A stretch of 64,000 nucleotides of DNA from Gemmatimonadota bacterium (GTDB lineage: Bacteria > Gemmatimonadota > Gemmatimonadetes > Gemmatimonadales > Gemmatimonadaceae), in contig JANOTB010000133.1 in assembly GCA_031416115.1 (NCBI GenBank), forward strand, positions 3,205-67,204. Direction: 5' to 3'. This document shows positions 1-64,000 of this stretch, piece by piece. Every line of letters begins with the position of its first letter. Position 1 is the first letter of the stretch. Both the position numbers and the translations under genes were made by a program. Under the pieces are notes generated by a model, which was given only the letters and a program-made list of their open reading frames with translations, ran no database searches and was not told the DNA's origin.

Positions 1-1632
1 GTGTCGGTCTATCGCAACCTGATGTTCATGTCGGCCGAAGCGAACAACGGCCGCGTGGACTGCACCCCCGGCGGTGTGCCTGACACCGTGAGCGCCATGC
101 GCGTGCGCGGCGTGCGCGTCTTCGACATCAGCGACATTCGCAATCCGAAGCTCCTGACCAACGTCCAGACCTGCCGCGGCTCGCACACGCACACGGTGCT
201 CGAGGATCCGAAGGACAAGGACAACATCTATATCTACGTCTCGGGCTCGGCGGGCGTCCGCTCGCCGGACGAACTGCCGGGCTGCGTGTCGCAGACGCCG
301 GACCAGAATCCGAACTCGTCGCTGCTGAGGATCGAGATCATCAAGGTCCCGCTCGCGAACCCGGCGGCAGCCGCCGTCGTGAACCGCGCGAACATCTTCG
401 CCGGGCTCACCGCGCCGTCGGAGCATGGCGAGTCCCAGGCGGACTTGGATCTCGCGGCCGCCGAGGCCGCAGCCGCGCGTGCGCGCGGCCTCTTCACCGC
501 GAAGATCCCCACGAGCGGCATGGAGATCGTCGCGCCGCCGCAGTTCGCCCAGATGCAGCTCGACAGCATCGTGAAATCGCGTGGCGGCACCGGTGCGGCG
601 ACCACCGCCGACTCGGCGGCATTCCGTGAGAGTCTGCAGGCGTTTGTGAACCGGATGTTCGGCGCCGGAGCACCTGCTCCCGGTTCACCGGTCAGCGCCG
701 GCGCGCAGTGCCACGACATCACCGTCTACCCGGCGCTCGGTCTCGCGGGTGGGGCCTGTGAGGGCCACGGACTCTTGCTCGACATCAGCGACCCGCTCCA
801 TCCGGTGCGGCTCGACGCTGTTGCCGACAGCAACTTCGCCTACTGGCACTCGGCCACGTTCAACAACGACGGCTCCAAGCTGCTCTTCTCCGACGAGTGG
901 GGCGGCGGCGGCGCGCCCAAGTGCCGCGCCACCGACAAGGTGGAATGGGGGTCGAACGCGATCTTCGCGATCGAGAACCGCAAGCTCGTCTTCAAGAGCT
1001 ATTACAAGATCCCGACCGTCCAGACGGCGAACGAGAACTGCGTCGCGCACAACGGCTCGCTGATCCCGATCCCCGGCCGCGACGTGATGGTGCAGGCCTG
1101 GTACCAGGGTGGCATCTCGGTGTTCGACTGGACCGATGCCGCACACCCCAAGGAGATCGCGTTCTTCGACCGCGGGCCGGTCGACTCCACGCGCATGGAG
1201 ATGGGTGGGTCGTGGTCGGTGTACTGGTACAACGGCAACATCGTGAGCTCCGAGATCGCGCGCGGCATGGACGTCGCGCAGCTCGTGCCGACGGAGTTCA
1301 TCTCGCAGAACGAGATCGATGCGGCCAACACCGTGCGCTGGAACCAGCTCAATGCACAGGGGCAGCCGAAGATGCAGTGGCCGCCGTCGTTCTCGTTGGC
1401 CAAGGCGTTCGTCGACCAGCTCGAGCGCGGCCGTTGCCTCTCGGCCTCGCGCGTGAGCGCAGTGCGTCGCGAACTCGACGGCGCCCAACGCGCCACCGGG
1501 ACCGCACGGACGCAGGCGTTGCAGAAGTTGTCGACCGAGCTCGAGGGCGATGCCCGCAGTTCGTGCGACAAGCCGAAAGTCGACCTGCTCAGGAAGGCCG
1601 TCAACGACCTCATGAGCCCCGTCGTATCGTGA
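1..1632 (+). CDS. LVIVD-repeat beta-propeller protein, N-terminus cut by window edge (tandem paralog 1)
   Basis: Open frame from base 1 to TGA 1630-1632. It carries recurring LVIVD-type strands (GVRVFDISDIRNPK, GLLLDISDPLHPVRL, GISVFDWTDAAHPKEIAFFD). It is near-identical to 2082-3707 at protein and DNA level. Confidence 0.8.
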   Translation: MSVYRNLMFMSAEANNGRVDCTPGGVPDTVSAMRVRGVRVFDISDIRNPKLLTNVQTCRGSHTHTVLEDPKDKDNIYIYVSGSAGVRSPDELPGCVSQTPDQNPNSSLLRIEIIKVPLANPAAAAVVNRANIFAGLTAPSEHGESQADLDLAAAEAAAARARGLFTAKIPTSGMEIVAPPQFAQMQLDSIVKSRGGTGAATTADSAAFRESLQAFVNRMFGAGAPAPGSPVSAGAQCHDITVYPALGLAGGACEGHGLLLDISDPLHPVRLDAVADSNFAYWHSATFNNDGSKLLFSDEWGGGGAPKCRATDKVEWGSNAIFAIENRKLVFKSYYKIPTVQTANENCVAHNGSLIPIPGRDVMVQAWYQGGISVFDWTDAAHPKEIAFFDRGPVDSTRMEMGGSWSVYWYNGNIVSSEIARGMDVAQLVPTEFISQNEIDAANTVRWNQLNAQGQPKMQWPPSFSLAKAFVDQLERGRCLSASRVSAVRRELDGAQRATGTARTQALQKLSTELEGDARSSCDKPKVDLLRKAVNDLMSPVVS

Positions 1633-1694
1633 AGTAGCCAGCGGGGTCTGCGAGGACCCCGTTGCCTGCCCTACCCATTCTAATGGAGTCGTTG

Positions 1695-3707
1695 ATGTCT
1701 CTCGTTCCTGAGCGCCGCGCTGGCGCGTCCCAGCTCTCCGTCAGGCACGCTGCGGCGGCCGCGCTGCTGATCGTGGCCGCCTGTGCCCCCGCCACTCCGC
1801 CCGCGACGACGCCTGCGCCGTCGACCGACCCGCGCGTGTCCGACCGTCGCGTCGGGCTCTCGTCCGGGCTCTTCACCGCCGGCGAAGCCATCACCGGCAT
1901 GAAGATCGTCGCCAGGGCGCCGTCGCCCCCGGGATTCCTCGGCCAGACCAACTCCGACCTCGCCTTCACCGGCAACTACGTCATCCAGGGCAACTACAAC
2001 GGCCCGGTGATCTGGGATATCAGCAACCCTGCGTCGCCTCAGCTGGTCGTGGCCTTCACCTGCCCCGCCTCGCAGAACGACGTGTCGGTCTACCGCAACC
2101 TGATGTTCATGTCGGCCGAGGCGAACAATGGCCGCGTGGACTGCCTGCCAGGCGGCGTACCTGATACCGTGAGTTCGATGCGCGTGCGCGGCGTGCGCGT
2201 GTTCGACATCAGCGACATCCGTAAGCCGAAGCTCCTGACCAACGTCCAGACCTGCCGCGGCTCGCACACGCACACCGTGCTCGAGGACCCGAAGGACAAG
2301 GAGAACATCTACATCTACGTCTCAGGCTCCGCAGGCATTCGTTCGCCGACTGAGCTGCCGGGTTGCGTGCGCGACACGCCCGACCAGAATCCGAACTCGT
2401 CGCTGCTGCGGATCGAGATCATCAAGGTCCCGCTGAACAATCCGGCGGCGGCCGCGGTGGTCAATCGTGCCAACATCTTCTCCGGTCTCCAGCGCGTGGC
2501 GAGCCACGGTCCGTCGGACGCGGATCGCGAGGCCACGGCCGTGCAGGTGGCCGCGGCGCGGCGCACGGGTGGGTTCACCGCGCGTAACCCGAGCACCGGC
2601 GCCGACATGGTGCTCGGCACGTTCATGGTGCGCCCGCTGCTCGACAGCATCGTGAGGGCTCGTGGCGGCAGCGGTGCGGCGACCGCCGCGGACAGCGTTG
2701 CCTTCCGTGCGATCGCGCAGGACGTGGTCGATCGCACCTTCGCGGCCCCGGTCGTGTCCGGCCCGATCGCCCCAGGGCGCCAGTGCCATGACATCACGGT
2801 GTACCCTGCGCTCGGCCTGGCCGGCGGTGCCTGTGAGGGCCACGGCCTGCTGATCGACATCAGCGACCCGGTCAACCCGGTGCGCCTCGACGCGGTCGCC
2901 GACAGCAACTTCGCCTACTGGCACTCGGCCACGTTCAACAACGACGGCACGCAGATCCTCTTCTCGGACGAGTGGGGCGGTGGTGGCGGCCCGAAGTGCC
3001 GCGCCGGCGACAAGGTGGAGTGGGGATCGAACGCGATCTTCGCGATCGAGAACCGCAAGATGATCTTCAAGAGCTACTACAAGATCCCGACCATCCAGAC
3101 GTCGAATGAGAACTGCGTGGCGCATAACGGCTCGCTGATCCCGATCCCCGGCCGCGACGTGATGGTGCAGTCCTGGTACCAGGGCGGCATCTCGGTGTTC
3201 GACTGGACCGACGCGGCGCACCCCAAGGAGATCGCGTACTTCGATCGTGGCCCGGTCGACTCGACGCGCATGGTCTCGGCCGGTTCGTGGTCCGTGTATT
3301 GGTACAACGGCAACATCGTGAGCTCCGAGATCGCGCGCGGCATGGACGTGGCACAGCTCGTGCCGACCGAGTTCATCTCGCAGAACGAGATCGACGCGTC
3401 GAACACCGTGCGCTGGAACCAGCTCAACGCGCAGGGTCAGCCCAAGTTGGAATGGCCGCCGTCCTTCTCGCTGGCCAAGGCGTTCGTGGACCAGCTGGAG
3501 CGCAACCGCTGCCTCTCGGCCTCGCGCGTGAGCGCGGTGCGTCGCGAGCTCGACGGCGCCCAGCGTGCCACCGGCGCGGCGCGGACACAGGCGTTGCAGA
3601 CGCTCTCGACCGAGCTCGAGGGCGACGCCCGCGGATCGTGCGACAAGCGGAAGGTCGACCTGCTCAAGAAGGCCGTGAACGACCTGATGAGCCCGGTGGT
3701 GTCGTAA
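1695..3707 (+). CDS. LVIVD-repeat beta-propeller lipoprotein (tandem paralog 2, full length)
   Basis: The ORF track gives 1662-3707. I prefer ATG 1695, which has GGAG about 7 nt upstream and gives MSLVPERR...AAAALLIVAAC, a lipobox-like signal. It has the same repeats as paralog 1. Confidence 0.8.
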   Translation: MSLVPERRAGASQLSVRHAAAAALLIVAACAPATPPATTPAPSTDPRVSDRRVGLSSGLFTAGEAITGMKIVARAPSPPGFLGQTNSDLAFTGNYVIQGNYNGPVIWDISNPASPQLVVAFTCPASQNDVSVYRNLMFMSAEANNGRVDCLPGGVPDTVSSMRVRGVRVFDISDIRKPKLLTNVQTCRGSHTHTVLEDPKDKENIYIYVSGSAGIRSPTELPGCVRDTPDQNPNSSLLRIEIIKVPLNNPAAAAVVNRANIFSGLQRVASHGPSDADREATAVQVAAARRTGGFTARNPSTGADMVLGTFMVRPLLDSIVRARGGSGAATAADSVAFRAIAQDVVDRTFAAPVVSGPIAPGRQCHDITVYPALGLAGGACEGHGLLIDISDPVNPVRLDAVADSNFAYWHSATFNNDGTQILFSDEWGGGGGPKCRAGDKVEWGSNAIFAIENRKMIFKSYYKIPTIQTSNENCVAHNGSLIPIPGRDVMVQSWYQGGISVFDWTDAAHPKEIAYFDRGPVDSTRMVSAGSWSVYWYNGNIVSSEIARGMDVAQLVPTEFISQNEIDASNTVRWNQLNAQGQPKLEWPPSFSLAKAFVDQLERNRCLSASRVSAVRRELDGAQRATGAARTQALQTLSTELEGDARGSCDKRKVDLLKKAVNDLMSPVVS

Positions 3708-3711
3708 TTGT

Positions 3712-3728
3712 AGTGGGCTCCGCCCACT
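3712..3728 (+). terminator. short hairpin after LVIVD paralog 2 (7-bp stem agtgggc/gcccact, 3-nt loop), no T-tract
   Basis: The inverted repeat was read directly from the sequence. It is weak as an intrinsic terminator because no U-run follows. Confidence 0.3.
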
Positions 3729-3801
3729 GGCGTCTGCTCCTCGCGAAGGTAGATTCGGGGTTGCGCGATCCCAGTTAACGACACCCAGAGGCGGAGGCCC
3801 A

Positions 3802-5280
3802 TTGGCAAGCTCGCTCTTTCGTACGAAGTCCATCGATCTGCTCATCACCGAGAGCAGTGAGACCGGCGAACACTCGCTCAAGCGCACCCTCGGCCCTTGG
3901 GCGCTGATCGCGCTCGGCATCGGCGCGATCATCGGCGCCGGGCTGTTCGTGCGCACCGCGGCGGCGATCGCCGACCGCGCCGGCCCCTCGGTCACGCTCG
4001 CGTTCATGGTCGCCGGCCTCGGGTGCGCCTTCGCGGGCCTGTGCTACGCGGAGTTCGCGAGCATGATCCCGATCGCCGGCAGCGCCTACACCTACTCCTA
4101 CGCCACCATGGGCGAGTTCATCGCCTGGATCATCGGCTGGGACTTGGTGCTCGAGTACGCCGTGGCCGCCTCGACCGTGGCGATCGCCTGGTCGGAGTAC
4201 TTCAACAAGGTGCTCGGGTTCGTCGGACTCAGTATCCCGTACCAATGGTATCACTCGCCATTCGAGGTCTCGGCGGCAGGCGTGAATGGCATCATGAACA
4301 TCCCTGCGGTGGTGATCCTCGGACTGCTGTCGGCCGTGCTCGTGCGCGGGACGAAGGAGTCGGCCCTGCTCAACGGCATCATCGTGGTCGTCAAGCTCGC
4401 GGTCGTGCTGATGGTGATCGTGATCGGATGGGGCTTCATCAACCCGGCGAATCACACGCCCTACATCCCCGCGGCGACGACGTATGTGAGCCCGAGCGGC
4501 ATCACGCACAACTACGGTGGCATCCTGGGCATCCTCGGAGCCGCCGGCGTGGTCTTCTTCGCCTTCATCGGATTCGACGCGGTCTCGACCGCGGCGCAGG
4601 AAGCGAAGAATCCCAAGCGCGACATGCCGATCGGCATCCTCGGCTCGCTCGTGATCTGTACCGTGCTCTACATCCTGTTCGCGCACGTCTTGAGCGGCGT
4701 CGCGACGGTTGAGGACTTCCGCACCCAGGGCCGCGAGGCCTCGGTGGCGTACGCGATCAGCACGTACATGCCCGGCTACGAGTGGCTGGCGAAGGCGGTG
4801 TCGGTGGCGATCCTTGCCGGCTTCTCGTCGGTCATCCTCGTGATGCTCCTCGGTCAGTCGCGCGTGTTCTACACCATGAGCCGCGACGGGCTCGTGCCCA
4901 AGGTGTTCTCGGACCTGCACCCCAAGTTCCGGACGCCGTACAAGTCCAACCTGATCTTCTTCATCTTCACGGCGCTCGTCGGTGCGTTCGTGCCGGGCGA
5001 CATCGTCGGCGAGATGACGAGCATCGGGACACTGTTCGCGTTCATGCTCGTCTGCGCCGGGGTCTGGATCATGCGCGTGCGCCGTCCGGACGTGCCGCGC
5101 GGCTTCACCGTGCCGGCGTTGCCGCTCGTGTCGGTGCTCGGCATCGTCACCTGCGGTGCGATGATCTACGGCCTTGGCTGGACCAACTGGCTCCGGCTCG
5201 CGGCCTGGCTCGCGGTCGGCATGGTGATCTACTTCGCCTATAGCCGCAAGCGCAGTCGCCTCAACTCGGCGGCGGCGTGA
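3802..5280 (+). CDS. APC-superfamily amino acid permease (cationic amino acid transporter/YhdG-like)
   Basis: Polytopic hydrophobic profile. The N-terminal SLFRTKSIDLL and LIALGIGAIIGAGLFV motifs are typical of this family. TTG start with GGAGG 4 nt upstream. Confidence 0.85.
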   Translation: MASSLFRTKSIDLLITESSETGEHSLKRTLGPWALIALGIGAIIGAGLFVRTAAAIADRAGPSVTLAFMVAGLGCAFAGLCYAEFASMIPIAGSAYTYSYATMGEFIAWIIGWDLVLEYAVAASTVAIAWSEYFNKVLGFVGLSIPYQWYHSPFEVSAAGVNGIMNIPAVVILGLLSAVLVRGTKESALLNGIIVVVKLAVVLMVIVIGWGFINPANHTPYIPAATTYVSPSGITHNYGGILGILGAAGVVFFAFIGFDAVSTAAQEAKNPKRDMPIGILGSLVICTVLYILFAHVLSGVATVEDFRTQGREASVAYAISTYMPGYEWLAKAVSVAILAGFSSVILVMLLGQSRVFYTMSRDGLVPKVFSDLHPKFRTPYKSNLIFFIFTALVGAFVPGDIVGEMTSIGTLFAFMLVCAGVWIMRVRRPDVPRGFTVPALPLVSVLGIVTCGAMIYGLGWTNWLRLAAWLAVGMVIYFAYSRKRSRLNSAAA

Positions 5281-5384
5281 GTGGTACCACCGATGTGACG
5301 GCGCAGGCGAAGGGCGGATCGGGCGGAGGACTCATTCTCGTTGGTATTCTGGTCGCGATCGTGGGCGTGGATGTCGCGCTCCTG

Positions 5385-7526
5385 ATGACGAGCGGGCTGC
5401 CGACGAACGAGTTCCGGCTGTTGGCCGGTGTCGTTGCGGCCTGCGTGCTGACGTTCGTGGCGGCAGGGTTCCTCGCGCGCGAGCTGCTGCGAGGCCCCAC
5501 CGGCACGCCCGCGATGTTCGAAGTGCATGCGGCGATCCGCGAGGGGGCGGAGGCATTCATGCGCCGCCAATACAGCACGATCGCCGCGCTCGCAGCCGGG
5601 ACGGCAGTGCTGGTCTATGTGCTCTATGCGTTCGTCCGCACGCCGGCCGCTGGTGAGCCGGCGTCAGCGGGCATGCTGGCGCTCGCGACGGCGCTCGCGT
5701 TCGTCTTCGGCGCTGCCTGTTCGGGCGTCGCCGGCGTGCTCGGGATGTGGGTCGCGATCCGTACCAATCTCCGTGTGGCCGCGGCGGCGCAGGACTCGGC
5801 CTCGAGTGCGCTGCGGACGGCGCTGCGAGGCGGTGCGGTGGCTGGGCTCGTCGTTCCGGCGCTGTCGTTGGCCGGCATCGCCGCGCTCTTCGTCGCGCTC
5901 AGAGCGTCGGGCGTGAGTGCGGCCGACGCGCCGCTGCTGGTGATCGGCTACGGCTTTGGCGCGTCGTTCGTGGCGCTCTTCGCGCAGCTCGGCGGCGGCA
6001 TCTATACCAAGGCCGCTGATGTCGGCGCCGATCTCGTGGGGAAGATCGAGGCAGGGATCCCCGAGGACGACCCGCGCAATCCGGCGGTCATCGCGGACCT
6101 CGTGGGGGACAACGTCGGTGACTGTGCGGGCCGCGGCGCTGACCTGTTCGAATCGATCGCCGCCGAGAACATCGGCGCGATGATCCTGGGCATCGCGCTA
6201 TTCGGGGCGTTTGGCGCCGAGGGAGTGCTCTTCCCACTCGTCGCTGCCGGCGCGGGACTGCTCGCGTCGATCGTCGGCGTGCTCAGCGTGCGGATGCGCG
6301 AGGACGAGGATCCGATGTCGGCCATGAACCGTGGCTTCTACGTCACGGTCGCGCTCGCGCTCACGGGGCTCTTCTTCGCCTGCCGCGAGATGCTGGACAC
6401 TCCGGCAGCCCCGGGCGCTTGGATGAGCTTCTTCTGGTGCGCCGTGATCGGCGTGATGACGTCGCTCGGCTTCGTCCTCGTGACCCAGTACTACACGGAG
6501 CATCGCTACCGCCCCGTGCAGAGCATCGCACAGCAATCGCTCACCGGACCGGCGACGAACGTGATCGCCGGGATCGCGGTCGGCATGGAGTCGACGGCGG
6601 CACCGGCGATCATGATCTCCGCTGCCGTGCTCTCGTCCTACTACGTTGGCGCATCAACCGGACTCGATCACGCGGGGCTCTTTGGGACCGCGGTCGCGAC
6701 GATCGGCATGCTGTCGACCTCGGGCTACATCCTCGCGATGGACAACTTCGGTCCGATCACCGACAACGCCGGTGGCATCGCGCAGATGTCGGGTGCGAGC
6801 GAGGAGGTGCGCGAGCGCACCGACCGACTCGACGCCGCGGGCAACACGACCAAGGCGCTCACCAAGGGATACGCGTTGGGCTCGGCGGGTCTCGCGGCCT
6901 TCCTGCTCTTTGCCGCGTACGTCGATGCGGTGCGCTCCTACGGCGCGACCCTCACCGGCGTGGACATCTCCAAGCCGGCGGTCTTCGTCGGCGGACTGCT
7001 CGGCGCGGCGCTCGTCTTCCTCTTCGCCGCGACGGCGATCCGCGCAGTCGGCCATGCGGCCGGCTACGTGATCGACGAGGTGCGTCGTCAGTTCCGTGAG
7101 AAGCCGGGCATCCTGCTCGGTACCGATCGTCCCGACTACGCGCGTTGCGTGGACATCGTGACCGCGGGTGCGTTGCGTCGCATGGTCGTCCCTGGCGCGA
7201 TCGCGGTCGGCGTGCCGATCGTCGTGGCCGGCATCTTCAGTCGCTTCGAGGTGGGTGCCGAAGCGATCGCCGGCTTCCTGATGGTCGGTACCATCGCAGG
7301 CATCCTGCTCGCGACGATGCTCAACAACGGCGGCGGTGCGTGGGACAATGCGAAGAAGTACGTCGAACTGGGCGCGCATGGCGGCAAGGGCTCGGACGCG
7401 CACAAGGCGGCGGTGATCGGCGACACGGTCGGCGATCCGTTCAAGGACACGGCGGGTCCGTCGATCCACGTGCTCGTGAAGTTGCTCGCGACGATCATGT
7501 TGGTCATGGCGCCGTTCCTGGCCTGA
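5385..7526 (+). CDS. hppA: membrane-bound proton-translocating pyrophosphatase
   Basis: Signature motifs GDNVGDCAGRGADLFES, DNAKKYVE and GDTVGDPFKDTAGPS. The ORF track starts at GTG 5277 (GTGA overlap with the permease). However, codons 5277-5384 are unusually A/T-rich at position 3, and ATG 5385 gives the usual one-TM N-terminus before the IREGAEAF motif. The start is therefore uncertain. Confidence 0.9.
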   Translation: MTSGLPTNEFRLLAGVVAACVLTFVAAGFLARELLRGPTGTPAMFEVHAAIREGAEAFMRRQYSTIAALAAGTAVLVYVLYAFVRTPAAGEPASAGMLALATALAFVFGAACSGVAGVLGMWVAIRTNLRVAAAAQDSASSALRTALRGGAVAGLVVPALSLAGIAALFVALRASGVSAADAPLLVIGYGFGASFVALFAQLGGGIYTKAADVGADLVGKIEAGIPEDDPRNPAVIADLVGDNVGDCAGRGADLFESIAAENIGAMILGIALFGAFGAEGVLFPLVAAGAGLLASIVGVLSVRMREDEDPMSAMNRGFYVTVALALTGLFFACREMLDTPAAPGAWMSFFWCAVIGVMTSLGFVLVTQYYTEHRYRPVQSIAQQSLTGPATNVIAGIAVGMESTAAPAIMISAAVLSSYYVGASTGLDHAGLFGTAVATIGMLSTSGYILAMDNFGPITDNAGGIAQMSGASEEVRERTDRLDAAGNTTKALTKGYALGSAGLAAFLLFAAYVDAVRSYGATLTGVDISKPAVFVGGLLGAALVFLFAATAIRAVGHAAGYVIDEVRRQFREKPGILLGTDRPDYARCVDIVTAGALRRMVVPGAIAVGVPIVVAGIFSRFEVGAEAIAGFLMVGTIAGILLATMLNNGGGAWDNAKKYVELGAHGGKGSDAHKAAVIGDTVGDPFKDTAGPSIHVLVKLLATIMLVMAPFLA

Positions 7527-7541
7527 ACCACTGGCGGGACG

Positions 7542-7590
7542 AAACGGGGGAATCGCGCTGCGGGTCGCGCGATTCCCCCGTTTTCGTTCG
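7542..7590 (+). terminator. intrinsic terminator after hppA
   Basis: Perfect 17-bp stem aaacgggggaatcgcgc (7542-7558) / gcgcgattcccccgttt (7567-7583) with an 8-nt loop, running into a tttt tract. Confidence 0.8.
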
Positions 7591-7622
7591 CCCTCGTGCG
7601 GCGCGACAAGTAGCATTCTGTC

Positions 7623-8291
7623 ATGCATCCCAACGAAGCGCTGATCTCGCGGTTCTACGACGCCTTTCAACGCCGCGACGCCGCCGCCATGGGCGCCTGT
7701 TACCATCGCGACGTCCACTTCTCCGACGAGATCTTTCCCGAGCTCCACGGCGACGCAGCGCGCGCGATGTGGACGATGCTCTGCGAACGCGGCAAGGATC
7801 TCACGATCGAGTGCTCGGCCGTCCACGCCGACGGTGCGACCGGCCGCGCGCACTGGGATGCGTGGTACACCTTCTCCGGCACCGGTCGTCGGGTCCACAA
7901 CCGCATCCGCGCCGAGTTCACATTCGCGGACGGCCTGATCGTTCGGCACCGCGACCGATTCGGCTTTTGGCGGTGGGCACGTCAGGCGCTCGGTCCCGCT
8001 GGGTACCTGTTGGGCTGGTCCGGTTTCCTGCACCGGCGTGTTCAGTCGCAGGCCGCTCGGTCGCTGCGTGAGTGGGCGCACCGGGCACGGACCGCGTCTC
8101 TCGCGGTGCTCGCGATTCTCGCCCTCGCAGGCTGCAGCGCGTTGCGAGTCAACGGGATCAGTTCGGCATCGGTGATCGTCAACACGCCGTCCCTCGACGC
8201 GCTTGGTGTGGAACTCCGCGCCGGCGGCGGGTCGCCGGACCTCGGCGTGCCTCTCGCGCTCGCGCGCGTCACGCGGATCTGCTCGCGCTGA
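7623..8291 (+). CDS. SnoaL-like / NTF2-fold protein with an unusual C-terminal extension
   Basis: The N-terminal ~140 aa (ISRFYDAFQRRDAAAMGACYHRDVHFSDEIF...) look like the ketosteroid-isomerase/NTF2 fold. The frame stays open for ~75 more codons and overlaps the convergent solA-like gene by 23 nt. Confidence 0.6.
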   Translation: MHPNEALISRFYDAFQRRDAAAMGACYHRDVHFSDEIFPELHGDAARAMWTMLCERGKDLTIECSAVHADGATGRAHWDAWYTFSGTGRRVHNRIRAEFTFADGLIVRHRDRFGFWRWARQALGPAGYLLGWSGFLHRRVQSQAARSLREWAHRARTASLAVLAILALAGCSALRVNGISSASVIVNTPSLDALGVELRAGGGSPDLGVPLALARVTRICSR

Positions 8292-9420
8292 AGCGCCCGA
8301 TCGAGAAGGGCGCGAGGTCGAACCGCGAGCGCCCCGTCGTCACGAGGTCGGCGAGCACCTCGCCGATCGCGCTGGAGAACTTGAAGCCGTGCCCAGAGCA
8401 GGGAGATGCGACCCAGACGCGCGACGCCGACGGGTGACGGTCGAGGATGAAATGCGCGTCGGGGACGTTGGTGTAGGTGCAGACCCCGGTGGCGCGCAGC
8501 GCACCGTTCGCGGCCGGCAGGTAGCGCTGCAGGATGCCACGGAGGTGGTCGATCTCCGCTGCAGACACCGAGCGGTCGACCGAGTCGGGCGAGACCACCG
8601 GCCCGAAGTGGTGCAACGCGACCTTCACCCCGTCACCGGTGTCGGGGAATCCATACAGCATCAACTCTGGTGTGAGATCACCGAGAAAGACTGGGAATCG
8701 TTCGGGAGCGAAGAGCGCCGAGTCGCGGCGAGGATCGAACCAGTAGAGTGCGTTGCGCTGCACGACGATCGGGAGATCCAGTTCGCGCGCGAGGTCGCCG
8801 ATCCACATCCCCGCGCTGAGCACGAGCTGCCCGGCGCGATAACTCCCCTGCGCCGTCTCGACGACGACGCCGTCGCCCTCCTGACGCCACCGCAGCACTG
8901 GTTCGTCGGTGCGCACCTGTGCGCCCTTCTGCCGCGCGACGTCGAGTGCCGCGGCGATCGCGCGCTCAGGGTCGAGCATGCCGGCGCGTGACTCGAGCAC
9001 GCCGACCCAGTCGTCCTCGATCACGAAGGCGGGAAAGCGCGCCCGCAGTGCGCCTGCGTCGAGCGACTCGTGCGCCACGCCGTGCAACTCGGCGCTGCGG
9101 CGCGCGCCGCTGACCAGCTCACCGTCGGGTGGACCGTAACAGAGACCACCAGTGCGACGGAAGAGCGTAGTTCCCGACTCCGCTTCGAGCTCGGCCCAGC
9201 ACTCGTAGGCGCGCCGAACGAGCGGTACGTAGATGGGGTCCTCGTAGTACGCCTCGCGGATGATGCGCGACTTGCCGTGGCTCGAGCCCTGATCGTGCGG
9301 GGGCGCGAACCGATCGAAACCGACCGCGCGAACACCGCGGCGCGCGAGATGCGCGAGCGTCTGGCTCCCCATCGCGCCAAGTCCAACGACGATCACGTCG
9401 AAGTGCAGCGCGTAGCTCAC
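8269..9420 (-). CDS. solA: monomeric sarcosine oxidase / N-methyl-L-tryptophan oxidase family FAD oxidoreductase
   Basis: GTG start at 9420 gives VSYALHFDVIVVGLGAMGSQ, a dinucleotide-binding GxGxxG. A C-terminal CSGHGFKF motif is present. GTGA overlap with the upstream gene. The longer 611-aa ORF-track start lies inside the upstream gene. Confidence 0.8.
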   Translation of the reverse strand: MSYALHFDVIVVGLGAMGSQTLAHLARRGVRAVGFDRFAPPHDQGSSHGKSRIIREAYYEDPIYVPLVRRAYECWAELEAESGTTLFRRTGGLCYGPPDGELVSGARRSAELHGVAHESLDAGALRARFPAFVIEDDWVGVLESRAGMLDPERAIAAALDVARQKGAQVRTDEPVLRWRQEGDGVVVETAQGSYRAGQLVLSAGMWIGDLARELDLPIVVQRNALYWFDPRRDSALFAPERFPVFLGDLTPELMLYGFPDTGDGVKVALHHFGPVVSPDSVDRSVSAAEIDHLRGILQRYLPAANGALRATGVCTYTNVPDAHFILDRHPSASRVWVASPCSGHGFKFSSAIGEVLADLVTTGRSRFDLAPFSIGRFSASRSA

Positions 9421-11147
9421 GGTGCGGAGCTGAACGGCCGGGGCCCCACGCCATCCTTGAGTTCCCGGATCATGCGGTCGTCCCCCGTGAGCTCCCAGTG
9501 GATGAGCGAGACCGGGATCATTCCGGCGCCGTTCACCTCGTCGAGGAAGCGCTGCATGGTGAACGCGTCGCCGAGCTGACGCGCGCGCAACGCCATGGTC
9601 TCCTCCATGAGGCGACCACCGGTGATGTAGCTCGCACCATAGCCGGGCAACCGGAGGTACAGATGCTGCTCGAAGCCGAGCAACGGGTCGCGACGCATCC
9701 AACCGCGCGGCGTCCAGCTCACGTGAAAATCGGCCGCCTCCGCCATGGTCATCTCGTTGCTGTGCGCGTAGAGATTGCCGAGCCCGCGTGCCGCGCGCGC
9801 GCTGAGCATGATCCAGACGATCTCGCGCGACCGCGGACTGTCGTCGTAGAGCCCGGCGTGCATCATCCACTCCTCGATCGCGGTCGCCATGCCCTCGGCG
9901 CGACTCAGCCAGACGTTGTAGAGCAGCGGTCCGCGCCGGATCGGGCTCGCATGGGGCGCGACGCGGGTCCGCATGTTGTCCCACCAGTGGTAGAGATGGG
10001 TCCAGAGCGGGATCGGGTCGCGGTGATTGCCCTGTGCGAAGAAGTTGCGTGTGGCCTCGGGTGCGAAGCCGGGCATGCGCTCGCGGAGGGCGCGCTCCAT
10101 CCACGGTTCCATGGTCAGGATCCGCTTATTGCGCATGAACTCGAGGTAGTGCGGGATCGCCCGCTCCTGCAGCGCGGCGTAGGCCTCTGGCGTCGCCGCG
10201 GCCGGTTGCGACGGCAGGTCGCGATTGCGCGTCTCCTCGAGGCGCAGCGCTGCGTGGGAGCGGGCGAGCTCGCGCCGAGTGATCGTCACTTCCTCGTCCC
10301 ACGTGAGCGGAACGAGCAGGACGTTGCGCAGGAACCAGGTGTACTCGGTCTTGCCGATCCCCGACGGCCCGGTGCGCTTTGGCGTCTCGTCGCGCAACCA
10401 TTGCGCAAAGCGCTCGGTGGCGCCGTGGGCGTCGCTGATCACTCGCTGCAGTTCGGTCTCGCTCGCACCGACGCGAGTGCGGAGCAGCTCGAGCGTTTCG
10501 GCCTGTTCCTCGAAGGCCCGCACCCCGCCTACCCAAAGGTCCCGCGCGGTCGCGTCCGCGAGGTTGCGACGTGCCTGCTGCAGGAGCGGCGCGATCGTGC
10601 CGAGCTCGCCGGCGAGCCGACGCGCGTCACTCTCCGAGAGCGGGGCCACCACGTCGAGCGCCGTGCGCGGCCAGACGGAGTACTTCCAGAGCCGGATCGC
10701 GCCGTGGATGGTCGGCCCCTCCTCGGCGGGAGTGTCGCTCTCCTCGGGGCGCACCGAGGCGTAGTAGGCGGGATCGCGCGCCCACGGCTTGAGCACCGTG
10801 AGGTTGTACTGCATGCCGTTCATCTCGGCGCGGACCAGGTGCAGATCCACCTGCTCGGGGATCGACCACCCGGTGGTGTCGATCGCGCCGAGGCGGGACT
10901 GCATTGCTTGCAGTCCGGCAAGCCGGCGGGCGTTCGTCGTCGTCGAGTAGTCGGGCACGCCGCCCACGCGCGGGGGTTCCTCGAAGGTGCGCCACTCGGT
11001 GAAAAGCGCGACGAGCGCCGGGTAGGTGCGAGCGGCCGGTCGGCGCACCGCCACAGGGGACGTCACGCCAGCACCGGCGGACTGGGCGTACGCGCCGCAC
11101 GGGAACAAGGCGATCGCGAGGAGCGTGCAACGGATGAGTGGATACAT
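9417..11147 (-). CDS. exported DUF885-like protein (putative metallopeptidase-like fold)
   Basis: N-terminal signal peptide MYPLIRCTLLAIALFPCGAYAQ. The length and the C-terminal LPGYGASYITGGRLMEE region resemble DUF885. This assignment is from memory of the family only. Confidence 0.5.
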   Translation of the reverse strand: MYPLIRCTLLAIALFPCGAYAQSAGAGVTSPVAVRRPAARTYPALVALFTEWRTFEEPPRVGGVPDYSTTTNARRLAGLQAMQSRLGAIDTTGWSIPEQVDLHLVRAEMNGMQYNLTVLKPWARDPAYYASVRPEESDTPAEEGPTIHGAIRLWKYSVWPRTALDVVAPLSESDARRLAGELGTIAPLLQQARRNLADATARDLWVGGVRAFEEQAETLELLRTRVGASETELQRVISDAHGATERFAQWLRDETPKRTGPSGIGKTEYTWFLRNVLLVPLTWDEEVTITRRELARSHAALRLEETRNRDLPSQPAAATPEAYAALQERAIPHYLEFMRNKRILTMEPWMERALRERMPGFAPEATRNFFAQGNHRDPIPLWTHLYHWWDNMRTRVAPHASPIRRGPLLYNVWLSRAEGMATAIEEWMMHAGLYDDSPRSREIVWIMLSARAARGLGNLYAHSNEMTMAEAADFHVSWTPRGWMRRDPLLGFEQHLYLRLPGYGASYITGGRLMEETMALRARQLGDAFTMQRFLDEVNGAGMIPVSLIHWELTGDDRMIRELKDGVGPRPFSSAP

Positions 11148-11272
11148 GGAGCCTCAGGCGAGGGTCGAGCGAAGGCCAGGCACGGGCCTCTCGCGGGTCA
11201 GGCGAGGGCACGGTGGTTGGCTCGGTGATATCTTACGGTAGCGTAGTCCTGTTCCCCTCGCCAACTCCGCGC

Positions 11273-12880
11273 GTGTCGCACCGACTGCTCGTCACCGATG
11301 AGATCGATCCCGACGGCCTCGCGCTCCTGCGCGCCGTCCCCTCGTTCACCGTCGACGAGGTCCCCACGCTCTCGGCCGACGAGCTGCTCCGGCGGATCGG
11401 CGACTACGACGCGATCATCGGGCGGAGCGCGACCAAGATCTCCGAGCCGCTGCTGCGCGCCGGCACGAAGCTCCGCGTCGTCGGTCGTGCCGGCGTAGGC
11501 GTGGACAACATCGCGCTCGACGTGGCAACGGCCCTCGGCGTCGCCGTCATCAATGCGCCGGCCGGCAACACGATCGCCGTCGCCGAACTCTTCTTCGGGA
11601 GTGTGATCGGTCTGCTGCGCCATGTGCCGCGCGCCGACCAGGCGATGCATGCCGGACGGTGGGAGCGCGCGGCGTTGATGGGCACCGAACTCAAGGGCAA
11701 GACACTCGGCATCGTGGGTCTGGGGCGCATTGGCACGGCCGTCGCGATCCGTGCCCGCGCATTCGGCATGGAGGTGATCGCGTACGATCCCTATATCTCC
11801 GAGAGTCACTTCGCGGTGCAACAGGTGCGGCAGATGGCAACGCTCGACGCCCTGCTCGCCGCCGCGCAGATCTGCACGGTCCATGTGCCGCTCACCGACG
11901 AGACCCGCGGCATGATCGGCGCGACGGAGCTGGCGCGACTGCGCCCCGGGGCGCTCGTCGCGAACCTCGCGCGTGGCGGCATCATCGCGGAGCAGGCACT
12001 CGCGGCCTCGCTCACGTCGGGACACCTCGGCGGCGCCGTCCTCGACGCCTACGACAAGGAGCCGCTCACCGGCGAGCATGCGTTGCGGAACGTGCCGGGG
12101 CTGATGCTCCTGCCGCACCTCGGCGCGTCCACCACGGAGGCGCAGCGCAACGTTGCGGTCGACGTCTGCGAGTCGGTGCGCGATGCGCTGCTCGAGGGTG
12201 AGCTCTCGCGGTCGATCAACGTGGGCGGCGGGCCGGAGGACTGGCGCGCGCTGCAGCCGGCGCTCGTGGTCACGCGCCGGATCGCGAGTCTCGCGAGAGC
12301 GTGTCTCGCCGATCGTGGCAGCCGGGCGATCGACAGCGTGACGATCAAGGTCGGCCCCGAGCTCGCGTCGGCGAGTCGGGTCCTGCTTTCTGCCGCCGCG
12401 GCGGGCGCGCTCGAGGGTGCCGTGGAGCAGGATCGCCTGAACCTGATCAACTCGCGCGCGGTCGCCGCCGCGCGCGGCATCGAGCTCTCGGTCTCGGAGG
12501 GAGGCGACCCACCGCATCCGCGCGCGATCGAGGTGCGCGTGCGCGCCGGCGGCGACGAGCTGCGCGTGGGCGGCATTGCCGCGATCGACGCAACGCCCCG
12601 GATCACGCGCATCGGTCGCTTCCAGGTGGACGTCGCGCTCAAGAGCCCGATCATCGTCATCACCAATCACGACGTGCCGGGCGTGATCGGGCGCGTGGGT
12701 ACGGCGCTCGGCAACGCGCACGTGAACATCGCCGAGTATCACCAGGCGCGCGTCGCGCAGGGCGGCGAGGCCCTCGCGGTGATCGCCGTGGACGGTCCGG
12801 TGGGCAGTGTCGTGCGCGAGGTACTCCTCGGCCTTCCTGACGTTGTCACGGCCACGATCGTACAGTTCCGCGACGCGTGA
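11273..12880 (+). CDS. serA: D-3-phosphoglycerate dehydrogenase, long form with C-terminal ACT-type region
   Basis: LLVTDEID start region, GRAGVGVDNI and GIVGLGRIG NAD-binding motifs, ~535 aa. GTG 11273 was chosen because upstream codons have no homology signal. Confidence 0.9.
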   Translation: MSHRLLVTDEIDPDGLALLRAVPSFTVDEVPTLSADELLRRIGDYDAIIGRSATKISEPLLRAGTKLRVVGRAGVGVDNIALDVATALGVAVINAPAGNTIAVAELFFGSVIGLLRHVPRADQAMHAGRWERAALMGTELKGKTLGIVGLGRIGTAVAIRARAFGMEVIAYDPYISESHFAVQQVRQMATLDALLAAAQICTVHVPLTDETRGMIGATELARLRPGALVANLARGGIIAEQALAASLTSGHLGGAVLDAYDKEPLTGEHALRNVPGLMLLPHLGASTTEAQRNVAVDVCESVRDALLEGELSRSINVGGGPEDWRALQPALVVTRRIASLARACLADRGSRAIDSVTIKVGPELASASRVLLSAAAAGALEGAVEQDRLNLINSRAVAAARGIELSVSEGGDPPHPRAIEVRVRAGGDELRVGGIAAIDATPRITRIGRFQVDVALKSPIIVITNHDVPGVIGRVGTALGNAHVNIAEYHQARVAQGGEALAVIAVDGPVGSVVREVLLGLPDVVTATIVQFRDA

Positions 12881-14250
12881 CGACCGTCGTCCGCGACCCA
12901 GCGGTACTCGAAGGGTACGCGCGCGACGCGTCGGGACTCACGTTCGTCCCCGAAGGACTCGCCCGTCCCGTCTCGGCGCAGGAAGTCGTGGAGATCGTGC
13001 GCGAGACGGCGGCGACGGGAACGGCCATCACACCCGCGGGTGCACAGACGAGCACGACCGGCGCCTCGCTCGCGTCGCACGGGCTCCTGCTCTCGCTGCG
13101 CGCGATGGACCGCGTGCTCGCCGTCGATCCGGTGCGGCGCACGGCGTTGGTCGAGCCCGGCGTGCTGCTCGGTGCGCTCAATCACCTTGTCGCTGGCGAC
13201 GGACTCTTCTTCGCACCCGATCCCACGAGCGACGAGACCTGCAGCGTCGGTGGCGCGGTCGCGTGCAACGCCTCAGGGCCGCGCACGTTGCGCTACGGGG
13301 CGACGCGCGCGCATGTGCGCGCGCTCACGGTGGTCCTCGCCGACGGCACGACACGCGAGCTGCGCCGCCCGCAAGTGGAGAAGAACACCGTCGGCTACGC
13401 GCCCACGCACGACCTCGTCGACTGGTTCGTAGGGAGCGAGGGAACACTCGGTGTGATCATCGCCGCCGAGCTCGCGTTGCTGGCGCGACCCGCGCGCGAA
13501 ACGGGACTCGGGATCCCCTTCCCCTCGTTCACCGATGCCGTGGCGTTCGTCCGCGAAGCGCGTGACTCGCCGCGTGTCGCACCGCGTTGCCTCGAGTACT
13601 TCGACGCCGAAGCGTTCCGGATCGCGCGCAGCGGCGGGCACGGCGCGGCCGCCACGGCATGGGGCACTGACGGCCAGGTGATGGTCTACACCGAGGACTG
13701 CACCGACGGCGAACTGGCGATCGACGCCTGGCTCGCACTCGCCGAACGGAATGGGGCCAACGATGCCGACGTGCGCGTCTTCGACGGCGAGTCGGCGATC
13801 CGCGAGGCGCGCCGCCTGCGACACGCGGTGCCCGCCGCCATGCACGAACGCACGGCTCCGTTCCTCGCGCAGGGGGGTCGCCGCATCTCCACCGACTGGG
13901 CCGTCCCGCTCGCGCGCGTCGAACAAGCGATCCTCCTCGCGGACGGGTTCGCACTCGAGGCGGGATTCGCGCCCGCGGTCACCTACGGGCATCTCGGCAA
14001 CGGGCACCCGCACCAGAACTGGGTCGCGCAGGATCCCGCGCAGGTGAAGGCGCTCGAAGCCGTCGTCGAGCGCACGCTCAGGGCCGTGATCGCGCTAGGT
14101 GGGACGGTCGCGGCGGAGCACGGGATCGGGAAGCTCAAGGCGCGCTGGCTCAGGTTGCAGGCCAACGCCTCACAGGTCGCGCTCATGCGCGCGGCCAAGC
14201 GCGAGTTCGACCCCGCAGGGCGCATGGCACCGGGGAACATCCTTGGTTGA
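12877..14250 (+). CDS. FAD-linked oxidase, GlcD / D-2-hydroxyacid dehydrogenase family (candidate D-2-hydroxyglutarate dehydrogenase)
   Basis: PCMH-type FAD-binding N-terminal half (PAGAQTSTTGASL, EPGVLLGALN, VGGAVACNASG). GTGA overlap with the serA stop. Confidence 0.75.
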   Translation: MTTVVRDPAVLEGYARDASGLTFVPEGLARPVSAQEVVEIVRETAATGTAITPAGAQTSTTGASLASHGLLLSLRAMDRVLAVDPVRRTALVEPGVLLGALNHLVAGDGLFFAPDPTSDETCSVGGAVACNASGPRTLRYGATRAHVRALTVVLADGTTRELRRPQVEKNTVGYAPTHDLVDWFVGSEGTLGVIIAAELALLARPARETGLGIPFPSFTDAVAFVREARDSPRVAPRCLEYFDAEAFRIARSGGHGAAATAWGTDGQVMVYTEDCTDGELAIDAWLALAERNGANDADVRVFDGESAIREARRLRHAVPAAMHERTAPFLAQGGRRISTDWAVPLARVEQAILLADGFALEAGFAPAVTYGHLGNGHPHQNWVAQDPAQVKALEAVVERTLRAVIALGGTVAAEHGIGKLKARWLRLQANASQVALMRAAKREFDPAGRMAPGNILG

Positions 14251-14269
14251 GCCACGGGTCTCCCGCGAC

Positions 14270-14932
14270 GTGCTTGGCCTCACGGTGCCGCCGTGCAGCG
14301 TGGTGTTCGACGCCGACTCCACGCTCGTCCGCATCGAGGGGATCGACTGGCTCGCGGAGCGTCGCCCACCTGACGTCGCCGGAACGATCGCCGCGCTCAC
14401 GGCTCAAGCGATGGCTGGACTGCTCGCGCTCGAAGAGGTCTACGGCGCGCGGCTCAAGGCGGTCGCACCCACGCACGACGAGGTGCGGCAGCTCGCGGGG
14501 GTGTACGTGGCCGCGCTCGCACCGGGTGCCGAGCGATGCGTGGCGGCGCTGCACGCCGCCGGCGTCAGAGTGCTGATCGTGAGCGGCGGGCTCTTGCCAG
14601 CACTGCTGCCGCTCGCGGAACGACTTGGCATCGCGGCCGCGGACGTGCATGGTGTGGGCATCATGTTCGACGCCAACGGAACATTCGTGGACTTCGACCG
14701 CGCGAGCCCGCTCGCGCAGCAGCACGGCAAGGCGGCCCTTGTCAGCGGACTCTCCCTCCCGCGCCCTCTGGTCGCCGTTGGGGACGGGAGCACAGATCTC
14801 GCGATCCGCACCGCTGGCGCAGCCGATCGCTTCGTCGCCTTCACGGGCTTCGCACGACGTGACGCAGTGGTGCGTGGCGCCGACCGCGAAGTGAGCTCGT
14901 TCGACGCGTTGACCGCCCTCCTGCTCCCCTGA
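14270..14932 (+). CDS. serB: HAD-IB hydrolase, phosphoserine phosphatase-like
   Basis: DxDxT motif VVFDADSTLV and C-terminal GDGSTD motif. GTG 14270 was chosen. The ORF-track start 14099 lies inside the preceding gene in another frame. Confidence 0.7.
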   Translation: MLGLTVPPCSVVFDADSTLVRIEGIDWLAERRPPDVAGTIAALTAQAMAGLLALEEVYGARLKAVAPTHDEVRQLAGVYVAALAPGAERCVAALHAAGVRVLIVSGGLLPALLPLAERLGIAAADVHGVGIMFDANGTFVDFDRASPLAQQHGKAALVSGLSLPRPLVAVGDGSTDLAIRTAGAADRFVAFTGFARRDAVVRGADREVSSFDALTALLLP

Positions 14933-14934
14933 CC

Positions 14935-16047
14935 ATGACGATGCCTGCTGAGTTCGGCACCTTCTTCCTTCCCGGCCCCACCGAGGTGCGCGCCGAAGTG
15001 CTTGAGGCGATGGTGCACCCGATGATCCCGCACCGCGGGAAGGCCTACGAGGCGCTGCACGCGCGCATCGTCGCCGGACTGCAGGGGGTATTCCGCACGC
15101 AGCGCCCGGTCTACCTCATGAGCTGCTCGGCGAGCGGCGCCATGGAGATGGCCGTCCGTGGGGCGCCCGAGGGACCGATCCTCTCGTTGGTGAACGGCGC
15201 GTTCTCGGAGCGATTCGCTCTGATCGCACAGTCGTGCGACCGGTCGACGCGCGTACTCTCGGTGCCGCTCGGCGACACGCCGCACCTGGAGCAGGTGGAG
15301 GAGGCGCTCGTCAATGGCGGTGCCGGTGGTGCCGCGTTCTCTGCGGTGACCGTCGTGCATTCGGAGACCAGCACCGGCGCGTTGAGCGACATCCGCTCGA
15401 TCACCGAGCTTGCGCACCGGCACGGCGCGATGTGCTTGGTGGACAGCGTGACCGGTGTGGCCGGCGCACCGGTGGAGACCGACGCCTGGGGCCTGGATTT
15501 CGTGCTCACCGGGTCACAGAAGGCGCTCGCGCTGCCGCCCGGCCTCGCGTTCGCCGTCGCGAGTGAGGCGTTCGTACTGCAGGCGAGCGTCCCGATCGGC
15601 CGCGGGCGCTACCTCGATGTCGTCGAGTACGAGGAGTTCTCGCGCCGGTCGCAGACGCCGAACACGCCGGCGCTCTCACTGCTGTTCGCGGCCGACCGTC
15701 AACTCGGCGCGATCAAGCAGGAAGGCATGACCGCGCGCTGGGCGCGGCACGCCGAGATGCTCGCGCACACCGAGGCCTGGGTCGACCGACTTCGCGGCAG
15801 CGGCTTGGCGGTGGGGTATCTGCCCCGCCCGGGCGAGCGATCGCCGACCGTGAGCACCCTGACGTTGCCCGCGGGGCTCGAGGCGACGCGGATCGTCGCG
15901 CGAGTCGCCGACCTCGGGTATGTGATCGGCGGCGGGTACGGCGCGCTCAAGGAGACGACGATCCGGATCGGGCACATGGGCGACCACAGCGTGGACACGC
16001 TTGCGCCCTGCCTCGCGGCGGTCGAGCAGGCGCTTCGGGGACGCTGA
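14935..16047 (+). CDS. class V PLP aminotransferase (serine-glyoxylate / phosphoserine aminotransferase-like)
   Basis: SQKAL PLP-lysine motif, ~370 aa. It starts 2 nt after the serB-like stop. Its position in the serA operon suggests the SerC role. Confidence 0.75.
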   Translation: MTMPAEFGTFFLPGPTEVRAEVLEAMVHPMIPHRGKAYEALHARIVAGLQGVFRTQRPVYLMSCSASGAMEMAVRGAPEGPILSLVNGAFSERFALIAQSCDRSTRVLSVPLGDTPHLEQVEEALVNGGAGGAAFSAVTVVHSETSTGALSDIRSITELAHRHGAMCLVDSVTGVAGAPVETDAWGLDFVLTGSQKALALPPGLAFAVASEAFVLQASVPIGRGRYLDVVEYEEFSRRSQTPNTPALSLLFAADRQLGAIKQEGMTARWARHAEMLAHTEAWVDRLRGSGLAVGYLPRPGERSPTVSTLTLPAGLEATRIVARVADLGYVIGGGYGALKETTIRIGHMGDHSVDTLAPCLAAVEQALRGR

Positions 16048-16110
16048 GGGGGCCGACACTGGCCATATTTAAGCGCGGAAGTCGCAGGTCAATGCCCCCT
16101 CGTTCCCCTC

Positions 16111-18591
16111 ATGACGACCAGCCCCACGCCAACTCCTGGGATGCTCCCCGTCCCGATCGGAGACGATGCCGTCGCCGCCTTCCGCGCGACCGTCGTCAAC
16201 AAACTCCTCTACCACGTGGGCAAGGACATCGCCCATGCGCGCGACCGCGACTGGTTCGTTGCGACGGCACTCGCCACGCGCGACCAGGTCACCGGCCACT
16301 GGATGGAATCGACGCGACGCACCTACCGCGAGGGCGGCAAGCGCGTCTACTACTTCTCGCTCGAGTTCCTGATCGGCCGCCTGTTGTTCGACGCGCTCGG
16401 TAACCTCGGTCTGATCGAGACCGCTCGCACAGCGCTCGCAGAGTTGGGCGTGGACCTCGACCATCTTCGCACGCTCGAGCCCGACCCGGGGCTTGGCAAC
16501 GGTGGCCTCGGACGGCTCGCCGCCTGCTTCATGGAGAGCATGGCGACGCTCGGAGTCCCGGCGTACGGGTATGGCATCCGCTACGACCACGGGATCTTCC
16601 GTCAGGTGCTCAAGGACGGATGGCAGATCGAGCTCCCCGAGGATTGGCTCTCGGCGGGCTTCCCTTGGGAGTTCGAGCGCCCCGAGGTCGCGTATTCGAT
16701 CGGCTTTGGCGGTCATGTGGACTTCATCGAGCGCGCCGACGGTACGTCACAAGCGACGTGGGTTCCCGCCGAGAGCGTGAAGGCGGTGGCGTACGACACT
16801 CCGATCGCCGGCTGGCGCGGCAAGCATGTGAACACCCTGCGTCTCTGGTCGGCACGCGCGATGGACACGATCGATCTCGCCGACTTCAATCGGGGCGATC
16901 ATGTGGGGGCGCTCGCCGACCGCGTCCGGCTTGAGGCGATCTCGCGCGTGCTCTACCCGAGCGACGAGACGCCGGCGGGCACCGAGCTCAGGCTCCGGCA
17001 GGAGATCTTCTTCGCGTCCGCCTCGCTGCAGGACCTCGTGCGGCGTCACAAGCGACAGTATGGCGAGCTCACATCGCTCCCGGACCATGTCGCGATCCAG
17101 CTCAACGACACGCATCCGGTGATCGGCGTCCCCGAGCTCATGCGCCTGCTCATGGACGTGCACGGCATGGCGTGGGACGCCGCGTGGCAGATCACGCGGT
17201 CGGTGTTCAACTACACGAACCACACGCTGCTGCCGGAGGCACTCGAGAAGTGGTCGGTATCGCTCATGGAGAGCCTGCTCCCGCGACACATGCAGATCAT
17301 CTACCTGATCAACGCCGAGCACCTGGACGCGCTGCGCGCGCGCGGTGACAGCGACATGAGGCAGCTCGCGACCGTCTCGCTGATCGAAGAGAACGGCAGT
17401 CGCTCGGTCCGCATGGGGAACCTCGCCTTCCTCGCCGCGCACAAGGTGAATGGCGTCTCGGCGCTGCACACGACGCTCATGCGCCAGACGGTGTTCAAGG
17501 ATTTCAACGCGCTCTACCCCACCAAGATCACCAACAAGACCAACGGCATCACTTTTCGCCGCTGGCTCTACCAGGCCAATCCCGGGCTCACGCGGCTCAT
17601 CACCGATGCGATCGGCCCCGCCTTCCTCGACGATCAGGAGCGACTCGTCGACCTCGTTCCGTTCGCGGAGGACGCCGCGTTCCGTGAGCGCTTCGCCGCG
17701 GTACGACGCCAGAACAAGGTGGCGCTCGGCAAGATCATCAGCGGGCAGCTCGGCGTGCGCGTGGATCCCGACGCGCTCTTCGACGTGCACATCAAACGCA
17801 TCCATGAATACAAGCGGCAGCTGCTCAACATCATCGAGACGATCGCGCTCTACAACGCGATGCGGGCGCGGCCGCACGACACCTGGACACCGCGCGTGCG
17901 GATCCTGGCCGGCAAGGCGGCCGCCGGCTACCACACGGCCAAGCTCATCATCAAGCTCGCCAACGACGTCGCCCGGATCGTGAATCGCGACCCGGTGATC
18001 CGTGACCGGCTCAAGGTCGCGTTCCTGCCCAACTACAACGTGAGCCTCGCCGAGTCGATCATCCCGGCGGCCGACCTCTCGGAGCAGATCTCGACGGCCG
18101 GCATGGAAGCATCGGGCACCGGCAACATGAAGCTCGCGCTCAACGGCGCGCTCACGATCGGCACGCTCGACGGCGCGAATATCGAGATCATGGAGCAGGT
18201 GGGCGCCGAGAACGTCTTCATCTTCGGGCTCCTCGCCGAGGAGGCCGCCGAGAAGCGGCGCGTCGGCATCGACTCGGCCGCGACGATCGCCGCGTCTCCG
18301 GCACTCCGGCAGGTGCTCGACGAGCTTGAGCAGGGCGTCTTCTCGCCGGACGACCGCGCGCGGTACCGTGGGCTCGTGAACGGCCTGCGCACGCACGATC
18401 ACTTCCTCGTCTGCGCCGACTTCGATGCGTATCATGGCATGCAGTACGAAGTGGGCAAGCAGTGGCGCGACCAGCAGCAGTGGTGGCGGAAGGCGGTGCT
18501 CAACACGGCGCACATGGCCTGGTTCTCGTCGGATCGCACCATCAACGAGTACGCGACGGAGATCTGGGATGCCGCCCCGCAAGCGCGCTAA
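16111..18591 (+). CDS. glgP: glycogen/maltodextrin phosphorylase
   Basis: [27 protein letters not shown] pyridoxal-phosphate site. 826 aa. Confidence 0.95.
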
Positions 18592-20815
18592 GCCGACCGG
18601 TACGCAGCCGAAGTCCGCGGTCGAACCGCAAGCGGAGCACGCCCCGCTCTCCGTCGCGGCGATCCACGCGATCATCACCGGCACGCATGCCGATCCGTTC
18701 GGCGTGCTCGGCATCCACGAGGTCGGCGGTACAGCGGTGCTGCGCGCCTTCGTGCCTGGCGCCGAGCAGGTCGAGGTGATCTCGCCCGAGGGCGCCACGC
18801 TCGCCACGCTCGAACGACGCCACGACGCCGGCTTCTTCGAAGGTCCGGTGCACGGCCGACCGCAGTACCGGCTGCGTGCCACGCGCGCGAACGATTGTTG
18901 GACGATCGACGACCCCTATGCCTACAGCCCCTTGCTCGGCCCGATGGACGACTGGCTCCTCGGCGAGGGAACGCACGCACAGCTCTATGATCGGCTGGGC
19001 GCACACCTTGTGACGCACGAAGGCAGCGCCGGCGTGCACTTCGCGCTCTGGGCGCCCAATGCGCGTCGCGTGAGTGTGGTGGGCCCCTTCAATCGCTGGG
19101 ACGGTCGGCGGCACGTGATGCGGCGGCGGCATGGCACCGGCGTCTGGGAGATCTTCATCCCGGAGTTGGGTGAAGGGACGCTGTACAAGTACGAACTGAC
19201 GAGTGCGGCCGGCCGACTGATGCCGCTCAAATCCGACCCGGTCGGGTTCGGCGCCGAACTACGCCCGTCCACGGCCTCGGTCGTGCGCGACACCGAACAT
19301 TTCGTGTGGAACGACCAGGAGTGGATGCAGTCGCGCGCCGACGTCCCGGTGCGTCGTGCGCCGATGGCCGCGTACGAAGTACACCTCGGCTCCTGGCAGC
19401 GCGGCGACCAAGGCGAGTGGCTGAGCTACGACGAGCTCGCCGATCGACTCGTGCCCTATGTGAAGGCGATGGGGTTCACGCATCTGGAACTCATGCCGGT
19501 GAACGAGCACCCGCTCGACAAGTCGTGGGGCTATCAGCCGGTGGGGATGTTCGCACCAACGGCACGCTTCGGTGATCCAGCCGCGTTCGCGCGATTCGTC
19601 GACCGCTGCCATGTGGAAGGCATCGGCGTGATCATCGACTGGGTGCCCGCACACTTCCCCGTTGACGCACACGGTCTCGCGCGGTTCGACGGCACCGCGC
19701 TCTACGAGCACGAGGACCCGCGGCTCGGCTTCCATCCCGACTGGAACACCGCGATCTACAACTTCGGCCGCCGCGAAGTCTGCAACTTCCTGATCGCAAG
19801 CGCGCTGTTCTGGCTCGACCGCTACCACGTCGACGGCCTGCGCGTGGATGCCGTCGCGTCGATGCTCTATCTGGACTACTCGCGCAAGGACGGCGAGTGG
19901 ATCCCCAACCGGTTCGGCGGTCGCGAGAACCTCGAGGCGGTCGCGTTCCTCAAGCGCATGAACGAGGCTGTCTACAGCCGCTTCCCCGGCGCGTTCACGA
20001 TCGCCGAAGAGAGCACGGCTTGGCCGGCAGTCTCGCGCCCGACATTCGACGGCGGCCTCGGGTTCGGACTCAAGTGGAACATGGGGTGGATGCACGACAC
20101 CCTCGACTACATGACCGAGGACCCGGTGCACCGCCGGTGGCATCACAACAAGATGACGTTCGGTCTCATGTACGCGTTCAGCGAGAACTTCGTCCTGCCG
20201 CTCTCGCATGACGAGGTCGTGCACGGCAAGGGGTCGTTGCTCGCGCGCTTCCCTGGCGACGCCTGGCGCAAGTTCGCGGGCCTGCGGGCCTACCTCGCGT
20301 TCACGTGGGCGTACCCGGGCAAGAAGCTGCTCTTCATGGGTGGCGAGTTCGGTCAGGGGCGTGAGTGGGACTTCGATGGGTCGCTCGACTGGCCCCTGCT
20401 CGACGTCGCGTGGCATCGCGGTGTGCAGGGGCTCATGAAGGACTGCAACCGCATCATGCGTGCGGAGGGAGCGTTGCATGAGCGCGACTGCGAGAGCGAG
20501 GGATTCAAGTGGATCGTCGTCGACGACGCGGCCGCGTCGGTCTTCGCCTGGGTACGGCTCGGTGGTGTGGGCACGCGTCCGGTCGTTGCGATATCGAACC
20601 TGACGCCGACTCCCCGCCCGGCGTACAGGCTCGGTCTCCCGCTCAGCGGTCGCTGGACCGAGGTGCTCAACACCGACGCTGGACTCTACGGCGGCTCGAA
20701 TGTCGGCAATGCGGGAGGGATCGTCGCGACGGAGGGTCCGAGTCACGGGTATCCGTACTCGGCGGACCTGACGATCCCCCCGCTCGCAACGATCTGGCTG
20801 GTGCACGAAGCGTAG
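18569..20815 (+). CDS. glgB: 1,4-alpha-glucan branching enzyme
   Basis: GH13 branching-enzyme motifs ([42 protein letters not shown]). ATG 18569 was chosen and overlaps the glgP end by 23 nt. Confidence 0.9.
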
Positions 20816-20879
20816 GACGTCCTCGACGGGCGCCGTTCACGCTTGGCAGGCCATCACAGTCGCAGCCCCGGAGGGGCCG

Positions 20880-22145
20880 ATGCCGCAGGTCACGTACTCC
20901 CAACCGATCTCTCGCACCACGATGGCGTATGTGCTCGCCGGTGGACGCGGCTCGCGCCTCATGGAACTGACCGACCGGCGCGCCAAGCCCGCGGTCTACT
21001 TCGGCGGCAAGTCGCGGATCGTCGACTTCACGCTCTCCAACGCGCTCAACTCCGGCATCCGCCGCCTCGCGGTCGCGACGCAGTACAAGGCACATAGCCT
21101 GATCCGTCACCTGCAGCGTGGCTGGAACTTCCTGCGCACGGAACGCAATGAGAGTTTCGACGTGCTCCCCGCGAGCCAGCGCGTGAGCGAGAGTCAGTGG
21201 TATGCGGGCACCGCCGACGCCGTGTTCCAGAACATCGACATCATCGACGGTTACGCGCCCGAGTACCTGCTGATCCTCGCCGGCGACCACATCTACAAGA
21301 TGGACTACGAGCGGATGCTCGTGCAGCATGTGAACTCCGGCGCCGACGTGACCGTCGCGTGCGTGGAGGTGCCGATCGCCGAAGCGAGCGGATTCGGCGT
21401 CATGCATGTGGGCGCCGATGATCGGATCGTCGACTTCTTCGAGAAACCGGTGCACCCGCCGGAGATGCCGGGCAAACCCGGTTGGGCGCTCGCGAGTATG
21501 GGCATCTACGTGTTCAAGCGCGAGTTCCTCAACGAGCAGCTCCGCCGCGACGCCGCCGACCCGGACTCCACGCGTGACTTCGGCAAGGACATCATCCCCT
21601 GGCTCGTCAAGAACGCCAAGGCCGTCGCGCACCACTTCACCGACAGTTGCGTTCGCGGACGCACCGAGCAGGATGTCTACTGGCGCGACGTCGGCACGAT
21701 CGACGCGTATTGGGAAGCGAATGTGGATCTCACCGACGTCGTTCCGCGCCTCGACCTCTTCGACCAGAACTGGCCGATCTGGACGCACGCGGAGATCACG
21801 CCGCCGGCCAAGTTCGTGCATGACATCGACGGCCGACGTGGTGAGGCGGTCAGCTCACTCGTCTCGGGTGGGTGCATCGTCTCGGGCGCGCAGGTGCATC
21901 GTTCGCTGCTGTTCACCGGCGTGACGGTGCACTCGTACTCCGACGTCGAGAATGGCGTGATCCTCCCCTACGTCGACATCGGACGCGGCTCGCAACTCAA
22001 GAACGTCGTCATTGACAAGGGCGTGAAGATCCCGGCCGGGCTCATCGTCGGGTACGACCCGCGTGCCGACGCGCAGCGGTTCCGCCGTTCGGCCGGCGGC
22101 GTCTGTCTGATCACCCAACCGATGATCGACCGGCTCGGGACATGA
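20880..22145 (+). CDS. glgC: glucose-1-phosphate adenylyltransferase
   Basis: [37 protein letters not shown]-terminal signature. 421 aa. Confidence 0.95.
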
Positions 22146-23608
22146 GCGTGCAGGCGACGCTGCGGCTCCTCTCGGTCGCGTCCGAGGCGTACCCACTCGT
22201 GAAGACCGGTGGCCTCGCCGACGTCGTGGGTGCGCTGCCACAGGCGCTCGCGGCCCATGGCGTGGCTGTGCGCACGCTGTTGCCCGCGTATCCCGGCGTG
22301 CTCGCCCTGCTCGGCGACGCGACCGCCGTGCACGCATACGACGACCTGATGGGCGGTCCAGCGCGTGTCCTCGCGGGGACGCACGCCGGCATCGACGTGC
22401 TCGCGATCGAGGCGCCGCACCTCTATCGTCGCACCGGCACGCCGTACGCCGACGCGCAGGGCCGCGATTGGCCGGACAACGGACTCCGCTTTGCCGCACT
22501 CGCCCGTGTCGCTGCCGACGTCGGTCGCGGGGCCGTCGCGGGTTACCGTCCGGACGTCGTGCACGCGCACGACTGGCAGGCGGGACTCACGCCGGCATAC
22601 CTGCGGTACGGCGGCGGCCCGCGCCCGGCGACGGTGATGACGGTGCACAACCTCGCCTTCCAAGGGCAGTTCCCTGCCTCGCTGATGTCGCGGATCGGTC
22701 TCCCGCCGGAGTCGTTCTCGGTCGAGGGCGTGGAGTACTACGGCGCGGTCGGCTTTCTCAAGGCGGGGCTCGCGATGGCCGACCACATCACGACGGTCTC
22801 GCCGACCTACGCGGCCGAGATCCGATCGAGCGGGAGCGGGATGGGACTCGACGGCCTGCTGCGGCAGCGCGCCGCGTCGGTCACGGGGATCCTCAACGGC
22901 ATCGACGTCGACGTGTGGGACCCGGCCCGCGATGATCGGATCGCCGCGCGCTACGACGTGAAGCGCATCAAGGCGCGCGCGATCAACAAGGCGGCATTGC
23001 AGGCGAAGCTCGGCCTCGACCTCGACCCCAACGCGCTGCTCTTTGGCGTGGTGACCCGACTCACCTGGCAGAAGGGGATGGACCTGCTGATCGAGGTGCT
23101 GCCGCGCCTCGTCGAGCGCGGGGCGCAGCTGGCACTCCTTGGCTCTGGCGAGGACGCCATCGCACTGGGGTTCTCGGCGGCCGCACGTCAGCACGCGGGG
23201 CGCATCGCCGGGCTGATCGGCTACAACGAGGACCTCGCGCATGGCATACAGGCGGGCGCGGACGCGTTGCTGGTGCCGTCGCGCTTCGAACCGTGCGGAC
23301 TCACACAGCTCTGCGCACTCCGCTACGGCGCGGTCCCGGTCGTTGCGCGCACCGGCGGGCTCGCCGACACCGTGATCGACGCGAACGAGATGGCGCTCGC
23401 GGCCAAGGCCGGCACCGGTGTGATGTTCTCTCCGGTCACCGCCGGCGCGCTCACCGCCGCGATCGAACGCACGGCCGACCTCTGGACGGACAGGACGACG
23501 TGGCGTGGACTCCAACGTCGCGGCATGGCCACCGATGTGAGCTGGACGCGTCCGGCCGCGCGCTACGCCGCGCTCTACCGCGCTCTGGTGGAGCAGCGCG
23601 CGCCGTGA
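22142..23608 (+). CDS. glgA: glycogen synthase (GT5)
   Basis: [23 protein letters not shown]-glucose site. ATGA overlap with glgC. Confidence 0.95.
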
Positions 23609-26600
23609 GCGTGCGCCGCCTCCTCCCCGGGACCCACGAGCCACTCGGCGTGACGCTGGCTGGTGGAGGCGCGAACATCGCGGTGTACTCCGCGCATGCG
23701 ACGTCGATCACGCTCTGTCTGTTCGACGAGGCGGGCGAGCGCGAGGTGGAGCGGATCGCGCTGCCGGAGCGTACGGGGGATGTCTTTCACGGACTCGTCC
23801 TCGGGCTCGAGGCGGGTGCGCGCTACGGGTTGCGCGCCGAGGGACCCTACGCGCCGGAGGACGGTCATCGCTTCAATCCGGCCAAGCTGCTCGTGGATCC
23901 GTATGCGCGCGCGCTCGATCGCGGCTTCGTGCTGCACACTGCGCAGAGCGGCCAGCACGCGGACGGTCGCCGCGACGAGACCGACAGCGCGGCGGTGATG
24001 CCAAAGGCGATCGTGATGCCATCGCTCGCCGAGTTCGAGGAAGCGCACGATCGTACGCGCCTCGGGCGCGCGCGGGCGCCGCGGCCGCGCACGCCCTGGG
24101 GCGAGAGCGTCCTGTACGAGATGCATGTGCGCGGCTTCACCAAGCGTCATCCCGACGTACCGCTCGCGCTGCGCGGCACCTGTGCCGGACTCGCGCACCC
24201 GGCGGCGATCGATCATCTCGTGACGCTCGGCATCACGGCGGTCGAACTGCTCCCGATCGCCGCCGCGATCAGCGAATCGCATCTCGCTCGGCTCGGCCTC
24301 ACGAACTACTGGGGCTACAACACGGCGGGATGGATGGTGCCCGACGCGCGCCTCGCGCCCGGCGGCATCGGCGAACTGCGCGCCTGCGTCGACGCGTTGC
24401 ACGAGGCCGGGATCGAAGTGCTGCTCGACGTCGTGCTCAATCACAGTGGCGAGAGCGACGCGAGCGGCCCCACGTTGTCGCTGCGCGGCCTCGACAACGC
24501 GACCTACTACCGGCTCGTGCCCAGCGACGCGGCGCGCTATGTGAACGACACCGGCACCGGGAACACGCTCGCGCTCGACCGCGCCCCCGTCGCGCGGCTC
24601 GCGCTCGATACGCTGCGCTACTATGCCGAGTGGGCCGGGGTCGATGGGTTCCGCTACGACCTCGCGACGACGCTCGCGCGCCGGGAGAGCGGGTTCGACC
24701 CGGCGGCGCCGCTTCTGAGCGCGATCGAACGCGACCCGGTGTTGCGCGAACTCAAGCACATCGCGGAACCCTGGGACGTCGGACACGGTGGGTATCAGCT
24801 CGGCAACTTCCCGCCGACTTGGGGCGAGTGGAACGACCGCTACCGCGATGCGGTCCGTCGATTCTGGCGTGGCCAGGGCGAGCAGGTGGGCGAGCTTGCG
24901 ACGCGACTCTCGGGGTCGCCTGACGTCTTCGGCTCCCGGGAGCGTGCACCGACGCGCTCGGTGAACTTCGTGACCGCGCATGACGGGTTCACGCTCGCGG
25001 ATCTCGTCTCGTACGAGCACAAGCACAATGAGGCGAACGGCGAGGGGAATCGTGACGGCACCAATGCGAACTCCTCGTGGAACCATGGTCACGAAGGGCC
25101 GAGCGACTCGCCTCGCATCCGCGCGCGCCGCGAGGGAGACGCACGCGCGCTCCTGGCGACGCTCCTCTGCTCGCGCGGCACGCCGATGCTCAGCATGGGC
25201 GACGAACTCGGACACTCGCAGCGCGGCAACAACAATGCCTACGCACAGGACAACGAGACCACCTGGCTCGACTGGGCACAGGCGGACCGTGCGCTCATTG
25301 GATTCACGGGCGCACTCGTCGCACTGCGCAGGGCCCATCCGGCGCTGCGCGACGACCGCTGGCTCACGGGGACGCTCGAACACCCGCACGGCTCGATCGC
25401 CGATGTGCAGTGGTTCCGTACCGACGGGCACTGGATGTCGTACGACGACTGGTCGTCCGCGCGCGTGAACACGCTGATCGCGTCGTTGGTCGCCGACCCC
25501 GACGACCGCTGCTTGGTGATCATCCACGGCGGGGCGCAACCTGTGTTGGTGCACCTCCCATCGGCGCGTGACGGCTACCGCTGGCAACTCGTGATCGACA
25601 CCGCCGCGGAAGACCCCGCGCGCACGCCGCCCGCCACCGTTCCTCCGGGTCCGATCAGGCTGAGCGCACGCAGTGTGGCGCTGCTCGTGGAAGCACCACA
25701 TTCGTCCGACGTTCATGACCAGGGAGCCGCCGTACGCATGACTTTCCCCCGCGCCGCAGGTCTCCTGTTGCATCCGACCTCGCTCCCCGGCACGGGTGGC
25801 ATTGGCGACCTCGGTCCCGAGGCGCATCACTTCGCCGAGTTCATGGCGTCGGCCGGTTTCACTGTCTGGCAGGTCCTGCCGATCGGCCCCACCGGCTATG
25901 GCGACTCGCCGTATCAGTGCTTCTCCGCGTTCGCCGGCAATCCGCTGCTCGTGCATGTCGCGGGGTTCGAGGGGGACTTCCCACGGCACACGGTCGACTT
26001 CGGCCGCGTGATCGCGGCCAAGCAGGTCGCGCTCCGCCGCGTGACGGACGCGTTCGTGCCCAGCGACGAGTACCGCCGCTTCTGCGCCGATCAGGCCTGG
26101 TGGCTCGAGGACTACGCGCTGTTCATGGCGCTCAAGAGCGCGCATGGCGGCGTGCAGTGGACCGAGTGGGACGCCGGTGCGCGCCGCCGTGAGGCGGTGT
26201 CGCTGGCACGCTGGCGCAACACGCTGGCTCCCGACATCGAGCATCAGCGGCGCACGCAGTACCTGTTCTTCCTGCAGTGGGGCGCGCTCCGATCGGCGTG
26301 CGCGGCGCGCGGCATCACGATCATGGGCGACCTGCCGATCTATGTCGCCCACGATTCCGCCGACGTCTGGGCCGCACCCGAACTGTTCAAGCTCGACGCC
26401 GACGGACGGCCGCTCGTGGTCGCTGGCGTGCCACCGGACTACTTCAGCACCACAGGCCAGCGCTGGGGAAACCCCATCTACGACTGGGATGCCATGCGCG
26501 CCGACGGCTTCGCGTGGTGGATCCGCCGGATGAAGGCGATGTTCGCGAACTTCGATATTGTGCGGATCGATCACTTCCGCGGCTTCGAGGCGTATTGGGA

Positions 26601-27204
26601 GATCCCCGGCGGCGACACGACCGCGGTGAACGGTCACTGGGTCAAGGCGCCGGGCGACGAACTCTTCACCACGATCACCGCCGCGCTCGGTCCACTGCCG
26701 ATCGTCGCCGAGAATCTCGGAGTGATCACGCCTGAGGTCGAGGCGCTGCGCGCCAAGTTCGGCTACCCGGGCATGAGCGTCCTGCAGTTCGCGTTCGGCG
26801 CCGACGGCAACGCCAACGACTTCCAGCCGCACACATATCCCCGTGAACGGGTCGTGTACACCGGGACGCACGACAACGACACCACCGTCGGCTGGTGGAA
26901 CTCGACGCCCAGCGCCGACTCGACGCGCACCGCGGAGCGCATCCAGCAGGAGAAGGACTTCGCCTGCCGCTACCTCGGTAGCGACGGCAAGGAGATCCAC
27001 TGGACGATGATGCGCGCGGTGCTCGCCTCAGTGGCGAACACCGCGCTCATCCCCCTGCAGGACCTGCTCGGCCTCGGTGGCGAGGCGCGCATGAATCTCC
27101 CCGGACGACCGACTGGCAACTGGGGCTTCCGATTCACGTGGGACCAGGTGACCCCGGACATCACACGCCGCATCCGCGCGCTGGTGGACCTCTACCAGCG
27201 TTGA
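23605..27204 (+). CDS. glgX-malQ: single ORF fusing glycogen debranching enzyme GlgX (N) to 4-alpha-glucanotransferase MalQ (C)
   Basis: GTG 23605 (GTGA overlap with glgA). The GlgX motifs are [33 protein letters not shown] and [10 protein letters not shown], ending about ...RSVALLVE. A ~16-aa linker with no stop codon follows. Then comes [18 protein letters not shown]...[18 protein letters not shown], a GH77 amylomaltase running to 27204. Confidence 0.85.
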
Positions 27205-27206
27205 GG

Positions 27207-27232
27207 AGCGTCCGCCGAATGGCGGCGACGCT
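27207..27232 (+). terminator. imperfect hairpin just after the malQ stop (5 bp + 2-nt bulge + 5 bp, gaat loop)
   Basis: Read directly from the sequence. No T-tract follows. Confidence 0.3.
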
Positions 27233-27355
27233 GGGCGACTGCGTACGGTCCGTCCGGGGCCGGGTTCAACGCCGATCAGTGGCACCCGCGTAGGTTTCGT
27301 TAGACGTTCCTTCGCACGTTTCTTCGCTCGCGACAAATCTCCCGACTCCGTTCCC

Positions 27356-28573
27356 ATGACCGCAGCTCAAGTGCGCATCGTCACCACAACGTTCGCGCTC
27401 GCCTTCACCTCCGCCGTGGCCTGTGAGGCCCAGCCTGGGATGGGCGCTGGGGGAACCCGGATCCAGCCCGGCCAAGAGTGCCCGGCTGGCATGACCGAGA
27501 TCCGCCCTGGCAACTGCCAAGCACCAACACTCCCGGCACCGAGCATTCTCGACTACCGGCCCCGATCCACGCTTGTGACCGTCGAGCACAAGGTCCCCAA
27601 GGCGAAGTTCCCTGCGATCGACTACCACGGTCATCCTACCGGCGCGCAACTCGGGTCGGCGGAGGCGCTGGAACAGTTCGGCAACGAGCTCGACGCGATC
27701 GGCGTCCGTATGATCGTCGCGGCCAACAACACCAGCGGTGACGCCCTCAGGCTGCAGTCGGCGCTCGTCGCCGCGTCGCCCCGCATGCGCGACCGCGTGC
27801 GCTTCCTCACGGGAGTCAGCTTCAACAACGTGGGCCCCGGCTGGGCGCAACGTGCGGTCGCACAGCTCGAGGCCGACGTCGCCGCCGGTGCCGTCGGCAT
27901 TGGCGAGATCGGAAAGGGGCTCGGCCTCTCCAATAAGAAGGCCGACGGCTCACGTCTCAAGATCGACGACCCCGACCTCGATCCCGTCTGGCAGGCCGCC
28001 GCGCGGCTCAAGCTCCCGGTCTTCATCCACACCGCTGACCCTCAGGAGTTCTGGCAGCCGATCGACAACAAGAACGAACGCTGGCTGGAGCTCGCACTCT
28101 TTCCGGGCCGCCGTTACCCGGCCGAGAGCAATCCGAGCTTTGAACAGCTCACGACCGAGCGTGACAACATGATCCGCCGCAATCCGGGGACCACGTTCGT
28201 GATCGCACACCTCGGGTGGCATGCGAACGATCTGCCGCGGCTCGCGACGCTGATGGACGAGATGCCCAACCTCCTCACCGAGGTCGGCGCAGTGCTATAC
28301 GACATCGGCCGTCAGCCGCGCGCCGCCCACGACTTCTTCGTGCAGTATCAGGACCGGATCCTCTTCGGCAAGGACTCGTACCAGCCGTCGGAGTACCCGT
28401 ACTATTGGCGCGTCTTCGAGACGCGCGACGACTACTTCGACTACTACCGCGACTACCACGCGTCGTGGAAGCTCTACGGGATCGACCTGCCGGACGCGGT
28501 GCTCAAGAAGGTCTACTTCGGCAATGCGCTGCGGATCACCGGTCGGCTCCCGCAGAGCGGCTTTCCGCGTTAG
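27356..28573 (+). CDS. exported amidohydrolase-2 (TIM-barrel metal hydrolase) family protein
   Basis: Signal peptide followed by AIDYHGHP (HxH), FIHTADP, VIAHLG and GKDS motifs. Confidence 0.7.
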   Translation: MTAAQVRIVTTTFALAFTSAVACEAQPGMGAGGTRIQPGQECPAGMTEIRPGNCQAPTLPAPSILDYRPRSTLVTVEHKVPKAKFPAIDYHGHPTGAQLGSAEALEQFGNELDAIGVRMIVAANNTSGDALRLQSALVAASPRMRDRVRFLTGVSFNNVGPGWAQRAVAQLEADVAAGAVGIGEIGKGLGLSNKKADGSRLKIDDPDLDPVWQAAARLKLPVFIHTADPQEFWQPIDNKNERWLELALFPGRRYPAESNPSFEQLTTERDNMIRRNPGTTFVIAHLGWHANDLPRLATLMDEMPNLLTEVGAVLYDIGRQPRAAHDFFVQYQDRILFGKDSYQPSEYPYYWRVFETRDDYFDYYRDYHASWKLYGIDLPDAVLKKVYFGNALRITGRLPQSGFPR

Positions 28574-28769
28574 GCATCGCCGGCTGCCGTGCGCGCGCAC
28601 GCGTGGGCGCGCAGCGTCGACGGCTGCCTCACACGGCCTTGCATGTCTCGCCTCGCTCAAGATCGTAGGGGTCCGCTGACACCAAGCATCATCACTCACG
28701 TAGGGACCGCTGGCGCCGTCGTACAGAACGTACGACTTTGCCAGGCGCTCATTTTACCCGAGGCCCCCA

Positions 28770-31214
28770 GTGTCCCTCGATCTCCGCTACGTCCTCCGCA
28801 GTCTCTCGCGCGCGCCCGGCTTCGCCCTCGCGGTCATCCTGACCCTTGGACTCGGCATCGGCGCCAACACCGCGATCTTCAGCGCCGTGCGCGGCGTGCT
28901 GCTCCGCCCCCTCCCGCACGCCGAGGGCGAGCGACTCATGTACCTACGCCAGTCGGTCACGGCGCAGGGGGCCACGAACATCGCGTTCTCCGTCCCTGAG
29001 ATCAACGACTTCCGCGAGGCATCGCGCACGCTCGGCGAGATCGCCGAGTACTCGCCGATCACACTCTCGCTCGTCGAAGACCAGGACGCTTCACAGATCG
29101 ACGTGGGCCTCGTCACCGGCAACTACCTCTCGGTGATGGGGCTCGCCCCGGTGCTCGGCCGCCCATTCAGCCCCGCGGACGACGGCGCCGGCGCCGCGCC
29201 GGTCATCATGCTCGGGCACGCATACTGGCTCGCGCACTTCTCGGGTGACAGCGCAGTAGTCGGTCGCACCATGCGGATCGGCAACCGGCCGGTCGCGGTG
29301 ATCGGCGTGCTGCAGCCGGCGCCGTTCTTCCCCGGCCGGATCGACGCGCTCATGAACATGTCGATCAGCGAGCACCATGTGAGCGCGATGATGGTGCAGG
29401 GTCGCTCGCACCGCATGACCGAGATGATCGCGCGCCTTGCGCCCGGCACCACGGTGGAGCAGGCGCGCGCCGAAGTGGGCACGATAACCGACCGCGTGCA
29501 CACGCAGTTCCCCGAGACCTACGACGCGGCCTCCGGTTACGGCGTGACGCTCACGCCGTTCCAAGAAGTGCTGGGCGCCGACGCGCGCCTCACACTCTGG
29601 CTCCTGATGGGTGTCGCGGCCTTCGTCCTCGTGATCGCCTGTGCGAACGTCGCCAACCTCACGCTCATGCGCGGCGTGCGACGTGAGCACGAGATGATCG
29701 TGCGCGCCGCACTCGGCGCCGGCACAACGCGCCTGAGGCGCCTGCTGCTCGCCGAGAATCTGGTGCTCTCGTTCGCCGGCGCTGCCCTCGGGCTCGTGGT
29801 CGCGTATGCGGGCGTGGGAACGCTCTCGACGTTCATCGGCCGCTACAGTCCGCGCGCCAGTGAGATCCAGGTGGACGGCGTGGTGCTCTCATTCACGTTG
29901 CTGCTGGCGCTCGGCGTCGCGGTGTTGCTCTCGTACGCGCCACGCGTGGGCGCCGAGCGTACGCTCGGCGCGGGCCTCGCGGCGGGCGGCACACGGTCCA
30001 CCGGTGGAGTACGCCGCCGTCGCCTGCAGCAGGTGCTCGTGGTGGCGCAGGTGGCGGTCTCGGTGATCCTCCTCAGCGGTACCGGGTTGCTCGTGCGCTC
30101 CATGCAGCAGTTGGCCGCAGTCGATCCCGGTCTCGACACGCGGAATGTGCTCACCATGGAAGTGCCTGCCGACTTCACCGCACTCACGGACCTGTCGCGT
30201 GCGGCGAGCCGCTACGAACAGATGCAGCGGGAACTCTCGACGCTCCCGGGCGTGCAGGTCGTGGGACTAGGCTCGACCATTCCGCTGCGTGCGGCGGGCT
30301 TTCTGCTCGAGATCAAGGCCGAGGGCCGCACGCTCGGTCAGGGTGAGGCGGTCCCGATGGCCGAATATCGCACGGCCGACCCTGGCTACTTCCGCGCCGC
30401 GGGGATCCCACTGCTGAGTGGGCGCGAGTTCAGCTCCACCGACCTGCGCACTGCCGGTCGCGTCGTGATCCTCAACAAGACACTCGCGGACCGCCTCTTC
30501 CAGGGCGTGGACCCCGTAGGCCGACAGGTCGCGTGGACCGGTGACGTACTCAAGTTCATCGGAATTTCAGGGGACTGGCGCACCGTGGTCGGCGTGGTGG
30601 GAGACACCAAGGACGGCGGGCTCGACGCCAAGCCGCTGCCGGTGACCTTCACGCCGTTCGCTCAGGGCGACTTCCCCTCGGGCGGGCTCGTGATCCGCAG
30701 CGACGTGGATCTCGCCGGTCTCTCGACTGCGGCGCGCGCGATCGTGCGGTCGATCGCGCCCGAGCAGCCGATCGAGAATGTGATGTCGCTCGACGCGATC
30801 CGCGACGAGAGCGTGGGTCCGCGGCGGATCAACGCGCTGCTGGTCGGTGCGTTCGGCCTGCTCGCGCTGGTGATCGCTGCGATCGGGATCGCGGCGGTGC
30901 TGGCCTTCTCGGTCAGTGCGCGCACCAACGAGATCGGCATCCGCATGAGCCTCGGTGCCGACCCGCGCAGCGTGCAGGCGATGATCCTGCGTGAGGGCGG
31001 ACTGCTCGTCGGTCTCGGGTTGCTCACGGGCGTGGTGGGTTCGTTGCTGCTGGCGCGCAGCATCGAGGGCTTGCTCTATGGCGTCGCACCGCGCGACCCG
31101 GCCACGCTCGTTGCCGTGGCGCTGGTGATGGGCGCGATCGGCATGGCTGCCTGTTGGGTGCCCGCGGCGCGCGCGAGCCGGATCGATCCGTCGGAGTCGC
31201 TCAGGGCGTCGTGA
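28770..31214 (+). CDS. ADOP-family duplicated ABC-type permease (MacB/FtsX-like, two FtsX modules)
   Basis: N-terminal LRYVLRSLSRAPGFALAVILTLGLGIGANTAIFS signature. 814 aa with two 4-TM FtsX-type modules. No adjacent ATPase gene. Confidence 0.85.
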   Translation: MSLDLRYVLRSLSRAPGFALAVILTLGLGIGANTAIFSAVRGVLLRPLPHAEGERLMYLRQSVTAQGATNIAFSVPEINDFREASRTLGEIAEYSPITLSLVEDQDASQIDVGLVTGNYLSVMGLAPVLGRPFSPADDGAGAAPVIMLGHAYWLAHFSGDSAVVGRTMRIGNRPVAVIGVLQPAPFFPGRIDALMNMSISEHHVSAMMVQGRSHRMTEMIARLAPGTTVEQARAEVGTITDRVHTQFPETYDAASGYGVTLTPFQEVLGADARLTLWLLMGVAAFVLVIACANVANLTLMRGVRREHEMIVRAALGAGTTRLRRLLLAENLVLSFAGAALGLVVAYAGVGTLSTFIGRYSPRASEIQVDGVVLSFTLLLALGVAVLLSYAPRVGAERTLGAGLAAGGTRSTGGVRRRRLQQVLVVAQVAVSVILLSGTGLLVRSMQQLAAVDPGLDTRNVLTMEVPADFTALTDLSRAASRYEQMQRELSTLPGVQVVGLGSTIPLRAAGFLLEIKAEGRTLGQGEAVPMAEYRTADPGYFRAAGIPLLSGREFSSTDLRTAGRVVILNKTLADRLFQGVDPVGRQVAWTGDVLKFIGISGDWRTVVGVVGDTKDGGLDAKPLPVTFTPFAQGDFPSGGLVIRSDVDLAGLSTAARAIVRSIAPEQPIENVMSLDAIRDESVGPRRINALLVGAFGLLALVIAAIGIAAVLAFSVSARTNEIGIRMSLGADPRSVQAMILREGGLLVGLGLLTGVVGSLLLARSIEGLLYGVAPRDPATLVAVALVMGAIGMAACWVPAARASRIDPSESLRAS

Positions 31215-32091
31215 AGGACTGAGCGTCCAGACCCGCCACCAACGCACGCGCCGCGCAGTTCGGGCAGCGCGTATCGACCACCGGCAACTCCGTTCGCTGC
31301 GCAACGAACGCTTCGAGCGTCTTCCACGCGCCGTCGGGGCCACGCACACTTCGGCAATGCGCGCACATCGGTACCACGCCGCGCACTGCGTATTCGAGTG
31401 CCCGCGCCACTCGCAGCTCGGCGGCCTCGCGGTCGTCCAGGAGCCGCTGGTGCACGCCAATGCCGATGCCGAGCGCAACCGAGAGGTGTACGGCGCTCGC
31501 GAGGCCCAGACCGAACGCATTCCAGAACGCCGCGGTCGCAGGCCAGGCGGATCCCGCGACGACGAGCGCATGCGCGAGAAGGCCAGCCGCTGCGAGAACG
31601 CGCGCTCGGCTGTCGAGGCGCGGAGAGCTGCCGACCACGATCGCGCCGATGGCCCAGAGCGCGCCGTGCTGGAGGAGGAGGTAGGCATTCGCTCGATCCG
31701 CGAGCCCCTGAGCCGCCGACAGGCCCAGGTACGCGAGCGACAACGGGAGCAGCATCACGAGCCAAGCCGGCGGTGCCCAGCGCGCGCCCAAGTGAAAGAG
31801 CGTGAGCGTGAAGGCCGCGTCGCGGAGGAAGAACAGTGGGGTGCCGAGCGAGTTGCCGAGTACCCCGCTGCCGATCGGCCACGCTTCGGTCGGCACGAGT
31901 CCGAGCACGTAGCGAACGGCCCAGAGCAGCCAGGTCACGATGAGCCACCCCAACCAGGCTTCGCGGTCGGCGCGCCAGACCCAGGCGAATACCGCGACCG
32001 CGGCGAGCGTCGCGACGAGCGCATTCACCACTGGGGTCAGCGACGCAGGTGCGCTCGCCTGGAGCTGCGCGAACTCGAGTCCCATTCGCAT
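31201..32091 (-). CDS. 7-TM membrane protein with C-terminal CxxC-x29-CxxC zinc-ribbon-like tail (paralog B)
   Basis: ATG 32091 shares one base with the upstream stop (TGATG). There are about seven hydrophobic helices, then MCAHCRSVRGPDGAWKTLEAF...RCPNCA (Cys codons within 31255-31365). Confidence 0.7.
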   Translation of the reverse strand: MRMGLEFAQLQASAPASLTPVVNALVATLAAVAVFAWVWRADREAWLGWLIVTWLLWAVRYVLGLVPTEAWPIGSGVLGNSLGTPLFFLRDAAFTLTLFHLGARWAPPAWLVMLLPLSLAYLGLSAAQGLADRANAYLLLQHGALWAIGAIVVGSSPRLDSRARVLAAAGLLAHALVVAGSAWPATAAFWNAFGLGLASAVHLSVALGIGIGVHQRLLDDREAAELRVARALEYAVRGVVPMCAHCRSVRGPDGAWKTLEAFVAQRTELPVVDTRCPNCAARALVAGLDAQSFTTP

Positions 32092-32945
32092 CACGCGGAC
32101 GCCGCCGCGTCGGCACTGTCGATGCCGAACTCGCGTTTCGCACACGGGGGGCAGATGCCGTGCGTCACCGATGCGTTCGTCGCACTGTAGATGAACTCCT
32201 CCGGTGCGCGCCAGGATCTGTCGGCCGCTTCCACGCGGTCGCAATCCGCGCAGACGTTCGCGTGACCGCGGAGCGCGTGCTGCATGGTGCCCTCGAGCTT
32301 CTTGAGGGCGGCGAGCCGGAGCGCGCTCGCCTCGTCGAGCTCAGCGAACGCGATGCCCAGCACCAAAGCGAGCGCGCCCAGTTGGATCAGGATCGCAATG
32401 GCCTCACTGGCGCCCCCAGTGACGGCGGGACTCACCAGCAGCACGCCGGCGAGGATCAAGAGCCCTGCGACGCTCATCCGTCGCGACCCACGCCCTGCGC
32501 GTCCCGCACGCGCGAGCACCGCCGCAACGATGAGCAGCGCGACGACCGAGGAGCTGACCCTCACGCTGAGCGCCAGCCCACCGAACGTCGGGTGTCGCAG
32601 GCTCCCGGAGAGAATGAGCAGGGCCTCGACGGCCGCAGGGAGCAGCAACCAACGCCACCAGCGATGACCCATGTAGAGCGACGCCCCGGCGACGAAGAAC
32701 AGATCTCGAGCCGTGCCGACCACGCTCAACGGCGCCCGCGCGTCGAACGGAACGCCCCAGAGCATCGGCGCGTACCGCAACGCGAATGCGGACCACGCGA
32801 GTCCCCAGAGGAGCAGGTAGGTTTCGCGCCGCATGCGCCAGAGTAGAAGGTGCATGACGGCGGCGACCAGCAAGCTCAGCATCCCGGCGATGATAGCCTG
32901 GAGAGGCACGCCGGAGATCAGACCGGGCAAGAAAGTCTGGTTCAC
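32091..32945 (-). CDS. 7-TM membrane protein with C-terminal CxxC-x29-CxxC zinc-ribbon-like tail (paralog A)
   Basis: Seven predicted helices, a helical linker, then VCADCDRVEAADRSWRAPEEF...GICPPCA (Cys codons within 32142-32252). Confidence 0.7.
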   Translation of the reverse strand: MNQTFLPGLISGVPLQAIIAGMLSLLVAAVMHLLLWRMRRETYLLLWGLAWSAFALRYAPMLWGVPFDARAPLSVVGTARDLFFVAGASLYMGHRWWRWLLLPAAVEALLILSGSLRHPTFGGLALSVRVSSSVVALLIVAAVLARAGRAGRGSRRMSVAGLLILAGVLLVSPAVTGGASEAIAILIQLGALALVLGIAFAELDEASALRLAALKKLEGTMQHALRGHANVCADCDRVEAADRSWRAPEEFIYSATNASVTHGICPPCAKREFGIDSADAAASA

Positions 32946-32976
32946 TTGAGCAGGGAGGAGTCCTCGTGGACGCGCA

Positions 32977-33417
32977 CTACGGAACGTACTGCATCACGAG
33001 GAAGTGAACACCCTGCGCTGACCGAATGCCGCAGAAGCGCCCGATGCCGGCCGCCTCCCTCACCGCAATGTACACCGTGGCACCGAGCCGCAATGCGTCG
33101 CGCGCGGCGGCGTCGGAATCGCTCACCGTGAAGTACGTCACCCAACAGGGCGGGACGCCCTCCATCTCGTCGGTGAGTTCCATCATCCCGGCCACGGGGC
33201 GGTCCCCGAGCTTGAAGATCGTGTACGGCACAGACTGTCCCGGCATCGACTCCGCGGTCCAGCCGAACAACGCATCGTAGAATGCCTGCGCCGTCGCCAT
33301 GACCGTGGTCAGCAGCTCGAACCAGCTTGGAGCGCCAACACGACTCACGTCAGCGGGATGCGGCGTGATGATGTGGAGCCAGCAGAACTCGCCGGGGGCG
33401 CGTGGGCGGGGTGTCAT
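32977..33417 (-). CDS. VOC (glyoxalase/bleomycin-resistance fold) family protein
   Basis: WFELLTTVMATAQAFYDALFGW and PPCWVTYFTVSD motifs. An alternative GTG start at 33348 would give ~124 aa. Confidence 0.7.
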   Translation of the reverse strand: MTPRPRAPGEFCWLHIITPHPADVSRVGAPSWFELLTTVMATAQAFYDALFGWTAESMPGQSVPYTIFKLGDRPVAGMMELTDEMEGVPPCWVTYFTVSDSDAAARDALRLGATVYIAVREAAGIGRFCGIRSAQGVHFLVMQYVP

Positions 33418-33545
33418 CCGTCAGTACGGTTGCTATGGCGAGGGCTTTCGGTCCCAGTGGCAGCCGCCATATTCCTGAGTATGCGCACTACGGCGTCGGG
33501 CGGCTCGCTCGCCTGGCGTCGCCCCCTGCCCTGCGAGTCGCGCTC

Positions 33546-34439
33546 ATGGCAAGTATCGCGTACCTCGGCACCGGCCTCCTCGGCGCCGCCTTCGTGGAGG
33601 CCGCATGCAAGCGTGGCGATTCCGTCACGGTCTGGAATCGCACCACGGCCAAGGCCCGCGCGCTGCAGCTGTTCGGCGCGCACGTCGCTGGCTCACCGGA
33701 GATGGCCGTGCGCGGCGCCGAGCGTGTGCACCTGGTGTTGCAGGACGACGCGTCGGTGGAAGAGGTCGTACGGGCGTTGCGCCCCGGCCTCGCGCCCGGG
33801 GCGATCATCGTGGACCACACGACGACGCTCCCCATGCTCACGGCCGCGCGTGCGACGCGGCTCAACGCCGAGGGAGTCCACTACCTGCACTGCCCGGTGT
33901 TCATCGGACCCGCAGCGGCGCGCGAGGCGCAGGGGATCATCATGGCCTGTGGCCCGCGAGCACTTTTCGAGCAGGTGAAGCCCGCACTGGAGCTACAGGC
34001 GCTGCGCGTTGAGTACCTGGGAGAGCGCAACGACCTCGCGGCGGTGATGAAGCTCTGCGGCAATGCGTACATCATCGGCAGTGGCGGGCTGCTCGCGGAC
34101 GTCTTCTCGATCGCCGCGAACTCCGCGGTGAAGCCGGGTGAAGCGCTCTCGCTGCTCAACTTCTTCTTCGGCGCGGGGATCATCGCCGGGCGCGGCACGA
34201 AGATGGCGGCGGGTGACTACACCGCGAGCTTCGAGCTCACCATGGCACGCAAGGACGTGCGACTGATGATCGAGACCGCGGGAGCGTTGCCGCTGGCGCT
34301 GTTGCCCGGGCTGGCGGCGCGCATGGATGCGCTGATCGCCGAGGGGAACGGAGCGCTCGACATGGGCGTGATGGCGCGGGATGCGGTCGCGCGGGATGCG
34401 GTCGCGCGGGACCCGCACGGCGGGACCCGCGCCGAGTAG
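33546..34439 (+). CDS. NAD(P)-dependent beta-hydroxyacid dehydrogenase-like oxidoreductase
   Basis: ATG 33546 places the Rossmann motif IAYLGTGLLGAAF at the N-terminus. MKLCGNAYI and ARKDVRL motifs of the HIBADH/6PGDH-NAD family are present. Confidence 0.75.
   Translation: MASIAYLGTGLLGAAFVEAACKRGDSVTVWNRTTAKARALQLFGAHVAGSPEMAVRGAERVHLVLQDDASVEEVVRALRPGLAPGAIIVDHTTTLPMLTAARATRLNAEGVHYLHCPVFIGPAAAREAQGIIMACGPRALFEQVKPALELQALRVEYLGERNDLAAVMKLCGNAYIIGSGGLLADVFSIAANSAVKPGEALSLLNFFFGAGIIAGRGTKMAAGDYTASFELTMARKDVRLMIETAGALPLALLPGLAARMDALIAEGNGALDMGVMARDAVARDAVARDPHGGTRAE
34374..34411 (+). repeat. in-frame 15-nt tandem repeat gcgcgggatgcggtc x2.5 (ARDAV ARDAV ARD)
   Basis: Read directly from the sequence, at the 3' end of the oxidoreductase gene. 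Confidence 0.9.
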
Positions 34440-34526
34440 GGCGCCCCACCTGCGGAGTGCTCGCGGAGAGGATATCATACGGCTGTTGCGGCACATCCTC
34501 GGCCGCACTCCTGTTCCGGAGCTCGA

Positions 34527-36842
34527 CTGCCTCACCAGCTCGACAAACTGCGTTCGGCCCTCGGCGCCTCCTACCGGCTCGAAGATCTTGTCGGCTCCGG
34601 AGGCATGGCGTCGGTCTATCGCGCGATCGACCTCCGTCATGATCGCGTGGTGGCGATCAAGGTGCTGCGCCCCGAACTCGCGAGCAGCGTCAGCCTTGAG
34701 CGATTCAACGCCGAGGTGCGACTCACGGCGAGCCTGCAGCACCCGCACATCCTCCCGCTGCATGACTCGGGAGGCGCGGGTGATCTGCTCTTCTACGTCA
34801 TGCCGTTCGTCGAAGGCGCTCGGACGTTGCGTGGGCGCATCGAGGCGAGTGGTCCCATGCCGATCGATGAAGCGATCGAGGTGGCCGTCGTCGTCGGCCG
34901 CGCGCTCGACTACGCGCACAAGCGCGGCGTGATCCATCGCGACATCAAGCCGGAGAACATCCTGATGTCGAACGGTGTGCCGATCGTCGCCGACTTCGGC
35001 ATCGCACGGATCGCCACTGCGGACGGCACCCGCGTGACGGGTACCGGGATATCGGTCGGCACGCCCTCGTACATGAGTCCGGAGCAGGCGGAAGGCGACC
35101 CAGGGGTGGACGCGCGCACGGACATCTACGCGCTGGGCGCGATGCTCTTCGAGATGATCGCCGGTGAAGCGCCGTTCGGGAGTGGCACCTCGGTGGGGAT
35201 ACTCAAACGACTCTTCACCGAACCCGCACCGCCGCTCGCCTCGCGACGGAGCGACGTACCGCCCAGCGTGGCGGCCGCCGTCGCGCGGGCGCTCGAGAAG
35301 CAGAAGTCGTTGCGCTTTGCGACGGCCGCGGAGTTCGTGCTCGCCTTGCGCGTCGGTCTTCGCACCGACGCCCCCGAGACAACCGGAACGCCGGGTAGCA
35401 CGAGCGGGCGTGTTGGCGCTACGGCCGCCGTCGCAGACGAGCGGTCGGTCGCGGTGCTGCCGCTGGTGAACGTGGGCAACGATCCCGAGCACGACTACTT
35501 CTGCGACGGGATGACCGACGAGTTGATCACCACGCTCTCGCGCCTGCGCGGCGTGCGCGTGGCATCGCGAACGTCGGTCTTCTCGTTCAAGGGACGCGGC
35601 GCCACGGTCGAGGACATCGGCCGCGCGCTCAACGTCGCCTATGTGCTCGAAGGCAGCGTGCGCCACGCCGGCGCGCGGGTCCGTATCAGTGCGCAGCTGA
35701 TCGAGATCCGCACCCAACACCAACGCTGGGCCGAGCGGTTCGACCGCAACCTCGACGACGTGTTCGCGCTGCAGGACGAGCTCGCCCTCACGATCGCCGA
35801 CGCCTTGTCGGTGCGCCTCTCGACCGCCGGCGGCGACGAGATCACCGGCGTGCGGCGCGGCACCGAGAACCTTCCCGCCTACGAGCTGGTGCTCAAGGGG
35901 CGGTACTTCTGGAATCAGCGAGCGCTCGACAAGGCGATGGGGTGCTTCCAGGAGGCGGTGCGTCTCGACTCCGAATTCGCACAGGCGTGGGCCGGACTCT
36001 CGGACGGCTTCTCGTTCCTCAGTTACTACGGCGCGCTCCCACCGCAGGTGGCTTTCGATCGCGGGCGGGCGGCCGCCGAACGCGCGGTCGCTGCCGACGC
36101 GCAGCTGCCGGAGGCGCAGTACGCGCGGGGACTGTTCGAGTTGCTCCTCGGACACGACATGGAGCTGTCTGGCCGCGCGCTGCGACACGCGATAGAACTG
36201 GGGCCGCGTCATGGTGGCTCACACGCGACGCTCTGCCAGTGGCTCGCGTTCACCGGCGACGTCAGCACCTCACACCGCGAGGCGGAAACGGCCCTGCACC
36301 TCGAGCCGCTGTCACCACTGGTCGCGGCAACGGTGGGCTGGGCCGCCGTGCTGAGCCGCGAGCCGGATCGCGCCGAGCGCTTCGTGCGACGGGGACTGGA
36401 ACTCGATGCGAACGCGCTGCCCTGCCTCTGGACGCTCGGCGGTGCGCACTTGGAGCGCGGCAACGTCGCCGAGGCGCTCGACTGGTTCGGCCGGGCCGTC
36501 GCGAGGTCCGGACGCTTGCCGTACATGGTCGCGCTGCACGCGCACGCGGCGGCGGTGGCGGGAGACGACGCGACCGCGCGCGCCGCGCTGCTCGAGATCA
36601 CCACGCGCGCTGACGGGCCGCGACCGGGGCTTGCGGCGTGGATCCATCTCGGACTCGGAGAGCTCGAGCAAGCGATCCCCCTGCTCTCTCAGGCGCTTGC
36701 GGAACACGACCCACACGCGCTGACGCCGCTCGCCATGCTGCATGCCGGCCGCGCAGCGGTCGCCGACGCGCGCTACGCCGACGCGCTCACGCGTGCGGGG
36801 CTCGGCGAGCTCTACCGCGCGCGCACAGCGCTGACCTCGTAG
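34527..36842 (+). CDS. Ser/Thr protein kinase with periplasmic-type TolB-like module and TPR tail
   Basis: HRDIKPENIL, DFGIA and GTPSYMSPEQ motifs. The ORF track starts at ATG 34605, inside the glycine loop (GSGGMASVY). The conserved N-terminus LDKLRSALGASYRLEDLVGSGG is encoded upstream. The only upstream start-like codons are CTG 34527 and 34548. Confidence 0.8.
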   Translation: MPHQLDKLRSALGASYRLEDLVGSGGMASVYRAIDLRHDRVVAIKVLRPELASSVSLERFNAEVRLTASLQHPHILPLHDSGGAGDLLFYVMPFVEGARTLRGRIEASGPMPIDEAIEVAVVVGRALDYAHKRGVIHRDIKPENILMSNGVPIVADFGIARIATADGTRVTGTGISVGTPSYMSPEQAEGDPGVDARTDIYALGAMLFEMIAGEAPFGSGTSVGILKRLFTEPAPPLASRRSDVPPSVAAAVARALEKQKSLRFATAAEFVLALRVGLRTDAPETTGTPGSTSGRVGATAAVADERSVAVLPLVNVGNDPEHDYFCDGMTDELITTLSRLRGVRVASRTSVFSFKGRGATVEDIGRALNVAYVLEGSVRHAGARVRISAQLIEIRTQHQRWAERFDRNLDDVFALQDELALTIADALSVRLSTAGGDEITGVRRGTENLPAYELVLKGRYFWNQRALDKAMGCFQEAVRLDSEFAQAWAGLSDGFSFLSYYGALPPQVAFDRGRAAAERAVAADAQLPEAQYARGLFELLLGHDMELSGRALRHAIELGPRHGGSHATLCQWLAFTGDVSTSHREAETALHLEPLSPLVAATVGWAAVLSREPDRAERFVRRGLELDANALPCLWTLGGAHLERGNVAEALDWFGRAVARSGRLPYMVALHAHAAAVAGDDATARAALLEITTRADGPRPGLAAWIHLGLGELEQAIPLLSQALAEHDPHALTPLAMLHAGRAAVADARYADALTRAGLGELYRARTALTS

Positions 36843-36864
36843 GCGCTCAGCGCCTGCGTTTGCA

Positions 36865-36916
36865 GCTCAGGCCGCGAGCTCAGGCCTCCCGCTCAGGCCT
36901 CCAGCTCAGGCCTCCA
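36865..36916. repeat. 13-nt tandem repeat gctcaggcctcc(a/c) x4 spanning the stop codon of the 614-aa patatin gene
   Basis: Units start at 36865, 36878, 36891 and 36904, with a degenerate fifth at 36917. Each unit carries tca, which is TGA on the minus strand. Confidence 0.9.
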
Positions 36917-38750
36917 GCTTCGCCATCGGCTGCGTCGGACGTGCGGCCCGCGGCACGAGCGCAACGGGATTCTCGGTGAAGCGAGCCCAATCGGCCTCGG
37001 CGCGCGAGAGCAGTTCCTGCAGATCCGTGCGATGCGCCCCGCTTTTTTCCCTCAGCCGTCGACGGAGAAAGACGATGAGGTTGCGGCACATGCACATCTG
37101 GCCCGTCGCGACGAGCTCCTCGAGCTGATGCGGCTTGTCGTACCAGAAGGCTGTCGGCTGCTTCGCGGCGAGTTCACCGACGGCCTTCATGTTCGGCGAG
37201 ACCGTCGGCGCGTCCATTGGCGGAACGACCGACAGGCTGAAGATCTCGACGCTCAGGAGCTGACGGCGCCAGCCGGGGAATCCATAGAGCAGTGAATAGC
37301 CGAGGATGCGATGCCGCACGAAGAAGATGTCGCTGACGACCGACATGAGTGCGGCGATCCGGATGTGCACGAGCCATGGCAGCTGCGCGATGCGGAGACG
37401 ACGGAGGAAACTCCACGTGCTCGGCGCGGCGCCGGGATCGGCCTCCCGACGACCTTCGGTCTCGAGGATCTGATCGACGGCAGCGAGCACCTCCCTGACC
37501 GTGCGCCGCGTGACGACGAGCGCCACGAAGACGGCGGCCGCGAGCAGGATCGGGACGATGTAGTTGAGCGTCGTGAGCCCAGGCACCTCGTCCATGTGCA
37601 GATTCGTGAGCATCCACTCGTTCTGTTGCATCAACTGAAAGAGGTCGACACCCACGACCAGTGCGGTCGCACCGGTGAGCAGGACGAGGATCCACCACGC
37701 CCACAGCGCCGACGACAGTCGGAGCCCCTTGTCGGGCGGTTGTGCGAGCGTGCGCAGCGGGCCTCCGTCCGTCGGTCCGGCGGCGTAGCCCGCGCGGAAG
37801 ATCGGATCGGCCTCACTGACCGCGTCCGAGATGATCACAACGCCCGGCGGGTCCTTGGGCACCTTTCCCGCCGCGATCTGCTGAAAGAGCAGATCGAACT
37901 CACCCTCGAATCGTTGCGACTCGCTGATCCCCCTGAACACCTCCGACTCCGCAGCCAGACCCGGATCGGGAGCACTGTCACCGTCCTCCCATCGAATGCG
38001 CGTCGCGGCCTGCATCATGGCCTCGAGGCCCTGATTGTCGTAGAGGCCGCCATCCATGAGCGGGACCGCATCGACTCCCTTCGTCCGGAATCCGTCGCGC
38101 AGCGCCTCGAAGTCCCGCACGCCCTCGGCGCCCTCCCAGACGAAGTCCTCGGGAAAGAAGAATGGCTCCATGCCTCCCGGCAGGCAGGAGGACGAGGCCA
38201 TCACGTCAGCGAGCCGAGCATGCCGCAACCGTTCGGGATCGATCGGCGACTGTCCGTTCCCTGCCGGCGCGTTCAGCTGGAACCGGAACCCGAGTCCGGA
38301 ACGGAAGTCGGTCGCGTTGATGATCACTTCCTCCAGATGACCGACGGGTTTCCATCCGCCATTGGGCTGCCGCTTGAGGAACTCTCCGAACTTGAAGTCC
38401 TCGAAGAAGTGCGTGTTGTATGCCTCCGCCAGCGACGAGATCACGGTGCGTCGTCCCGCGTGCCCTCGTGGCGGGCGATTGGCGAAGTTGTCGAGGACCC
38501 ACTCCGCCATCCGTCCACGGCGCAGCTTGTCGAGCATCCAGTTGCTGTACTGCTCGAAGCTCTGCCCCTTGGCCTGAGACATCGCGTAGGTGCTCGTCAC
38601 GAAGCCGCCGCCCGACGCACCGGAGATCACGGCGACGTCCTGCAGCAGTCCCATGCGATCGAGATAGCTCAATACGCCCAGGTGATAGCCGGCGGCGCGC
38701 GTGCCGCCGCCTGAGAGTCCGAGCGAGATGCGGCCGAATGGGCGTGTCAT
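36906..38750 (-). CDS. patatin-like phospholipase with C-terminal transmembrane domain
   Basis: Gly loop LSGGGTRAAG. Nucleophile elbow GASGG (about 38607-38621). Catalytic Asp in LMDGGLYDNQG (about 38046-38054). Three or more C-terminal hydrophobic helices. ATGA overlap with the desaturase. Confidence 0.85.
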   Translation of the reverse strand: MTRPFGRISLGLSGGGTRAAGYHLGVLSYLDRMGLLQDVAVISGASGGGFVTSTYAMSQAKGQSFEQYSNWMLDKLRRGRMAEWVLDNFANRPPRGHAGRRTVISSLAEAYNTHFFEDFKFGEFLKRQPNGGWKPVGHLEEVIINATDFRSGLGFRFQLNAPAGNGQSPIDPERLRHARLADVMASSSCLPGGMEPFFFPEDFVWEGAEGVRDFEALRDGFRTKGVDAVPLMDGGLYDNQGLEAMMQAATRIRWEDGDSAPDPGLAAESEVFRGISESQRFEGEFDLLFQQIAAGKVPKDPPGVVIISDAVSEADPIFRAGYAAGPTDGGPLRTLAQPPDKGLRLSSALWAWWILVLLTGATALVVGVDLFQLMQQNEWMLTNLHMDEVPGLTTLNYIVPILLAAAVFVALVVTRRTVREVLAAVDQILETEGRREADPGAAPSTWSFLRRLRIAQLPWLVHIRIAALMSVVSDIFFVRHRILGYSLLYGFPGWRRQLLSVEIFSLSVVPPMDAPTVSPNMKAVGELAAKQPTAFWYDKPHQLEELVATGQMCMCRNLIVFLRRRLREKSGAHRTDLQELLSRAEADWARFTENPVALVPRAARPTQPMAKLEA

Positions 38751-39628
38751 GAGGTAGCCTCGGGGTGATGCAGCGGGTCAGTGTGGAGCAACGGTTGCGG
38801 CCGGCGTAGCGCCTCGGGCACCTCGTGCACGTCCCAGACGAGCCCGAGCGCCGCGAGCAGTTTGATCGCCACGTAGTTCATGTCGACCTGCCACCACTGG
38901 AACCCGGCGCGCGCGGCCGTCGGGTACCGGTGATGATTGTTGTGCCAGCCCTCGCCCCAGGTGATGAGCGCCACGAGCACGTTGTTGCGCGATCCCTCCT
39001 TGGTGTCAAAGGGACGAGCGCCCCAACGGTGGCAGGCATAGTTCACCGCCGACGTCAGATGCAAGGCCGTGACCAGCGCCAGCGCGAAGCCGATCGCCAT
39101 GCGCGGGACTCCGCCCCAGAGGAAGTAGAGGCCGGCCACCGCGGCACCCGGCACCCAGTAGAACCGGTGCAACCAGCGCAACTCGGCATGGCGCATGAGA
39201 TCGGGACAGGCCGCGGTCACCTGGGCATCAGTGAGATGATCGTCGGCGAGACTCCAGATCCAGCACGAGAACCAGCCGTCGTTGGGCGAGTGCGGATCGC
39301 CTTCGGTGTCGGAGAAGCGGTGGTGGATGCGATGCTTGCCCGCAAAGCCGATCGGATCGGTGAAGGCGAGACAGCTCCCCACCGCGAGCACCAACTGTCC
39401 GGCGCGGCTGGTCCGGAACGCACGATGCGCGAAGTAGCGATGCAGTCCGCTCGCGACGAAGAACGCGATGATCAGGTGCGTGACGACGAAGGTCCACCAG
39501 TCGGCCGCGGTGGTGCCGGCGATGACGGCGGCGAGTGGGAGCAGATGGAGCGCGAGCAGGAACACGATCACCCGGGCAGTCTGCCACCAGGGTTGCACCG
39601 AGACCCGCGGACGCGGCGTGAGCGGCAT
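38747..39628 (-). CDS. membrane acyl-CoA/acyl-lipid Delta9-type fatty acid desaturase
   Basis: Three His boxes: HRYFAHRAF, HRIHHRFSD and GEGWHNNHHRYP. Confidence 0.9.
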   Translation of the reverse strand: MPLTPRPRVSVQPWWQTARVIVFLLALHLLPLAAVIAGTTAADWWTFVVTHLIIAFFVASGLHRYFAHRAFRTSRAGQLVLAVGSCLAFTDPIGFAGKHRIHHRFSDTEGDPHSPNDGWFSCWIWSLADDHLTDAQVTAACPDLMRHAELRWLHRFYWVPGAAVAGLYFLWGGVPRMAIGFALALVTALHLTSAVNYACHRWGARPFDTKEGSRNNVLVALITWGEGWHNNHHRYPTAARAGFQWWQVDMNYVAIKLLAALGLVWDVHEVPEALRRPQPLLHTDPLHHPEATS

Positions 39629-41166
39629 CAGGCCTCCGCGGGAACGGCGGGAGTGCGGCGCGACCTGAGGAGATCATCCGCGATCGTCGGATTCAACGTG
39701 CCGTCGGCTAACGTGACCATGGTCGGCCGGAACCAGCCGGCGTACTGCGGAGCCACGGGGTGCCGCGGCGTATAGACCGGATCGACACGATCGGTGCCGC
39801 CGATGTGCGTGCGGGGCGCGCGGGACTGGAACAGGTAGCGCGGGTTGGAGAGCCCTTGTGGAGACATGATGCTGCCTATGGTCAGCGCGGACGACAGATG
39901 CACATGCGGCTCGAGCGCGTCGAGATAGTGCCAGTGGAAGCGTGCCTGATGCGCGAGGAAGCGTCCCTTGCGACCCACGAGATTCTTGGTGGTCCGCAGG
40001 AAGGTCGCCGCCGTCTCCTCGCCGTCGAGCGCACGGAGGTTCAGCGTGGAGCCCTCGAGGTCGCGCACTTTCGTACTGGGAAGGATCAACCCGCGCCCGT
40101 GCCGGTCGGCGAAGAACGGCGTGCCCGGGAATGGCGTGGCGACGAAGATGAAGTTGGGCGCCGGGATCGTGTGGTCGTCCGCGATCGTGTCGAGCTCGCG
40201 CTCCATGTCGGCGACCCGACGTTCGGTGGGATCGAACACCAGGCCGTACTGGAAGAGGATCCCTGCCTCGAGGCAGCGGCGGATGAGCGCCTGCTGCGAC
40301 TCGCGGACGTTCTGCGGCTTGTTGATGCTGCGCAGCCACGCGGTGTCGAACGACTCCACGCCGATCAGCAGCGAGATGCAGCCCGACTCCTTCGCGCGGC
40401 GGATGTTCTCCGCGTCCCAGAGGAAGGCGTCGGTGACGAAACCCGCCCAGAACTTGAAGAGCCCGCGTTCGCGTGCGCGCTTGAGCACGTCGAGTCGCGC
40501 GGCGAAGGCATCGCGCCCCGCCCCTGCGAACTGATTGTCGGCGATGTGCAGCAGCACGCGCGGGCCCATCGCTTCGAGGTCGCGCATGAACATCGCGGCG
40601 TCGGTGCCCTTCCACGGGAGCGAATCGGCAGTGAGCGTGCAGAAACTGCATCGGAAGTTGCAGTTGCGACTCGACTCGGCGTAGCCGATCCAGCGGCCCA
40701 TCCAGGTCGCGAGGTCGTAGCGCGGCACCGGGTCCTCGGCGACGTACTGTTCACCGAAGGCCTCGCGGATGACCTCGCGGATCTCCTCGACGTCGCCGCG
40801 GCAGGCGTAGTCGAACTTCGTCGCCGCGTGCGCTGGGAGCAGCCGGACCGCAAGTCCGCCGGCGATCGTGACGACGGACGGATCGTGCGTCTTGAAATAC
40901 GCGCTCAGGTGAAGGAACCGATCGAACGCCGCGGTGAGCCCGCAGAACACGACGACTTCAGGCCACTGCAGAAGCTCCGGCGCGAAGATCTCGAGGTGGC
41001 CGTTCGCGACCTCGTTGTAGAGACGGATCTCCCACTGCTCGCGCGCGAAGTGACCCGCGAGATGCACCGGGGCCAAGGGCATGGGCATCTCGTTGGGTAA
41101 CTGCATGGGCACCCGAGTCTCGGGCCAGTAGCAGTTCACGATCAGCACGCGCTTGCGATGCGCCAT
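39628..41166 (-). CDS. B12-binding-domain-like radical SAM enzyme (class B type)
   Basis: N-terminal Rossmann-like VLIVNCYWPE...VVVFCGLTAA...VTIAGGLAV. The CNFRCSFC (CxxxCxxC) cluster is at 40639-40662. The stop shares one base with the desaturase ATG. Confidence 0.8.
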   Translation of the reverse strand: MAHRKRVLIVNCYWPETRVPMQLPNEMPMPLAPVHLAGHFAREQWEIRLYNEVANGHLEIFAPELLQWPEVVVFCGLTAAFDRFLHLSAYFKTHDPSVVTIAGGLAVRLLPAHAATKFDYACRGDVEEIREVIREAFGEQYVAEDPVPRYDLATWMGRWIGYAESSRNCNFRCSFCTLTADSLPWKGTDAAMFMRDLEAMGPRVLLHIADNQFAGAGRDAFAARLDVLKRARERGLFKFWAGFVTDAFLWDAENIRRAKESGCISLLIGVESFDTAWLRSINKPQNVRESQQALIRRCLEAGILFQYGLVFDPTERRVADMERELDTIADDHTIPAPNFIFVATPFPGTPFFADRHGRGLILPSTKVRDLEGSTLNLRALDGEETAATFLRTTKNLVGRKGRFLAHQARFHWHYLDALEPHVHLSSALTIGSIMSPQGLSNPRYLFQSRAPRTHIGGTDRVDPVYTPRHPVAPQYAGWFRPTMVTLADGTLNPTIADDLLRSRRTPAVPAEA

Positions 41167-41196
41167 CAGGACGGCTCCAGGGTGAGGAGCGTGAAG

Positions 41197-44100
41197 CTAG
41201 GGAGGACCGGTCGTGACGGATAGAGTCGCGAGGCGCGCGATCCAGGCCTCGAACTCCGCGAAGGAGAGCGCCTCGCCGCCAGGCACCGAGCGGGAGGTCT
41301 CGAGCGCGCCCTCGGCAATGTGCTGACCGAGCGCACGGTAGGCTTCGAACTGGTCCTCGTCAAAGGCCTGGTCCGCAGTCGACTGATGCGGGAAGTCGGG
41401 ATAGCGATGCCGATACTCGCGAATGACCTCACGCTCGTCGCCGGTGAAGGACGACTTGAGGTAGAGCAGGTAGCCGGTCTCGGTCGCCCCTGCCCCATCG
41501 CGGGGCGGGTAGGTGATCGTGCCGACGGTCCAGTGCGCTGCGCTCACCTGGCCAGCGTCGCGCTCCTCGGTCGAGGCGCGGAGCCGCAACGCGTCGAGGT
41601 CGAGGTCGATACCGATGCCCAAGTCGATGCTCGCATAGCGCATGAGTCGCGCGAGACCGGCGAAGTGCAGCATGGGATCGGCCTCACCGTCGCCGATGAT
41701 GATGTACTTGCAACGGCGACGGAGCAGTTCGATCCCGGCGAGGTTCTCAATGTGGCCCCCGTCGGAGAGATTCACCCAGTCGTGCGTCTCGTCGAGCCTA
41801 CTGAGCGCCTCGCGCAGCAGCGCGGCCGGGCGCACGCGCCAGCGGAAGCGCGAGCCCTGCGTGTCGCGACGACGGATCAGGTTGCTACCGACCGCGACTA
41901 TTTCGCCCTGCTTGACGTTCAGCGCATCGAACCTCGTGTACCGGTACTCTCGGGGCGCCACTCCTGCCTGCCCCGTCACACGCACGATCGACGCGCCCTC
42001 GGCCGAGGTCTCGACGTCGACCACTCCCGCGACCTCGCTCCGGCCCCGCATCGTTCGCGGTCGCAGCAATGAGCGGCCCGCCACGATCGTTTCCCCGTGC
42101 GTCACTCCGAGTGCGGCACGCTCCGTGAATCGGTACGTGCGCGGCGGCTCGCCGGCCCCTTGCGGCGTCACGGTCACGACCTGCTCGCCGAGTCGCCCGT
42201 CGGCCAACGCCGGCGTGCGCTCGATCGACACCGTTCCGGTGCTCTCGCTGCGGAGCGCCTCGCGGGCCCGCATCAAGGTGCTGATGCTCGATCCAACGTA
42301 CCCGCCTCCCGAGACCGTCGACATGTAGTCGCAGTGATCGAACACGCCGGCCTGGTGCAACGCCTGCGAGATCCCGAGATTGAGCGACGCGGAGCGGATG
42401 CCACCGCCCGAGAACGCGATGCCGACGAGTCCGTGCGCGACGGTCGGGGTCCGTTGCGCATCGGGGGCGGCCCCCAGTGCCCGCACGGGCCCGTCGGGAT
42501 ACACCTGGCTTCGCCGGCTCTCGATCTCGTGCAGTTCGTCGGCGAACACCTCGTCGAACGAGAACCCTTCGAGCCGTCGCGGGTTCGGCACCCAGAACCC
42601 CAGCCGCACATTGATGAGCGTCATGAAGGCGACGAGGAGCGGCGACGTGCCGCGACCCATGTTCGGTGCCGCGGCGGCGGCCGAGATCGCCATCGCCGTC
42701 GCAACGTCCAACTGCGGGAAGACCTGCTCCAACGTTTCGCTGCGGCAGTAGCCGGTGCGGTGTCCGCCCACATACCGCGGCGTGAAACAGAAGAAGTCAC
42801 TCTGTCGATCACGGATCCCGATGTCGGTGCTGGCCTGGAGGTTGAGCGCGACGTTGATGATGTGATAGGGCGCCGTTGAGCGCGCCTCGTAGCGGCAGAT
42901 CTCGTCGAGGGCGACGTCGTCCTCGATGCCGATGTCGCCCTTCGTGTCCCTCCCCACGAGGAAGGCCGACGCGAGCCGATCGCGGTAGAGTCCGTGGATC
43001 GAAGTGAGATTGACGTCGACCGTGATCCAACAGCCGAGCCAGATGACGACGATCAGCAGGACGATGAAGATCACCTTGGGCGGCATGAGCTGCGTGGTGA
43101 CCCGACGTTTCACCTTGGCGAGAGCGACCTGTTCGAGCCGTCCGTGGACCCCGAACATGAGTTTCGCCAAGAGCTCATCGGTGCGGAGTGGATCGTTCCG
43201 CCAGTACAGGGCCACTGCCACCATCGCCATCTCGTCAGCGCCCAACAGATAGAAAGGGTTGGTCGCGAACGCGTCCATCACGACGTCGTACTGCTTGTGC
43301 ACATCCGGTCCCGCTGAGGCGTCAGCAAGAGCGCGCTCGATCAACTGCACGCGCGCGAGCGCCGCGAGCGCTTGCGTGTCGTTGCGAAGCGCCTTGGCCG
43401 CGACGAGGTATCGGAGCCGCAGTGCGTCGGGCCAGAGCGCCGGTGCCCGGTCTCGAATGGCGCGCCGCTCGGCGTCCGTGCGATCCTCGTAGGGTTCGAT
43501 CTCCCCTCCCACGGCCGGCGGGAACGGCACAGCCGCGAGCGAGTCCAGTGGCACGCGTTCGAGCGCGAGAAAGGACTTCCACCGTGCGGAGCTCGCCCAG
43601 TCCTGCTCGATCGAATCGGCAAGCGCGCGAAGACGTCCCTCGGGCTGCTCGTAGGACTCCCCGAACGCCAGGCCCCGCAGGTAGTCGGCGTCGATCTCCG
43701 CGACGGCGTGCCCGGCGAGCTGCAGTGCGGCCGCACGGCCGATCTCGTCGTCGGTGGGCTCAGCGTTGCGAGTCGGTGGACCAGCGGCGCTCGCCACGTC
43801 CGCGCCGAACGCGGCGTTGGTGCGATGGAATAGCGCGAGTCGATGCGACGTGGACTCTTCCGGGATCTCACGCACGGCGGCGAGACGGGTCGACAGGGTC
43901 GCGAGGACGCGGGCCGTCGCGGCCGACGCGGCCGACGTGCTGTCCGGACCGACCGGGAAGCGCGGCACGGCCGCGCGGAGCAATCGGGCGCGTTCGGAGC
44001 GCGTGGGAGGCGCCAGTCCGCGCGCGAGCGCCGATGGGAAGACGAGGTCGAGGAGTTCCTGATGCGTCAGCAGCGTGGCGAGCTCGCGCGTTCCGGCGAG

Positions 44101-45744
44101 CTGCGCTCTCTTCGCGGTGCCCGGGACGTCGTCAAACTTCTTCTCCACCGCGCGCAGCAGGGCCTCCTCATCAAGCAGCACCGCGATCCCGGCGTCGTCC
44201 GACACGGTGAGCGCCCACCGCATCGCATCGCGGGCGCGCTCACGCACGCTGTCGGCGACCAATCGTCCGTAGCGCGAGCGGACCGCGAGCCGAGGGTCGC
44301 GCTTGACGTCGGGAGTCTCTGACGGGGCCTTGCGAAGCTCCAACTCGAGGTAGTGATCGAGCAGCGCGTCCGAGAGGTGCGTCGCCACTCCGTCGTGCCC
44401 TCCCACTTGACCGGCGATCTCATCGATCACGCCGACCCGCGCCAAACGGACGAGTTCCTCGCGCAACGGGTCGAGTTCAGTGGTCGGACGTCGAGAGAGC
44501 CGATACGCGAGCGACGCCAGCGGCATCTGCGACTCCAGATAGCTCGCCGCGCGCTTGGCATCGGTCTCCGCCTCGCGCAGCGGCGCGATCACGTCATACC
44601 AGCCACCTCGCATGCTGTCGGCTCTCGCCGCACGGATGCTGTCCTGCCGAAGCTCGTCCAGCCGCAGTGCGCCGCCAGCTTGATACTGTGCGTTCGCGAA
44701 CGCGCCAGCGTCCAAGAGCGTGACCACTTCGGGCGAGAGATCCTTTCGGTTCTCGATCCGCTCGAACTGCGCAGCGGTCTCCTTCATCATCCCGAGCGTC
44801 TGCTCGAGCTCCTTGTTGCCTGCGCCCGCCTCATCCATCGCGATCGAGCCCAGCCACACGACCCCCACGGCCACTCCGACGCTCACCACAACGAGCCCCG
44901 AGACCGCGGCGACCTCACGCGGCAGGAACGCACGACGTCGCACGCCGAGCACGATCGTGATGACGAGTCCGATCACGCCGGCGACCGGCACGGCCAATGG
45001 ACTGATCATCCAGAGGAACGACGGGGGAAGACCGTAGAGCAGATAGTCCGTCACCGCGACCACGACGAGCACCGGGACCAGCAGCCCGAGCACGCCGACC
45101 AGGACCATCGCGACCTGCTTGCGGACACCGCTCAGGAGCGCGAGGAGCTGACTCGCTCCGCTCAGCGCCGCGAGTCCGATCGACGCCATGGCCAGGGTGC
45201 CCGGCCAGGTCACCGACCCGAGCTGCAGGCGATCATGGAAGGACTCGAGCAGCCACGGCAGCGACTCGAGCGCGAAGATGAGGCCTGCCGCGAGCAGCAG
45301 CGCGCCGAAGGACCGTTCGTACCGGTCGCGCTGACCGACCGTGCTCTCACTGCCGGTCTCCACACTCCTGTTGTGCAGTACGACGCGCAGGATCGGCACC
45401 GACAGGGCGAACAGGAGCACCCAGACGAACGCGAAGCCGAGCACACCGAGCGTCAGATAGAACGGGTGCGAGCGCAGCCAGTGGTGGGAGTAGGCGAGAC
45501 CGATCGCCAGCGCGAGGAGATACGGAACGAAGATCAGGAAGTTGATGACCATCCCGCGTAGCAGAACGCCGGCGGCGCGGAGGTAGTCGAGCAACCCCCG
45601 CGCCGTCATGTAGTTCGAATGATTGCGGATCCACGTGAGGTACGGGGACTCCTCGGGCCCGCGACTCACGGGGAACGGGTACCGGCCCGCCTCGCTGCGC
45701 TGCGCCGTCGTGCCCGCGTCCTGCGCTCGGTCCCGCTCGATCAC
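41197..45744 (-). CDS. 1515-aa polytopic membrane protein with C-terminal rearranged patatin-like phospholipase domain
   Basis: GTG start with a GTGA overlap to the upstream gene. About 7 N-terminal TM helices and a ~600-aa Ala/Leu/Arg-rich helical region. Patatin motifs: SGGGIRS (42391-42411), TVSGG (42304-42318), SDGGHIENLAG (Asp about 41761-41763) and the FPHQSTADQAFDEDQFEAYR tail. Confidence 0.8.
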   Translation of the reverse strand: MIERDRAQDAGTTAQRSEAGRYPFPVSRGPEESPYLTWIRNHSNYMTARGLLDYLRAAGVLLRGMVINFLIFVPYLLALAIGLAYSHHWLRSHPFYLTLGVLGFAFVWVLLFALSVPILRVVLHNRSVETGSESTVGQRDRYERSFGALLLAAGLIFALESLPWLLESFHDRLQLGSVTWPGTLAMASIGLAALSGASQLLALLSGVRKQVAMVLVGVLGLLVPVLVVVAVTDYLLYGLPPSFLWMISPLAVPVAGVIGLVITIVLGVRRRAFLPREVAAVSGLVVVSVGVAVGVVWLGSIAMDEAGAGNKELEQTLGMMKETAAQFERIENRKDLSPEVVTLLDAGAFANAQYQAGGALRLDELRQDSIRAARADSMRGGWYDVIAPLREAETDAKRAASYLESQMPLASLAYRLSRRPTTELDPLREELVRLARVGVIDEIAGQVGGHDGVATHLSDALLDHYLELELRKAPSETPDVKRDPRLAVRSRYGRLVADSVRERARDAMRWALTVSDDAGIAVLLDEEALLRAVEKKFDDVPGTAKRAQLAGTRELATLLTHQELLDLVFPSALARGLAPPTRSERARLLRAAVPRFPVGPDSTSAASAATARVLATLSTRLAAVREIPEESTSHRLALFHRTNAAFGADVASAAGPPTRNAEPTDDEIGRAAALQLAGHAVAEIDADYLRGLAFGESYEQPEGRLRALADSIEQDWASSARWKSFLALERVPLDSLAAVPFPPAVGGEIEPYEDRTDAERRAIRDRAPALWPDALRLRYLVAAKALRNDTQALAALARVQLIERALADASAGPDVHKQYDVVMDAFATNPFYLLGADEMAMVAVALYWRNDPLRTDELLAKLMFGVHGRLEQVALAKVKRRVTTQLMPPKVIFIVLLIVVIWLGCWITVDVNLTSIHGLYRDRLASAFLVGRDTKGDIGIEDDVALDEICRYEARSTAPYHIINVALNLQASTDIGIRDRQSDFFCFTPRYVGGHRTGYCRSETLEQVFPQLDVATAMAISAAAAAPNMGRGTSPLLVAFMTLINVRLGFWVPNPRRLEGFSFDEVFADELHEIESRRSQVYPDGPVRALGAAPDAQRTPTVAHGLVGIAFSGGGIRSASLNLGISQALHQAGVFDHCDYMSTVSGGGYVGSSISTLMRAREALRSESTGTVSIERTPALADGRLGEQVVTVTPQGAGEPPRTYRFTERAALGVTHGETIVAGRSLLRPRTMRGRSEVAGVVDVETSAEGASIVRVTGQAGVAPREYRYTRFDALNVKQGEIVAVGSNLIRRRDTQGSRFRWRVRPAALLREALSRLDETHDWVNLSDGGHIENLAGIELLRRRCKYIIIGDGEADPMLHFAGLARLMRYASIDLGIGIDLDLDALRLRASTEERDAGQVSAAHWTVGTITYPPRDGAGATETGYLLYLKSSFTGDEREVIREYRHRYPDFPHQSTADQAFDEDQFEAYRALGQHIAEGALETSRSVPGGEALSFAEFEAWIARLATLSVTTGPP

Positions 45745-46307
45745 ACGCCGCTGGTCCCGCGCGCAGGCGCACTCTTGGCTTGCCGGACGGTGTTCCTCGT
45801 GCGGACCGCGGTCCGCTCGAGCAGGGTGCGCGTGCGGGGGTGGTCGGACTGCATCTCGACGCCGACTCCCCGACTCGCACGGATGAGCATCGGGACCGCG
45901 TGCGTCGATTCCGTTCCGCCCGCATCACTGACACCCATGCCGAGCGCTCCGACAATGACCTCCTCGAGCGTTGTTTCCGCCTCCTTCATCTCGGCCTCCA
46001 GATCCTGCAGCGAGATATCGGTCTCGGCACCGGTGTCGCCGTCGTCGCCGAAGGCATCGAGGATCAACCCTGCGAGCGTTTCGAGCTCGACATCGTCATC
46101 CTCCACCTCCTCCAGGACGTCATTGAGTTCATCCCGGAGGTCGCGCATGAGCCGAGCGTCGTCATACGTGTCGAGGTCGGACCGTACGACACTCTCGTCC
46201 GCGACCGGATCACGCGTGATGGTCGCGCGCACATCGGATCGACCGAACGCGAGCGCGGCCGCCGAGAGCGCGACCACCAGACCGACACTGCGCACCTTGC
46301 GTTGCAC
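45741..46307 (-). CDS. exported, strongly acidic hypothetical protein (first gene of the operon)
   Basis: GTG start with signal peptide VQRKVRSVGLVVALSAAALAFG. It has a D/E-rich core (EEVEDDDVELETL, DDGDTGAETD). I recognise no family. Confidence 0.55.
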   Translation of the reverse strand: MQRKVRSVGLVVALSAAALAFGRSDVRATITRDPVADESVVRSDLDTYDDARLMRDLRDELNDVLEEVEDDDVELETLAGLILDAFGDDGDTGAETDISLQDLEAEMKEAETTLEEVIVGALGMGVSDAGGTESTHAVPMLIRASRGVGVEMQSDHPRTRTLLERTAVRTRNTVRQAKSAPARGTSGV

Positions 46308-46484
46308 GACGGCACTCCGTGGACAAAGGGGGCGCTCGAGGCGCTGAGTGCGCTATCTTGCCACCGGCCCGGGCACCGCGCTAGTGCGCCGCGCCGGACT
46401 GATCGTGAAACGGCGTCGACCCGTCTTGCGAATCTCGTTGGCAGCTCCTATCATCGCGCAGCCAACAACCCCGGAGTGCACCGC

Positions 46485-46907
46485 ATGGAACAGCCCCCGA
46501 AGTGGTACTTGCCGGTCGCCATCGTCGCCCTGCTCTGGAACCTGCTCGGCTGTGCCGCCTACCTCGCCGACGTGATGCTCACCCCAGAGGACGTCGCCAA
46601 GATGACCGCGGCAGAGCAAGCGATGTACGCCGCGCGCCCCGCCTGGTCGGTCACGGCAACGGCGATCGCGGTCTGGGCCGGCGCGCTTGGCAGCCTCGGC
46701 CTGATCCTGCGCAAGCGCTGGGCGCTGCCGCTGCTCGTCGCGTCGGTGCTGGGGCTCGTCGTGCAGGATGTGTCCATCTTCGCGCTGAGCCCAGCGGAGG
46801 CGAAGCCCGAGACGGCAGCGTACGCGATCCAGGGCACGGTACTACTGATCGGTGTGGGTCTGCTGTTGCTCGCGCGAAAGGCCACCGCACAGCGATGGGT
46901 CGCGTAA
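46485..46907 (+). CDS. small 4-TM membrane protein of unknown function
   Basis: ATG 46485 gives MEQPPKWYLPVAIVALLWNLLGCAAYL. There are four hydrophobic segments. The upstream part of ORF 45780-46907 is antisense to the operon and was rejected. Confidence 0.6.
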   Translation: MEQPPKWYLPVAIVALLWNLLGCAAYLADVMLTPEDVAKMTAAEQAMYAARPAWSVTATAIAVWAGALGSLGLILRKRWALPLLVASVLGLVVQDVSIFALSPAEAKPETAAYAIQGTVLLIGVGLLLLARKATAQRWVA

Positions 46908-46908
46908 C

Positions 46909-48450
46909 ATGCGCCCACGCCTGCTCCTCCTCCTCCTCGCGCTGCCGGTAGTCGTCAGCGCGCAGCGTCCCGCACCAGCGACCGCGAACGCCACCGCACC
47001 GACCGTCCCCCGCGCGATCCGCGAGATCCGCCAAGCCGACCTCCGTCGCGATCTCTTCGCCATGGCCTCACCGGCCATGCGGGGACGTGAAGGCGGCACG
47101 CTCGACGAGATGAAAGCCTCGGTCTGGGTCGCCGAGCAGTACGCGCGCCTTGGCTTGGAGCCCGCGGGAGATGACGGCACCTGGTTCCAATGGTTCAACA
47201 TCACGCGCACGCGCGTGGCGGTGTCAGCGAGCCGCGCGACGATCGCCGGCCAGGGAGTCGCGCTCTTCGAGGAGATCATCCCGCTGGGGGTTGCGCCCGT
47301 CGAAGCCGCGGGAACGGTCCTCTGGCTCTCCGATCCGGCCGACACGACGATCGACATACGTGGACGCATCGTCGCGACCATGCTGCGCGCACCGGCACCG
47401 GGGACGATCCGCCAGTACAGCTACCCCGCCTCGGCACGCTATGCGGCGGCGGCGATCACCGGCACACTCGCGCGGCTCACGCGCCGCGGCGCGGCGGCGG
47501 TGCTGCTCGTGGCCGACTCGACGGTGGACATGGACTTCTACGCGCTGGCCCTCACACGGGCGCGCGGCGACTACGACGTGGACAACGCGACGCCACGGAG
47601 CGCAGGGGGGTCCAGTCGCGTGGCACCGGTCCCCGTGCTCGGCGCCGGGCCGTCTCCCGCGTTCGTACTGCGGGCCTCAGCGGCCGCCCTGCTTCACCTT
47701 GGCCCGGCCGCGACGCTCTCCGTTCGCCTCGAACGGTTCGAAACACCCTCAGTGAACGTCATCGGCAAGTTGCGCGGCTCCGACCCGGTGCTGCGCGACG
47801 AGTACGTGCTCTACAGCTCGCATCAGGACGCCAATGGCGTTCGGTTGCTCGTGCCCGGCGACTCGGTGCTTGCCGGCGCCGACGACAATGCCTCGGTGAG
47901 CGTCGCGCAGTTCGCCGCGGCGCGGGCGTTCGTGGCGCAGAGACCCAAGCGGTCACTGCTCTTCGTGCACCACGGCGCCGAGGAGCGCGGGCTGTTGGGC
48001 TCGCGCTACCACGCGGCGCATCCGCTGGTACCGCTGTCGCAGATCGTGACCGTACTCAATGGCGACATGATCGGCCGCAACCATCCCGACACCGCAGCCC
48101 TGCTCGGCGCACAGCCGCCGCACCGCGTCTCGAGCGAACTCGTGGCGATGGCGCTACGGGCCAACGCCGCGACCGGCCGGTTCGTGATCGACACGCTCTG
48201 GGACCGCCCGACGCACCCTGAGGGATGGTTCTTTCGCAGCGATCACCTACCGTATGCGCGACTGGGGATCCCGGCGCTGATGTACACCACGAACCTACAC
48301 GACGACTACCACACCGCAGGCGACCTCCCCGAGCGGATCGACTACGCCAAGCTCACGCGAATGGCGCAGTGGATGTACCTCACTGGGTGGTATGTGGCCA
48401 ATGCTCCCAGGCGACCGACTGTCGACGCCGGGTTCAAGCTCGAACGTTGA
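46909..48450 (+). CDS. exported M28-family aminopeptidase
   Basis: Signal MRPRLLLLLLALPVVVSAQ. Motifs GADDNASV, HGAEERGLLGS, LNGDMIG and FRSDHLPY. Confidence 0.85.
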   Translation: MRPRLLLLLLALPVVVSAQRPAPATANATAPTVPRAIREIRQADLRRDLFAMASPAMRGREGGTLDEMKASVWVAEQYARLGLEPAGDDGTWFQWFNITRTRVAVSASRATIAGQGVALFEEIIPLGVAPVEAAGTVLWLSDPADTTIDIRGRIVATMLRAPAPGTIRQYSYPASARYAAAAITGTLARLTRRGAAAVLLVADSTVDMDFYALALTRARGDYDVDNATPRSAGGSSRVAPVPVLGAGPSPAFVLRASAAALLHLGPAATLSVRLERFETPSVNVIGKLRGSDPVLRDEYVLYSSHQDANGVRLLVPGDSVLAGADDNASVSVAQFAAARAFVAQRPKRSLLFVHHGAEERGLLGSRYHAAHPLVPLSQIVTVLNGDMIGRNHPDTAALLGAQPPHRVSSELVAMALRANAATGRFVIDTLWDRPTHPEGWFFRSDHLPYARLGIPALMYTTNLHDDYHTAGDLPERIDYAKLTRMAQWMYLTGWYVANAPRRPTVDAGFKLER

Positions 48451-48502
48451 ACGCCGCGGGCTCGGCGACGATGTAAGTTGCCGAGGTCTGCGGACGGAAA
48501 CA

Positions 48503-48538
48503 GAAGCGGGGCCCGGGCGACTGCCCTGGCCCCGCTTC
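48503..48538. terminator. hairpin between convergent M28 peptidase and TonB-receptor genes
   Basis: 11-bp stem gaagcggggcc / ggccccgcttc with a 14-nt loop. Confidence 0.5.
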
Positions 48539-48556
48539 CTTCATACTGCCCAGCGA

Positions 48557-51334
48557 CTAGCGGTTGAGCACGATCTCCGAACGCAGGTAGACGAAGCGTC
48601 CGTTGTAACCGAACGGCGACGCCCCGGGATAGATGAACGTCCCGTTGTTCGTGTTGTCCGCGACCTTCACCTGGTCGGGATAGACGTTCATCAGGTTGCG
48701 CGCCCCGATCGAGATGTTGACCGCCTGGAACCGGTACCCGAGCTCGCCGTCGAGCAGCATCTTGGCGCCGAAGGTCTCGAGGCCGTCGAGGCTACCGTCC
48801 ACGAAGCTCCCGAAGTCCGACGCGCGCGCCATCGCGTGGAATCGGCCCACCGAGTAGTTGGTCGTGAAGGTCGACCGGCGATCCGGACGATTCTTCTCGA
48901 TCGCGTTGATCGTGACGATGTCGAGCGCGCTCGTGTAGATCGTCGCCGTCCCCTGCAGGATGTCCGGGAGCGGACTGACGCGCGTGATCTTGTTCTTGGC
49001 GAAGTTGACCGCGAACGAGAAGTCGAAGGTGCCGCTCCCCGCGAACATGCGGTAGTTCGCGACGATGTCGATGCCGTCCGACTTGGTGTCGAGTGCATTG
49101 GTCGGGAACTGCACCGCGGCGATCGACGTGAAGCCGGAGTCGAGCAGGATCTGCGCGACGACCGGATCCGACGTGCCGTCGAAGGTGGCGCCGAGCAGGA
49201 TGCGATCCTTGATCGTGATATGGTAGATGTCGACGTTCAGGTTCAGGTTGTTGGTCGGCGAGTAGGCGAAGCCAGCGCTCAGGTTGACCGACTTCTCCTC
49301 CTGCAACGGCTTCGCGCCGAAGATGCGTGAGGCGCGGTTGGTAACGGGGAAGTTGCCGACTTCGATGAGCACGCCGTTCTGGATCGCGGTCGTGGTGTGA
49401 CTGTACCAGCTCTGCTGCAGGCCCGGCGCGCGGAACCCGGTGCTCACCGCGCCACGCAGCACGAACTTGCGATCCGGCTGGTAGCGCATCGCGGCCTTGC
49501 CGGTGAACGCCTGGCCGAAGTCGCTGTAGCTCTCGAAGCGCCCTGCGGCGTTCACGAGCACCGACTGCGAGAGGTTGGTCTCGAGGTCGACGTAGCCGCC
49601 GAAGTTGGTGCGGCTGTTCTCGCTCGCGTCGCTCGGTGCGAACCCTTGGAAGACGGACGAGCCACCCTGCGCGACGCCGCTGCTATCTCTGGTCAGGTGG
49701 TAGCCCTGGATCCAGGACGCCCGCTCGCCAGCGACCACCTCGTAGTTCTCGCGGCGGAACGCGACGCCGACCGCCACGTTCACCGGGTTGGCGAGCCCCA
49801 TCTGCATCGCCTTTGACAGGTTGGCGCTGAGGTTGAACTCGCCGCGACGCAACGCGCCGGCGAAGAAGGCCGTCTGGTTGGGAATGCCCGGATCATCCGC
49901 CGTGCCGAGCACACGGTCCGGACCCGGCGCCGTCGGCGTGGAGAGGCTCGGGCCGAGGGACGAGTTGAGCGTATTGCGCAGGTTGAAGTCGAAGCCGTTG
50001 TAGCCGTAGGTGGCTCCGATGTCCGCTGCCCAGCCGCCGATATCGGTGCGAAGGCCGCCGGTCGCCGAATAGTCGATCACGTTCGGTCGGAACTCCGGGA
50101 GGAACCCGAGCGGATAGATCTGCGCCCAGTTGCGCCCGTTCTGCGGCTTGCGGAAGAACCCGTTGCCGGTACCGTCGCGGTCGGAGTAGCCGCCGAAGGC
50201 ATAGAGCTCTGTGGTTCCGTCAGCGCTCAGCGGCAGGCGCAGATTCGCGAAGGTGTGGATGTCACGCTCGATCCCGTCGCCCCAGTGCACGTTGGGCTGT
50301 TGCACGCCGTTCCGCTTGACGATCACCTGACAGTTGGCGACCGAGTCGCGGACGCCGTTGAGGTCGGGGAAGCTGCCGTCTGGGCAGGCGCGATTCGTGG
50401 CCTCGCGCTTCATGTACTGCCCGAACAGGCTGAGCGAGCCGCGGCCGAGCTTGAATCCGACGCCGCCGCCGATGTCGTTGGTGGTGCCGTCGTTCTGGAA
50501 TCCCTTGCCCGGACGGTACTGACCGGTGCTCGTGTTGATGAACGGTGCGAACTGCCCTTCCTTGAGCACGAGATTCACCACGCCGGCGATCGCGTCGGAG
50601 CCGTACTGCGTCGAGGCGCCGTCACGCAGCACTTCGATGCGGTCGATCGCGCTCGACGGGAAGGCGTTGAGGTCAACGCCGCTGGAACCCGGCGCCGATC
50701 CATTCGAGAAGACGTTGAGCAGCGCGGTGGTATGCCGGCGCTGGCCGTTGATCATCACCAGCGAGTGGTCCGGCGAGAGGCCGCGCAATGTGAACGGCCG
50801 CACGATCTCGGTCGCATCGGTGACGGCCTGCTTGGGGAAGTTCACCGACGGCGAGAGACTGGCGAGGATCTGCGTGGTCTCGGTCGAGCCCGTGCGTTTC
50901 AGCTCTTCCACCGTATAGACATCCACTGGGACCGCGAGTTCTTCGGCGGCGGCGTGCTTCGCGCGCGACCCGACGAGCGTCTGCACGGGTACGAGCTGGT
51001 ACGCCGAACGCCGGAGTCGCACGTCGGCGGTCACGACCTGGCCAGCCACGGCGGTGACGATCAGCGACTCCGGGGCGTAGCCGAGTGACCGGATTTGCAT
51101 GATCCGGCGCCCCGCCTGGACGCCGGCCAGGGAGTAGCGACCGCGCGAGTCGGAGGTGGTGCGAAGACCACCCTGATCGAGCGTGATCAGCGCACTCACC
51201 ACGACCGCTCCTGTGCTGTCTGTGACCCTGCCCTGTAACGCACCAGTCTGCGCGGCGAGCGGCCGAGCGAACGCAGCGACCAGCAACAGCGTGACGAAGA
51301 CTCCTACTCCACTACGAGTGACGGACCTTTGCAT
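48557..51334 (-). CDS. TonB-dependent outer-membrane receptor with N-terminal carboxypeptidase-regulatory-like domain
   Basis: ATG 51334 gives the signal MQRSVTRSGVGVFVTLLLVAAFARPLAAQ, then GALQGRVTDSTGAVV. The plug motif is DRIEVLRDGASTQYGSDAIAGVVNLV. A long beta-barrel region follows. Confidence 0.9.
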   Translation of the reverse strand: MQRSVTRSGVGVFVTLLLVAAFARPLAAQTGALQGRVTDSTGAVVVSALITLDQGGLRTTSDSRGRYSLAGVQAGRRIMQIRSLGYAPESLIVTAVAGQVVTADVRLRRSAYQLVPVQTLVGSRAKHAAAEELAVPVDVYTVEELKRTGSTETTQILASLSPSVNFPKQAVTDATEIVRPFTLRGLSPDHSLVMINGQRRHTTALLNVFSNGSAPGSSGVDLNAFPSSAIDRIEVLRDGASTQYGSDAIAGVVNLVLKEGQFAPFINTSTGQYRPGKGFQNDGTTNDIGGGVGFKLGRGSLSLFGQYMKREATNRACPDGSFPDLNGVRDSVANCQVIVKRNGVQQPNVHWGDGIERDIHTFANLRLPLSADGTTELYAFGGYSDRDGTGNGFFRKPQNGRNWAQIYPLGFLPEFRPNVIDYSATGGLRTDIGGWAADIGATYGYNGFDFNLRNTLNSSLGPSLSTPTAPGPDRVLGTADDPGIPNQTAFFAGALRRGEFNLSANLSKAMQMGLANPVNVAVGVAFRRENYEVVAGERASWIQGYHLTRDSSGVAQGGSSVFQGFAPSDASENSRTNFGGYVDLETNLSQSVLVNAAGRFESYSDFGQAFTGKAAMRYQPDRKFVLRGAVSTGFRAPGLQQSWYSHTTTAIQNGVLIEVGNFPVTNRASRIFGAKPLQEEKSVNLSAGFAYSPTNNLNLNVDIYHITIKDRILLGATFDGTSDPVVAQILLDSGFTSIAAVQFPTNALDTKSDGIDIVANYRMFAGSGTFDFSFAVNFAKNKITRVSPLPDILQGTATIYTSALDIVTINAIEKNRPDRRSTFTTNYSVGRFHAMARASDFGSFVDGSLDGLETFGAKMLLDGELGYRFQAVNISIGARNLMNVYPDQVKVADNTNNGTFIYPGASPFGYNGRFVYLRSEIVLNR

Positions 51335-51622
51335 CTCTACCCCCGGTTGTCGAAGAGCACGGAACCGCAACGGACGTCCACCGCGCATCTGCCCCGCGCG
51401 GTGGTGAGAACCATGACCCAGCTGTGACGAGCCAGAACATGGCAGGCCTCGGGCGGTAGCGAAAGCCCTCCGCTGCATCGGGTCATGCCAGTCGCAGCTG
51501 GCCCCGGGTGTCCCGCGGGAGCCCCGCTGTTGGGGACCTTGAGGCTAAAGCTCGACGGCTGTATGCCGACAATGAGCGGAACAGGTTCCGTTCTTCGCCC
51601 ACATGCATCAGCGAAGCTCTCC

Positions 51623-51790
51623 ATGCGGTCGCGTCAGTTGGTCACCATGATGGTCCTCGTCCTGAGCCCGCTCGCCCTGCAGAGCCAGGAGCGGGTAGCC
51701 AGCAACGATGCCGCGGTGCGGAATGCCGTGGTGGCTGATTCCGGCGAGAAGGCGCCCAATGAAGGGCGCCCAATGAAGGCCTTGCCGTGA
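51623..51790 (+). CDS. possible 55-aa signal-peptide-like ORF upstream of, and in frame with, the multicopper oxidase
   Basis: MRSRQLVTMMVLVLSPLALQSQE... with high GC3. It ends at TGA 51788-51790, 48 nt before the MCO ATG, in the same frame. Confidence 0.25.
   Translation: MRSRQLVTMMVLVLSPLALQSQERVASNDAAVRNAVVADSGEKAPNEGRPMKALP
51751..51778 (+). repeat. 14-nt perfect tandem duplication ggcgcccaatgaag x2
   Basis: Read directly from the sequence. Confidence 0.9.
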
Positions 51791-51838
51791 GGAGCGACAA
51801 AGGGCCAAGTTCGGGCGGTCATTCTCCGAGGCGCCACG

Positions 51839-53758
51839 ATGCTCAGCCCGTTCACCGCCCTATTGGGCGTCGTTCTCAACTTGCAAGTCATCGCACCGCT
51901 CCCGCGCGTGCCGCTGCCCAAGCCCGCACCGAGCGTGGTACAGGCGGTCGTGCACCAGAACCGGATCGCGTCGGGTCAGCTCAGCGGCCGCACGTTGCGC
52001 CTCGCGATCGACGTGACCGAGAGCGCATGGAAGCCTGAAGGCAATGACGACCCCGAGGTGCCGATCCTCGCGTTCGCCGAGGCGGGGAAGGTGCCGTCGG
52101 TCCCAGGGCCGCTCGTGCGAGTCACGCAGGGCACGGAGATATTGCTCACGCTCCGCAACCGCGCCGACACCGCGCTGGTGATCGGCGGACTGCGGCCGGG
52201 GACCATGACCGCGAACGACACCGTGCAGCTGGCCGCCGGCGCGACGCGCGAGTTGCGCTACCGGCTCGATACGCCGGGTACGTACTACTACTGGGGCGCG
52301 TTCGCGGGACTCACTGCGGCCGAGCGCCAATGGAAGGACAGTCAGTTGAACGGAGCGATCGTGGTCGACCCGCCGGGCGGATCGAAGCGCGACCACATCC
52401 TCGTACTCAGCGAGTGGTTCCACCCGTATGCCAATGGCCGCCCGTTCGAAGTGGTCTCAGTCATCAACGGGAAGGGCTGGCCGCACAGCGAGACGATCGC
52501 ACTCCAACAGGGCGACTCGGCGCGCTTCCGCGTGATCAACACCATCCCGCTCTATCATCCGTTGCATCTGCACGGATTCTTCTACCAGATCGAGTCGCAC
52601 GGGACCGTCGACCGCGACGTGCCGGTACCGCTGGCGCAACGACACCTCTCCAATACCGACCTGATCGCGCCGGGCGAGACCGTGACGTTCAGCTTCCTCG
52701 CCTCGACACCCGGCAACTGGCTCTTCCACTGTCACTTCGCATTTCACGCCGACCAGACGGTGTCGCTCTCCGGGTCACCGCGTGACTCGGCGGAGGCGGC
52801 GGCGATGCGCAGCATGGAGCATGGCGCGCGTGACGCGGCGGGGCACTCGATGCGCGGGCTTGTGGTGGGGATCAGGGTGGCTCCCGCACCAGACTATGTC
52901 GCCACGTCAACGGCGAACGCGCGCGAGATGCAACTCTTCGTGGGCAAGGATCTCAACCGACTCATTACGGGAGCGCCAGCCTACGGCTTCTCGCTGCAGC
53001 AGGGTGCGGGCGTTCCCGCGCGCGATTCGGTGGTGCTCCCCGGTCCGGTGCTCGAGCTGCGACGCGGTCAGGCGGTACGCATCGTGGTGCGGAACCAACT
53101 CGATGAACCGACCTCGATCCACTGGCACGGACTCGAGATCGAGAGCTTTCCCGACGGCGTGCCGCACTTCAGCGGCCTCGGCAGTCGCCTCTACACGCAG
53201 ATCGCGCCCAACGATTCGTTCGTCGCCGAGTTCACTCCGCCGCGCGCCGGAACGTATCCGTATCACTCGCACCTCGACGACCGACACCAGATCCAGTCGG
53301 GCATGTACGGCGCGATCATCGTGACCGACACGCCGCGCGACACCACGCGTGATCACCTGATCATCGCCGGTGGCGGTGGTCCCGAACTCGAAGCGAAGCT
53401 GGAGAGTCCGTTCGCGCTGGTGAACGGCCGCCGGAGCCCTGCTCCGCTGCGGCTCGTCGCGGGGGAGACGCACCGATTGCGGATCGTGAGCATCCACCCC
53501 GACTGGCGCATCAGCTTCACGCTTCAGAACGACTCGACGGTCGCACGGTGGCGTGCGATCGCCAAGGACGGTGCGGACCTGCCCCTGGCCCTCCGGACCG
53601 TGCGACCCGCGCACCTCGAGATGGGACCGGGACAGACGTCGGACTTCGAGTTCACACCCACCGCGCCCGGCACTTGGCGCTTCGAGATCCGGAGCATGGA
53701 GGCGGGGTGGTATATCCCGCTCGAGGTCATCGTCGCGCCGGCGAAGCCGAGCCGGTAG
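51839..53758 (+). CDS. multicopper oxidase with non-canonical copper-motif order
   Basis: HPLHLHG (from 52556), HCHFAFH (to 52747), IHWHG (from 53120) and YHSH (to 53272). Confidence 0.8.
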   Translation: MLSPFTALLGVVLNLQVIAPLPRVPLPKPAPSVVQAVVHQNRIASGQLSGRTLRLAIDVTESAWKPEGNDDPEVPILAFAEAGKVPSVPGPLVRVTQGTEILLTLRNRADTALVIGGLRPGTMTANDTVQLAAGATRELRYRLDTPGTYYYWGAFAGLTAAERQWKDSQLNGAIVVDPPGGSKRDHILVLSEWFHPYANGRPFEVVSVINGKGWPHSETIALQQGDSARFRVINTIPLYHPLHLHGFFYQIESHGTVDRDVPVPLAQRHLSNTDLIAPGETVTFSFLASTPGNWLFHCHFAFHADQTVSLSGSPRDSAEAAAMRSMEHGARDAAGHSMRGLVVGIRVAPAPDYVATSTANAREMQLFVGKDLNRLITGAPAYGFSLQQGAGVPARDSVVLPGPVLELRRGQAVRIVVRNQLDEPTSIHWHGLEIESFPDGVPHFSGLGSRLYTQIAPNDSFVAEFTPPRAGTYPYHSHLDDRHQIQSGMYGAIIVTDTPRDTTRDHLIIAGGGGPELEAKLESPFALVNGRRSPAPLRLVAGETHRLRIVSIHPDWRISFTLQNDSTVARWRAIAKDGADLPLALRTVRPAHLEMGPGQTSDFEFTPTAPGTWRFEIRSMEAGWYIPLEVIVAPAKPSR

Positions 53759-53795
53759 CTTCGTCGACGCGCGTCCGGTCCTCTCACAGAATCCT

Positions 53796-55565
53796 ATGAT
53801 CCTCAGTCAAGGCACTCGATCGGTCGCCGCGGCCGGACTTTCCGTAGTGGCCGTCCTCGCATGCACGCCCGCGCCGCAAGCCGATCTCCTGATCACCAAT
53901 GCGAGCGTGTACACGCTCAACTGGACGGAGCCCGCACCGAACGGCTCGCCCGCCACCGACGCGCCGCACGACTCGCTGGGCTGGCACGCCGACGCCACGA
54001 CCATCGCCGTCCGCGGCAACGAGATCGTCTTCGTAGGGAGCGCGTCCAACGGCGAGCGATACCGCGGGACGTCGACGCGTGTCATCGACCTCGCGGGCGC
54101 CGTAGTCGTCCCTGGCTTCGTCGACGCGCACACGCACACCGCCGAGCTCGGGCAGTCGCTCGAACGTCTGGACCTCACCGGCATCGCCACACCCGAGGCC
54201 GCGATCGAGAAGGTGGCCGACCGTGCGGCGCGCACGCCAAAGGGAGAGTGGATCATCGGCTTCGGGTGGGACGAGGGTGCGTGGGCGGACCACTATCCGG
54301 ACCAGCGCGCGCTCTCGGCGCGCATCCCTGATCATCCGGTCTTCCTGCGTGGGCTGCACGGATTCGCCGGCTGGGCGAATGCACGCGCGCTCGAGCAGGC
54401 TGGCATCACTCGAAGCACCGTGGCACCGACCGGCGGCGAGATCCGCAAGGACGCACGGGGCGAGCCCACGGGACTCGTGCTCAATCGCGGCATCGAACTG
54501 CTCGACAAGGCCGTCCCCGCGCCGACTCCAGCGCAGCGAGACTCGCAGGTCGTGCGCGCGCTCCGCGTCATGGCGGCATCGGGCTTCACTGGCGTGCATG
54601 AAGCGGGCACGGCGGCCGACGTCGTCGCGTCACTCGAACGGCTCGCCGACGCGGGCCTGCTCCCGGTGCGCGTGTACGCGATGCTCGACGGCCGCAACGC
54701 CGAGCTGCTCCGCGAGTGGCGCGCACGCGGACCCTTCACGCACGCCAACGGATCTCTCGTGATCCGCGCCGTGAAGGCGTACTACGACGGTGCACTCGGC
54801 TCGCGTGGCGCGCAGTTGCTCGCAGACTACGCCGACCGGCCCGGCCACCGCGGAGTGAGCGGCGCCAGCTATGGATTCGATCGTGCGTCGGTGGCGCTGA
54901 CCATGGCGGCGGGGTTCCAGGTGGGGATCCACGCGATCGGCGATGCGGGCAATCGCGCATCGCTCGACTTCATCGACTCGGTCGTCGCTGCGGTCCCACC
55001 GTCGCGCCCGCCGCGGCATCGCGTCGAGCATGCGCAGGTGATCGCGCCCGAGGACATGCCACGTTTCGCGAGCGGAGGCATCATCGCGAGCATGCAGCCG
55101 CCACACGCCGTGGAGGACAAGGGTTGGGTGGAGGCGCGGCTCGGCGCGGCGCGCACCGAGGGCGCGTACGCCTGGCGCACGCTACGGCGTGGCGGAGCGC
55201 ACCTCGCGTTCTCGTCCGATCTTCCGGGCTCCAGTTGGGAGCTCTTCTATGGATTGCACTCGGCGATCACGCGGCAAGACACGACTGGCGCACCGCCCGA
55301 GGGATTCCTGCCTTCGCAGCGCATGACGGCCGAGGAGGCGGTGCGCGGCTACACGGTCTGGAATGCGTTCGCCGGATTCGACGAGGTGCGCGGCGGTACG
55401 ATCGCGGTCGGAAAGCGGGCGGACTTCACCGTGATCGATGTGGATCCATTTCGCGTGGGGTCGGCGCGTGAGCTGCTCCGCGGGCAGGTACTGCTGACTG
55501 TGTTCAACGGGCGGGTCACGCACGACTATCGCCAACGACATGCCCCCGCCACGACGCCGCCATAG
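53796..55565 (+). CDS. amidohydrolase-3 (YtcJ-like) metal-dependent hydrolase, lipoprotein
   Basis: ATG 53796 gives a VVAVLAC lipobox. Motifs VPGFVDAHTHT, HAIGD, RVEHAQ and a SSD(L)P-type tail. Confidence 0.8.
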   Translation: MILSQGTRSVAAAGLSVVAVLACTPAPQADLLITNASVYTLNWTEPAPNGSPATDAPHDSLGWHADATTIAVRGNEIVFVGSASNGERYRGTSTRVIDLAGAVVVPGFVDAHTHTAELGQSLERLDLTGIATPEAAIEKVADRAARTPKGEWIIGFGWDEGAWADHYPDQRALSARIPDHPVFLRGLHGFAGWANARALEQAGITRSTVAPTGGEIRKDARGEPTGLVLNRGIELLDKAVPAPTPAQRDSQVVRALRVMAASGFTGVHEAGTAADVVASLERLADAGLLPVRVYAMLDGRNAELLREWRARGPFTHANGSLVIRAVKAYYDGALGSRGAQLLADYADRPGHRGVSGASYGFDRASVALTMAAGFQVGIHAIGDAGNRASLDFIDSVVAAVPPSRPPRHRVEHAQVIAPEDMPRFASGGIIASMQPPHAVEDKGWVEARLGAARTEGAYAWRTLRRGGAHLAFSSDLPGSSWELFYGLHSAITRQDTTGAPPEGFLPSQRMTAEEAVRGYTVWNAFAGFDEVRGGTIAVGKRADFTVIDVDPFRVGSARELLRGQVLLTVFNGRVTHDYRQRHAPATTPP

Positions 55566-55715
55566 ACGCCGCGGATTTGGAAGAAAGGCCGAGGGAAGCT
55601 CGGATCCCTCGAGCAACAGATGCCGGTGGGCATCGCGCGCATCAAGAACAAGACAGGCTGGAATCGTTTCTCTTCGCACCAGTACCGGCGACCAGTGACA
55701 CGACCAGTCTACGAC

Positions 55716-55744
55716 AGTGGCGCGGTGGCGGGCACCGCGCCACT
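55716..55744. repeat. perfect 12-bp GC-rich inverted repeat agtggcgcggtg/caccgcgccact with 5-nt loop
   Basis: Read directly from the sequence. It lies in the 0.5-kb gap between the convergent amidohydrolase and mqnD genes and may act as a transcription barrier. Confidence 0.6.
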
Positions 55745-55789
55745 CTCGAAGCGACACCGCTCGCGCTTGGCGACGGCCGTACGATCCCG

Positions 55790-55960
55790 CTCAACTTCTC
55801 GGCCGGCGTCGCCGGCGCACCCTCCGACGGCAGTCTGGCGCATTCGGCCGCCGGCAGCGGGATCGGCACTCCCGATGCGATCCTGGTGCTTGCCGACGAG
55901 CGGCTGCTGGCGGCGAAGCGCGCGGGTCGTGCGCGCACCTTCGGACCGGGCACCGCGCTC
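55790..55960 (+). pseudogene. possible remnant of the C-terminal end of a GGDEF (diguanylate cyclase) domain
   Basis: The frame of ORF 55577-56011 reads IPLNFSAGVAGAPSDGS...TPDAILVLADERLLAAKRAGRAR. This resembles the final strand-helix of GGDEF domains (xSxGVA...ADxALYxAKxxGRN). No intact GG[DE]EF motif or N-terminal part is present. Confidence 0.3.
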
Positions 55961-56066
55961 AGTGGGCCGCCGCCCGCGCGGCGGTCGACCGGAGTGCAGC
56001 GGGCGCGCTAGACCGCGGCTAGTCCGCGCGGTGGCGCGACGGCGACCACCGGGACAGACGCACCGA

Positions 56067-56864
56067 CTACGTCGTCGAGGGCGCGGTTCCGCCGACCAGC
56101 CGCGCGATCGCGCGCAACCCTTCGCCACCCACGTCCAGGCTGAACGCGTTCACGTAGAGCGCGATATGCGCATCGCATACGGCATCCGACATCTCCTGCG
56201 CGTGCGCCCTCACGTACGCGCGACTCGCCTCCGGGTGGTCGAACGCGTACTGCACCGACGCGCGGATCGCACGCTGGGCCGCGTCGGCGGTGGTCTCGTC
56301 GAGATCACTTCGCGCGCAGATCCCCGCGAGCGGCACCGGGAGCCCGGTCTCCTGCTCCCACCAGTCGCCGAGATCGATCGCTTGCTTGAGCCCGTGATCG
56401 GCGTACGTGAAACGGCTCTCGTGGATGATCAACCCGGCGTCCACGTCGCCGCCGCTCACCGCGTGCACAATGCGGTCGTAGCGCATCTCCACCACCTCGC
56501 CGAGCGCCGGTGCCGCGAGACGAAGCAAGCGGAACGCCGTGGTCTCACGACCGGGGATCGCGATCCGCCCTCGCACGGCGTCAGCGAGCGACATCGGTGT
56601 GCGCGTGACAACGATCGGACCCACGCCCTTCCCCAGCGCCGCACCGCTGCGCAACAGGCGATAGCGGTCCCCGACGCCCGCGAAGGCACCAACGCTCAGC
56701 TTGGTGAGGTCGAACTCGCCCGTGTGCGCCCGGCGGTTGAGCTCCTCGATGTCGAGCAGGACGGGTCGGACACGGAACGGTGCGGCGACCAGCGCATGCG
56801 CCAGCGCATGGAAGGCGAAAGTGTCATTGGGACAAGGTGAGTAACCGAACGTCAGCTCGCGCAA
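56067..56864 (-). CDS. mqnD: 1,4-dihydroxy-6-naphthoate synthase (futalosine pathway)
   Basis: LTFGYSPCPNDTFAFHAL N-terminal signature. TTG start. 13-nt overlap with mqnB. Confidence 0.85.
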   Translation of the reverse strand: MRELTFGYSPCPNDTFAFHALAHALVAAPFRVRPVLLDIEELNRRAHTGEFDLTKLSVGAFAGVGDRYRLLRSGAALGKGVGPIVVTRTPMSLADAVRGRIAIPGRETTAFRLLRLAAPALGEVVEMRYDRIVHAVSGGDVDAGLIIHESRFTYADHGLKQAIDLGDWWEQETGLPVPLAGICARSDLDETTADAAQRAIRASVQYAFDHPEASRAYVRAHAQEMSDAVCDAHIALYVNAFSLDVGGEGLRAIARLVGGTAPSTT

Positions 56865-57424
56865 CGCACGAACTCCCTGACAACGACCGGTGTCGCCGCT
56901 GTGATCGCCGCGAAGGCGGCATCGAAGTGCCAGCGCGCGCGGTCGCGCTCCTCGATCTCGTTCGAGATCGCGCGGATCTCGATCGCCGGAACTCCGGCGA
57001 GTTCGGCGGCGCGCAGCACGGCGAACCCCTCCATGGCTTCCACCTCGCTGTCCGCGGCGCCGCCGACACGCGCGCTGGTCCCGATCACCAGTTGCTGCGC
57101 ATCAGGTAGCGCGCGTATGGCGGCGGCGAGCAGCGCCGGTGAGGCCGCGACGGTGCTCGGCGCGAACAGGGCCGGAACGCCGAGGTCGGAGTATCGCGCC
57201 GCCGTGCCGATCACGAGCGTCGCCGGCTTGAGGGCCAGCTGCCGCCGCGCGCCGGCGATCCCGACGTGAAGGATGATCGTAGGCCGGTGACGAGCGATCG
57301 CCATGGCGGTCGCGGCCCCAGCCTCGACGGGCCCGACACCGCACTGCAGCGCGAGCCAGCCCTCAGGCGTCGCGAGCTCGCGCTCGGTGGCGGCGACGAC
57401 CAAGATGCGGGGGGGAGTGTTCAT
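56852..57424 (-). CDS. mqnB: futalosine hydrolase (nucleosidase fold)
   Basis: ATG 57424 gives MNTPPRILVVAATERE. Motifs GVGPVEAG, HVGIAGA and EAMEGFAV. Positioned directly upstream of mqnD. Confidence 0.75.
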   Translation of the reverse strand: MNTPPRILVVAATERELATPEGWLALQCGVGPVEAGAATAMAIARHRPTIILHVGIAGARRQLALKPATLVIGTAARYSDLGVPALFAPSTVAASPALLAAAIRALPDAQQLVIGTSARVGGAADSEVEAMEGFAVLRAAELAGVPAIEIRAISNEIEERDRARWHFDAAFAAITAATPVVVREFVRCAS

Positions 57425-57669
57425 GAGAAGGAGGAGTCTAAGGCCGAGCGGTTGCTTGAGGGAGCATCCGACTCTTGTCCGGTCCCTTTCGCGGGGCTCC
57501 GACAGGTGTGTCAACACGGCGCGTCGGCACGCCCACGGGATTCGCCGAACCTCCGCGTCAGGCTAGATTCCCTCGGAGACGAATGCGGCGCGAGTAGATT
57601 GCGCACCCCAGCGCTCCAACGCCCCCCGGCGCTCGATGGTACGCCGGACCTGAACCTCCCGCCCACCGC

Positions 57670-59184
57670 ATGACGCGACGCACCCGCGACCACCCGCCGA
57701 CCAAGCCGACCGTCGCCCTCGCGACCGCGGCCGGCGCGCCGATCGCCGTGGTGCACGCCACCGCTGAACTCGCGCCCTTCGCCCGCACCGGCGGGCTGGG
57801 CGAGGCAGTGCGGACGCTCGCGCGACATCAAGCTCAGGCCGGCATCGACGTCACGATCGTGATGCCGTACTACGGCGACGTCGCGCGTCAGGCGCCACCG
57901 GTGAAGCCGCTCGGGCCGACACTCACCATACCGGTCGGCGGCCGCTTCGAGGAGGTCACGCTCCTCGAGCTCATCCGTCCCGCCGGCCCGCCCTCGCCGC
58001 GCGTCATCTTCGTCGCGAGTCCGACCTACTTCGGCCGCGACGGCATCTACGGCGATGCACAGGGCGAGTTCCGAGACAACGCACGACGCTACGCCTGCTT
58101 CTCACTCGCCGTCATCGAAGCGCTGCCGCGCATCACCGACGGCGCCGTGGTCGTGCATGCGCATGACTGGCATGCGGCGCTGGTGCCTGTCTACCTGCGC
58201 GGCCTGCTCGCGCACGACGTCCAGTACGGGCGCGTGGCATCGGTCCTCTCGGTGCATAACGCGGGCTTCCAGGGGCACTTCCCGACCGCGACCATGGCCG
58301 ACCTCGGTGTGCCCTGGTCGCTCTACAGCCTGCACCACTTGGAGTGGTACGGGCGCATGAACTTCCTCAAGGGAGGGATGTCGCTCGCCGACGCCGTGGT
58401 GACGGTGAGCCCCACGCATGCCGACGAACTGCGCACCGAGGCGGGAGGATTCGGCCTGCACGATGCCTTCCGCGAGTTGGGCGGCCGCTTCGTCGGGATC
58501 GTGAACGGGATCGATCAGGACGAATGGGATCCCACGACCGACACGCAGATCGCGGCGCGCTATTCGCGCGACGACCTCGCGGGCAAGGCCACCTGCAAGG
58601 CGTCACTGCAGCGTCTCTTCGGCTTGCCCCGGCGCGCGCGCACTCCGCTCGTCGGCATGAGCGCGCGCATGGTCTACCAGAAGGGACTCGACCTCATCTT
58701 CGGCTCGGGGTTCCTCACGCTCGACGCGCAGTTCGTCTTCTTGGGCGCCGGTGAAGCGCGCTACGAACGCGCCCTGCTCGACCTCGCGCGGCGTGTGCCC
58801 GACCGCCTTGGGGTGCAGCTCAACTTCACCGATCGCCTTGAGCACAGACTGCTCGCGGGCGCCGACTTCTGCCTCATGCCGAGCATGTACGAGCCCTGTG
58901 GGCTCACGCAGATGCGGGCGCAGCGCTACGGCACGCTGCCGCTCGCGCGGCGCGTGGGAGGCCTGGCCGACACGATCGAGGACGGCGTCACGGGCTTCCT
59001 CTTCGACGATTACACCTCCGACGACTTCCTGCACGGCACCGCGCGCGCGGTGCAGGCGTACCGCGCCCCGTCGACGTTCGCGCGGATGCAGCGCGACGCG
59101 ATGGGGCGCGACTTCGGGTGGGAACAGGCCGAGGCGCGCTACCGCGACGTCTACCGCTTCGCCTCCGAGCGGAGGAGCGCCTGA
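57670..59184 (+). CDS. second glycogen/starch synthase paralog (GT5)
   Basis: AELAPFARTGGLGEAV, PSMYEPCGLTQMRAQRYGTLP and GGLADTIEDG motifs. Confidence 0.85.
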   Translation: MTRRTRDHPPTKPTVALATAAGAPIAVVHATAELAPFARTGGLGEAVRTLARHQAQAGIDVTIVMPYYGDVARQAPPVKPLGPTLTIPVGGRFEEVTLLELIRPAGPPSPRVIFVASPTYFGRDGIYGDAQGEFRDNARRYACFSLAVIEALPRITDGAVVVHAHDWHAALVPVYLRGLLAHDVQYGRVASVLSVHNAGFQGHFPTATMADLGVPWSLYSLHHLEWYGRMNFLKGGMSLADAVVTVSPTHADELRTEAGGFGLHDAFRELGGRFVGIVNGIDQDEWDPTTDTQIAARYSRDDLAGKATCKASLQRLFGLPRRARTPLVGMSARMVYQKGLDLIFGSGFLTLDAQFVFLGAGEARYERALLDLARRVPDRLGVQLNFTDRLEHRLLAGADFCLMPSMYEPCGLTQMRAQRYGTLPLARRVGGLADTIEDGVTGFLFDDYTSDDFLHGTARAVQAYRAPSTFARMQRDAMGRDFGWEQAEARYRDVYRFASERRSA

Positions 59185-59186
59185 CC

Positions 59187-61283
59187 ATGTCCTCCGTGCC
59201 CACGCTCCGTCGCATCGTCATCCATGGACACTTCTGCCAACCGCCGCGCGAAGATCCGTGGCTCGAGGAGATCCCGCGGTCGCCGCGCGCCGCGCCCTGG
59301 CATGACTTCCATGAGAAGATCGAGCGCGAGTGCTACCGCGCGGTCGTCTCCGCGCGCGTGTTGAATCCTGAGGGCAAGATCGCGCGCATCGTGAACCTCA
59401 CAGCGCACATGTCGTTCAATGTCGGTCCGACGCTCCTGGAATGGTTGGAACATCACGCGCCAACGACCTACCGCGCGATGCTCGACGGCGACCGGCAGGC
59501 GCTTCAGCGCACGGGATACGGCACCGCGATCGCGCAGCCGTATCACCACGTGATCCTGCCGCTCGCCACGCGCCGCGACAAGGTGACCGAGGTCCGCTGG
59601 GGCATGGCCGATTTCCGTCGCCGGTTCGGCCGCGCGCCCGAGGGGATGTGGTTGCCCGAGACGGCCGCGGACGACGAGACCCTCGATGTGCTCGCGCAAG
59701 AGGGGATCCGCTTCACCGTGCTGGCACCGCATCAACTGCGCACCGTGCCCGCGCACGGCATGCCCGGCCGCTATGTCTCGGCCAGCGGGCGCGAGATCGC
59801 CATCTTCGTCTACGACGGCACGCGCTCGCACAACATCTCGTTCGGTCCGTTGCTCTCCAACGCCCGCGTGTGGAAGGCCGATCTGCTCGACGGACAACAG
59901 GCGCAGCGGTCGCCGCAGGTGATCACGCTCGCGACGGTGGGCGAGACCTTCGGTCATCATCACCGATTCAGCGAGATGGCACTCGCGTGGGTGGTGCAGG
60001 AACTCCAGGCGTCGCCCGACGTGACGTTGTGCTCGTTCGCCGAGGTGCTCGCGGCGCACCCGCCCACGGAGACGGTCGCGCTCGTGGGACCGAGCTCATG
60101 GAGTTGCGCGCATGGACTGGGACGCTGGCGCACCGACTGCGGCTGCCGTGAGAATGCGGCGACCGCGCCGGATCAGTCGTGGCGGGAACCATTGCGCCGC
60201 GGGCTCGACGCGCTGCGCGACGCGCTGCACGAACGCTACGTGTCCGAAGCGACGCCGCTGTTCGTCGACCCGTGGGCGGCGCGCGATGCGTATGGCGCGG
60301 TCGTCGCTGCGCCGGCCGTCGAGCGTGACGCGCGCGTCGCGACCTTGCTCGCCCCGGGACTCTCCCACGCGCAGGCGATCCGCGGCCGCGAACTCCTCGA
60401 GATGATGCGCGACGCGCTCCGCATGTTCACCTCGAGCGCCTGGTTCTATGACGACATCGGCCGCAGCATGACCACGCAGGCGCTGCGCTACGCGGCTCGT
60501 GCGATCGAACTCGCCGGCGACGACGCCATGGAACGCGCACTGCGCATCGCGTTGCGTGAGGCGCTCAGCAACGACCCCGCGCTCGGGACCGGCGAGGACA
60601 TCTGGGCGCAGCAGGTGTGGCCATCGGTCGCGCCGCTGGTCCGCGTCGCCGGTGGACTCGCGGCCGCGCAGGCGTTCGTCCCCGGGTGGAAGGACCCTGA
60701 GACGCGCGCGTTCGACGTCGACGTGAACGCCGCACGGGTGAGCCTCGTGCACCGGCGCACCGGACGGCGTCACATTTTCGACGTCTCGGTGCAGCGGCGC
60801 GGCGTCGCTGACGCACAGTCGTTCGTGCACCCGCGCCCCGACCTTGACGATACCGCAGACGCTGGTCGCCTGGCCGGCACGGTGCCGGTGTTCCTGCAGG
60901 ACTTCCCCGAGCGCGAGCGCGACGCCGTGCTGCACGGCGTCCGTGCGGCACGGCAACGCGAACTCGCGCAGCGACTCTTCGGCGAGACGCGCCTCGCCGC
61001 CATGGCGCTCGGCTCTCCGGGTCTCGTCGAGTCCGCGGTCGCGGAACTGGACGCTGAGGTGCGCAGCATCGGCGAGTCCAATGCGGCGGCACACATCGCG
61101 CGCGCCTCGGACCTCGTCGACCTGCTCGAGTTGAGCGGCCATCATCTGCCGTATGAGGTGCAGTCGCACTTCGCGCGCAGCATCCGCGCGCTCGCACCCG
61201 AATCGCGCCGACCGTTCACCGGCCTCGCCACGCGGCTCGGCTTCTCCGAGGAGTTCCTTGCCGACTGGGTGGTCTGGTCATGA
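59187..61283 (+). CDS. GH57-family glycoside hydrolase with DUF3536-like C-terminal region
   Basis: ATG 59187. Motifs IHGHFCQPPREDPW, WLPETAADDETLDVLAQEGIRF and WSCAHGLGRWRTDCGC. Confidence 0.75.
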   Translation: MSSVPTLRRIVIHGHFCQPPREDPWLEEIPRSPRAAPWHDFHEKIERECYRAVVSARVLNPEGKIARIVNLTAHMSFNVGPTLLEWLEHHAPTTYRAMLDGDRQALQRTGYGTAIAQPYHHVILPLATRRDKVTEVRWGMADFRRRFGRAPEGMWLPETAADDETLDVLAQEGIRFTVLAPHQLRTVPAHGMPGRYVSASGREIAIFVYDGTRSHNISFGPLLSNARVWKADLLDGQQAQRSPQVITLATVGETFGHHHRFSEMALAWVVQELQASPDVTLCSFAEVLAAHPPTETVALVGPSSWSCAHGLGRWRTDCGCRENAATAPDQSWREPLRRGLDALRDALHERYVSEATPLFVDPWAARDAYGAVVAAPAVERDARVATLLAPGLSHAQAIRGRELLEMMRDALRMFTSSAWFYDDIGRSMTTQALRYAARAIELAGDDAMERALRIALREALSNDPALGTGEDIWAQQVWPSVAPLVRVAGGLAAAQAFVPGWKDPETRAFDVDVNAARVSLVHRRTGRRHIFDVSVQRRGVADAQSFVHPRPDLDDTADAGRLAGTVPVFLQDFPERERDAVLHGVRAARQRELAQRLFGETRLAAMALGSPGLVESAVAELDAEVRSIGESNAAAHIARASDLVDLLELSGHHLPYEVQSHFARSIRALAPESRRPFTGLATRLGFSEEFLADWVVWS

Positions 61284-61305
61284 CCACCGCACCGCCGGAG
61301 TCCCC

Positions 61306-62529
61306 ATGCCGTTCGTGATCTTCGTTGCCCCCTTCTTCTCCGATCCCGCGAGCCGCACCATGGCCGCGATCGCCACGCTACCCGGCGTGCGACTCGGCGT
61401 GATCAGCCAACAGCGGCAGGAGGAGGCGCCCGACTATCTGCACGGACTCCTTGCCGAGCACTGGCGCGTGGACGAGGTGCTCGATCCCGAGCAACTCGTG
61501 CGGGCCGCGAAGGGCCTCTCGGCGATGGTCGGTGCACCGATCCATCGTCTGTGGGGATCGCTCGAACAGGCGCAGGTGCCGATCGCCGAGGCGCGCGAGC
61601 TGCTCGGCGTGACCGGCATGAGCGCCGAGACCACGCGCGCCTTCCGCGACAAGGCGAAGATGAAGGACATCCTGCGCGCGGCCGGGATCCCCTGCGCGCG
61701 GCACGCGCTGGTGCGCTCGCTCGACGAGGGCCGCGCGGCCGCGATGCGGATCGGGTACCCCCTCGTGGTGAAGCCACCCGACGGCGCGGGTTCGGTGAGC
61801 ACGTTCCGTGTGGAGAACGACGCGCAACTGCTCGTGGCGCTGGGTGCCGCGCCGCCGACCGCGGACCATCCAACCCTGCTCGAGGAGTTCATCGTTGGCG
61901 AGGAGCACTCGCTCGAGACGATCTCGATCGACGGACGGGCCGTCTGGCATTCGCTCACGCACTACCGGCCCACGCCGCTCGACGTGGTACGCAATCAATG
62001 GATCCAGTGGTGCGTGCTGTTGCCGCGCGAAGTGGACGATCCGCAGTTCGACGACATCAAGAAGGCGGCCGCGGGTGGACTCAAGGCGCTCGGGATGCAG
62101 ACCGGCCTCACGCACCTGGAGTGGTTCCGTCGCACGGACGGCAGCGTGGCGATCGGCGAGGTGGGGGCGCGGCCGCCTGGTGCGCAGATCACGACGCTCA
62201 CGTCGCGGGCGAACGACTTCGATTTCGTGCAGGAGTGGGCGCGCACCGTGATCTTCGGTGAGTTCCGGCCGCCGGTGCGGAAGTACGCGGTCGGGGCCGC
62301 GTTTCTCCGAGGCCAGGGAACGGGGACGGTGCGCGCCGTGCACGGGATCGAGACGGTCGTGCGCGAGTTCGGCGCACTGGTGTGCGACCACCGGTTGCCC
62401 ACCATCGGCATGGGCCGGACGGGCAGCTACGAAGGCGAAGGCTTCATCATCGTGCGGCACCCCGAGACGGCGGTCGTGAGCGACGCCCTGAGCCGGATCG
62501 TGTCGCTGATTCACGTGGAACTCGGCTGA
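61306..62529 (+). CDS. ATP-grasp domain protein (paralog 1)
   Basis: ATG 61306. Motifs FRDKAKMKDIL, GYPLVVKPPDGAGSVSTF, EEFIVGEE and THLEWF...GARPPGA. Confidence 0.75.
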   Translation: MPFVIFVAPFFSDPASRTMAAIATLPGVRLGVISQQRQEEAPDYLHGLLAEHWRVDEVLDPEQLVRAAKGLSAMVGAPIHRLWGSLEQAQVPIAEARELLGVTGMSAETTRAFRDKAKMKDILRAAGIPCARHALVRSLDEGRAAAMRIGYPLVVKPPDGAGSVSTFRVENDAQLLVALGAAPPTADHPTLLEEFIVGEEHSLETISIDGRAVWHSLTHYRPTPLDVVRNQWIQWCVLLPREVDDPQFDDIKKAAAGGLKALGMQTGLTHLEWFRRTDGSVAIGEVGARPPGAQITTLTSRANDFDFVQEWARTVIFGEFRPPVRKYAVGAAFLRGQGTGTVRAVHGIETVVREFGALVCDHRLPTIGMGRTGSYEGEGFIIVRHPETAVVSDALSRIVSLIHVELG

Positions 62530-62548
62530 CACCTCAGGGGAACAGACC

Positions 62549-63766
62549 ATGAACGTCGTCTTCATCGCTCCAGGATATCCGTCGGAGATGCCGCAATTCG
62601 TGCGCGGACTCGCCGAGCATGGCGCCCGCGTGATCGGCGTCGGGGACCAGCCGGCGAATGCGCTCCCCGGACTCGCGCGCCAGCACCTCTCGGAGTACCT
62701 GCAGGTCGCCTCGTTGCGTGACGAGATGGCCGTGGTCGGCGCGCTCACGAAGTTCATGGGCGGCCGCACGGTCGACCGCGTGGTCGCGCTCTGGGAGCCC
62801 GCCGTGGTGCTCGCGGCACGCATCCGCGAAGCGCTCGGCGTGCCGGGGATCGACCTCGAGATGGCGCACCGATTCCGTGACAAGGACGTCATGAAGCAGG
62901 TCATCGGCGCGGCCGGACTGCGCACCGCGCGTCACGCGCGTGCCGCGTCGTCGGCCGAGGTGCGGGCGGCGGTGGAGCAGGTCGGGTACCCCGCGATCAT
63001 CAAGCCGATCGACGGCGCCGGGTCGATGGACACCTTTCGCGTCGACACGCCGCAGCAGCTCGAACAGGCGCTCGGACAACTGAAGCACGTGCCTGAGGTC
63101 AACGTCGAGGAGTTCATCACTGGCGAGGAGTACCACTACGACACCATCTGCTCCGACGGCACGGTGCTCTACGAGAACATGGGCTACTACCGTCCCACGC
63201 CGTTGATCTCGCGAGGCAACGAATGGGTGTCGCCACAGACGCTCGCGGTGCGCGACCTCACCCAGCCACACTTGCAGCCGGGCATCACGCTCGGCCGCGA
63301 GGTGCTCCAGGTGATGGGCTTCAAGACCGGCTTCACGCACATGGAGTGGTTCCTCACGCCGTCGGGCGAGGCGGTCTTCAGCGAGATCGCCGCGCGGCCG
63401 CCGGGTGCGAACACCGTGGACCTCATGAACTTCACCGCCGACATCGACGTCTTCAGCGGCTACGCCGAGGCCGAGCTGAAGGGGACGTTCACGGCGGGCA
63501 AGCCTCGCGCCTACAACGCGGTCAACATCTTCAAGCGCGCCGAGGGTCAGGGGCGCATCACGCGCATTGAAGGACTGCCGCAACTCATGGAGCGCTACGG
63601 CGCGCATGTCGTGCTCGTGGACCTGCTGCCGATCGGCGCGCCGCGCCGTGACTGGGTGCAGACGCTGCTCTCCGACGGCTACGTCGTGATCCGTCATCCG
63701 GACTGGGACACCGCGTGCCAGATCGCCGATGACTTCGGGACCGATCTTCGCCTGTTCGCGGACTGA
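62549..63766 (+). CDS. ATP-grasp domain protein (paralog 2)
   Basis: Motifs FRDKDVMKQVI, GYPAIIKPIDGAGSMDTF, EEFITGEE and THMEWF...AARPPGA. Collinear with paralog 1. Confidence 0.75.
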   Translation: MNVVFIAPGYPSEMPQFVRGLAEHGARVIGVGDQPANALPGLARQHLSEYLQVASLRDEMAVVGALTKFMGGRTVDRVVALWEPAVVLAARIREALGVPGIDLEMAHRFRDKDVMKQVIGAAGLRTARHARAASSAEVRAAVEQVGYPAIIKPIDGAGSMDTFRVDTPQQLEQALGQLKHVPEVNVEEFITGEEYHYDTICSDGTVLYENMGYYRPTPLISRGNEWVSPQTLAVRDLTQPHLQPGITLGREVLQVMGFKTGFTHMEWFLTPSGEAVFSEIAARPPGANTVDLMNFTADIDVFSGYAEAELKGTFTAGKPRAYNAVNIFKRAEGQGRITRIEGLPQLMERYGAHVVLVDLLPIGAPRRDWVQTLLSDGYVVIRHPDWDTACQIADDFGTDLRLFAD

Positions 63767-63770
63767 ACGG

Positions 63771-64000
63771 GTGGACGCCGGCCTCTCTCTCGCACGCTTC
63801 CCGCGGCGACGTGCGCGTCCGGGGCGACATGTGCGCATCCCGGGCGTCTGGTCGCCCGAGTTGGGCAACCGGCGCGACGTCTTCGTATTCCTGCCGCCCT
63901 CGTATGACGAGGGTGGCCATTTCCCGGTGGTCTACCTGCACGACGGGCAGAACCTCTTTGACCCACGGCTCGCATTCGCGGGCTCGTGGGGCGCCGACGC
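63771..64000 (+). CDS. esterase-family alpha/beta hydrolase (PF00756-like), 3'-truncated by window edge
   Basis: The frame reads ...RIPGVWSPELGNRRDVFVFLPPSYDEGGHFPVVYLHDGQNLFD, typical of the putative-esterase family. The start is GTG 63771 or GTG 63831. This ORF is not in the ORF track because it runs off the window. Confidence 0.6.
   Translation, partial: MDAGLSLARFPRRRARPGRHVRIPGVWSPELGNRRDVFVFLPPSYDEGGHFPVVYLHDGQNLFDPRLAFAGSWGAD

What the first reader, a model, noticed from the sequence alone, without database searches (positions are those of the whole stretch)
31201..32945. Translationally coupled pair of 7-TM proteins ending in an identical-spacing CxxC-x29-CxxC module
Both paralogs have about seven TM helices, a helical linker and a tail:
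- paralog A: VCADCDRVEAADRSWRAPEEF...THGICPPCA
- paralog B: MCAHCRSVRGPDGAWKTLEAF...DTRCPNCA

The cysteine spacing is identical in both, and a conserved Trp lies nine residues after the second Cys.

From memory, the same C-terminal signature (xCxxCxxxR...W...E.F......CPxC) terminates many PAS or other sensor proteins in Deltaproteobacteria-like genomes, in the place of a conventional output domain. I am not aware of a functional characterisation. Here it is fused to a 7-TM receptor-like module, and the genes are joined by a TGATG overlap at 32091. This could be an uncharacterised one-component membrane signalling device, either a Zn-ribbon output or a redox/metal sensor.
Basis: partly seen in the sequence, partly recalled or inferred. 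Interest (0 to 1): 0.65.

Follow-up and report, generated by a model that had tools for sequence, protein, structure and literature searches.

The report
Paired 7-TM sensors with Cys4 tails
Two overlapping genes of a sediment Gemmatimonadota bacterium encode sister seven-helix membrane proteins, each ending in a small four-cysteine module that closes off tens of thousands of bacterial sensor proteins, has no curated family or known function, and here looks built to work as a mixed pair.

Summary
A is 32091-32945(-), 284 aa. B is 31201-32091(-), 296 aa. They are real genes under purifying selection. B's ATG overlaps A's TGA, and the same overlap is seen in six independent assemblies. Both proteins have seven TM helices, N-out/C-in by the positive-inside rule. 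In A, the model shows TM7 running straight into a cytoplasmic helix.

Each protein ends in CxxC-x29-CxxC with a Trp at +13. This tail is a divergent but significant member of a very large family: 21,203 clusters at 50% identity. I found no Pfam or NCBIfam model for it, no PDB relative, and no paper.

In that family the tail sits about 14 residues from the C-terminus, behind PAS, GAF, REC, MASE, Cache or HAMP modules. No known output domain appeared among the families reported, so the tail occupies the output position.

A and B have lost complementary conserved sub-motifs. Elsewhere, proteins that carry two tails usually keep the His-Gly-Ile face in only one of them.

Best reading: a 1:1 heteromeric membrane sensor whose paired Zn(Cys)4 tails signal by binding an unknown cytoplasmic partner. 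Metal binding, heteromer formation and the target are all inferred, not shown.

The parts
32091..32945 (-). Gene A: 284-aa protein with 7 TM helices, a linker helix and a Cys4 tail (GTG start; stop TGA at 32093..32091)
   Evidence: ORF. Orthologues at 71-92% identity. dN/dS 0.23-0.30. AlphaFold2 gives 7 TM helices, pLDDT 67.8.
32340..32903 (-). A, seven-TM bundle (about residues 15-202). Short N-terminus and short loops, no extracytoplasmic domain. Conserved W36-R37-x-x-R40-E41 at the cytoplasmic end of TM1, and R57-Y58 (TM2) and R80-D81 (TM3) in the outer half.
   Evidence: Hydropathy and Lys/Arg positions. Helices 15-37, 42-62, 74-92, 94-112, 121-146, 152-174, 179-228. Conserved columns.
32262..32339 (-). 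A, cytoplasmic linker helix continuous with TM7 (about residues 203-228). Same length and same best heptad registers as in B.
   Evidence: Single helix 179-228 in the model. Helix 2-27 in the tail model at pLDDT 87.8. Register check.
32142..32252 (-). A, Cys4 tail core CADC-x29-CPPC (C232, C235, C265, C268; W245). Keeps T-H-G-I-C-P but has lost all six conserved residues of the first-knuckle face.
   Evidence: Motif scan. 48.4 bits against the canonical-tail HMM. Per-position comparison.
32089..32093 (-). TGATG stop/start overlap joining A and B (translational coupling)
   Evidence: Sequence. Equivalent TGATG or ATGA overlaps in L001, L002/L003, L004, L005 and L010.
31201..32091 (-). Gene B: 296-aa paralogue with the same architecture (ATG at 32091..32089)
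   Evidence: ORF. Orthologues P0038 and P0159-P0165. dN/dS 0.23-0.38.
31453..32037 (-). B, seven-TM bundle (about residues 19-213) carrying the same motifs: W38-R40-x-x-R43-E44, R60-Y61, R90-D91.
   Evidence: Hydropathy. Alignment with A through the bridge P0120.
31375..31452 (-). B, cytoplasmic linker (about residues 214-239). The distance from the TM7 'LGI' motif to the first Cys is identical to that in A.
31255..31365 (-). B, Cys4 tail core CAHC-x29-CPNC (C243, C246, C276, C279; W256). Keeps P-2, R+7 and G+11, but has D-T-R in place of H-G-I.
   Evidence: Motif scan. 56.9 bits against the canonical-tail HMM. Per-position comparison.

Best explanation
A and B are two sister membrane sensor subunits made in 1:1 ratio from overlapping genes.

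Architecture. Each is a seven-helix bundle with its N-terminus outside and its C-terminus inside, and no extracellular domain. In the model of A, the seventh helix continues into the cytoplasm as a rigid linker. B's linker has the same length and heptad register but was not modelled. Each ends in a roughly 45-residue module whose four invariant cysteines most likely hold one zinc ion. This module is a divergent member of a very large family that has no curated model. In that family it is the last domain of bacterial sensor proteins and takes the place of a kinase, cyclase or DNA-binding output.

Proposed mechanism:
1. A signal is sensed in the membrane or at its outer face, probably at the conserved Arg-Tyr and Arg-Asp residues in the outer half of TM2 and TM3.
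2. The change travels down the two parallel linker helices of an A:B heterodimer.
3. It alters how the two zinc modules sit against each other.
4. That controls binding of a cytoplasmic partner, which is still unknown.

Shown: the genes and their coupling, the topology bias, homology of both tails to the family, the family's domain partners and position, the complementary loss of conserved residues in A and B, and the recurrent asymmetry of two-tail proteins.

Inferred: zinc binding, heterodimer formation, the sensing site, and output by partner binding.
For: Coupling and pairing. The stop/start overlap is found in the window and in five further independent pairs, including relatives whose A-type proteins are only 56% and 42% identical to A. 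A and B evolve at similar rates, dN/dS 0.23-0.38.

Topology. Positive-inside counts are 10:2 for A and 6:2 for B (my count). The model of A has seven TM helices, with TM7 continuous to residue 228. The linkers are of identical length and register in A and B.

Tail family.
- 21,203 clusters at E<=1e-3.
- The x29 spacing holds in 190 of 192 tails, and the tail ends a median of 14 aa from the C-terminus.
- A non-circular HMM scores A at 48.4 bits and B at 56.9 bits, against at most 14.3 bits for Cys-fixed shuffles.
- The tail model has pLDDT 87.8: three short strands and two helices, the last starting at the second CxxC.

Output position. Partners in 147 representatives are PAS 38, MASE6 21, REC 12 and GAF 6, plus Cache, HAMP, MASE1/3, PocR, HisKA_7TM and SBP. 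No known output domain is among the 25 most frequent of the 49 families found. About 50 of 80 metagenome loci appear to encode the same small response regulator, REC + coiled coil + tail; one was read in full.

Heteromer.
- A keeps 0 of 6 first-knuckle residues and 4 of 4 of the H-G-I-x-P face. B keeps 3 of 6 and 1 of 4. Single-tail proteins average 5.6 of 6 and 3.9 of 4. This pattern is fixed in all orthologues.
- 42-44 of the 149 best-scoring representatives fuse two sensor+tail modules in one chain.
- In 32 of 42 of these, exactly one tail keeps His+30, which is kept in 99% of single tails. This is seen in at least 8 unrelated sensor families.
- L064 has four tail genes in a row, two with degenerate tails.
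Against: - No experiment or metal analysis exists, and I could not inspect the model coordinates to check the Cys geometry.
- Heteromer formation was not modelled, because no multimer tool was available.
- The list of two-tail proteins is biased: summed scores push them to the top, and 25 of 42 belong to one MASE6x2 family.
- Fused proteins keep the first-knuckle face in both tails. A simple model in which one reciprocal interface decays is therefore not supported, and A's complete loss of that face is unexplained.
- Neighbourhoods of other tail genes show no shared partner gene, so the target is unknown.
- The full-length model is of only moderate confidence (pLDDT 67.8).
Confidence: 0.55

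Rival explanations
1. These are two independent sensors. A and B each form homodimers, sense different signals, and are merely co-transcribed after a tandem duplication. The differences between their tails reflect different targets, not complementation.
For: The TM domains are very divergent: BLASTP finds no similarity before the last TM helix, and phmmer on the TM parts gives E 0.045. Both tails keep all four Cys, W+13 and E+17. Stop/start overlap is common in ordinary operons (general knowledge).
Against: The pair is kept together, with the overlap, in every A-type locus found, down to 42% identity. Each tail has lost residues that are 82-97% conserved in the family, and the losses are complementary. 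Asymmetry between two tails recurs in fused proteins.
Confidence: 0.22
2. The Cys4 module is itself a sensor or switch, not an output. It would be a rubredoxin-like Fe(Cys)4 centre or a zinc-thiolate redox switch that reports oxidants or metal supply. The 7-TM part would then be the effector or an anchor.
For: There are four invariant cytoplasmic cysteines in two knuckles. From memory, the x29 spacing equals that between the two knuckles of clostridial rubredoxin. Zinc-thiolate switches such as RsrA and Hsp33 are known (general knowledge).
Against: The module is always the last domain, one per sensor module. It sits behind inputs as different as REC, PAS, GAF, Cache and HAMP, which is the behaviour of an output. 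No rubredoxin family is hit even at E<=10. The residues after the knuckles are K and A, not the Gly of rubredoxin. The model has helices between the knuckles.
Confidence: 0.13
3. The tail is a nucleic-acid-binding zinc ribbon, which would make A/B a membrane-tethered transcription or RNA regulator of the ToxR/CadC type.
For: Many Cys4 ribbons bind DNA or RNA (general knowledge). Canonical tails carry K+4, K+5 and R+7 next to an aromatic residue and W+13. In the loci read, the REC-tail response regulators are the only regulator in their kinase/Hpt clusters.
Against: A's tail replaces K+4 and R+7 with Asp and Glu and is net acidic. Canonical tails are roughly neutral (D+8, D+9, E+17). No DNA-binding family is hit, and there is no fold match to nucleic-acid-binding ribbons.
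Confidence: 0.07
4. This is not a signalling device. The 7-TM parts would be a transporter or membrane enzyme, with the Cys4 tail serving only as a structural or assembly element.
For: The 7-TM domain has no significant family assignment. Conserved charged residues inside the bundle could also serve transport.
Against: Every identifiable partner of the tail family is a signal-input domain. The 7-TM fold resembles receptor and rhodopsin bundles only generically. The continuous TM7-linker helix is typical of signal transmission.
Confidence: 0.03

Closest known systems
The unnamed C-terminal Cys4 tail of bacterial PAS/GAF/REC/MASE/Cache sensor proteins. Consensus: L-x-G-L-L-P-I-C-A-x-C-K-K-I-R-D-D-x-G-x-W-x-x-V-E-x-Y-I-x-x-H-T-x-A-x-F-S-H-G-I-C-P-x-C.
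   Same: Four Cys with x2/x29/x2 spacing, W+13, E+17, G-5, a preceding helical linker and an extreme C-terminal position. HMM scores are 48-57 bits.
   Different: A has lost P-2, K+4, R+7, D+8, D+9 and G+11. B has lost H+30, G+31 and I+32. The sensor module is a 7-TM bundle found only in this small Gemmatimonadota-type family. The genes come as a coupled pair. The family itself has no curated model or known function.
7TMR-DISM receptors (Pfam PF07695, 7TMR-DISM_7TM)
   Same: A bacterial 7-TM bundle, N-out/C-in, followed by a cytoplasmic signalling module. There is a weak match spanning positions 11-201 of the 205-position profile in A, and a sub-threshold match in 7 of the 18 sequences scanned.
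   Different: The score is 10 bits (best E 0.038) against a cut-off of 29 bits. B was not among the matches when scanned alone. There is no extracellular DISMED domain. The output is not a kinase, cyclase or phosphatase.
Obligate heterodimeric 7-TM receptors (class C GPCRs such as GABA-B) and the sensory rhodopsin II/HtrII pair
   Same: Working analogy only: two related 7-TM subunits with divided labour. Foldseek lists such bundles at TM-score 0.38-0.47.
   Different: No match is significant (best E 0.015). Neither A nor B has a Lys in TM7, so no retinal Schiff base is possible (sequence). There is no G-protein machinery.
Rubredoxin and zinc-ribbon/treble-clef knuckle domains
   Same: Two CxxC knuckles, the second being CPxC at the start of a helix. 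From memory, the spacing of 29 equals that of clostridial rubredoxin.
   Different: No Pfam zinc-ribbon or rubredoxin family reaches threshold; only the knuckles match, at E 0.03-0.4. There is no PDB match by sequence or by fold (best E 2.2). A helix lies between the knuckles.

Membership tests
Cys4 sensor-tail family (unnamed; defined here from 184 canonical tails) | Four cysteines as CxxC-x29-CxxC | tested here: met
   A has C232, C235, C265, C268. B has C243, C246, C276, C279. Spacing is x29 in 190 of 192 family tails.
Cys4 sensor-tail family (unnamed; defined here from 184 canonical tails) | Significant score against a profile that contains no A or B type sequence | tested here: met
   A scores 48.4 bits (E 4e-8 at Z = 1.84e9). 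B scores 56.9 bits (E 1e-10). Cys-fixed shuffles reach at most 7.5 and 14.3 bits.
Cys4 sensor-tail family (unnamed; defined here from 184 canonical tails) | Invariant Trp at +13 and Glu at +17; Gly at -5 | tested here: met
   Present in both A and B.
Cys4 sensor-tail family (unnamed; defined here from 184 canonical tails) | First-knuckle face P-2, K+4, R+7, D+8, D+9, G+11 (71-97% conserved) | tested here: not met
   A keeps 0 of 6 and B keeps 3 of 6. Single-tail proteins average 5.6 of 6. A and B are therefore derived members.
Cys4 sensor-tail family (unnamed; defined here from 184 canonical tails) | H+30-G+31-I+32 and P+34 face (His kept in 99% of single-tail proteins) | tested here: inconclusive
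   A keeps 4 of 4 and B keeps 1 of 4. The feature is met only by A, as in most two-tail proteins.
Cys4 sensor-tail family (unnamed; defined here from 184 canonical tails) | Extreme C-terminal position after a helical linker, on the cytoplasmic side | tested here: met
   The last Cys lies 16 (A) and 17 (B) residues from the C-terminus. The family median, measured the same way, is 14. Linker helix. Positive-inside topology.
Cys4 sensor-tail family (unnamed; defined here from 184 canonical tails) | Binds one metal ion through the four Cys | not testable with these tools
   Needs ICP-MS or a PAR assay on purified protein.
7TMR-DISM_7TM (PF07695) | Score at or above the Pfam gathering threshold (29 bits) | tested here: not met
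   A scores 10 bits, E 0.8. The best among the 18 scanned sequences is E 0.038, in 7 of 18 members. B was not among the matches when scanned alone.
7TMR-DISM_7TM (PF07695) | Seven TM helices followed by a cytoplasmic signalling module | tested here: met
7TMR-DISM_7TM (PF07695) | N-terminal extracellular DISMED1/2 domain (usual, not obligatory) | tested here: not met
   Only about 14-18 residues precede TM1.
Rubredoxin (PF00301) | Pfam match; CxxCG and CPxCG knuckles | tested here: not met
   No hit at E<=10. The residues after the knuckles are D or R and A, not Gly.
Microbial rhodopsins | Lys in TM7 for the retinal Schiff base; significant fold or sequence match | tested here: not met
   TM7 has no Lys in A or B (sequence). 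Foldseek gives E>=0.06 and TM-score<=0.47.

The most novel reading that the evidence does not exclude
The Cys4 tail would be a previously undescribed, very widespread class of signal-output module. It would act as an asymmetric pair, needing only one His-Gly-Ile face per pair, on a common cytoplasmic target. On this reading the A/B genes encode an obligate heterodimeric bacterial 7-TM receptor. The two subunits would stay as separate genes because an N-out/C-in seven-helix subunit cannot be fused head-to-tail without inverting the second one.
Probability: 0.3. Interest if true: 0.85.

Novelty: new variant of a known kind. Interest (0 to 1): 0.62.

Why it matters
Bacterial signalling is usually described through a short list of outputs: kinases, cyclases and phosphodiesterases, chemotaxis adaptors, and DNA-binding domains. 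Here a 45-residue module sits in the output position of more than 20,000 protein clusters, behind almost every common sensor domain. It also forms an abundant family of small response regulators in soil. Yet I found no curated model, no solved structure and no published function.

Finding its target would assign a function to a large body of 'PAS domain S-box' and mis-named 'histidine kinase' annotations.

The A/B pair is a useful entry point, for two reasons. The conserved faces of the tail are split between two proteins, which gives natural separation-of-function variants. It may also be a bacterial example of an obligate heteromeric 7-TM receptor.

Tried and rejected
- 7TMR-DISM membership: only sub-threshold, 10 bits against 29.
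- Rhodopsin or GPCR relationship: Foldseek similarity is generic and not significant, and TM7 has no Lys.
- Rubredoxin or any named zinc ribbon: no family reaches threshold, and only the knuckles match.
- PDB relatives of the tail: none by sequence with two profiles and none by fold. The glutamate dehydrogenase hairpin resemblance (E 0.2-0.4) is treated as chance.
- Reciprocal-interface model (A's lost first-knuckle face pairs with B's lost H-G-I face): fused two-tail proteins keep the first-knuckle face in both tails, so the model is not supported as a general rule.
- Conserved partner genes next to other tail genes: none shared.
- The same 7-TM module with other outputs: the word-indexed search returned only A and B orthologues, and the genome collection gave a single Gemmatimonadota MAG. 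That search has limited sensitivity.
- Promoter, terminator, Rfam and tRNA scans: nothing found.
- Literature: eight searches, two of them on motif strings, found no description of the tail. One paper recalled from memory could not be retrieved.
- Upstream VOC gene as an operon partner: it is absent in L004 and decaying in the window and in L001, so it is not part of the unit.

Full report
OBSERVATION.

On the minus strand, ORF A (32091..32945, 284 aa, GTG start) is followed by ORF B (31201..32091, 296 aa). The junction reads gcgTGATGcga. A's TGA (32093..32091) shares its last base with B's ATG (32091..32089).

A carries Cys at 232, 235, 265 and 268. B carries Cys at 243, 246, 276 and 279. In both, exactly 29 residues separate the two CxxC pairs, and a Trp is the tenth residue after the second Cys.

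A six-frame scan of the whole window finds no other intact motif of this kind.

The window has 66-72% G+C and long spurious ORFs on the other strand, so I checked coding status. Against three orthologous loci, dN/dS is 0.23-0.30 for A and 0.23-0.38 for B.

THE PAIR IS A CONSERVED UNIT.

- A has orthologues at 71-92% identity.
- Their contigs (L001 ENA, L002/L003 NCBI/Logan, L004 JGI) all carry a B orthologue directly downstream, with a TGATG or ATGA overlap.
- A 56%-identical A-type gene (L010) and a 42%-identical one (P0120 in L005) are also followed by a B-type gene that overlaps the stop.
- The only genome-collection hit is a Gemmatimonadota MAG.
- The reads that hold the locus come from freshwater and other sediment metagenomes.
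- Flanking genes vary. A convergent MacB_PCD/FtsX permease is present in three loci. An upstream VOC-fold gene is absent in L004 and truncated in the window and in L001. The unit is therefore A plus B.

ANATOMY.

Hydropathy gives seven hydrophobic segments in each protein. AlphaFold2 on an 18-sequence alignment (pLDDT 67.8) gives seven TM helices for A. The seventh (179-228) continues without a break into the cytoplasm.

I counted Lys+Arg from the sequences and the helix limits. The loops after TM1, TM3 and TM5 hold 10 in A, against 2 in the other loops and the N-terminus. For B the counts are 6 against 2. This gives N-out/C-in and places the tail in the cytoplasm.

There is no extracytoplasmic domain: about 14-18 residues precede TM1, and the outer loops are short.

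BLASTP aligns A and B only from the last TM helix onward (33% identity, E 8e-11). However, P0120 matches both TM domains (4e-25 and 3.5e-6 in a 158-sequence set). The alignment shows shared motifs: W-R-x-x-R-E-x-(Y/W)-L at the inner end of TM1, R-Y in TM2 and R-D in TM3. The two are therefore paralogues over their full length. By the model's helix limits, R-Y and R-D lie in the outer half of the bundle. I take them as the likeliest sensing site; this is an inference.

The distance from the TM7 'LGI' motif to the first Cys is identical in A and B, and the best heptad registers coincide.

THE TAIL IS A HUGE FAMILY WITH NO CURATED MODEL.

A profile of the A tail, the B tail and one metagenomic homologue was searched against 1.84 billion representatives. 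It found 21,203 proteins at E<=1e-3 and 7,867 at E<=1e-10.

In the best 149:
- the spacing is x29 in 190 of 192 tails;
- the tail ends a median of 14 residues from the C-terminus;
- the four Cys and the Trp are invariant.

The consensus is L-x-G-L-L-P-I-C-A-x-C-K-K-I-R-D-D-x-G-x-W-x-x-V-E-x-Y-I-x-x-H-T-x-A-x-F-S-H-G-I-C-P-x-C.

That profile contained A and B, so I repeated the test without them. An HMM of 184 canonical tails scores A at 48.4 bits and B at 56.9 bits. Shuffles that keep the cysteines in place reach at most 7.5 and 14.3 bits.

Pfam scans of 147 representatives show the partners: PAS (38), MASE6 (21), REC (12) and GAF (6), plus dCache_1, HAMP, MASE1, MASE3, PocR, HisKA_7TM and SBP_bac_3. 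No kinase, cyclase, phosphodiesterase or HTH is among the 25 most frequent of the 49 families found, and no family covers the tail. NCBIfam has nothing for it either. Isolated tails hit only the knuckles of assorted zinc-ribbon families, below threshold.

Source annotations are generic or wrong, for example 'PAS domain S-box' and 'CckA'.

A metagenome scan returned 80 tail-bearing loci. About 50 appear, from gene length and near-identical tails, to encode the same 207-214-aa protein. The one read in full is a response regulator: REC + coiled coil + tail. The tail therefore also follows a phospho-receiver.

Taken together, this is the behaviour of an output domain.

STRUCTURE AND KNOWN RELATIVES.

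The linker+tail of A, modelled with 37 aligned sequences, gives pLDDT 87.8. It consists of a long helix, three two-residue strands around the first knuckle, a helix after the Trp, and a final helix starting at the second CxxC.

Foldseek against the PDB finds nothing (best E 2.2). Two sequence profiles find no solved relative. The full-length model resembles GPCR and rhodopsin bundles only generically (best E 0.015, TM-score <=0.47). TM7 has no Lys.

7TMR-DISM_7TM matches 7 of the 18 scanned sequences below threshold (best E 0.038; 10 bits against 29 for A).

Eight literature searches, including motif strings, found no description of the tail. Most subscription journals were not searchable.

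EVIDENCE THAT THE TWO TAILS WORK TOGETHER.

I compared A and B with 185 family tails, position by position.
- A has Asn for P-2 (97% conserved in the family), Asp for K+4 (88%), Glu for R+7 (92%) and Arg for G+11 (92%). It keeps T-H-G-I-C-P.
- B keeps P-2, R+7 and G+11. It has Asp-Thr-Arg in place of H+30 (82%), G+31 (81%) and I+32 (68%).

Scored as two faces:

| | First-knuckle face (of 6) | H-G-I-x-P face (of 4) |
|---|---|---|
| A | 0 | 4 |
| B | 3 | 1 |
| Single-tail proteins (mean) | 5.6 | 3.9 |

No single tail scores below 2 of 6 on the first face. The pattern is fixed in all orthologues and in the 42-56% relatives.

Independently, 42-44 of the 149 best hits are single chains holding two sensor+tail modules. 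His+30 is kept in 99% of single tails. In 32 of 42 two-tail proteins it is kept in exactly one tail. This occurs in at least 8 of the 13 sensor-module families among them. One contig, L064, carries four tail genes in a row, two with degenerate tails.

There are three caveats.
- Two-tail proteins rank high because their scores add up.
- 25 of the 42 belong to one MASE6x2 family.
- In the fused proteins the first-knuckle face is kept in both tails. My first idea, that one of two reciprocal interfaces had decayed, is therefore not supported as a general rule. A's complete loss of that face remains unexplained.

A topological point, by inference: an N-out/C-in seven-helix subunit cannot be fused in tandem without inverting the second copy. 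This may be why this pair stays as two coupled genes, while sensor modules whose two ends lie on the same side of the membrane can fuse.

MECHANISM PROPOSED.

A and B are made 1:1 through translational coupling and form a heteromer.
1. A signal is sensed in the membrane or at its outer face.
2. The signal shifts the two parallel TM7-linker helices.
3. This changes the mutual arrangement of the two Zn(Cys)4 modules.
4. That controls binding of an unknown cytoplasmic partner.

Confidence is 0.55 overall and about 0.5 for the heteromer step.

Rivals:
- two independent homodimeric sensors (0.22);
- the Cys4 site as a redox or metal sensor rather than an output (0.13);
- a nucleic-acid-binding ribbon, making a membrane-tethered regulator (0.07);
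- not a signalling device (0.03).

COMPARISON AND NOVELTY.

A and B are derived members of the Cys4 tail family. This was tested and met on spacing, Trp/Glu and profile score. It was not met on the first-knuckle face.

They are not demonstrable members of 7TMR-DISM, rubredoxin or rhodopsin families.

The general logic, a membrane sensor with a C-terminal cytoplasmic module, is a known kind. The new elements are the 7-TM module, the coupled and complementary pair, and the fact that the output family itself has no assigned function. I rate this 'new variant of a known kind', with interest 0.62. The more novel reading is a new class of paired signal output and an obligate heteromeric bacterial 7-TM receptor. 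I give that a probability of about 0.3.

Noticed in passing
window 32977-33417 (-): The VOC/glyoxalase-fold ORF 31 nt upstream of A has lost, in frame, the first of the two half-domains present in its 255-aa orthologue in L002. The L001 copy is shorter still, and L004 lacks the gene. It looks like a gene in decay.
   Followed up: partly
window 31201-31214: The 3' end of B overlaps the 3' end of the convergent MacB_PCD/FtsX permease gene (28770-31214, +) by 14 nt. The same overlap is seen in L001 but not in L002.
   Followed up: no
L064:457-3391 (FKKE01000378.1): Four consecutive genes each end in a Cys4 tail. The first and second tails are degenerate (H-G-I replaced; the second has also lost P-2, R+7, D+8 and D+9). 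The third is canonical.
   Followed up: partly
L012, L016, L042, L057, L060, L062 and about 45 similar loci: An abundant soil-metagenome response regulator of about 207-214 aa (REC + coiled coil + Cys4 tail). In the loci read it sits next to a divergent histidine kinase, an ORF of 117-123 aa that looks Hpt-like, a secreted ORF that looks CMD/AhpD-like, and a PQQ-propeller-like dehydrogenase. These neighbour assignments are by eye from the translations, with no family scan. No DNA-binding regulator was seen in the cluster.
   Followed up: partly
tail family, positions +6 to +24: The motif I-R-D-D-x-G-x-W-x-x-(V/I)-E-x-Y-x-x-x-H-(S/T) resembles a stretch near the N-terminus of glutamate dehydrogenases (IRRDDGSWEVIEGYRAQHS) at E 0.2-0.4. 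This is below significance and probably chance.
   Followed up: no
P0065 (389 aa): A protein built of about seven tandem repeats, each holding only the first half of the tail (CVSCRRVQDxTWRTL) with no second CxxC. Its origin and meaning are unknown.
   Followed up: no
window 34605-36842 (+): A Ser/Thr protein kinase with C-terminal TPR repeats lies near the pair. It is also its near neighbour in L001, while a NAD_binding_2 dehydrogenase (33402-34439) is the direct neighbour in L004. No functional link was tested.
   Followed up: no

Follow-up and report, generated by a model that had tools for sequence, protein, structure and literature searches.

The locus described here, part of a 64,000-nucleotide stretch of DNA from a Gemmatimonadota bacterium (the whole stretch that was analysed, hereafter the window), raises the question of whether five tightly packed genes, which encode a small acidic protein, two lipases of the patatin type, a radical SAM enzyme (rSAM) and a fatty acid desaturase, constitute a single pathway, and of what such a set of enzymes does. 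Our analysis indicated that the five genes are in fact two independent modules lying side by side, a core module (rSAM, desaturase and 614-aa patatin) and a pair made of the 188-aa and 1515-aa proteins, and that the core module is probably a membrane lipid-tailoring system of a kind not described before.

Organization of the locus

The five minus-strand open reading frames and their four junctions, as proposed in the initial annotation, were all confirmed by the ORF list and by direct reading of the sequence (Table 1). The first two genes overlap by GTGA, the 1515-aa gene ends with TAG and is followed by a 30-nt spacer containing GGAG and then by the ATG of the rSAM gene, the rSAM and desaturase genes share one base within TGATG, and the desaturase and patatin genes overlap by ATGA. 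All junctions within the block are thus overlapping or short, without terminators, including the spacer, where a terminator-like site was looked for and not found. The block is bordered by a convergent kinase gene on one side and, on the other, by divergent plus-strand genes starting at about 46486 with the ORF of a small membrane protein. GGAG precedes the GTG start at 46307 by 7 nt, and in the divergent intergenic region a promoter-like match was found on the plus strand only, and none for the minus-strand block.

Table 1. Features of the locus, with positions numbered within the window.
Feature	Positions	Strand	Remarks	Source
188-aa protein gene	45741-46307	minus	GTG start	ORF list
1515-aa protein gene	41197-45744	minus	GTG start	ORF list
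Spacer between the two modules, 30 nt	41167-41196	minus	GGAG 9 nt before rSAM ATG	
rSAM gene, 512 aa	39628-41166	minus		ORF list
Desaturase gene, 293 aa	38747-39628	minus		ORF list
Patatin gene, 614 aa	36906-38750	minus		ORF list
Ser/Thr kinase-TPR gene	34605-36842	plus	convergent to the five-gene block	
Divergent intergenic region, 5' of the 188-aa gene	46308-46485		presumed promoter region of the minus-strand block	

Enzymes of the core module

The 512-aa protein is a member of the radical SAM superfamily. It matched PF04055 with 35.7 bits (cut-off 29.5) in a Pfam profile search and carries the CxxxCxxC cluster motif as CNFRCSFC at residues 169-176, of which C169, C173 and C176 are invariant in an alignment of 56 homologues. 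Beyond this motif, only C263 is invariant in the same alignment, C12 and C122 being nearly so, and the window's enzyme contains no auxiliary-cluster Cys motifs. The domain calls of the initial annotation all hold, with the reservation that two of them lie under the Pfam thresholds, the B12-binding-like domain of this protein and the patatin match of the 1515-aa protein (see below). In the window's enzyme, PF02310 reached only 23.9 bits (cut-off 32.1); it is listed for most of its homologues, and the AlphaFold (AF2) model (pLDDT 88.6) displays an N-terminal Rossmann domain of the B12-binding-like type. Foldseek matched this model to AprD4, MgmA, OxsB, CysS and TokK, the best match being AprD4, whose B12-like domain, to our knowledge, binds no cobalamin. 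As the closest fold is that of a dehydratase whose B12-like domain is not known to hold cobalamin, methylation by the rSAM is not implied. A search for cobalamin riboswitches gave none, either in the window or in three related loci, and our searches returned no characterised homologue of the enzyme.

The 293-aa protein belongs to the SCD type (stearoyl-CoA or Delta9 family) of membrane diiron desaturases. It matched PF00487 with 62 bits, its His boxes HRYFAH, HRIHH and HNNHH together with NYACH provide all the metal ligands of SCD1, and phmmer aligned its residues 14-273 with SCD1 structures (4zyo, E 9.4e-30; 4ymk, E 8e-29). The NCBIfam DesA equivalog, by contrast, scored 72 against a cut-off of 400. 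Finally, the 614-aa protein matched PF01734 with 67.9 bits (cut-off 27.7) and has an intact catalytic dyad, with the oxyanion motif GGGTR at 14-18, GASGG at 44-48 (Ser46) and DGG at 233 (Asp233). It is a patatin-like phospholipase whose catalytic domain, in the N-terminal part, should face the cytoplasm, while hydrophobic helices at 353-371, 395-413 and 455-478 (about 353-478 overall) place the C-terminal part in the membrane.

Conservation of the core module

The rSAM is the core of a conserved module. A search at E<=1e-5 retrieved 488 homologues, and a relative is encoded in 144 of 185,579 GTDB species genomes, with a phyletically patchy distribution. The rSAM gene is directly followed by a co-directional desaturase gene in 41 of 43 informative loci, namely 39 genome loci with an rSAM identity of >=45% (37 of them positive) and L081, L082, L085 and L091; in the genome loci, the gaps between the two genes range from -1 to about 150 nt. 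The pair was found in Gemmatimonadota, Gammaproteobacteria (including cultured Parahaliea), Actinomycetota, Spirochaetaceae, Methylomirabilota and Myxococcota/Deltaproteobacteria, and the unit that is conserved in at least seven bacterial lineages consists of the rSAM and the SCD-type desaturase, usually accompanied by a membrane patatin and a signalling protein. A patatin of the 614-aa type adjoins the desaturase in 24 loci (19 co-directional, 5 convergent), and a patatin of whatever type occurs within about 8 kb in about 30 of 41 loci. Pairwise identities of the rSAM and of the desaturase track each other (Spearman 0.85, the pairs being non-independent). Parahaliea mediterranea, P. maris and P. 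aestuarii possess a four-gene version, and the three cultured Parahaliea species have the module and its flanks in common, with rSAMs 86-88% identical, like the neighbouring housekeeping genes. Judged by these sequences, the core module evolves vertically and slowly.

The upstream pair, a separate lipase-like module

The 1515-aa protein is polytopic, with hydrophobic segments at 65-296 and 891-909 and a long helical region. Its PF01734 match remained sub-threshold (21.6 against 27.7 bits) and covered residues 1109-1162 only, but GGGIR at 1113, TVSGG with Ser1145 and DGG at 1328 were recognised, a Thr replacing the first Gly of GxSxG. The AF2 model of its C-terminal region (pLDDT 71) matched cPLA2 weakly (Foldseek probability 0.85-0.99, TM about 0.27). 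The order of segments in this catalytic domain is permuted relative to other members of the family, the nucleophile segment following an ASxAxP-like one, with two beta-rich repeats as insertions. Within a large family of lipases embedded in the membrane, present in at least 564 metagenome stretches and for which our searches yielded no description, the 1515-aa protein thus carries a patatin/cPLA2-like catalytic domain whose sequence is permuted. Its 188-aa neighbour is acidic (D+E = 38, K+R = 21) and has near its N-terminus a hydrophobic segment (4-22) that hydropathy alone suggests to be a signal peptide. Small homologous ORFs lie directly 5' of 1515-aa-type genes in six loci (L002, L087, L089, L092, L097 and L106), which points to a conserved partner of the large protein.

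The initial annotation read the five tightly coupled genes as one system, which in its strict form would be a single obligate pathway requiring both lipases. The order is indeed tight across the 30-nt spacer, without any terminator-like site, and the same five-gene order exists in L002, even though the 1515-aa protein there is only 51% identical to that of the window. Distribution nevertheless largely refutes this proposal, which we regard as highly improbable. The 188-aa and 1515-aa pair adjoins the rSAM only in the window and in two close relatives, L001 (a partial contig) and L002, and none of the 83 other loci encoding the lipase family of the 1515-aa C-terminus has an adjacent rSAM. The large protein is likewise missing upstream of the rSAM in 6 of the 8 other Gemmatimonadota loci with readable upstream sequence (L003-L005, L007, L081 and L091), and none was found at rSAM loci outside Gemmatimonadota, except that L017 has, 4.4 kb upstream, a match to part of the C-terminus. 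As this pair is independent of the rSAM, the neighbourhood of five genes is not conserved, whereas the three-gene core is kept across phyla.

Variants of the core module and their bearing on its product

The general idea of membrane acyl-chain tailoring, put forward in the initial annotation for all five genes, is supported for the core module, in line with the translational coupling and co-inheritance of rSAM and desaturase across phyla and with the lipid-related genes that occupy the third position, but not in its five-gene scope. Where the gene following the desaturase is not a patatin, it may encode an MMPL transporter (L018, L082), a fusion with an AMP-binding domain (AMP-dependent ligase; L021) or an SDR (L040), and a divergent gene for a CDP-alcohol phosphatidyltransferase lies upstream in L082. 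Also lipid-related is the FeeM-like N-acyl amino acid synthase whose gene comes after that of the rSAM in L020, where a desaturase would be expected.

These variants also bear on the fate of the product, which could be a diffusible lipid-derived signal or a secondary metabolite and not a lipid of the bulk membrane. On that view the fatty acid, once modified and freed by the patatin, would itself be the product, exported through the MMPL or TonB-type neighbours that some loci have, with the TPR kinase or cyclase as its sensor. The commonest third gene indeed encodes a fatty-acid-releasing hydrolase, genes for MMPL or outer-membrane barrel proteins replace the patatin in L018, L082 and L085, a protein with a TPR sensor region adjoins nearly always, and the rarity of the module fits an accessory trait. 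However, no thioesterase, PKS, NRPS or regulator/receptor pair of a known type is present, and this scheme, possible though rather unlikely in our view, is a variant of membrane lipid tailoring that differs in product fate alone.

A sister rSAM clade (about 40% identity), found in Pyrinomonadaceae and in Ensifer, including Ensifer adhaerens, retains STAND and patatin partners without a desaturase gene next to it, so that the substrate of the rSAM need not be the product of the desaturase. The same clade argues against the rSAM being a maturase that modifies the desaturase (or the patatin) post-translationally instead of a lipid. Such a role would agree with the strict one-to-one association of the rSAM with one partner protein and with the presence, among the top fold matches, of MgmA, a cobalamin rSAM that modifies a protein; like Mmp10, it methylates residues of methyl-coenzyme M reductase. 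In L020, however, the FeeM-like enzyme takes the place of the desaturase, and we know of no precedent for SCD-type enzymes requiring modification by an rSAM, which makes a maturase very unlikely.

Signalling partners

The convergent gene encodes a protein with a kinase domain (Pkinase, 2.5e-38), a central domain of about 150 aa and TPR repeats. Its true start lies upstream of 34605, since the homology, including the G-loop, reaches upstream beyond the first start codon. This convergent arrangement after the patatin gene is found in 8 Gemmatimonadota loci (the window, L002-L005, L007, L081 and L091), whose other flanks differ where examined, and the central domain is found again close to the rSAM in L009, L017, L029, L030, L032, L038, L039 and L040. 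In 18 loci, a gene for a cyclase-AAA_16-TPR protein ends 9-165 nt before the rSAM gene. The kinase-TPR protein is therefore a likely regulatory partner of the core module, with the reservation that its adjacency constitutes weaker evidence because kinase-TPR paralogues are abundant in Gemmatimonadota. These recurrent partners, the convergent kinase-TPR and, in other phyla, the cyclase-STAND-TPR, had not been mentioned in the initial annotation.

Such partners evoke a STAND-controlled conflict, defence or programmed-death module, in which the TPR-STAND protein would sense an invader, the cyclase or kinase output would activate the membrane patatin and thereby destroy the membrane, and the rSAM and desaturase would serve to produce a toxic or signalling molecule or to modify one. 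Both rSAM clades, including Ensifer, have cyclase-AAA_16-TPR or kinase-AAA_16 proteins beside the rSAM, Pycsar PycC models recognise the cyclase domains (1e-15 to 1e-21), patatins are frequent defence effectors, and the combination of STAND, cyclase and patatin resembles conflict systems. The patchy distribution, the two copies within one MAG (L019, L040) and a GH25 lysozyme gene within the Ensifer locus are also in line with defence. Yet PADLOC (PADLOC-DB v2) recognised neither the Parahaliea patatin nor any of the five proteins of the block, and its matches for the partner kinase and cyclases reflect generic similarity of catalytic domains. Moreover, the most conserved genes are those of the rSAM and the desaturase, not those of a sensor or an effector, the rSAM changes at the slow pace of neighbouring housekeeping genes within a module syntenic in three Parahaliea species, and the surrounding genes concern lipid metabolism or transport, not mobile elements or defence. 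We know of no described defence system with an SCD-type desaturase. As a whole, defence thus finds little support and seems unlikely.

Proposed function and significance

We consider, with a probability of about one half, that the core module is a regulated unit for the tailoring and remodelling of membrane acyl lipids. The gene order, catalytic motifs, folds and conserved adjacency were observed directly; its substrates, order of reactions, regulation and co-transcription we infer as follows. The desaturase would oxidise the acyl chain of a membrane lipid or an acyl thioester, most likely making a double bond, and the soluble rSAM would radically modify the same chain, before or after this step, through C-methylation if cobalamin is bound or through another reaction initiated by H-abstraction. 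The patatin, anchored in the membrane and acting from the cytoplasmic side, would then cleave the ester bond, which may free the modified fatty acid or leave a lysolipid for re-acylation. A TPR signalling partner, the kinase in the window and the cyclase-STAND in most other lineages, would couple the module to a stimulus, and the neighbouring kinase-TPR protein probably exerts this control here. In this sublineage, the 188-aa and 1515-aa pair may be transcriptionally linked to the core, and the 1515-aa protein may supply a second lipase activity.

If the core module does tailor lipids, it would constitute a new and phylogenetically broad enzyme pair, in which an rSAM with a B12-like domain obligately accompanies an SCD-type desaturase, and the compound it makes would be new, either as a bacterial lipid or as a signal derived from one. 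A metabolic pair recurrently coupled to cyclase- or kinase-STAND-TPR proteins would also be an unusual case of STAND signalling acting on lipid metabolism. The module offers a concrete candidate family for unassigned lipid methylations and cross-links that serve as environmental proxies, and it is directly testable, as cultured hosts exist (Parahaliea species, Ensifer adhaerens). More speculatively, and with considerable doubt on our part, the pair may perform, in mostly aerobic lineages and under the control of a dedicated cyclase- or kinase-STAND sensor, a lipid modification for which no enzyme is known; radical C-methylation, cyclisation or C-C coupling at or beside the new double bond would be examples. 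On that reading the pair, together with the sister clade of Pyrinomonadaceae/Blastocatellia (subdivision 4 Acidobacteria), could bear on a question posed as open (PMC13159169), namely how iso-diabolic acid, brGDGT-type methylations and other branched or bridged acyl lipids arise in aerobic bacteria devoid of Mss and Tes.

Comparison with known systems

No family or system describing this gene set was found in the literature, PADLOC or NCBIfam. Among lipid-acting class B (cobalamin-dependent) rSAMs, the hopanoid methylases HpnP/HpnR and GrsA/GrsB appear to share with the window's enzyme an N-terminal Rossmann domain of the B12-binding-like type followed by the rSAM core, and they share a lipid-gene context, the window's rSAM being soluble and presumed to act on a hydrophobic chain. 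GrsA and GrsB are the GDGT ring synthases named in a preprint (bioRxiv 10.1101/2023.10.20.563219). For none of these enzymes did we find a literature report of strict pairing with an SCD-type desaturase. The window's rSAM differs from such families in its scores, far below the cut-offs of the NCBIfam models (HpnR, 20.8 against 650; HpnJ, 22.5 against 577.6; BchE, 23 against 481), and in the lack of hopanoid or isoprenoid genes nearby; membership in the HpnR or HpnJ family was rejected on these equivalog scores. The best fold match, the radical SAM 1,2-diol dehydratase AprD4 (PDB 6fd2; E 1e-13, TM 0.58-0.65), has the same three-part architecture, but it is only 16% identical, belongs to an unrelated gene context and acts on an aminoglycoside.

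The membrane-spanning lipid synthases Mss and Tes/GDGT-MAS perform radical SAM tail-to-tail coupling (PMC13159169, PMC8941075), and thus radical chemistry on unactivated acyl or alkyl carbons, as the initial annotation had envisaged here. GDGT-MAS (7tol) matches the window's enzyme through the common rSAM core only (E 8.6e-4, TM 0.27), and a synthase of the Tes/GDGT-MAS type was rejected, the fold showing no likeness beyond this core and the auxiliary-cluster Cys motifs being absent. Mss, set apart here by its description, is so far known only from anaerobes, and its expression in E. coli was achieved only anaerobically (PMC13159169).

SCD1 and the bacterial Delta9 desaturases (DesC/DesA type) show full-length homology with the window's desaturase, with all His-box and Asn/His ligands, and a similar pattern of membrane helices, judged by hydropathy only; they differ in that the desaturase gene of the window type is always translationally coupled to the rSAM gene. 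ExoU, CapV and cPLA2 share the Ser-Asp dyad and the GGGxR oxyanion motif with both window lipases, which are, however, integral membrane proteins and gave no CapV-type match in PADLOC. Pycsar, CBASS and Avs-type systems, finally, recall the class III cyclase, the STAND NTPase with TPR and the phospholipase that occur in one neighbourhood in many relatives; no system-level PADLOC match was obtained, and the invariant genes here are, by contrast, those of metabolic enzymes, maintained in stable synteny and evolving slowly.

Gene block and its borders

The five minus-strand genes described in the initial annotation were found again at exactly the same coordinates in the ORF listing, and the four junctions claimed for them were the same when the sequence was read. 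The 188-aa and 1515-aa genes overlap by GTGA, the radical SAM (rSAM) and desaturase genes share one base (TGATG), and the desaturase and patatin genes overlap by ATGA; the 1515-aa gene ends with TAG, followed by 30 nt containing GGAG and then by the ATG of the rSAM gene. No terminator-like site was detected between the five genes by a promoter/terminator scan, which was itself uninformative, with match counts close to the shuffle expectation.

Open reading frames of the five-gene block
Feature	Position	Strand	Source
188-aa ORF	45741-46307	-	ORF listing
1515-aa ORF	41197-45744	-	ORF listing
rSAM ORF, 512 aa	39628-41166	-	ORF listing
Desaturase ORF, 293 aa	38747-39628	-	ORF listing
Patatin ORF, 614 aa	36906-38750	-	ORF listing

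The block is bordered on one side by a convergent gene encoding a Ser/Thr kinase-TPR protein (34605-36842, + strand) and on the other by divergent + strand genes, namely a small membrane-protein ORF from about 46486 and then an M28 peptidase, in a region of even G+C content (0.65-0.72). The small ORF, divergent from the 188-aa gene and lying just 5' of the peptidase gene, encodes a hydrophobic protein of about 140 aa (MEQPPKWYLPVAIVALLWNLLG..., 46486-46907), and a signal-like sequence begins at Met20 of the peptidase, near position 46909. The outer flanks (M28 peptidase, NAD-binding protein, TonB-dependent receptor) were not common to the related loci L002-L006; a weak M28 match in L007 was the sole sharing of these flanks seen among L002-L007. 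Rfam searches at gathering thresholds gave no match in the window or in L002, L017 and L033, indicating no cobalamin or other riboswitch there.

Two juxtaposed modules

Neighbourhood comparison did not bear out the view of the five genes as one conserved operon, and revealed a sublineage-specific juxtaposition of the 188/1515-aa pair and a core trio (rSAM, desaturase, 614-aa patatin). Homologues of the 1515-aa protein with about 50% identity (loci L087 and L089) indeed stand in unrelated contexts without rSAM, and the large protein was found upstream of rSAM only in L001 and L002 among eight other Gemmatimonadota loci with readable upstream sequence, hence our reading of two modules set side by side. 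In a metagenome scan, at least 564 stretches were related to the C-terminal region of the 1515-aa protein, and no rSAM adjoined such a lipase in the 80 loci kept from these or in L087-L089. In L087, L089, L002, L092, L097 and L106, the 1515-aa-type gene is preceded by a small ORF whose acidic product is a clear homologue of the 188-aa protein. The two lipases, previously presented as mirror images, are not conserved as a pair, and the original obligate five-gene pathway appears highly improbable.

The 188-aa protein is acidic, with a hydrophobic segment at its N-terminus. As had been described, its 1515-aa partner has an N-terminal polytopic region (about eight hydrophobic helices, 65-296) and a long helical region; a further helix (891-909) and, at the C-terminus, a lipase-like region follow. 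The assignment of this last region to patatins was less secure, with a sub-threshold Pfam match (21.6 bits) and a model (pLDDT 71) matching cPLA2 with high Foldseek probability and low TM. Most of the 564 or more metagenomic relatives follow a canonical order, in which the oxyanion and GxSxG motifs are followed by a membrane insert, a 'SIHGLYRDRL...ASAAAAPNMG' segment and a DGG segment. Comparison of residues 880-1515 (41200-43107, - strand) with L110, L122, L127, L133 and L139 revealed a permutation: the nucleophile segment (1107-1156) is C-terminal to the 890-1057 segment in the window protein, and N-terminal to it in most family members. This permuted order is common to the window protein and its 25 or so close relatives (25 were found). 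Two inserted beta-rich repeats of about 65 aa each, at about 1170-1300, may be the source of hits to RNA-polymerase beta' and to NusG domain 2 in the Foldseek search. Permuted-type and canonical-order lipases of this family also occur in tandem on one metagenome contig (L095, 6921-14151). Elsewhere, two canonical-order large-lipase relatives are followed directly 3' by an SCD-like desaturase, with no rSAM (L139, 223-3077; L140, 566-2600); these desaturases are 30-33% identical to that of the window, and their pairing with a lipase is an independent one.

Conservation of the rSAM-desaturase core

The core was shared far more widely. When GTDB was scanned with one genome for each species, 144 genomes proved to encode rSAM relatives, of which the best 80 were kept. 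Among 41 loci with an rSAM identity of at least 45%, 39 had adequate sequence, and 37 of these carried a desaturase directly 3' of the rSAM on the same strand (tblastn). Of the two exceptions, L016 has just 1.2 kb of downstream sequence, and in L020, from an Acidobacteriota MAG, a fusion of a FeeM-like N-acyl amino acid synthase with a class V aminotransferase (Pfam; 8489-10051) replaces the desaturase. The same pair was present in four more metagenome loci. Its hosts include Gemmatimonadota, Acidimicrobiaceae, Spirochaetaceae, Methylomirabilota, Myxococcota/Deltaproteobacteria and many Gammaproteobacteria (Lysobacterales, Halieaceae, Woeseia, Pseudohongiella), with three species of cultured Parahaliea among the Halieaceae. 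Synteny among these three extends from the module into its flanks, and their rSAMs are mutually 86-88% identical, the conservation level of nearby housekeeping genes. Pairwise rSAM and desaturase identities correlated (Spearman 0.85, with the FeeM-like ORF of L020 taken in as if it were a desaturase), which lends weak support to a module, since genes with a common genome history would correlate anyway.

A patatin of the 614-aa type adjoins the desaturase gene in 24 loci: 19 of these have it directly 3' and co-directional, and in the other five, all Lysobacterales, it is convergent. In five further loci, a shorter second type of patatin is encoded 2.5-3.4 kb away. Where no patatin follows the desaturase, the next gene encodes an MMPL transporter (L018, L082), an AMP-binding fusion protein (L021), an SDR (L040) or an outer-membrane barrel protein (L085), and L082 has a divergent CDP-alcohol phosphatidyltransferase gene upstream. 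The Lysobacterales MAG SS_bin_66 carries two cyclase-STAND, rSAM, desaturase units (L019, L040), one with a convergent patatin and the other with the SDR 3'.

Signalling partners and the sister clade

Outside Gemmatimonadota, a protein of 1100-1270 aa, comprising a class III cyclase, AAA_16 (STAND) and TPR in that order, is encoded in 18 loci on the same strand as rSAM and ends 9-165 nt 5' of it. In eight Gemmatimonadota loci, that of the window included, the kinase-TPR gene is convergent directly after the patatin gene, and the remaining flanks differ among the loci compared. The middle part of the kinase-TPR protein, a domain of about 150 aa (residues 279-430), recurs with TPR near rSAM in other loci, fused to a kinase upstream of rSAM in L039 and without kinase in L009, L017, L029, L030, L032, L038 and L040. 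Single-linkage ORF clustering placed the two signalling partners in one class; domain-wise BLAST separated them into two. In the window, kinase homology, including the glycine-rich loop GSGGM, runs at least 22 codons 5' of the first ATG/GTG/TTG (34605), in a frame (+; 34440-34605) whose first stop on the 5' side is that of the preceding gene, at 34439. This points to a start codon of non-canonical type or to an error in the sequence.

The recurrent cyclase, STAND and patatin theme, together with a patchy distribution, could point to a STAND-controlled conflict system, a reading we consider unlikely in view of the slow evolution, stable synteny and metabolic neighbours of the module, and of the PADLOC results, which gave no match for the five window proteins and generic matches for the partner proteins.

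A sister clade of rSAMs, about 40% identical to that of the window, was found in loci L046-L080 (Pyrinomonadaceae, Blastocatellia, Chloracidobacterium) and in L042 (Candidatus Brocadia). No desaturase adjoins the rSAM in this clade. In Pyrinomonadaceae, its neighbours are a kinase-AAA_16 protein, a 303-aa patatin and an AMP-dependent ligase encoded convergently; in subdivision 4 Acidobacteria, the convergent ligase was seen in about 30 loci and the patatin in nine, and the kinase-AAA_16 protein has 1271 aa. Members of this subdivision have been reported to make iso-diabolic acid without Mss (PMC13159169). On the Ensifer adhaerens Casida A chromid (L172; NZ_CP015881.1, 1565071-1584549), a 40%-identity rSAM lies directly 3' of the gene for a 1572-aa cyclase-AAA_16-TPR protein, with a GH25 muramidase gene next on its other side, a convergent 492-aa patatin and no desaturase. 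This rSAM type was matched in ten Ensifer/Sinorhizobium/Microvirga replicons, the locus being read in Casida A only, and E. adhaerens could serve as a genetically tractable host. The theme of a STAND or TPR signalling protein, rSAM and patatin thus spans both clades, and the desaturase is peculiar to that of the window.

Enzymes of the core

None of the five window proteins reached the cut-off of an NCBIfam family. The rSAM scored above threshold for PF04055, with a CNFRCSFC motif, and below it for the B12-binding model (23.9 versus 32.1 bits). Its AlphaFold model (pLDDT 88.6, from 56 homologues) comprises an N-terminal Rossmann domain, an rSAM barrel and, at the C-terminal end, a helical domain, with AprD4 as top PDB match (E 1e-13, TM 0.58), along with MgmA, OxsB, CysS, TokK and then MiaB. 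The "B12-type" designation thus held for the predicted architecture and not for the Pfam score. To our knowledge, the equivalent domain of AprD4 binds no cobalamin, so that cobalamin use by the window rSAM is not implied by its fold. Single-sequence searches of the PDB gave no match for the rSAM or for the 614-aa or 1515-aa lipase, and a profile search with the rSAM found OxsB alone, at 1e-4. Against NCBIfam lipid rSAM families it scored 20-28 bits, for cut-offs of 480-650; Tes/GDGT-MAS was ruled out by fold and HpnP/HpnR by score, and neither score nor fold placed it in any of the named rSAM families.

The other two enzymes were more readily assigned, in line with their earlier description. 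The desaturase is homologous to mammalian SCD1 along its full length (E 9e-30) and has the HRYFAH, HRIHH, HNNHH and NYACH ligand motifs, so that the "Delta9-type" label holds at family level. The 614-aa protein indeed combines an N-terminal canonical patatin domain (67.9 bits; GGGTR, GASGG and DGG motifs) with C-terminal hydrophobic helices (about 353-478). Sequence criteria thus place these proteins in the SCD and patatin families, respectively.

Proposed mechanism

From a mechanistic point of view, the core is best read as a regulated module for acyl-lipid tailoring and remodelling, with a probability of about 0.5. The membrane acyl-chain remodelling idea of the initial annotation is supported for the core, by coupled, co-inherited genes and lipid-related neighbours, and not for the five genes. 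The SCD-type diiron enzyme would oxidise an acyl chain, the rSAM would carry out a radical modification of the same chain, the membrane-anchored patatin would hydrolyse an ester for product release or remodelling, and the TPR signalling protein would link the module to a stimulus. Intact catalytic motifs, folds, gene coupling, co-inheritance and lipid-related alternative neighbours form the observed basis of this scheme, from which we infer substrates, reaction order, type of rSAM reaction and regulation. Methylation by the rSAM is one possibility alongside dehydration, cyclisation and coupling, the data favouring none of them. As a tentative variant, the fatty acid set free might itself be a signal or a secondary metabolite; a maturase-client relationship seems very unlikely.

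Relation to known systems

Full-text literature searches found no description of this rSAM, desaturase, patatin and signalling gene combination, and Kaur et al. 2020 (PMC7159879) did not cover the gene set. As the five-gene, two-lipase design is not conserved, interest rests on the broad, uncharacterised core pair, which can be tested in cultured hosts. The nearest kinds are the class B lipid modifiers HpnP/HpnR and GrsA/B for the rSAM, SCD/DesC for the desaturase and patatin/cPLA2 for the lipases, and the rSAM lipid couplers Mss and Tes are nearest in concept. The enzyme superfamilies are thus known, while their combination is undescribed and widely conserved.

Follow-up and report, generated by a model that had tools for sequence, protein, structure and literature searches.

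A conserved gene pair of an uncharacterised radical SAM enzyme and an SCD-type desaturase, probably acting on lipids, in a Gemmatimonadota bacterium

In the 64,000-nucleotide stretch of DNA analysed here (the window; Gemmatimonadota bacterium, GCA_031416115.1, JANOTB010000133.1:3205-67204), the gene of a radical SAM enzyme (rSAM; P0001) was found to overlap that of an SCD-type membrane fatty-acid desaturase (P0123), and in clade A, the clade of the rSAM family to which the window belongs, the two genes together form the constant core of the module. The substrate of P0001 is probably a lipid, judging from its gene context. As the best explanation of the whole, held with somewhat better than even confidence, the pair would radically modify the acyl chains of membrane glycerophospholipids at or near a double bond.

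The radical SAM gene proposed in an earlier, sequence-only reading of this DNA was borne out as an ORF of 512 aa on the minus strand, with a codon-position GC (0.65/0.47/0.88) typical of a real gene in a 68% GC genome, and so was its CNFRCSFC cluster, which corresponds to residues 169-176 (Table 1). The three cysteines of this motif were invariant across 132 family members, the Pfam model Radical_SAM (PF04055) covered residues 166-313 with 35.7 bits (cut-off 29.5), and the partial TIM-barrel fold matched many rSAM structures (Foldseek, VIA). P0001 is thus a radical SAM superfamily enzyme by its CX3CX2C motif, its PF04055 score above the gathering threshold and its barrel fold. Within the barrel, an invariant D210-N211-Q212-F aligned with the 'DANF' of TokK/CysS. 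Moreover, the C-terminal region, for which no Pfam family was matched, had invariant R368, R452, P467, F479 and G489 and was modelled with a pLDDT of 88-98, the mean pLDDT of the whole AlphaFold2 model being 92.4. P0001 has no transmembrane segment, whereas all three of its operon neighbours are integral membrane proteins. The codon-position GC of a 110-aa ORF at 41166..41498, whose end coincides with the start of the rSAM gene, was non-coding, and this ORF was dismissed as spurious.

Table 1. Features of the rSAM-desaturase locus, in positions of the window
Feature	Position	Strand	Basis
Ser/Thr protein kinase-TPR protein	34605..36842	plus	Pkinase 132 bits and TPR repeats; convergent with the operon
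Membrane-anchored patatin-like phospholipase P0124, 614 aa	36906..38750	minus	PF01734 67.9 bits
SCD-type (Delta9-family) membrane fatty-acid desaturase P0123, 293 aa	38747..39628	minus	PF00487 62 bits; SCD homology
Radical SAM enzyme P0001, unnamed family	39628..41166	minus	512-aa ORF, Pfam, AF2 model, full-length homologues
P0001, family-specific C-terminal region, about aa 346-503 (~160 aa)	39658..40131	minus	Conserved, confidently modelled
P0001, radical SAM partial TIM-barrel core, about aa 158-345	40132..40695	minus	Pfam, alignments to OxsB/TokK/AprD4/CysS, structural matches
P0001, CX3CX2C motif, radical SAM [4Fe-4S] cluster	40639..40662	minus	C169, C173, C176
P0001, N-terminal Rossmann-like, corrinoid-binding-type domain, aa 1-150	40717..41166	minus	Domain model, structural matches, invariant columns
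Membrane protein P0122, 1515 aa, with C-terminal patatin-like module	41197..45744	minus	Codon-position GC 0.71/0.48/0.85

As judged by sequence comparison, P0001 belongs to a discrete, compact and strongly conserved family that is uncharacterised. Its members, full-length homologues at 51-92% identity, came from uncultured Gemmatimonadota, Xanthomonadales/Gammaproteobacteria and Myxococcota, with a patchy distribution (2 of 201 sampled Gemmatimonadota genomes), and the rSAM tree was divided into two main clades, A and its sister B, each with 100% support. The family was placed by HMM scoring of P0001 and its nearest out-family neighbours, since at so low a similarity to the named models a tree with those families would amount to long-branch noise, and neither P0001 nor these neighbours fitted a named family. 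In particular, firm clustering with a non-lipid rSAM family, which the sequence-only reading had named as the outcome contrary to a lipid substrate, was not seen in this scoring. All the NCBIfam models of named B12-rSAM families scored at most 28.5 bits against cut-offs of 250-750 (HpnR 20.8/650, HpnJ 22.5/577.6, BchE 23.0/481 and PhpK 28.5/600), the HpnP and AprD4 (NF033070, cut-off 500 bits) models gave no match at E <= 0.01, and TIGR04072 (rSAM_ladder_B12) gave no match to P0001. When compared with PDB sequences, the single P0001 sequence yielded nothing significant and the family profile weak matches only (OxsB at E 5e-6, TokK and AprD4).

Regarding structure, the best whole-protein match of P0001 was AprD4 (6fd2), with Z 22.5, rmsd 3.5 A, 380 aligned residues and 16% identity. 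The next entry had Z 19.4, the cobalamin-dependent rSAMs OxsB, MgmA, TsrM and CysS ranged from 18.6 to 19.4, and 7tol (GDGT-MAS, of the Tes/Mss type of tail-coupling rSAM enzymes) appeared only at Foldseek rank 48 (E 1.7e-3, TM 0.26). The likeness to MiaB/RimO (Z about 18) was ascribed to a shared two-domain layout; those enzymes hold an auxiliary [4Fe-4S] cluster by three conserved N-domain cysteines and end in a TRAM domain, and in the family of P0001 the only conserved cysteines of the N-domain were C12 and C122, with no match of P0001 to a TRAM or MTTase family (Pfam, NCBIfam). Two further candidates were set aside: a brGDGT connection, for which no supporting link was found and for which P0001 appeared unlike Tes/Mss in the Foldseek comparison, and a 1229-aa AAA_16 + rSAM protein, the one candidate from the fusion search, which was taken for a sequencing artefact on account of a frameshifted stretch of about 55 residues in its alignment.

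The partner P0123 is an SCD-type desaturase by its His boxes (HRYFAH, HRIHH and HNNHH), and over residues 14-273 it aligned with human/mouse stearoyl-CoA desaturase (4zyo) at E 9.4e-30, with all His boxes aligned. As two more fatty-acid desaturases are encoded elsewhere in the host genome, P0123 is an extra copy. The sequence-only reading had the rSAM gene coupled by start and stop to the genes on both sides. This held downstream, where the rSAM stop TGA (39628-39630) shares one base with the desaturase ATG (39626-39628) in the sequence TGATG, and failed upstream, where the ORF of P0122, the actual upstream gene, ends 30 nt before the rSAM ATG without overlap, a GGAG lying about 8 nt upstream of that ATG. 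The desaturase was found immediately 3' of the rSAM gene in 41 of the 43 clade-A metagenomic loci with enough flank, at 47-81% identity, and in all the Gemmatimonadaceae relatives with flank, including genomes L002-L006; loss of the rSAM gene from otherwise conserved versions of the operon, another contrary outcome named beforehand, was therefore not what these loci showed. Furthermore, stop and start codons overlapped in 24 of 27 unambiguous loci, and the type of desaturase tracked the rSAM sub-clade on the tree, as in co-evolution. In clade B, a desaturase was present in 0 of 24 loci.

Other lipid enzymes surround the pair. Downstream of the desaturase, P0124 carries GGGxR, GxSxG and DGG motifs and three hydrophobic segments, and its start overlaps the desaturase stop (ATGA); among 28 clade-A loci, 17 had a homologue of it no further than 3.5 kb downstream. 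The patatin match of P0122 was below threshold (21.6 bits vs. 27.7), with GGGxR, SxG and DGG motifs visible, and this protein is lineage-specific, having homologues only in the window, L001 and L002. In addition, a CDP-alcohol phosphatidyltransferase was a neighbour in 13 loci, and an MMPL/HpnN-like RND transporter and a FeeM-like N-acyl synthase recurred. Signalling genes are the other frequent company. A kinase-TPR gene (cluster C7) followed the patatin gene directly in L002-L005 and L011-L013, that is, in the same position in Gemmatimonadaceae relatives, and a cyclase/kinase STAND-TPR signalling protein was usually encoded upstream in clade A, the version in the window having no STAND gene. 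Overall, cyclase-/kinase-AAA_16-TPR, TIR-NACHT, wHTH-TPR, kinase-TPR and histidine kinase proteins were found beside the rSAM gene across both clades, and in clade B these signalling proteins, not lipid enzymes, were the common denominator. A promoter and terminator scan of positions 34000-47500 gave nothing above the shuffled expectation. No tRNA gene was detected anywhere in the window, and the locus showed neither a GC anomaly nor any trace of a mobile element; the first two results give no hint of a recent island.

Modification of a lipid tail is the most likely role of P0001, since its gene overlaps that of the desaturase and often lies beside lipase genes. The lipid substrate suggested by the sequence-only reading is thus supported by comparative genomics, through the conserved, coupled desaturase and the recurrent lipid-enzyme and transporter neighbours. 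P0001 itself is rather likely to be a soluble or peripheral enzyme that acts jointly with the membrane di-iron desaturase. In the proposed mechanism, whose order of steps is inferred, the desaturase would introduce a cis double bond into an acyl chain, after which the rSAM would reductively cleave SAM and the 5'-deoxyadenosyl radical would abstract a hydrogen at or next to this double bond. The lipid radical would then be quenched, most likely by methyl transfer from methylcobalamin held in the N-terminal domain, or alternatively through cobalamin-assisted cyclisation or C-C bond formation; methylation, the leading candidate, is still a tentative assignment that falls short of even confidence. 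Finally, patatin-like lipases would release or redistribute the modified chain, the CDP-alcohol phosphatidyltransferase or the MMPL exporter building or moving the final lipid in other lineages, and the neighbouring kinase/cyclase-STAND-TPR proteins would control the module.

Against this reading stand the lack of the desaturase in clade B, whose shared neighbours are signalling proteins, and the need for an rSAM that is sensitive to O2 to function next to a desaturase that requires it. HpnP works in aerobes.

The products of the pair could also be messengers. Beyond tuning the bulk composition of the membrane, the rSAM and desaturase might make a dedicated lipid-derived signal or ligand for the NLR-like STAND/TPR, kinase or cyclase neighbours, with the patatins releasing it from phospholipid, an option that we regard as unlikely. 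If it were true, eukaryotic lipid-mediator signalling would have a counterpart in bacteria that is based on radical SAM chemistry.

The participation of cobalamin depends on the N-terminal domain, which had been read as a Rossmann-like module of the B12-binding type and which agreed with that reading as a fold. The B12-binding model (PF02310) scored 23.9 bits, below its cut-off of 32.1 (27.2 bits in the genome scan), and many family members carry a precomputed PF02310 match. The domain was modelled alone (pLDDT 90.8) and compared with 48,161 PDB representatives, and the top seven structural matches were all corrinoid-binding domains (Z 10.9-12.1), among them 4jgi (12.1), TokK (11.8, second-best), AerR (11.8), 1y80 (11.5) and MetH (10.9-11.1), with CheY-like receiver domains next at about 10-10.9, within ~1-1.5 Z of the corrinoid domains. 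In the predicted structure, P0001 is therefore of class B layout, with a cobalamin-type Rossmann domain before the rSAM barrel, at the level of fold only. Each beta-strand of the domain is followed by a loop with invariant residues, among them G76-L77-T78 and A102-G103-G104, and, by conservation and alignment here and by analogy with MetH, we take these GLT and GG loops to be where B12 domains hold the nucleotide tail. The beta3-alpha3-beta4 'vvaGG' stretch was weakly aligned to the cobalamin domain of TokK, which the N-domain profile found among PDB sequences at E 0.22. The canonical DxHxxG motif is absent from P0001, and H35 is Leu in most family members. As a rule, class B rSAM enzymes hold cobalamin with no His ligand, which makes this absence uninformative on cobalamin. 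As for supply, one Cbl riboswitch and two other B12-binding proteins indicate that the organism uses cobalamin, which would have to be imported, as CobS was not found in the 98%-complete host genome. An hhalign comparison of the family profile with the B12 domains of the genome's own MetH and mutase gave no alignment, the single-sequence templates being uninformative. Taken as a whole, the modelled fold slightly favours the use of cobalamin by P0001.

The same evidence bears on a cobalamin-independent, AprD4-like enzyme, which would catalyse radical dehydration, rearrangement or epimerisation of a hydroxylated lipid or polar head group, its Rossmann domain only shaping the substrate site. AprD4, whose Rossmann domain is not known to bind cobalamin, is the best whole-protein match, and the sub-threshold PF02310 score and the missing DxHxxG point the same way; against it stand the failure of the AprD4 model to match, the preference of the isolated domain for true corrinoid binders and the invariant loops at the presumed nucleotide-tail positions, and we consider such an enzyme quite unlikely.

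Another possibility is that the rSAM is itself an acyl-chain desaturase, independent of O2, kept beside the O2-dependent di-iron enzyme for fluctuating sediment oxygen or for a second double bond. It is common for an O2-dependent enzyme to have an O2-independent counterpart (HemF/HemN, AcsF/BchE), and the constant partner of the rSAM is a desaturase. Moreover, Ted is a B12-rSAM that desaturates lipid tails without O2 (bioRxiv 10.1101/2025.10.20.683597). This option is nonetheless improbable, since co-expression, imposed by the stop-start overlap, agrees better with consecutive steps than with alternative enzymes for different oxygen regimes, and since P0001 had no detectable specific similarity to the named lipid B12-rSAM families, a comparison from which the Ted sequence was absent.

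It is very unlikely that the lipid genes are co-regulated bystanders and that the rSAM modifies a neighbouring STAND/TPR/kinase protein, a small peptide or a metabolite signal. Signalling proteins do flank the rSAM in both clades, the upstream STAND protein resembles a 'TOMM system kinase/cyclase fusion protein' (479 bits), and protein-modifying class B rSAMs such as MgmA exist; however, the tightest and most constant link in clade A, the codon overlap, is with the desaturase and not with the STAND gene, enzymes of the FA_desaturase family act on lipids, and neither a precursor-peptide gene nor a RiPP recognition element came to light in an unsystematic inspection. Highly improbable is an anti-phage or conflict role in which the STAND NTPase senses invasion and the membrane is then damaged or reshaped by patatin, desaturase and rSAM: defence systems often contain STAND NTPases and patatin lipases, a clade-B TIR-NACHT neighbour matched Avs2 and TIR effector models (PADLOC) and the distribution is patchy, but PADLOC-DB 2.0 gave no match for P0001, P0122, P0123, P0124, the clade-A STAND protein or the CDP-OH transferase, the rSAM is conserved at >=50% identity across phyla, unlike fast-evolving defence genes, and the locus has neither the compositional anomaly, tRNA or mobile-element sign nor, in the window, the STAND gene itself.

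The modification of acyl chains by the rSAM-desaturase pair can be set against known systems. HpnP and HpnR are the hopanoid C-2 and C-3 methylases, GrsA and GrsB are GDGT ring synthases, Gmm and Cgm are tetraether methylases and Ted is a tetraether desaturase. P0001 resembles them in having a corrinoid-type Rossmann domain ahead of a CX3CX2C rSAM barrel, and in being a soluble or peripheral protein that is encoded among lipid genes and whose presumed targets are inert hydrocarbon tails. It differs in having no family-level sequence relationship to them (HpnR and HpnP as scored above) and in its presumed substrate, a bacterial fatty-acyl glycerolipid instead of a hopanoid or isoprenoid ether lipid. 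Among these B12-rSAM precedents on lipid tails (HpnP/HpnR, GrsA/B and Gmm, PMC13459092; Cgm and Ted, bioRxiv 10.1101/2025.10.20.683597), none has the O2-dependent di-iron desaturase that is the obligatory partner of P0001. Furthermore, no description of a module of rSAM, SCD-type desaturase and patatin was found in the literature, and nothing resembling the rSAM-desaturase module is listed in a review of lipid-modifying rSAM enzymes from August 2026 (PMC13459092). The new activity claimed in the sequence-only reading is plausible.

Outside this group, AprD4, a radical SAM 1,2-diol dehydratase of apramycin biosynthesis, shares with P0001 the arrangement of an N-terminal Rossmann domain and an rSAM barrel, and differs in its aminoglycoside substrate, in its gene context and in not being known to use cobalamin. 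TokK, CysS, TsrM, OxsB and MgmA are alike in fold (Z 14-19.4), and two elements of P0001, the N-domain strand-loop 'vvaGG' and the barrel strand 'DxNF', align with TokK and CysS; identity is only 12-15%, the substrates are a carbapenem, cystobactamid, tryptophan, a nucleoside or a protein, and the C-terminal region of P0001 is specific to its family. A parallel in logic is the unproven anammox ladderane hypothesis, by which a desaturase makes a polyene that a B12-rSAM then cyclises (PMC13459092). In both cases a desaturase would prepare the chain and a B12-type rSAM would act on the unsaturated product. In contrast, the anammox desaturase is a phytoene-dehydrogenase-like flavoprotein, working on ACP-bound chains in strict anaerobes, while the P0001 module has an O2-dependent SCD-type membrane partner and no ACP or FabF genes.

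To our knowledge, the lipid substrates of rSAM enzymes are confined to hopanoids, isoprenoid ethers of archaea, polyketide chains and, hypothetically, ladderanes, and none of these enzymes acts on ordinary bacterial fatty-acyl phospholipids; nor do we know of a lipid-modifying rSAM with an O2-dependent desaturase as a fixed partner. The conserved pairing offers a compact cassette of two to four genes that is directly expressible and, in view of the link to STAND/TPR signalling proteins, the lipids might be regulated or act as signals. If the acyl-chain reading is true, several widespread phyla of soil, sediment and marine environments would have a new lipid modification, for example a radical methylation or cyclisation in mid-chain, beside a double bond, which would bear on the interpretation of environmental lipid biomarkers, on bacterial membrane adaptation and on the catalytic range of class B rSAM enzymes.

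The radical SAM (rSAM) gene claimed in the sequence-only reading was borne out as an open reading frame with the codon-position GC of a real gene (0.65/0.47/0.88, in a window of 68% GC), although it lies on the minus strand, and its CNFRCSFC motif was recovered at residues 169–176. The gene occupies the second position of a minus-strand operon, in the order 1515-aa protein, rSAM protein, desaturase and 614-aa patatin. Its start and stop had been described as coupled to a patatin gene upstream and to a desaturase gene downstream. The latter coupling was found, as the rSAM stop and the desaturase ATG have one base in common (TGATG), whereas the upstream junction is a gap of 30 nt between the stop of the 1515-aa gene and the rSAM ATG, without overlap and with GGAG about 8 nt before the ATG. 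An ORF terminating at 41166, where the rSAM gene starts, was rejected as non-coding. Hydrophobic membrane segments were present in the desaturase and in both patatin-like proteins, and none in the rSAM protein. Moreover, no protein of the operon matched the PADLOC defence models, and the locus showed neither a compositional anomaly nor a tRNA.

Features of the rSAM operon and its convergent neighbour (positions in the window)
Feature	Position	Strand	Remark
rSAM gene	39628..41166	minus	ORF, 512 codons
CNFRCSFC motif	40639-40662	minus	from translation
Membrane protein, 1515 aa, with C-terminal patatin-like module	41197..45744	minus	upstream of rSAM
Desaturase, 293 aa	38747..39628	minus	downstream of rSAM
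Patatin, 614 aa	36906..38750	minus	ATGA overlap
Ser/Thr kinase-TPR gene	34605..36842	plus	convergent on the operon

The 1515-aa protein is an add-on, confined among the compared loci to the window, L001 and L002. It has about eight N-terminal hydrophobic segments, a long helical-looking middle and a further hydrophobic segment (aa 882–916) ahead of the patatin-like module, whose Gly-loop and Ser motifs are placed after the block that normally follows them. Its start is overlapped by a coding-like 188-aa ORF (45741–46307, minus strand; codon GC 0.74/0.46/0.79), which matched no family above threshold and has an equivalent (45% identity) at the corresponding position in L002.

By its sequence, the rSAM protein belongs to no named family, with scores of 28.5 (PhpK), 23.0 (BchE), 22.5 (HpnJ) and 20.8 bits (HpnR) against cut-offs of 480–650, and no match to the HpnP, AprD4 or 'ladderane' B12-rSAM models. 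Among 1.84 billion cluster representatives, about seven full-length clusters (50% identity) were the only ones to reach at least 300 bits, below which scores fell to about 130 bits. The closest proteins outside the family are also without a family name, and its own members carry only generic names in the protein atlas. Full-length identity within the family was 51–92% (best 120 matches), and the members belong to Gemmatimonadaceae, Xanthomonadales/Gammaproteobacteria and Myxococcota, the labelled ones all being metagenome-assembled genomes. The gene is rare in Gemmatimonadota, appearing in 2 of 201 sampled genomes (one being the window's own) and in none of three same-genus genomes; copies 83–96% identical were found in seven further species representatives. 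An apparent AAA_16 STAND-rSAM fusion (P0302, ENA metagenome, 1229 aa) was set aside as probably an assembly or sequencing artefact, with about 55 residues of its rSAM part out of frame in the alignment.

Pfam placed Radical_SAM above threshold (35.7 bits) and B12-binding, at residues 34–131, below it (23.9 bits, threshold 32.1). The AlphaFold2 model (mean pLDDT 92.4, pTM 0.92, 132 homologues as input) comprised a five-stranded Rossmann-like N-domain (about aa 1–140), the rSAM barrel and, C-terminal to these, a further conserved region. As a whole, it matched AprD4 (Z 22.5, rmsd 3.5, 380 aligned), the cobalamin-dependent OxsB, MgmA, TsrM and CysS (Z 18.6–19.4), MiaB and RimO (Z about 18) and TokK (Z 14.2). 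The N-domain was also modelled alone (pLDDT 90.8) and aligned to 48,161 PDB representatives with no Foldseek prefilter. Its seven best matches were all corrinoid-binding domains, with Z values of 12.1 for 4jgi, 11.8 for TokK and AerR, 11.5 for 1y80 and 10.9–11.1 for MetH, and CheY-like receiver domains appeared from Z 10.9 down. On the model and these matches, the N-terminal B12-binding-type module noticed previously is real as a fold.

The modelled domain probably binds cobalamin. Invariant or near-invariant residues of the family alignment lie on the loops after all five strands (N11/Y13/R18, E52/G56, G76-L77-T78/D82-R83, A102-G103-G104 and C122/G124-D125), the ligand-holding place in Rossmann/corrinoid-type domains, and the 'vvaGG' strand aligned weakly with the TokK cobalamin domain. 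A His ligand, which class B rSAM enzymes generally do not need, is not conserved in the family (most members have Leu in place of H35), and the conserved cysteines are too few to bind an auxiliary cluster. The window's genome has one cobalamin riboswitch and two other, canonical B12-binding proteins (C87:11973–12144, C254 and C156); CobS went undetected in this 98% complete genome, which suggests that the organism is an auxotroph importing cobalamin.

Gene context was compared over 80 metagenomic and 9 genomic loci, which are mutually related, so that neighbour counts are descriptive and not a statistical test. The family tree split into two clades with 100% support each. Within clade A, whose members share 47–96% identity with the window's protein, 41 of the 43 metagenomic loci with at least 600 nt of flank had a co-directional gene for a membrane fatty-acid desaturase directly downstream, 38 being SCD-type as in the window and three of a second FA_desaturase type restricted to one rSAM sub-clade; in the two exceptions the position was filled by a patatin or by a fusion of a FeeM-like N-acyl synthase with an aminotransferase. 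The rSAM stop overlapped the desaturase start in 24 of 27 loci with an unambiguous start (17 ATGA, 7 TGATG). Furthermore, clade A presented a homologue of the 614-aa patatin within 3.5 kb downstream (17/28 loci), a small CDP-alcohol phosphatidyltransferase (13 loci), an MMPL/HpnN-like RND transporter (two loci) and, directly upstream, a STAND-type protein (about 1150 aa) that combines an adenylate/guanylate cyclase or kinase domain with AAA_16 and TPR domains (24/34 loci). In the window's nearest relatives the constant set was rSAM, desaturase, patatin and the convergent kinase-TPR gene, with variable upstream genes. The 293-aa partner, aligned with human and mouse stearoyl-CoA desaturase (E about 1e−29) over all three His boxes, is by homology a genuine SCD-type desaturase, and an extra copy, since two more fatty-acid desaturases are encoded elsewhere in the genome.

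The fusion replacing the desaturase (L028:9530–11080) joins a FeeM-like N-acyl amino acid synthase (GNAT) to a PhnW-like aminotransferase and hints at an amide-lipid version of the module. The RND transporters (L029:10459–12963 and L061:10563–13238) have a sterol-sensing domain and directly follow the rSAM-desaturase pair, a CDP-alcohol phosphatidyltransferase lying just upstream on the opposite strand.

In clade B (38–45% identity), a desaturase appeared in none of 24 loci, and the neighbours were kinase-STAND, TIR-NACHT (then UbiA prenyltransferase), wHTH-TPR, kinase-TPR, or a TRAP transporter with a beta-helix protein. At L062:1020–7813, the TIR-NACHT protein between rSAM and UbiA matched Avs2 and TIR defence models. 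Some clade-B contigs carried extra rSAM copies (L074:533–2263 and 3639–5369; L077:403–2040; L090:365–2110), either as two tandem copies or as a second, distant paralogue (23% identity) beyond the TRAP-transporter/beta-helix set. Large signalling proteins flanked rSAM in both clades (L016–L058 in clade A, e.g. L024:4384–7962; L081:3055–6522; L062:2686–5982; L086:6028–7821), namely kinase-AAA_16-TPR, TIR-NACHT, wHTH-TPR and kinase-TPR proteins, a propeller histidine kinase (a single locus) and cyclase-AAA_16-TPR, which scored 479 bits against the model 'TOMM system kinase/cyclase fusion'. This association is too regular to be chance, and these proteins may be regulators, product sensors or substrates of the rSAM enzyme.

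Given the conserved translational coupling to the desaturase and the lipid-handling neighbours, the substrate is probably a membrane-lipid acyl chain. The lipid substrate proposed previously gained strong comparative support; the protein clustered with no non-lipid rSAM family and matched no named one, nor was the gene missing from conserved versions of the operon. Beyond an rSAM enzyme being encoded with lipid enzymes, we infer the whole mechanism. The di-iron desaturase would put in a cis double bond, the 5′-deoxyadenosyl radical would remove a hydrogen at this bond or next to it (allylic C–H bonds are the weakest in an acyl chain), and the lipid radical would be trapped. The analogy of most class B enzymes points tentatively to methyl transfer from methylcobalamin as the trapping step. 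Live alternatives to methylation are a ring closure like that of Grs, a further desaturation like that of Ted and a cobalamin-free rearrangement like that of AprD4. The modified acyl chain would then be removed or redistributed by the patatin lipases, and the role of the STAND, kinase and TPR proteins would be to control the module or to detect its product.

The lipid-modifying rSAM enzymes reviewed in August 2026 (Tes, Mss, Gms, GrsA/B, Gmm, Cds, HpnH/J/P/R, Jaw5 and ladderane candidates; PMC13459092) and those added by a 2025 preprint (Cgm, Pgm and Ted; bioRxiv 10.1101/2025.10.20.683597) include none that works with an O2-dependent desaturase on fatty-acyl phospholipids of bacteria, and no family-level kin of the window protein. 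A 'desaturase first, B12-rSAM second' order has been proposed, unproven, for ladderanes (PMC13459092), and no description of the rSAM-desaturase-patatin module was found in the literature searched. The enzyme is probably a new, uncharacterised form of the B12-type lipid-tailoring rSAM theme, in a cassette that is small, widespread and amenable to direct testing.
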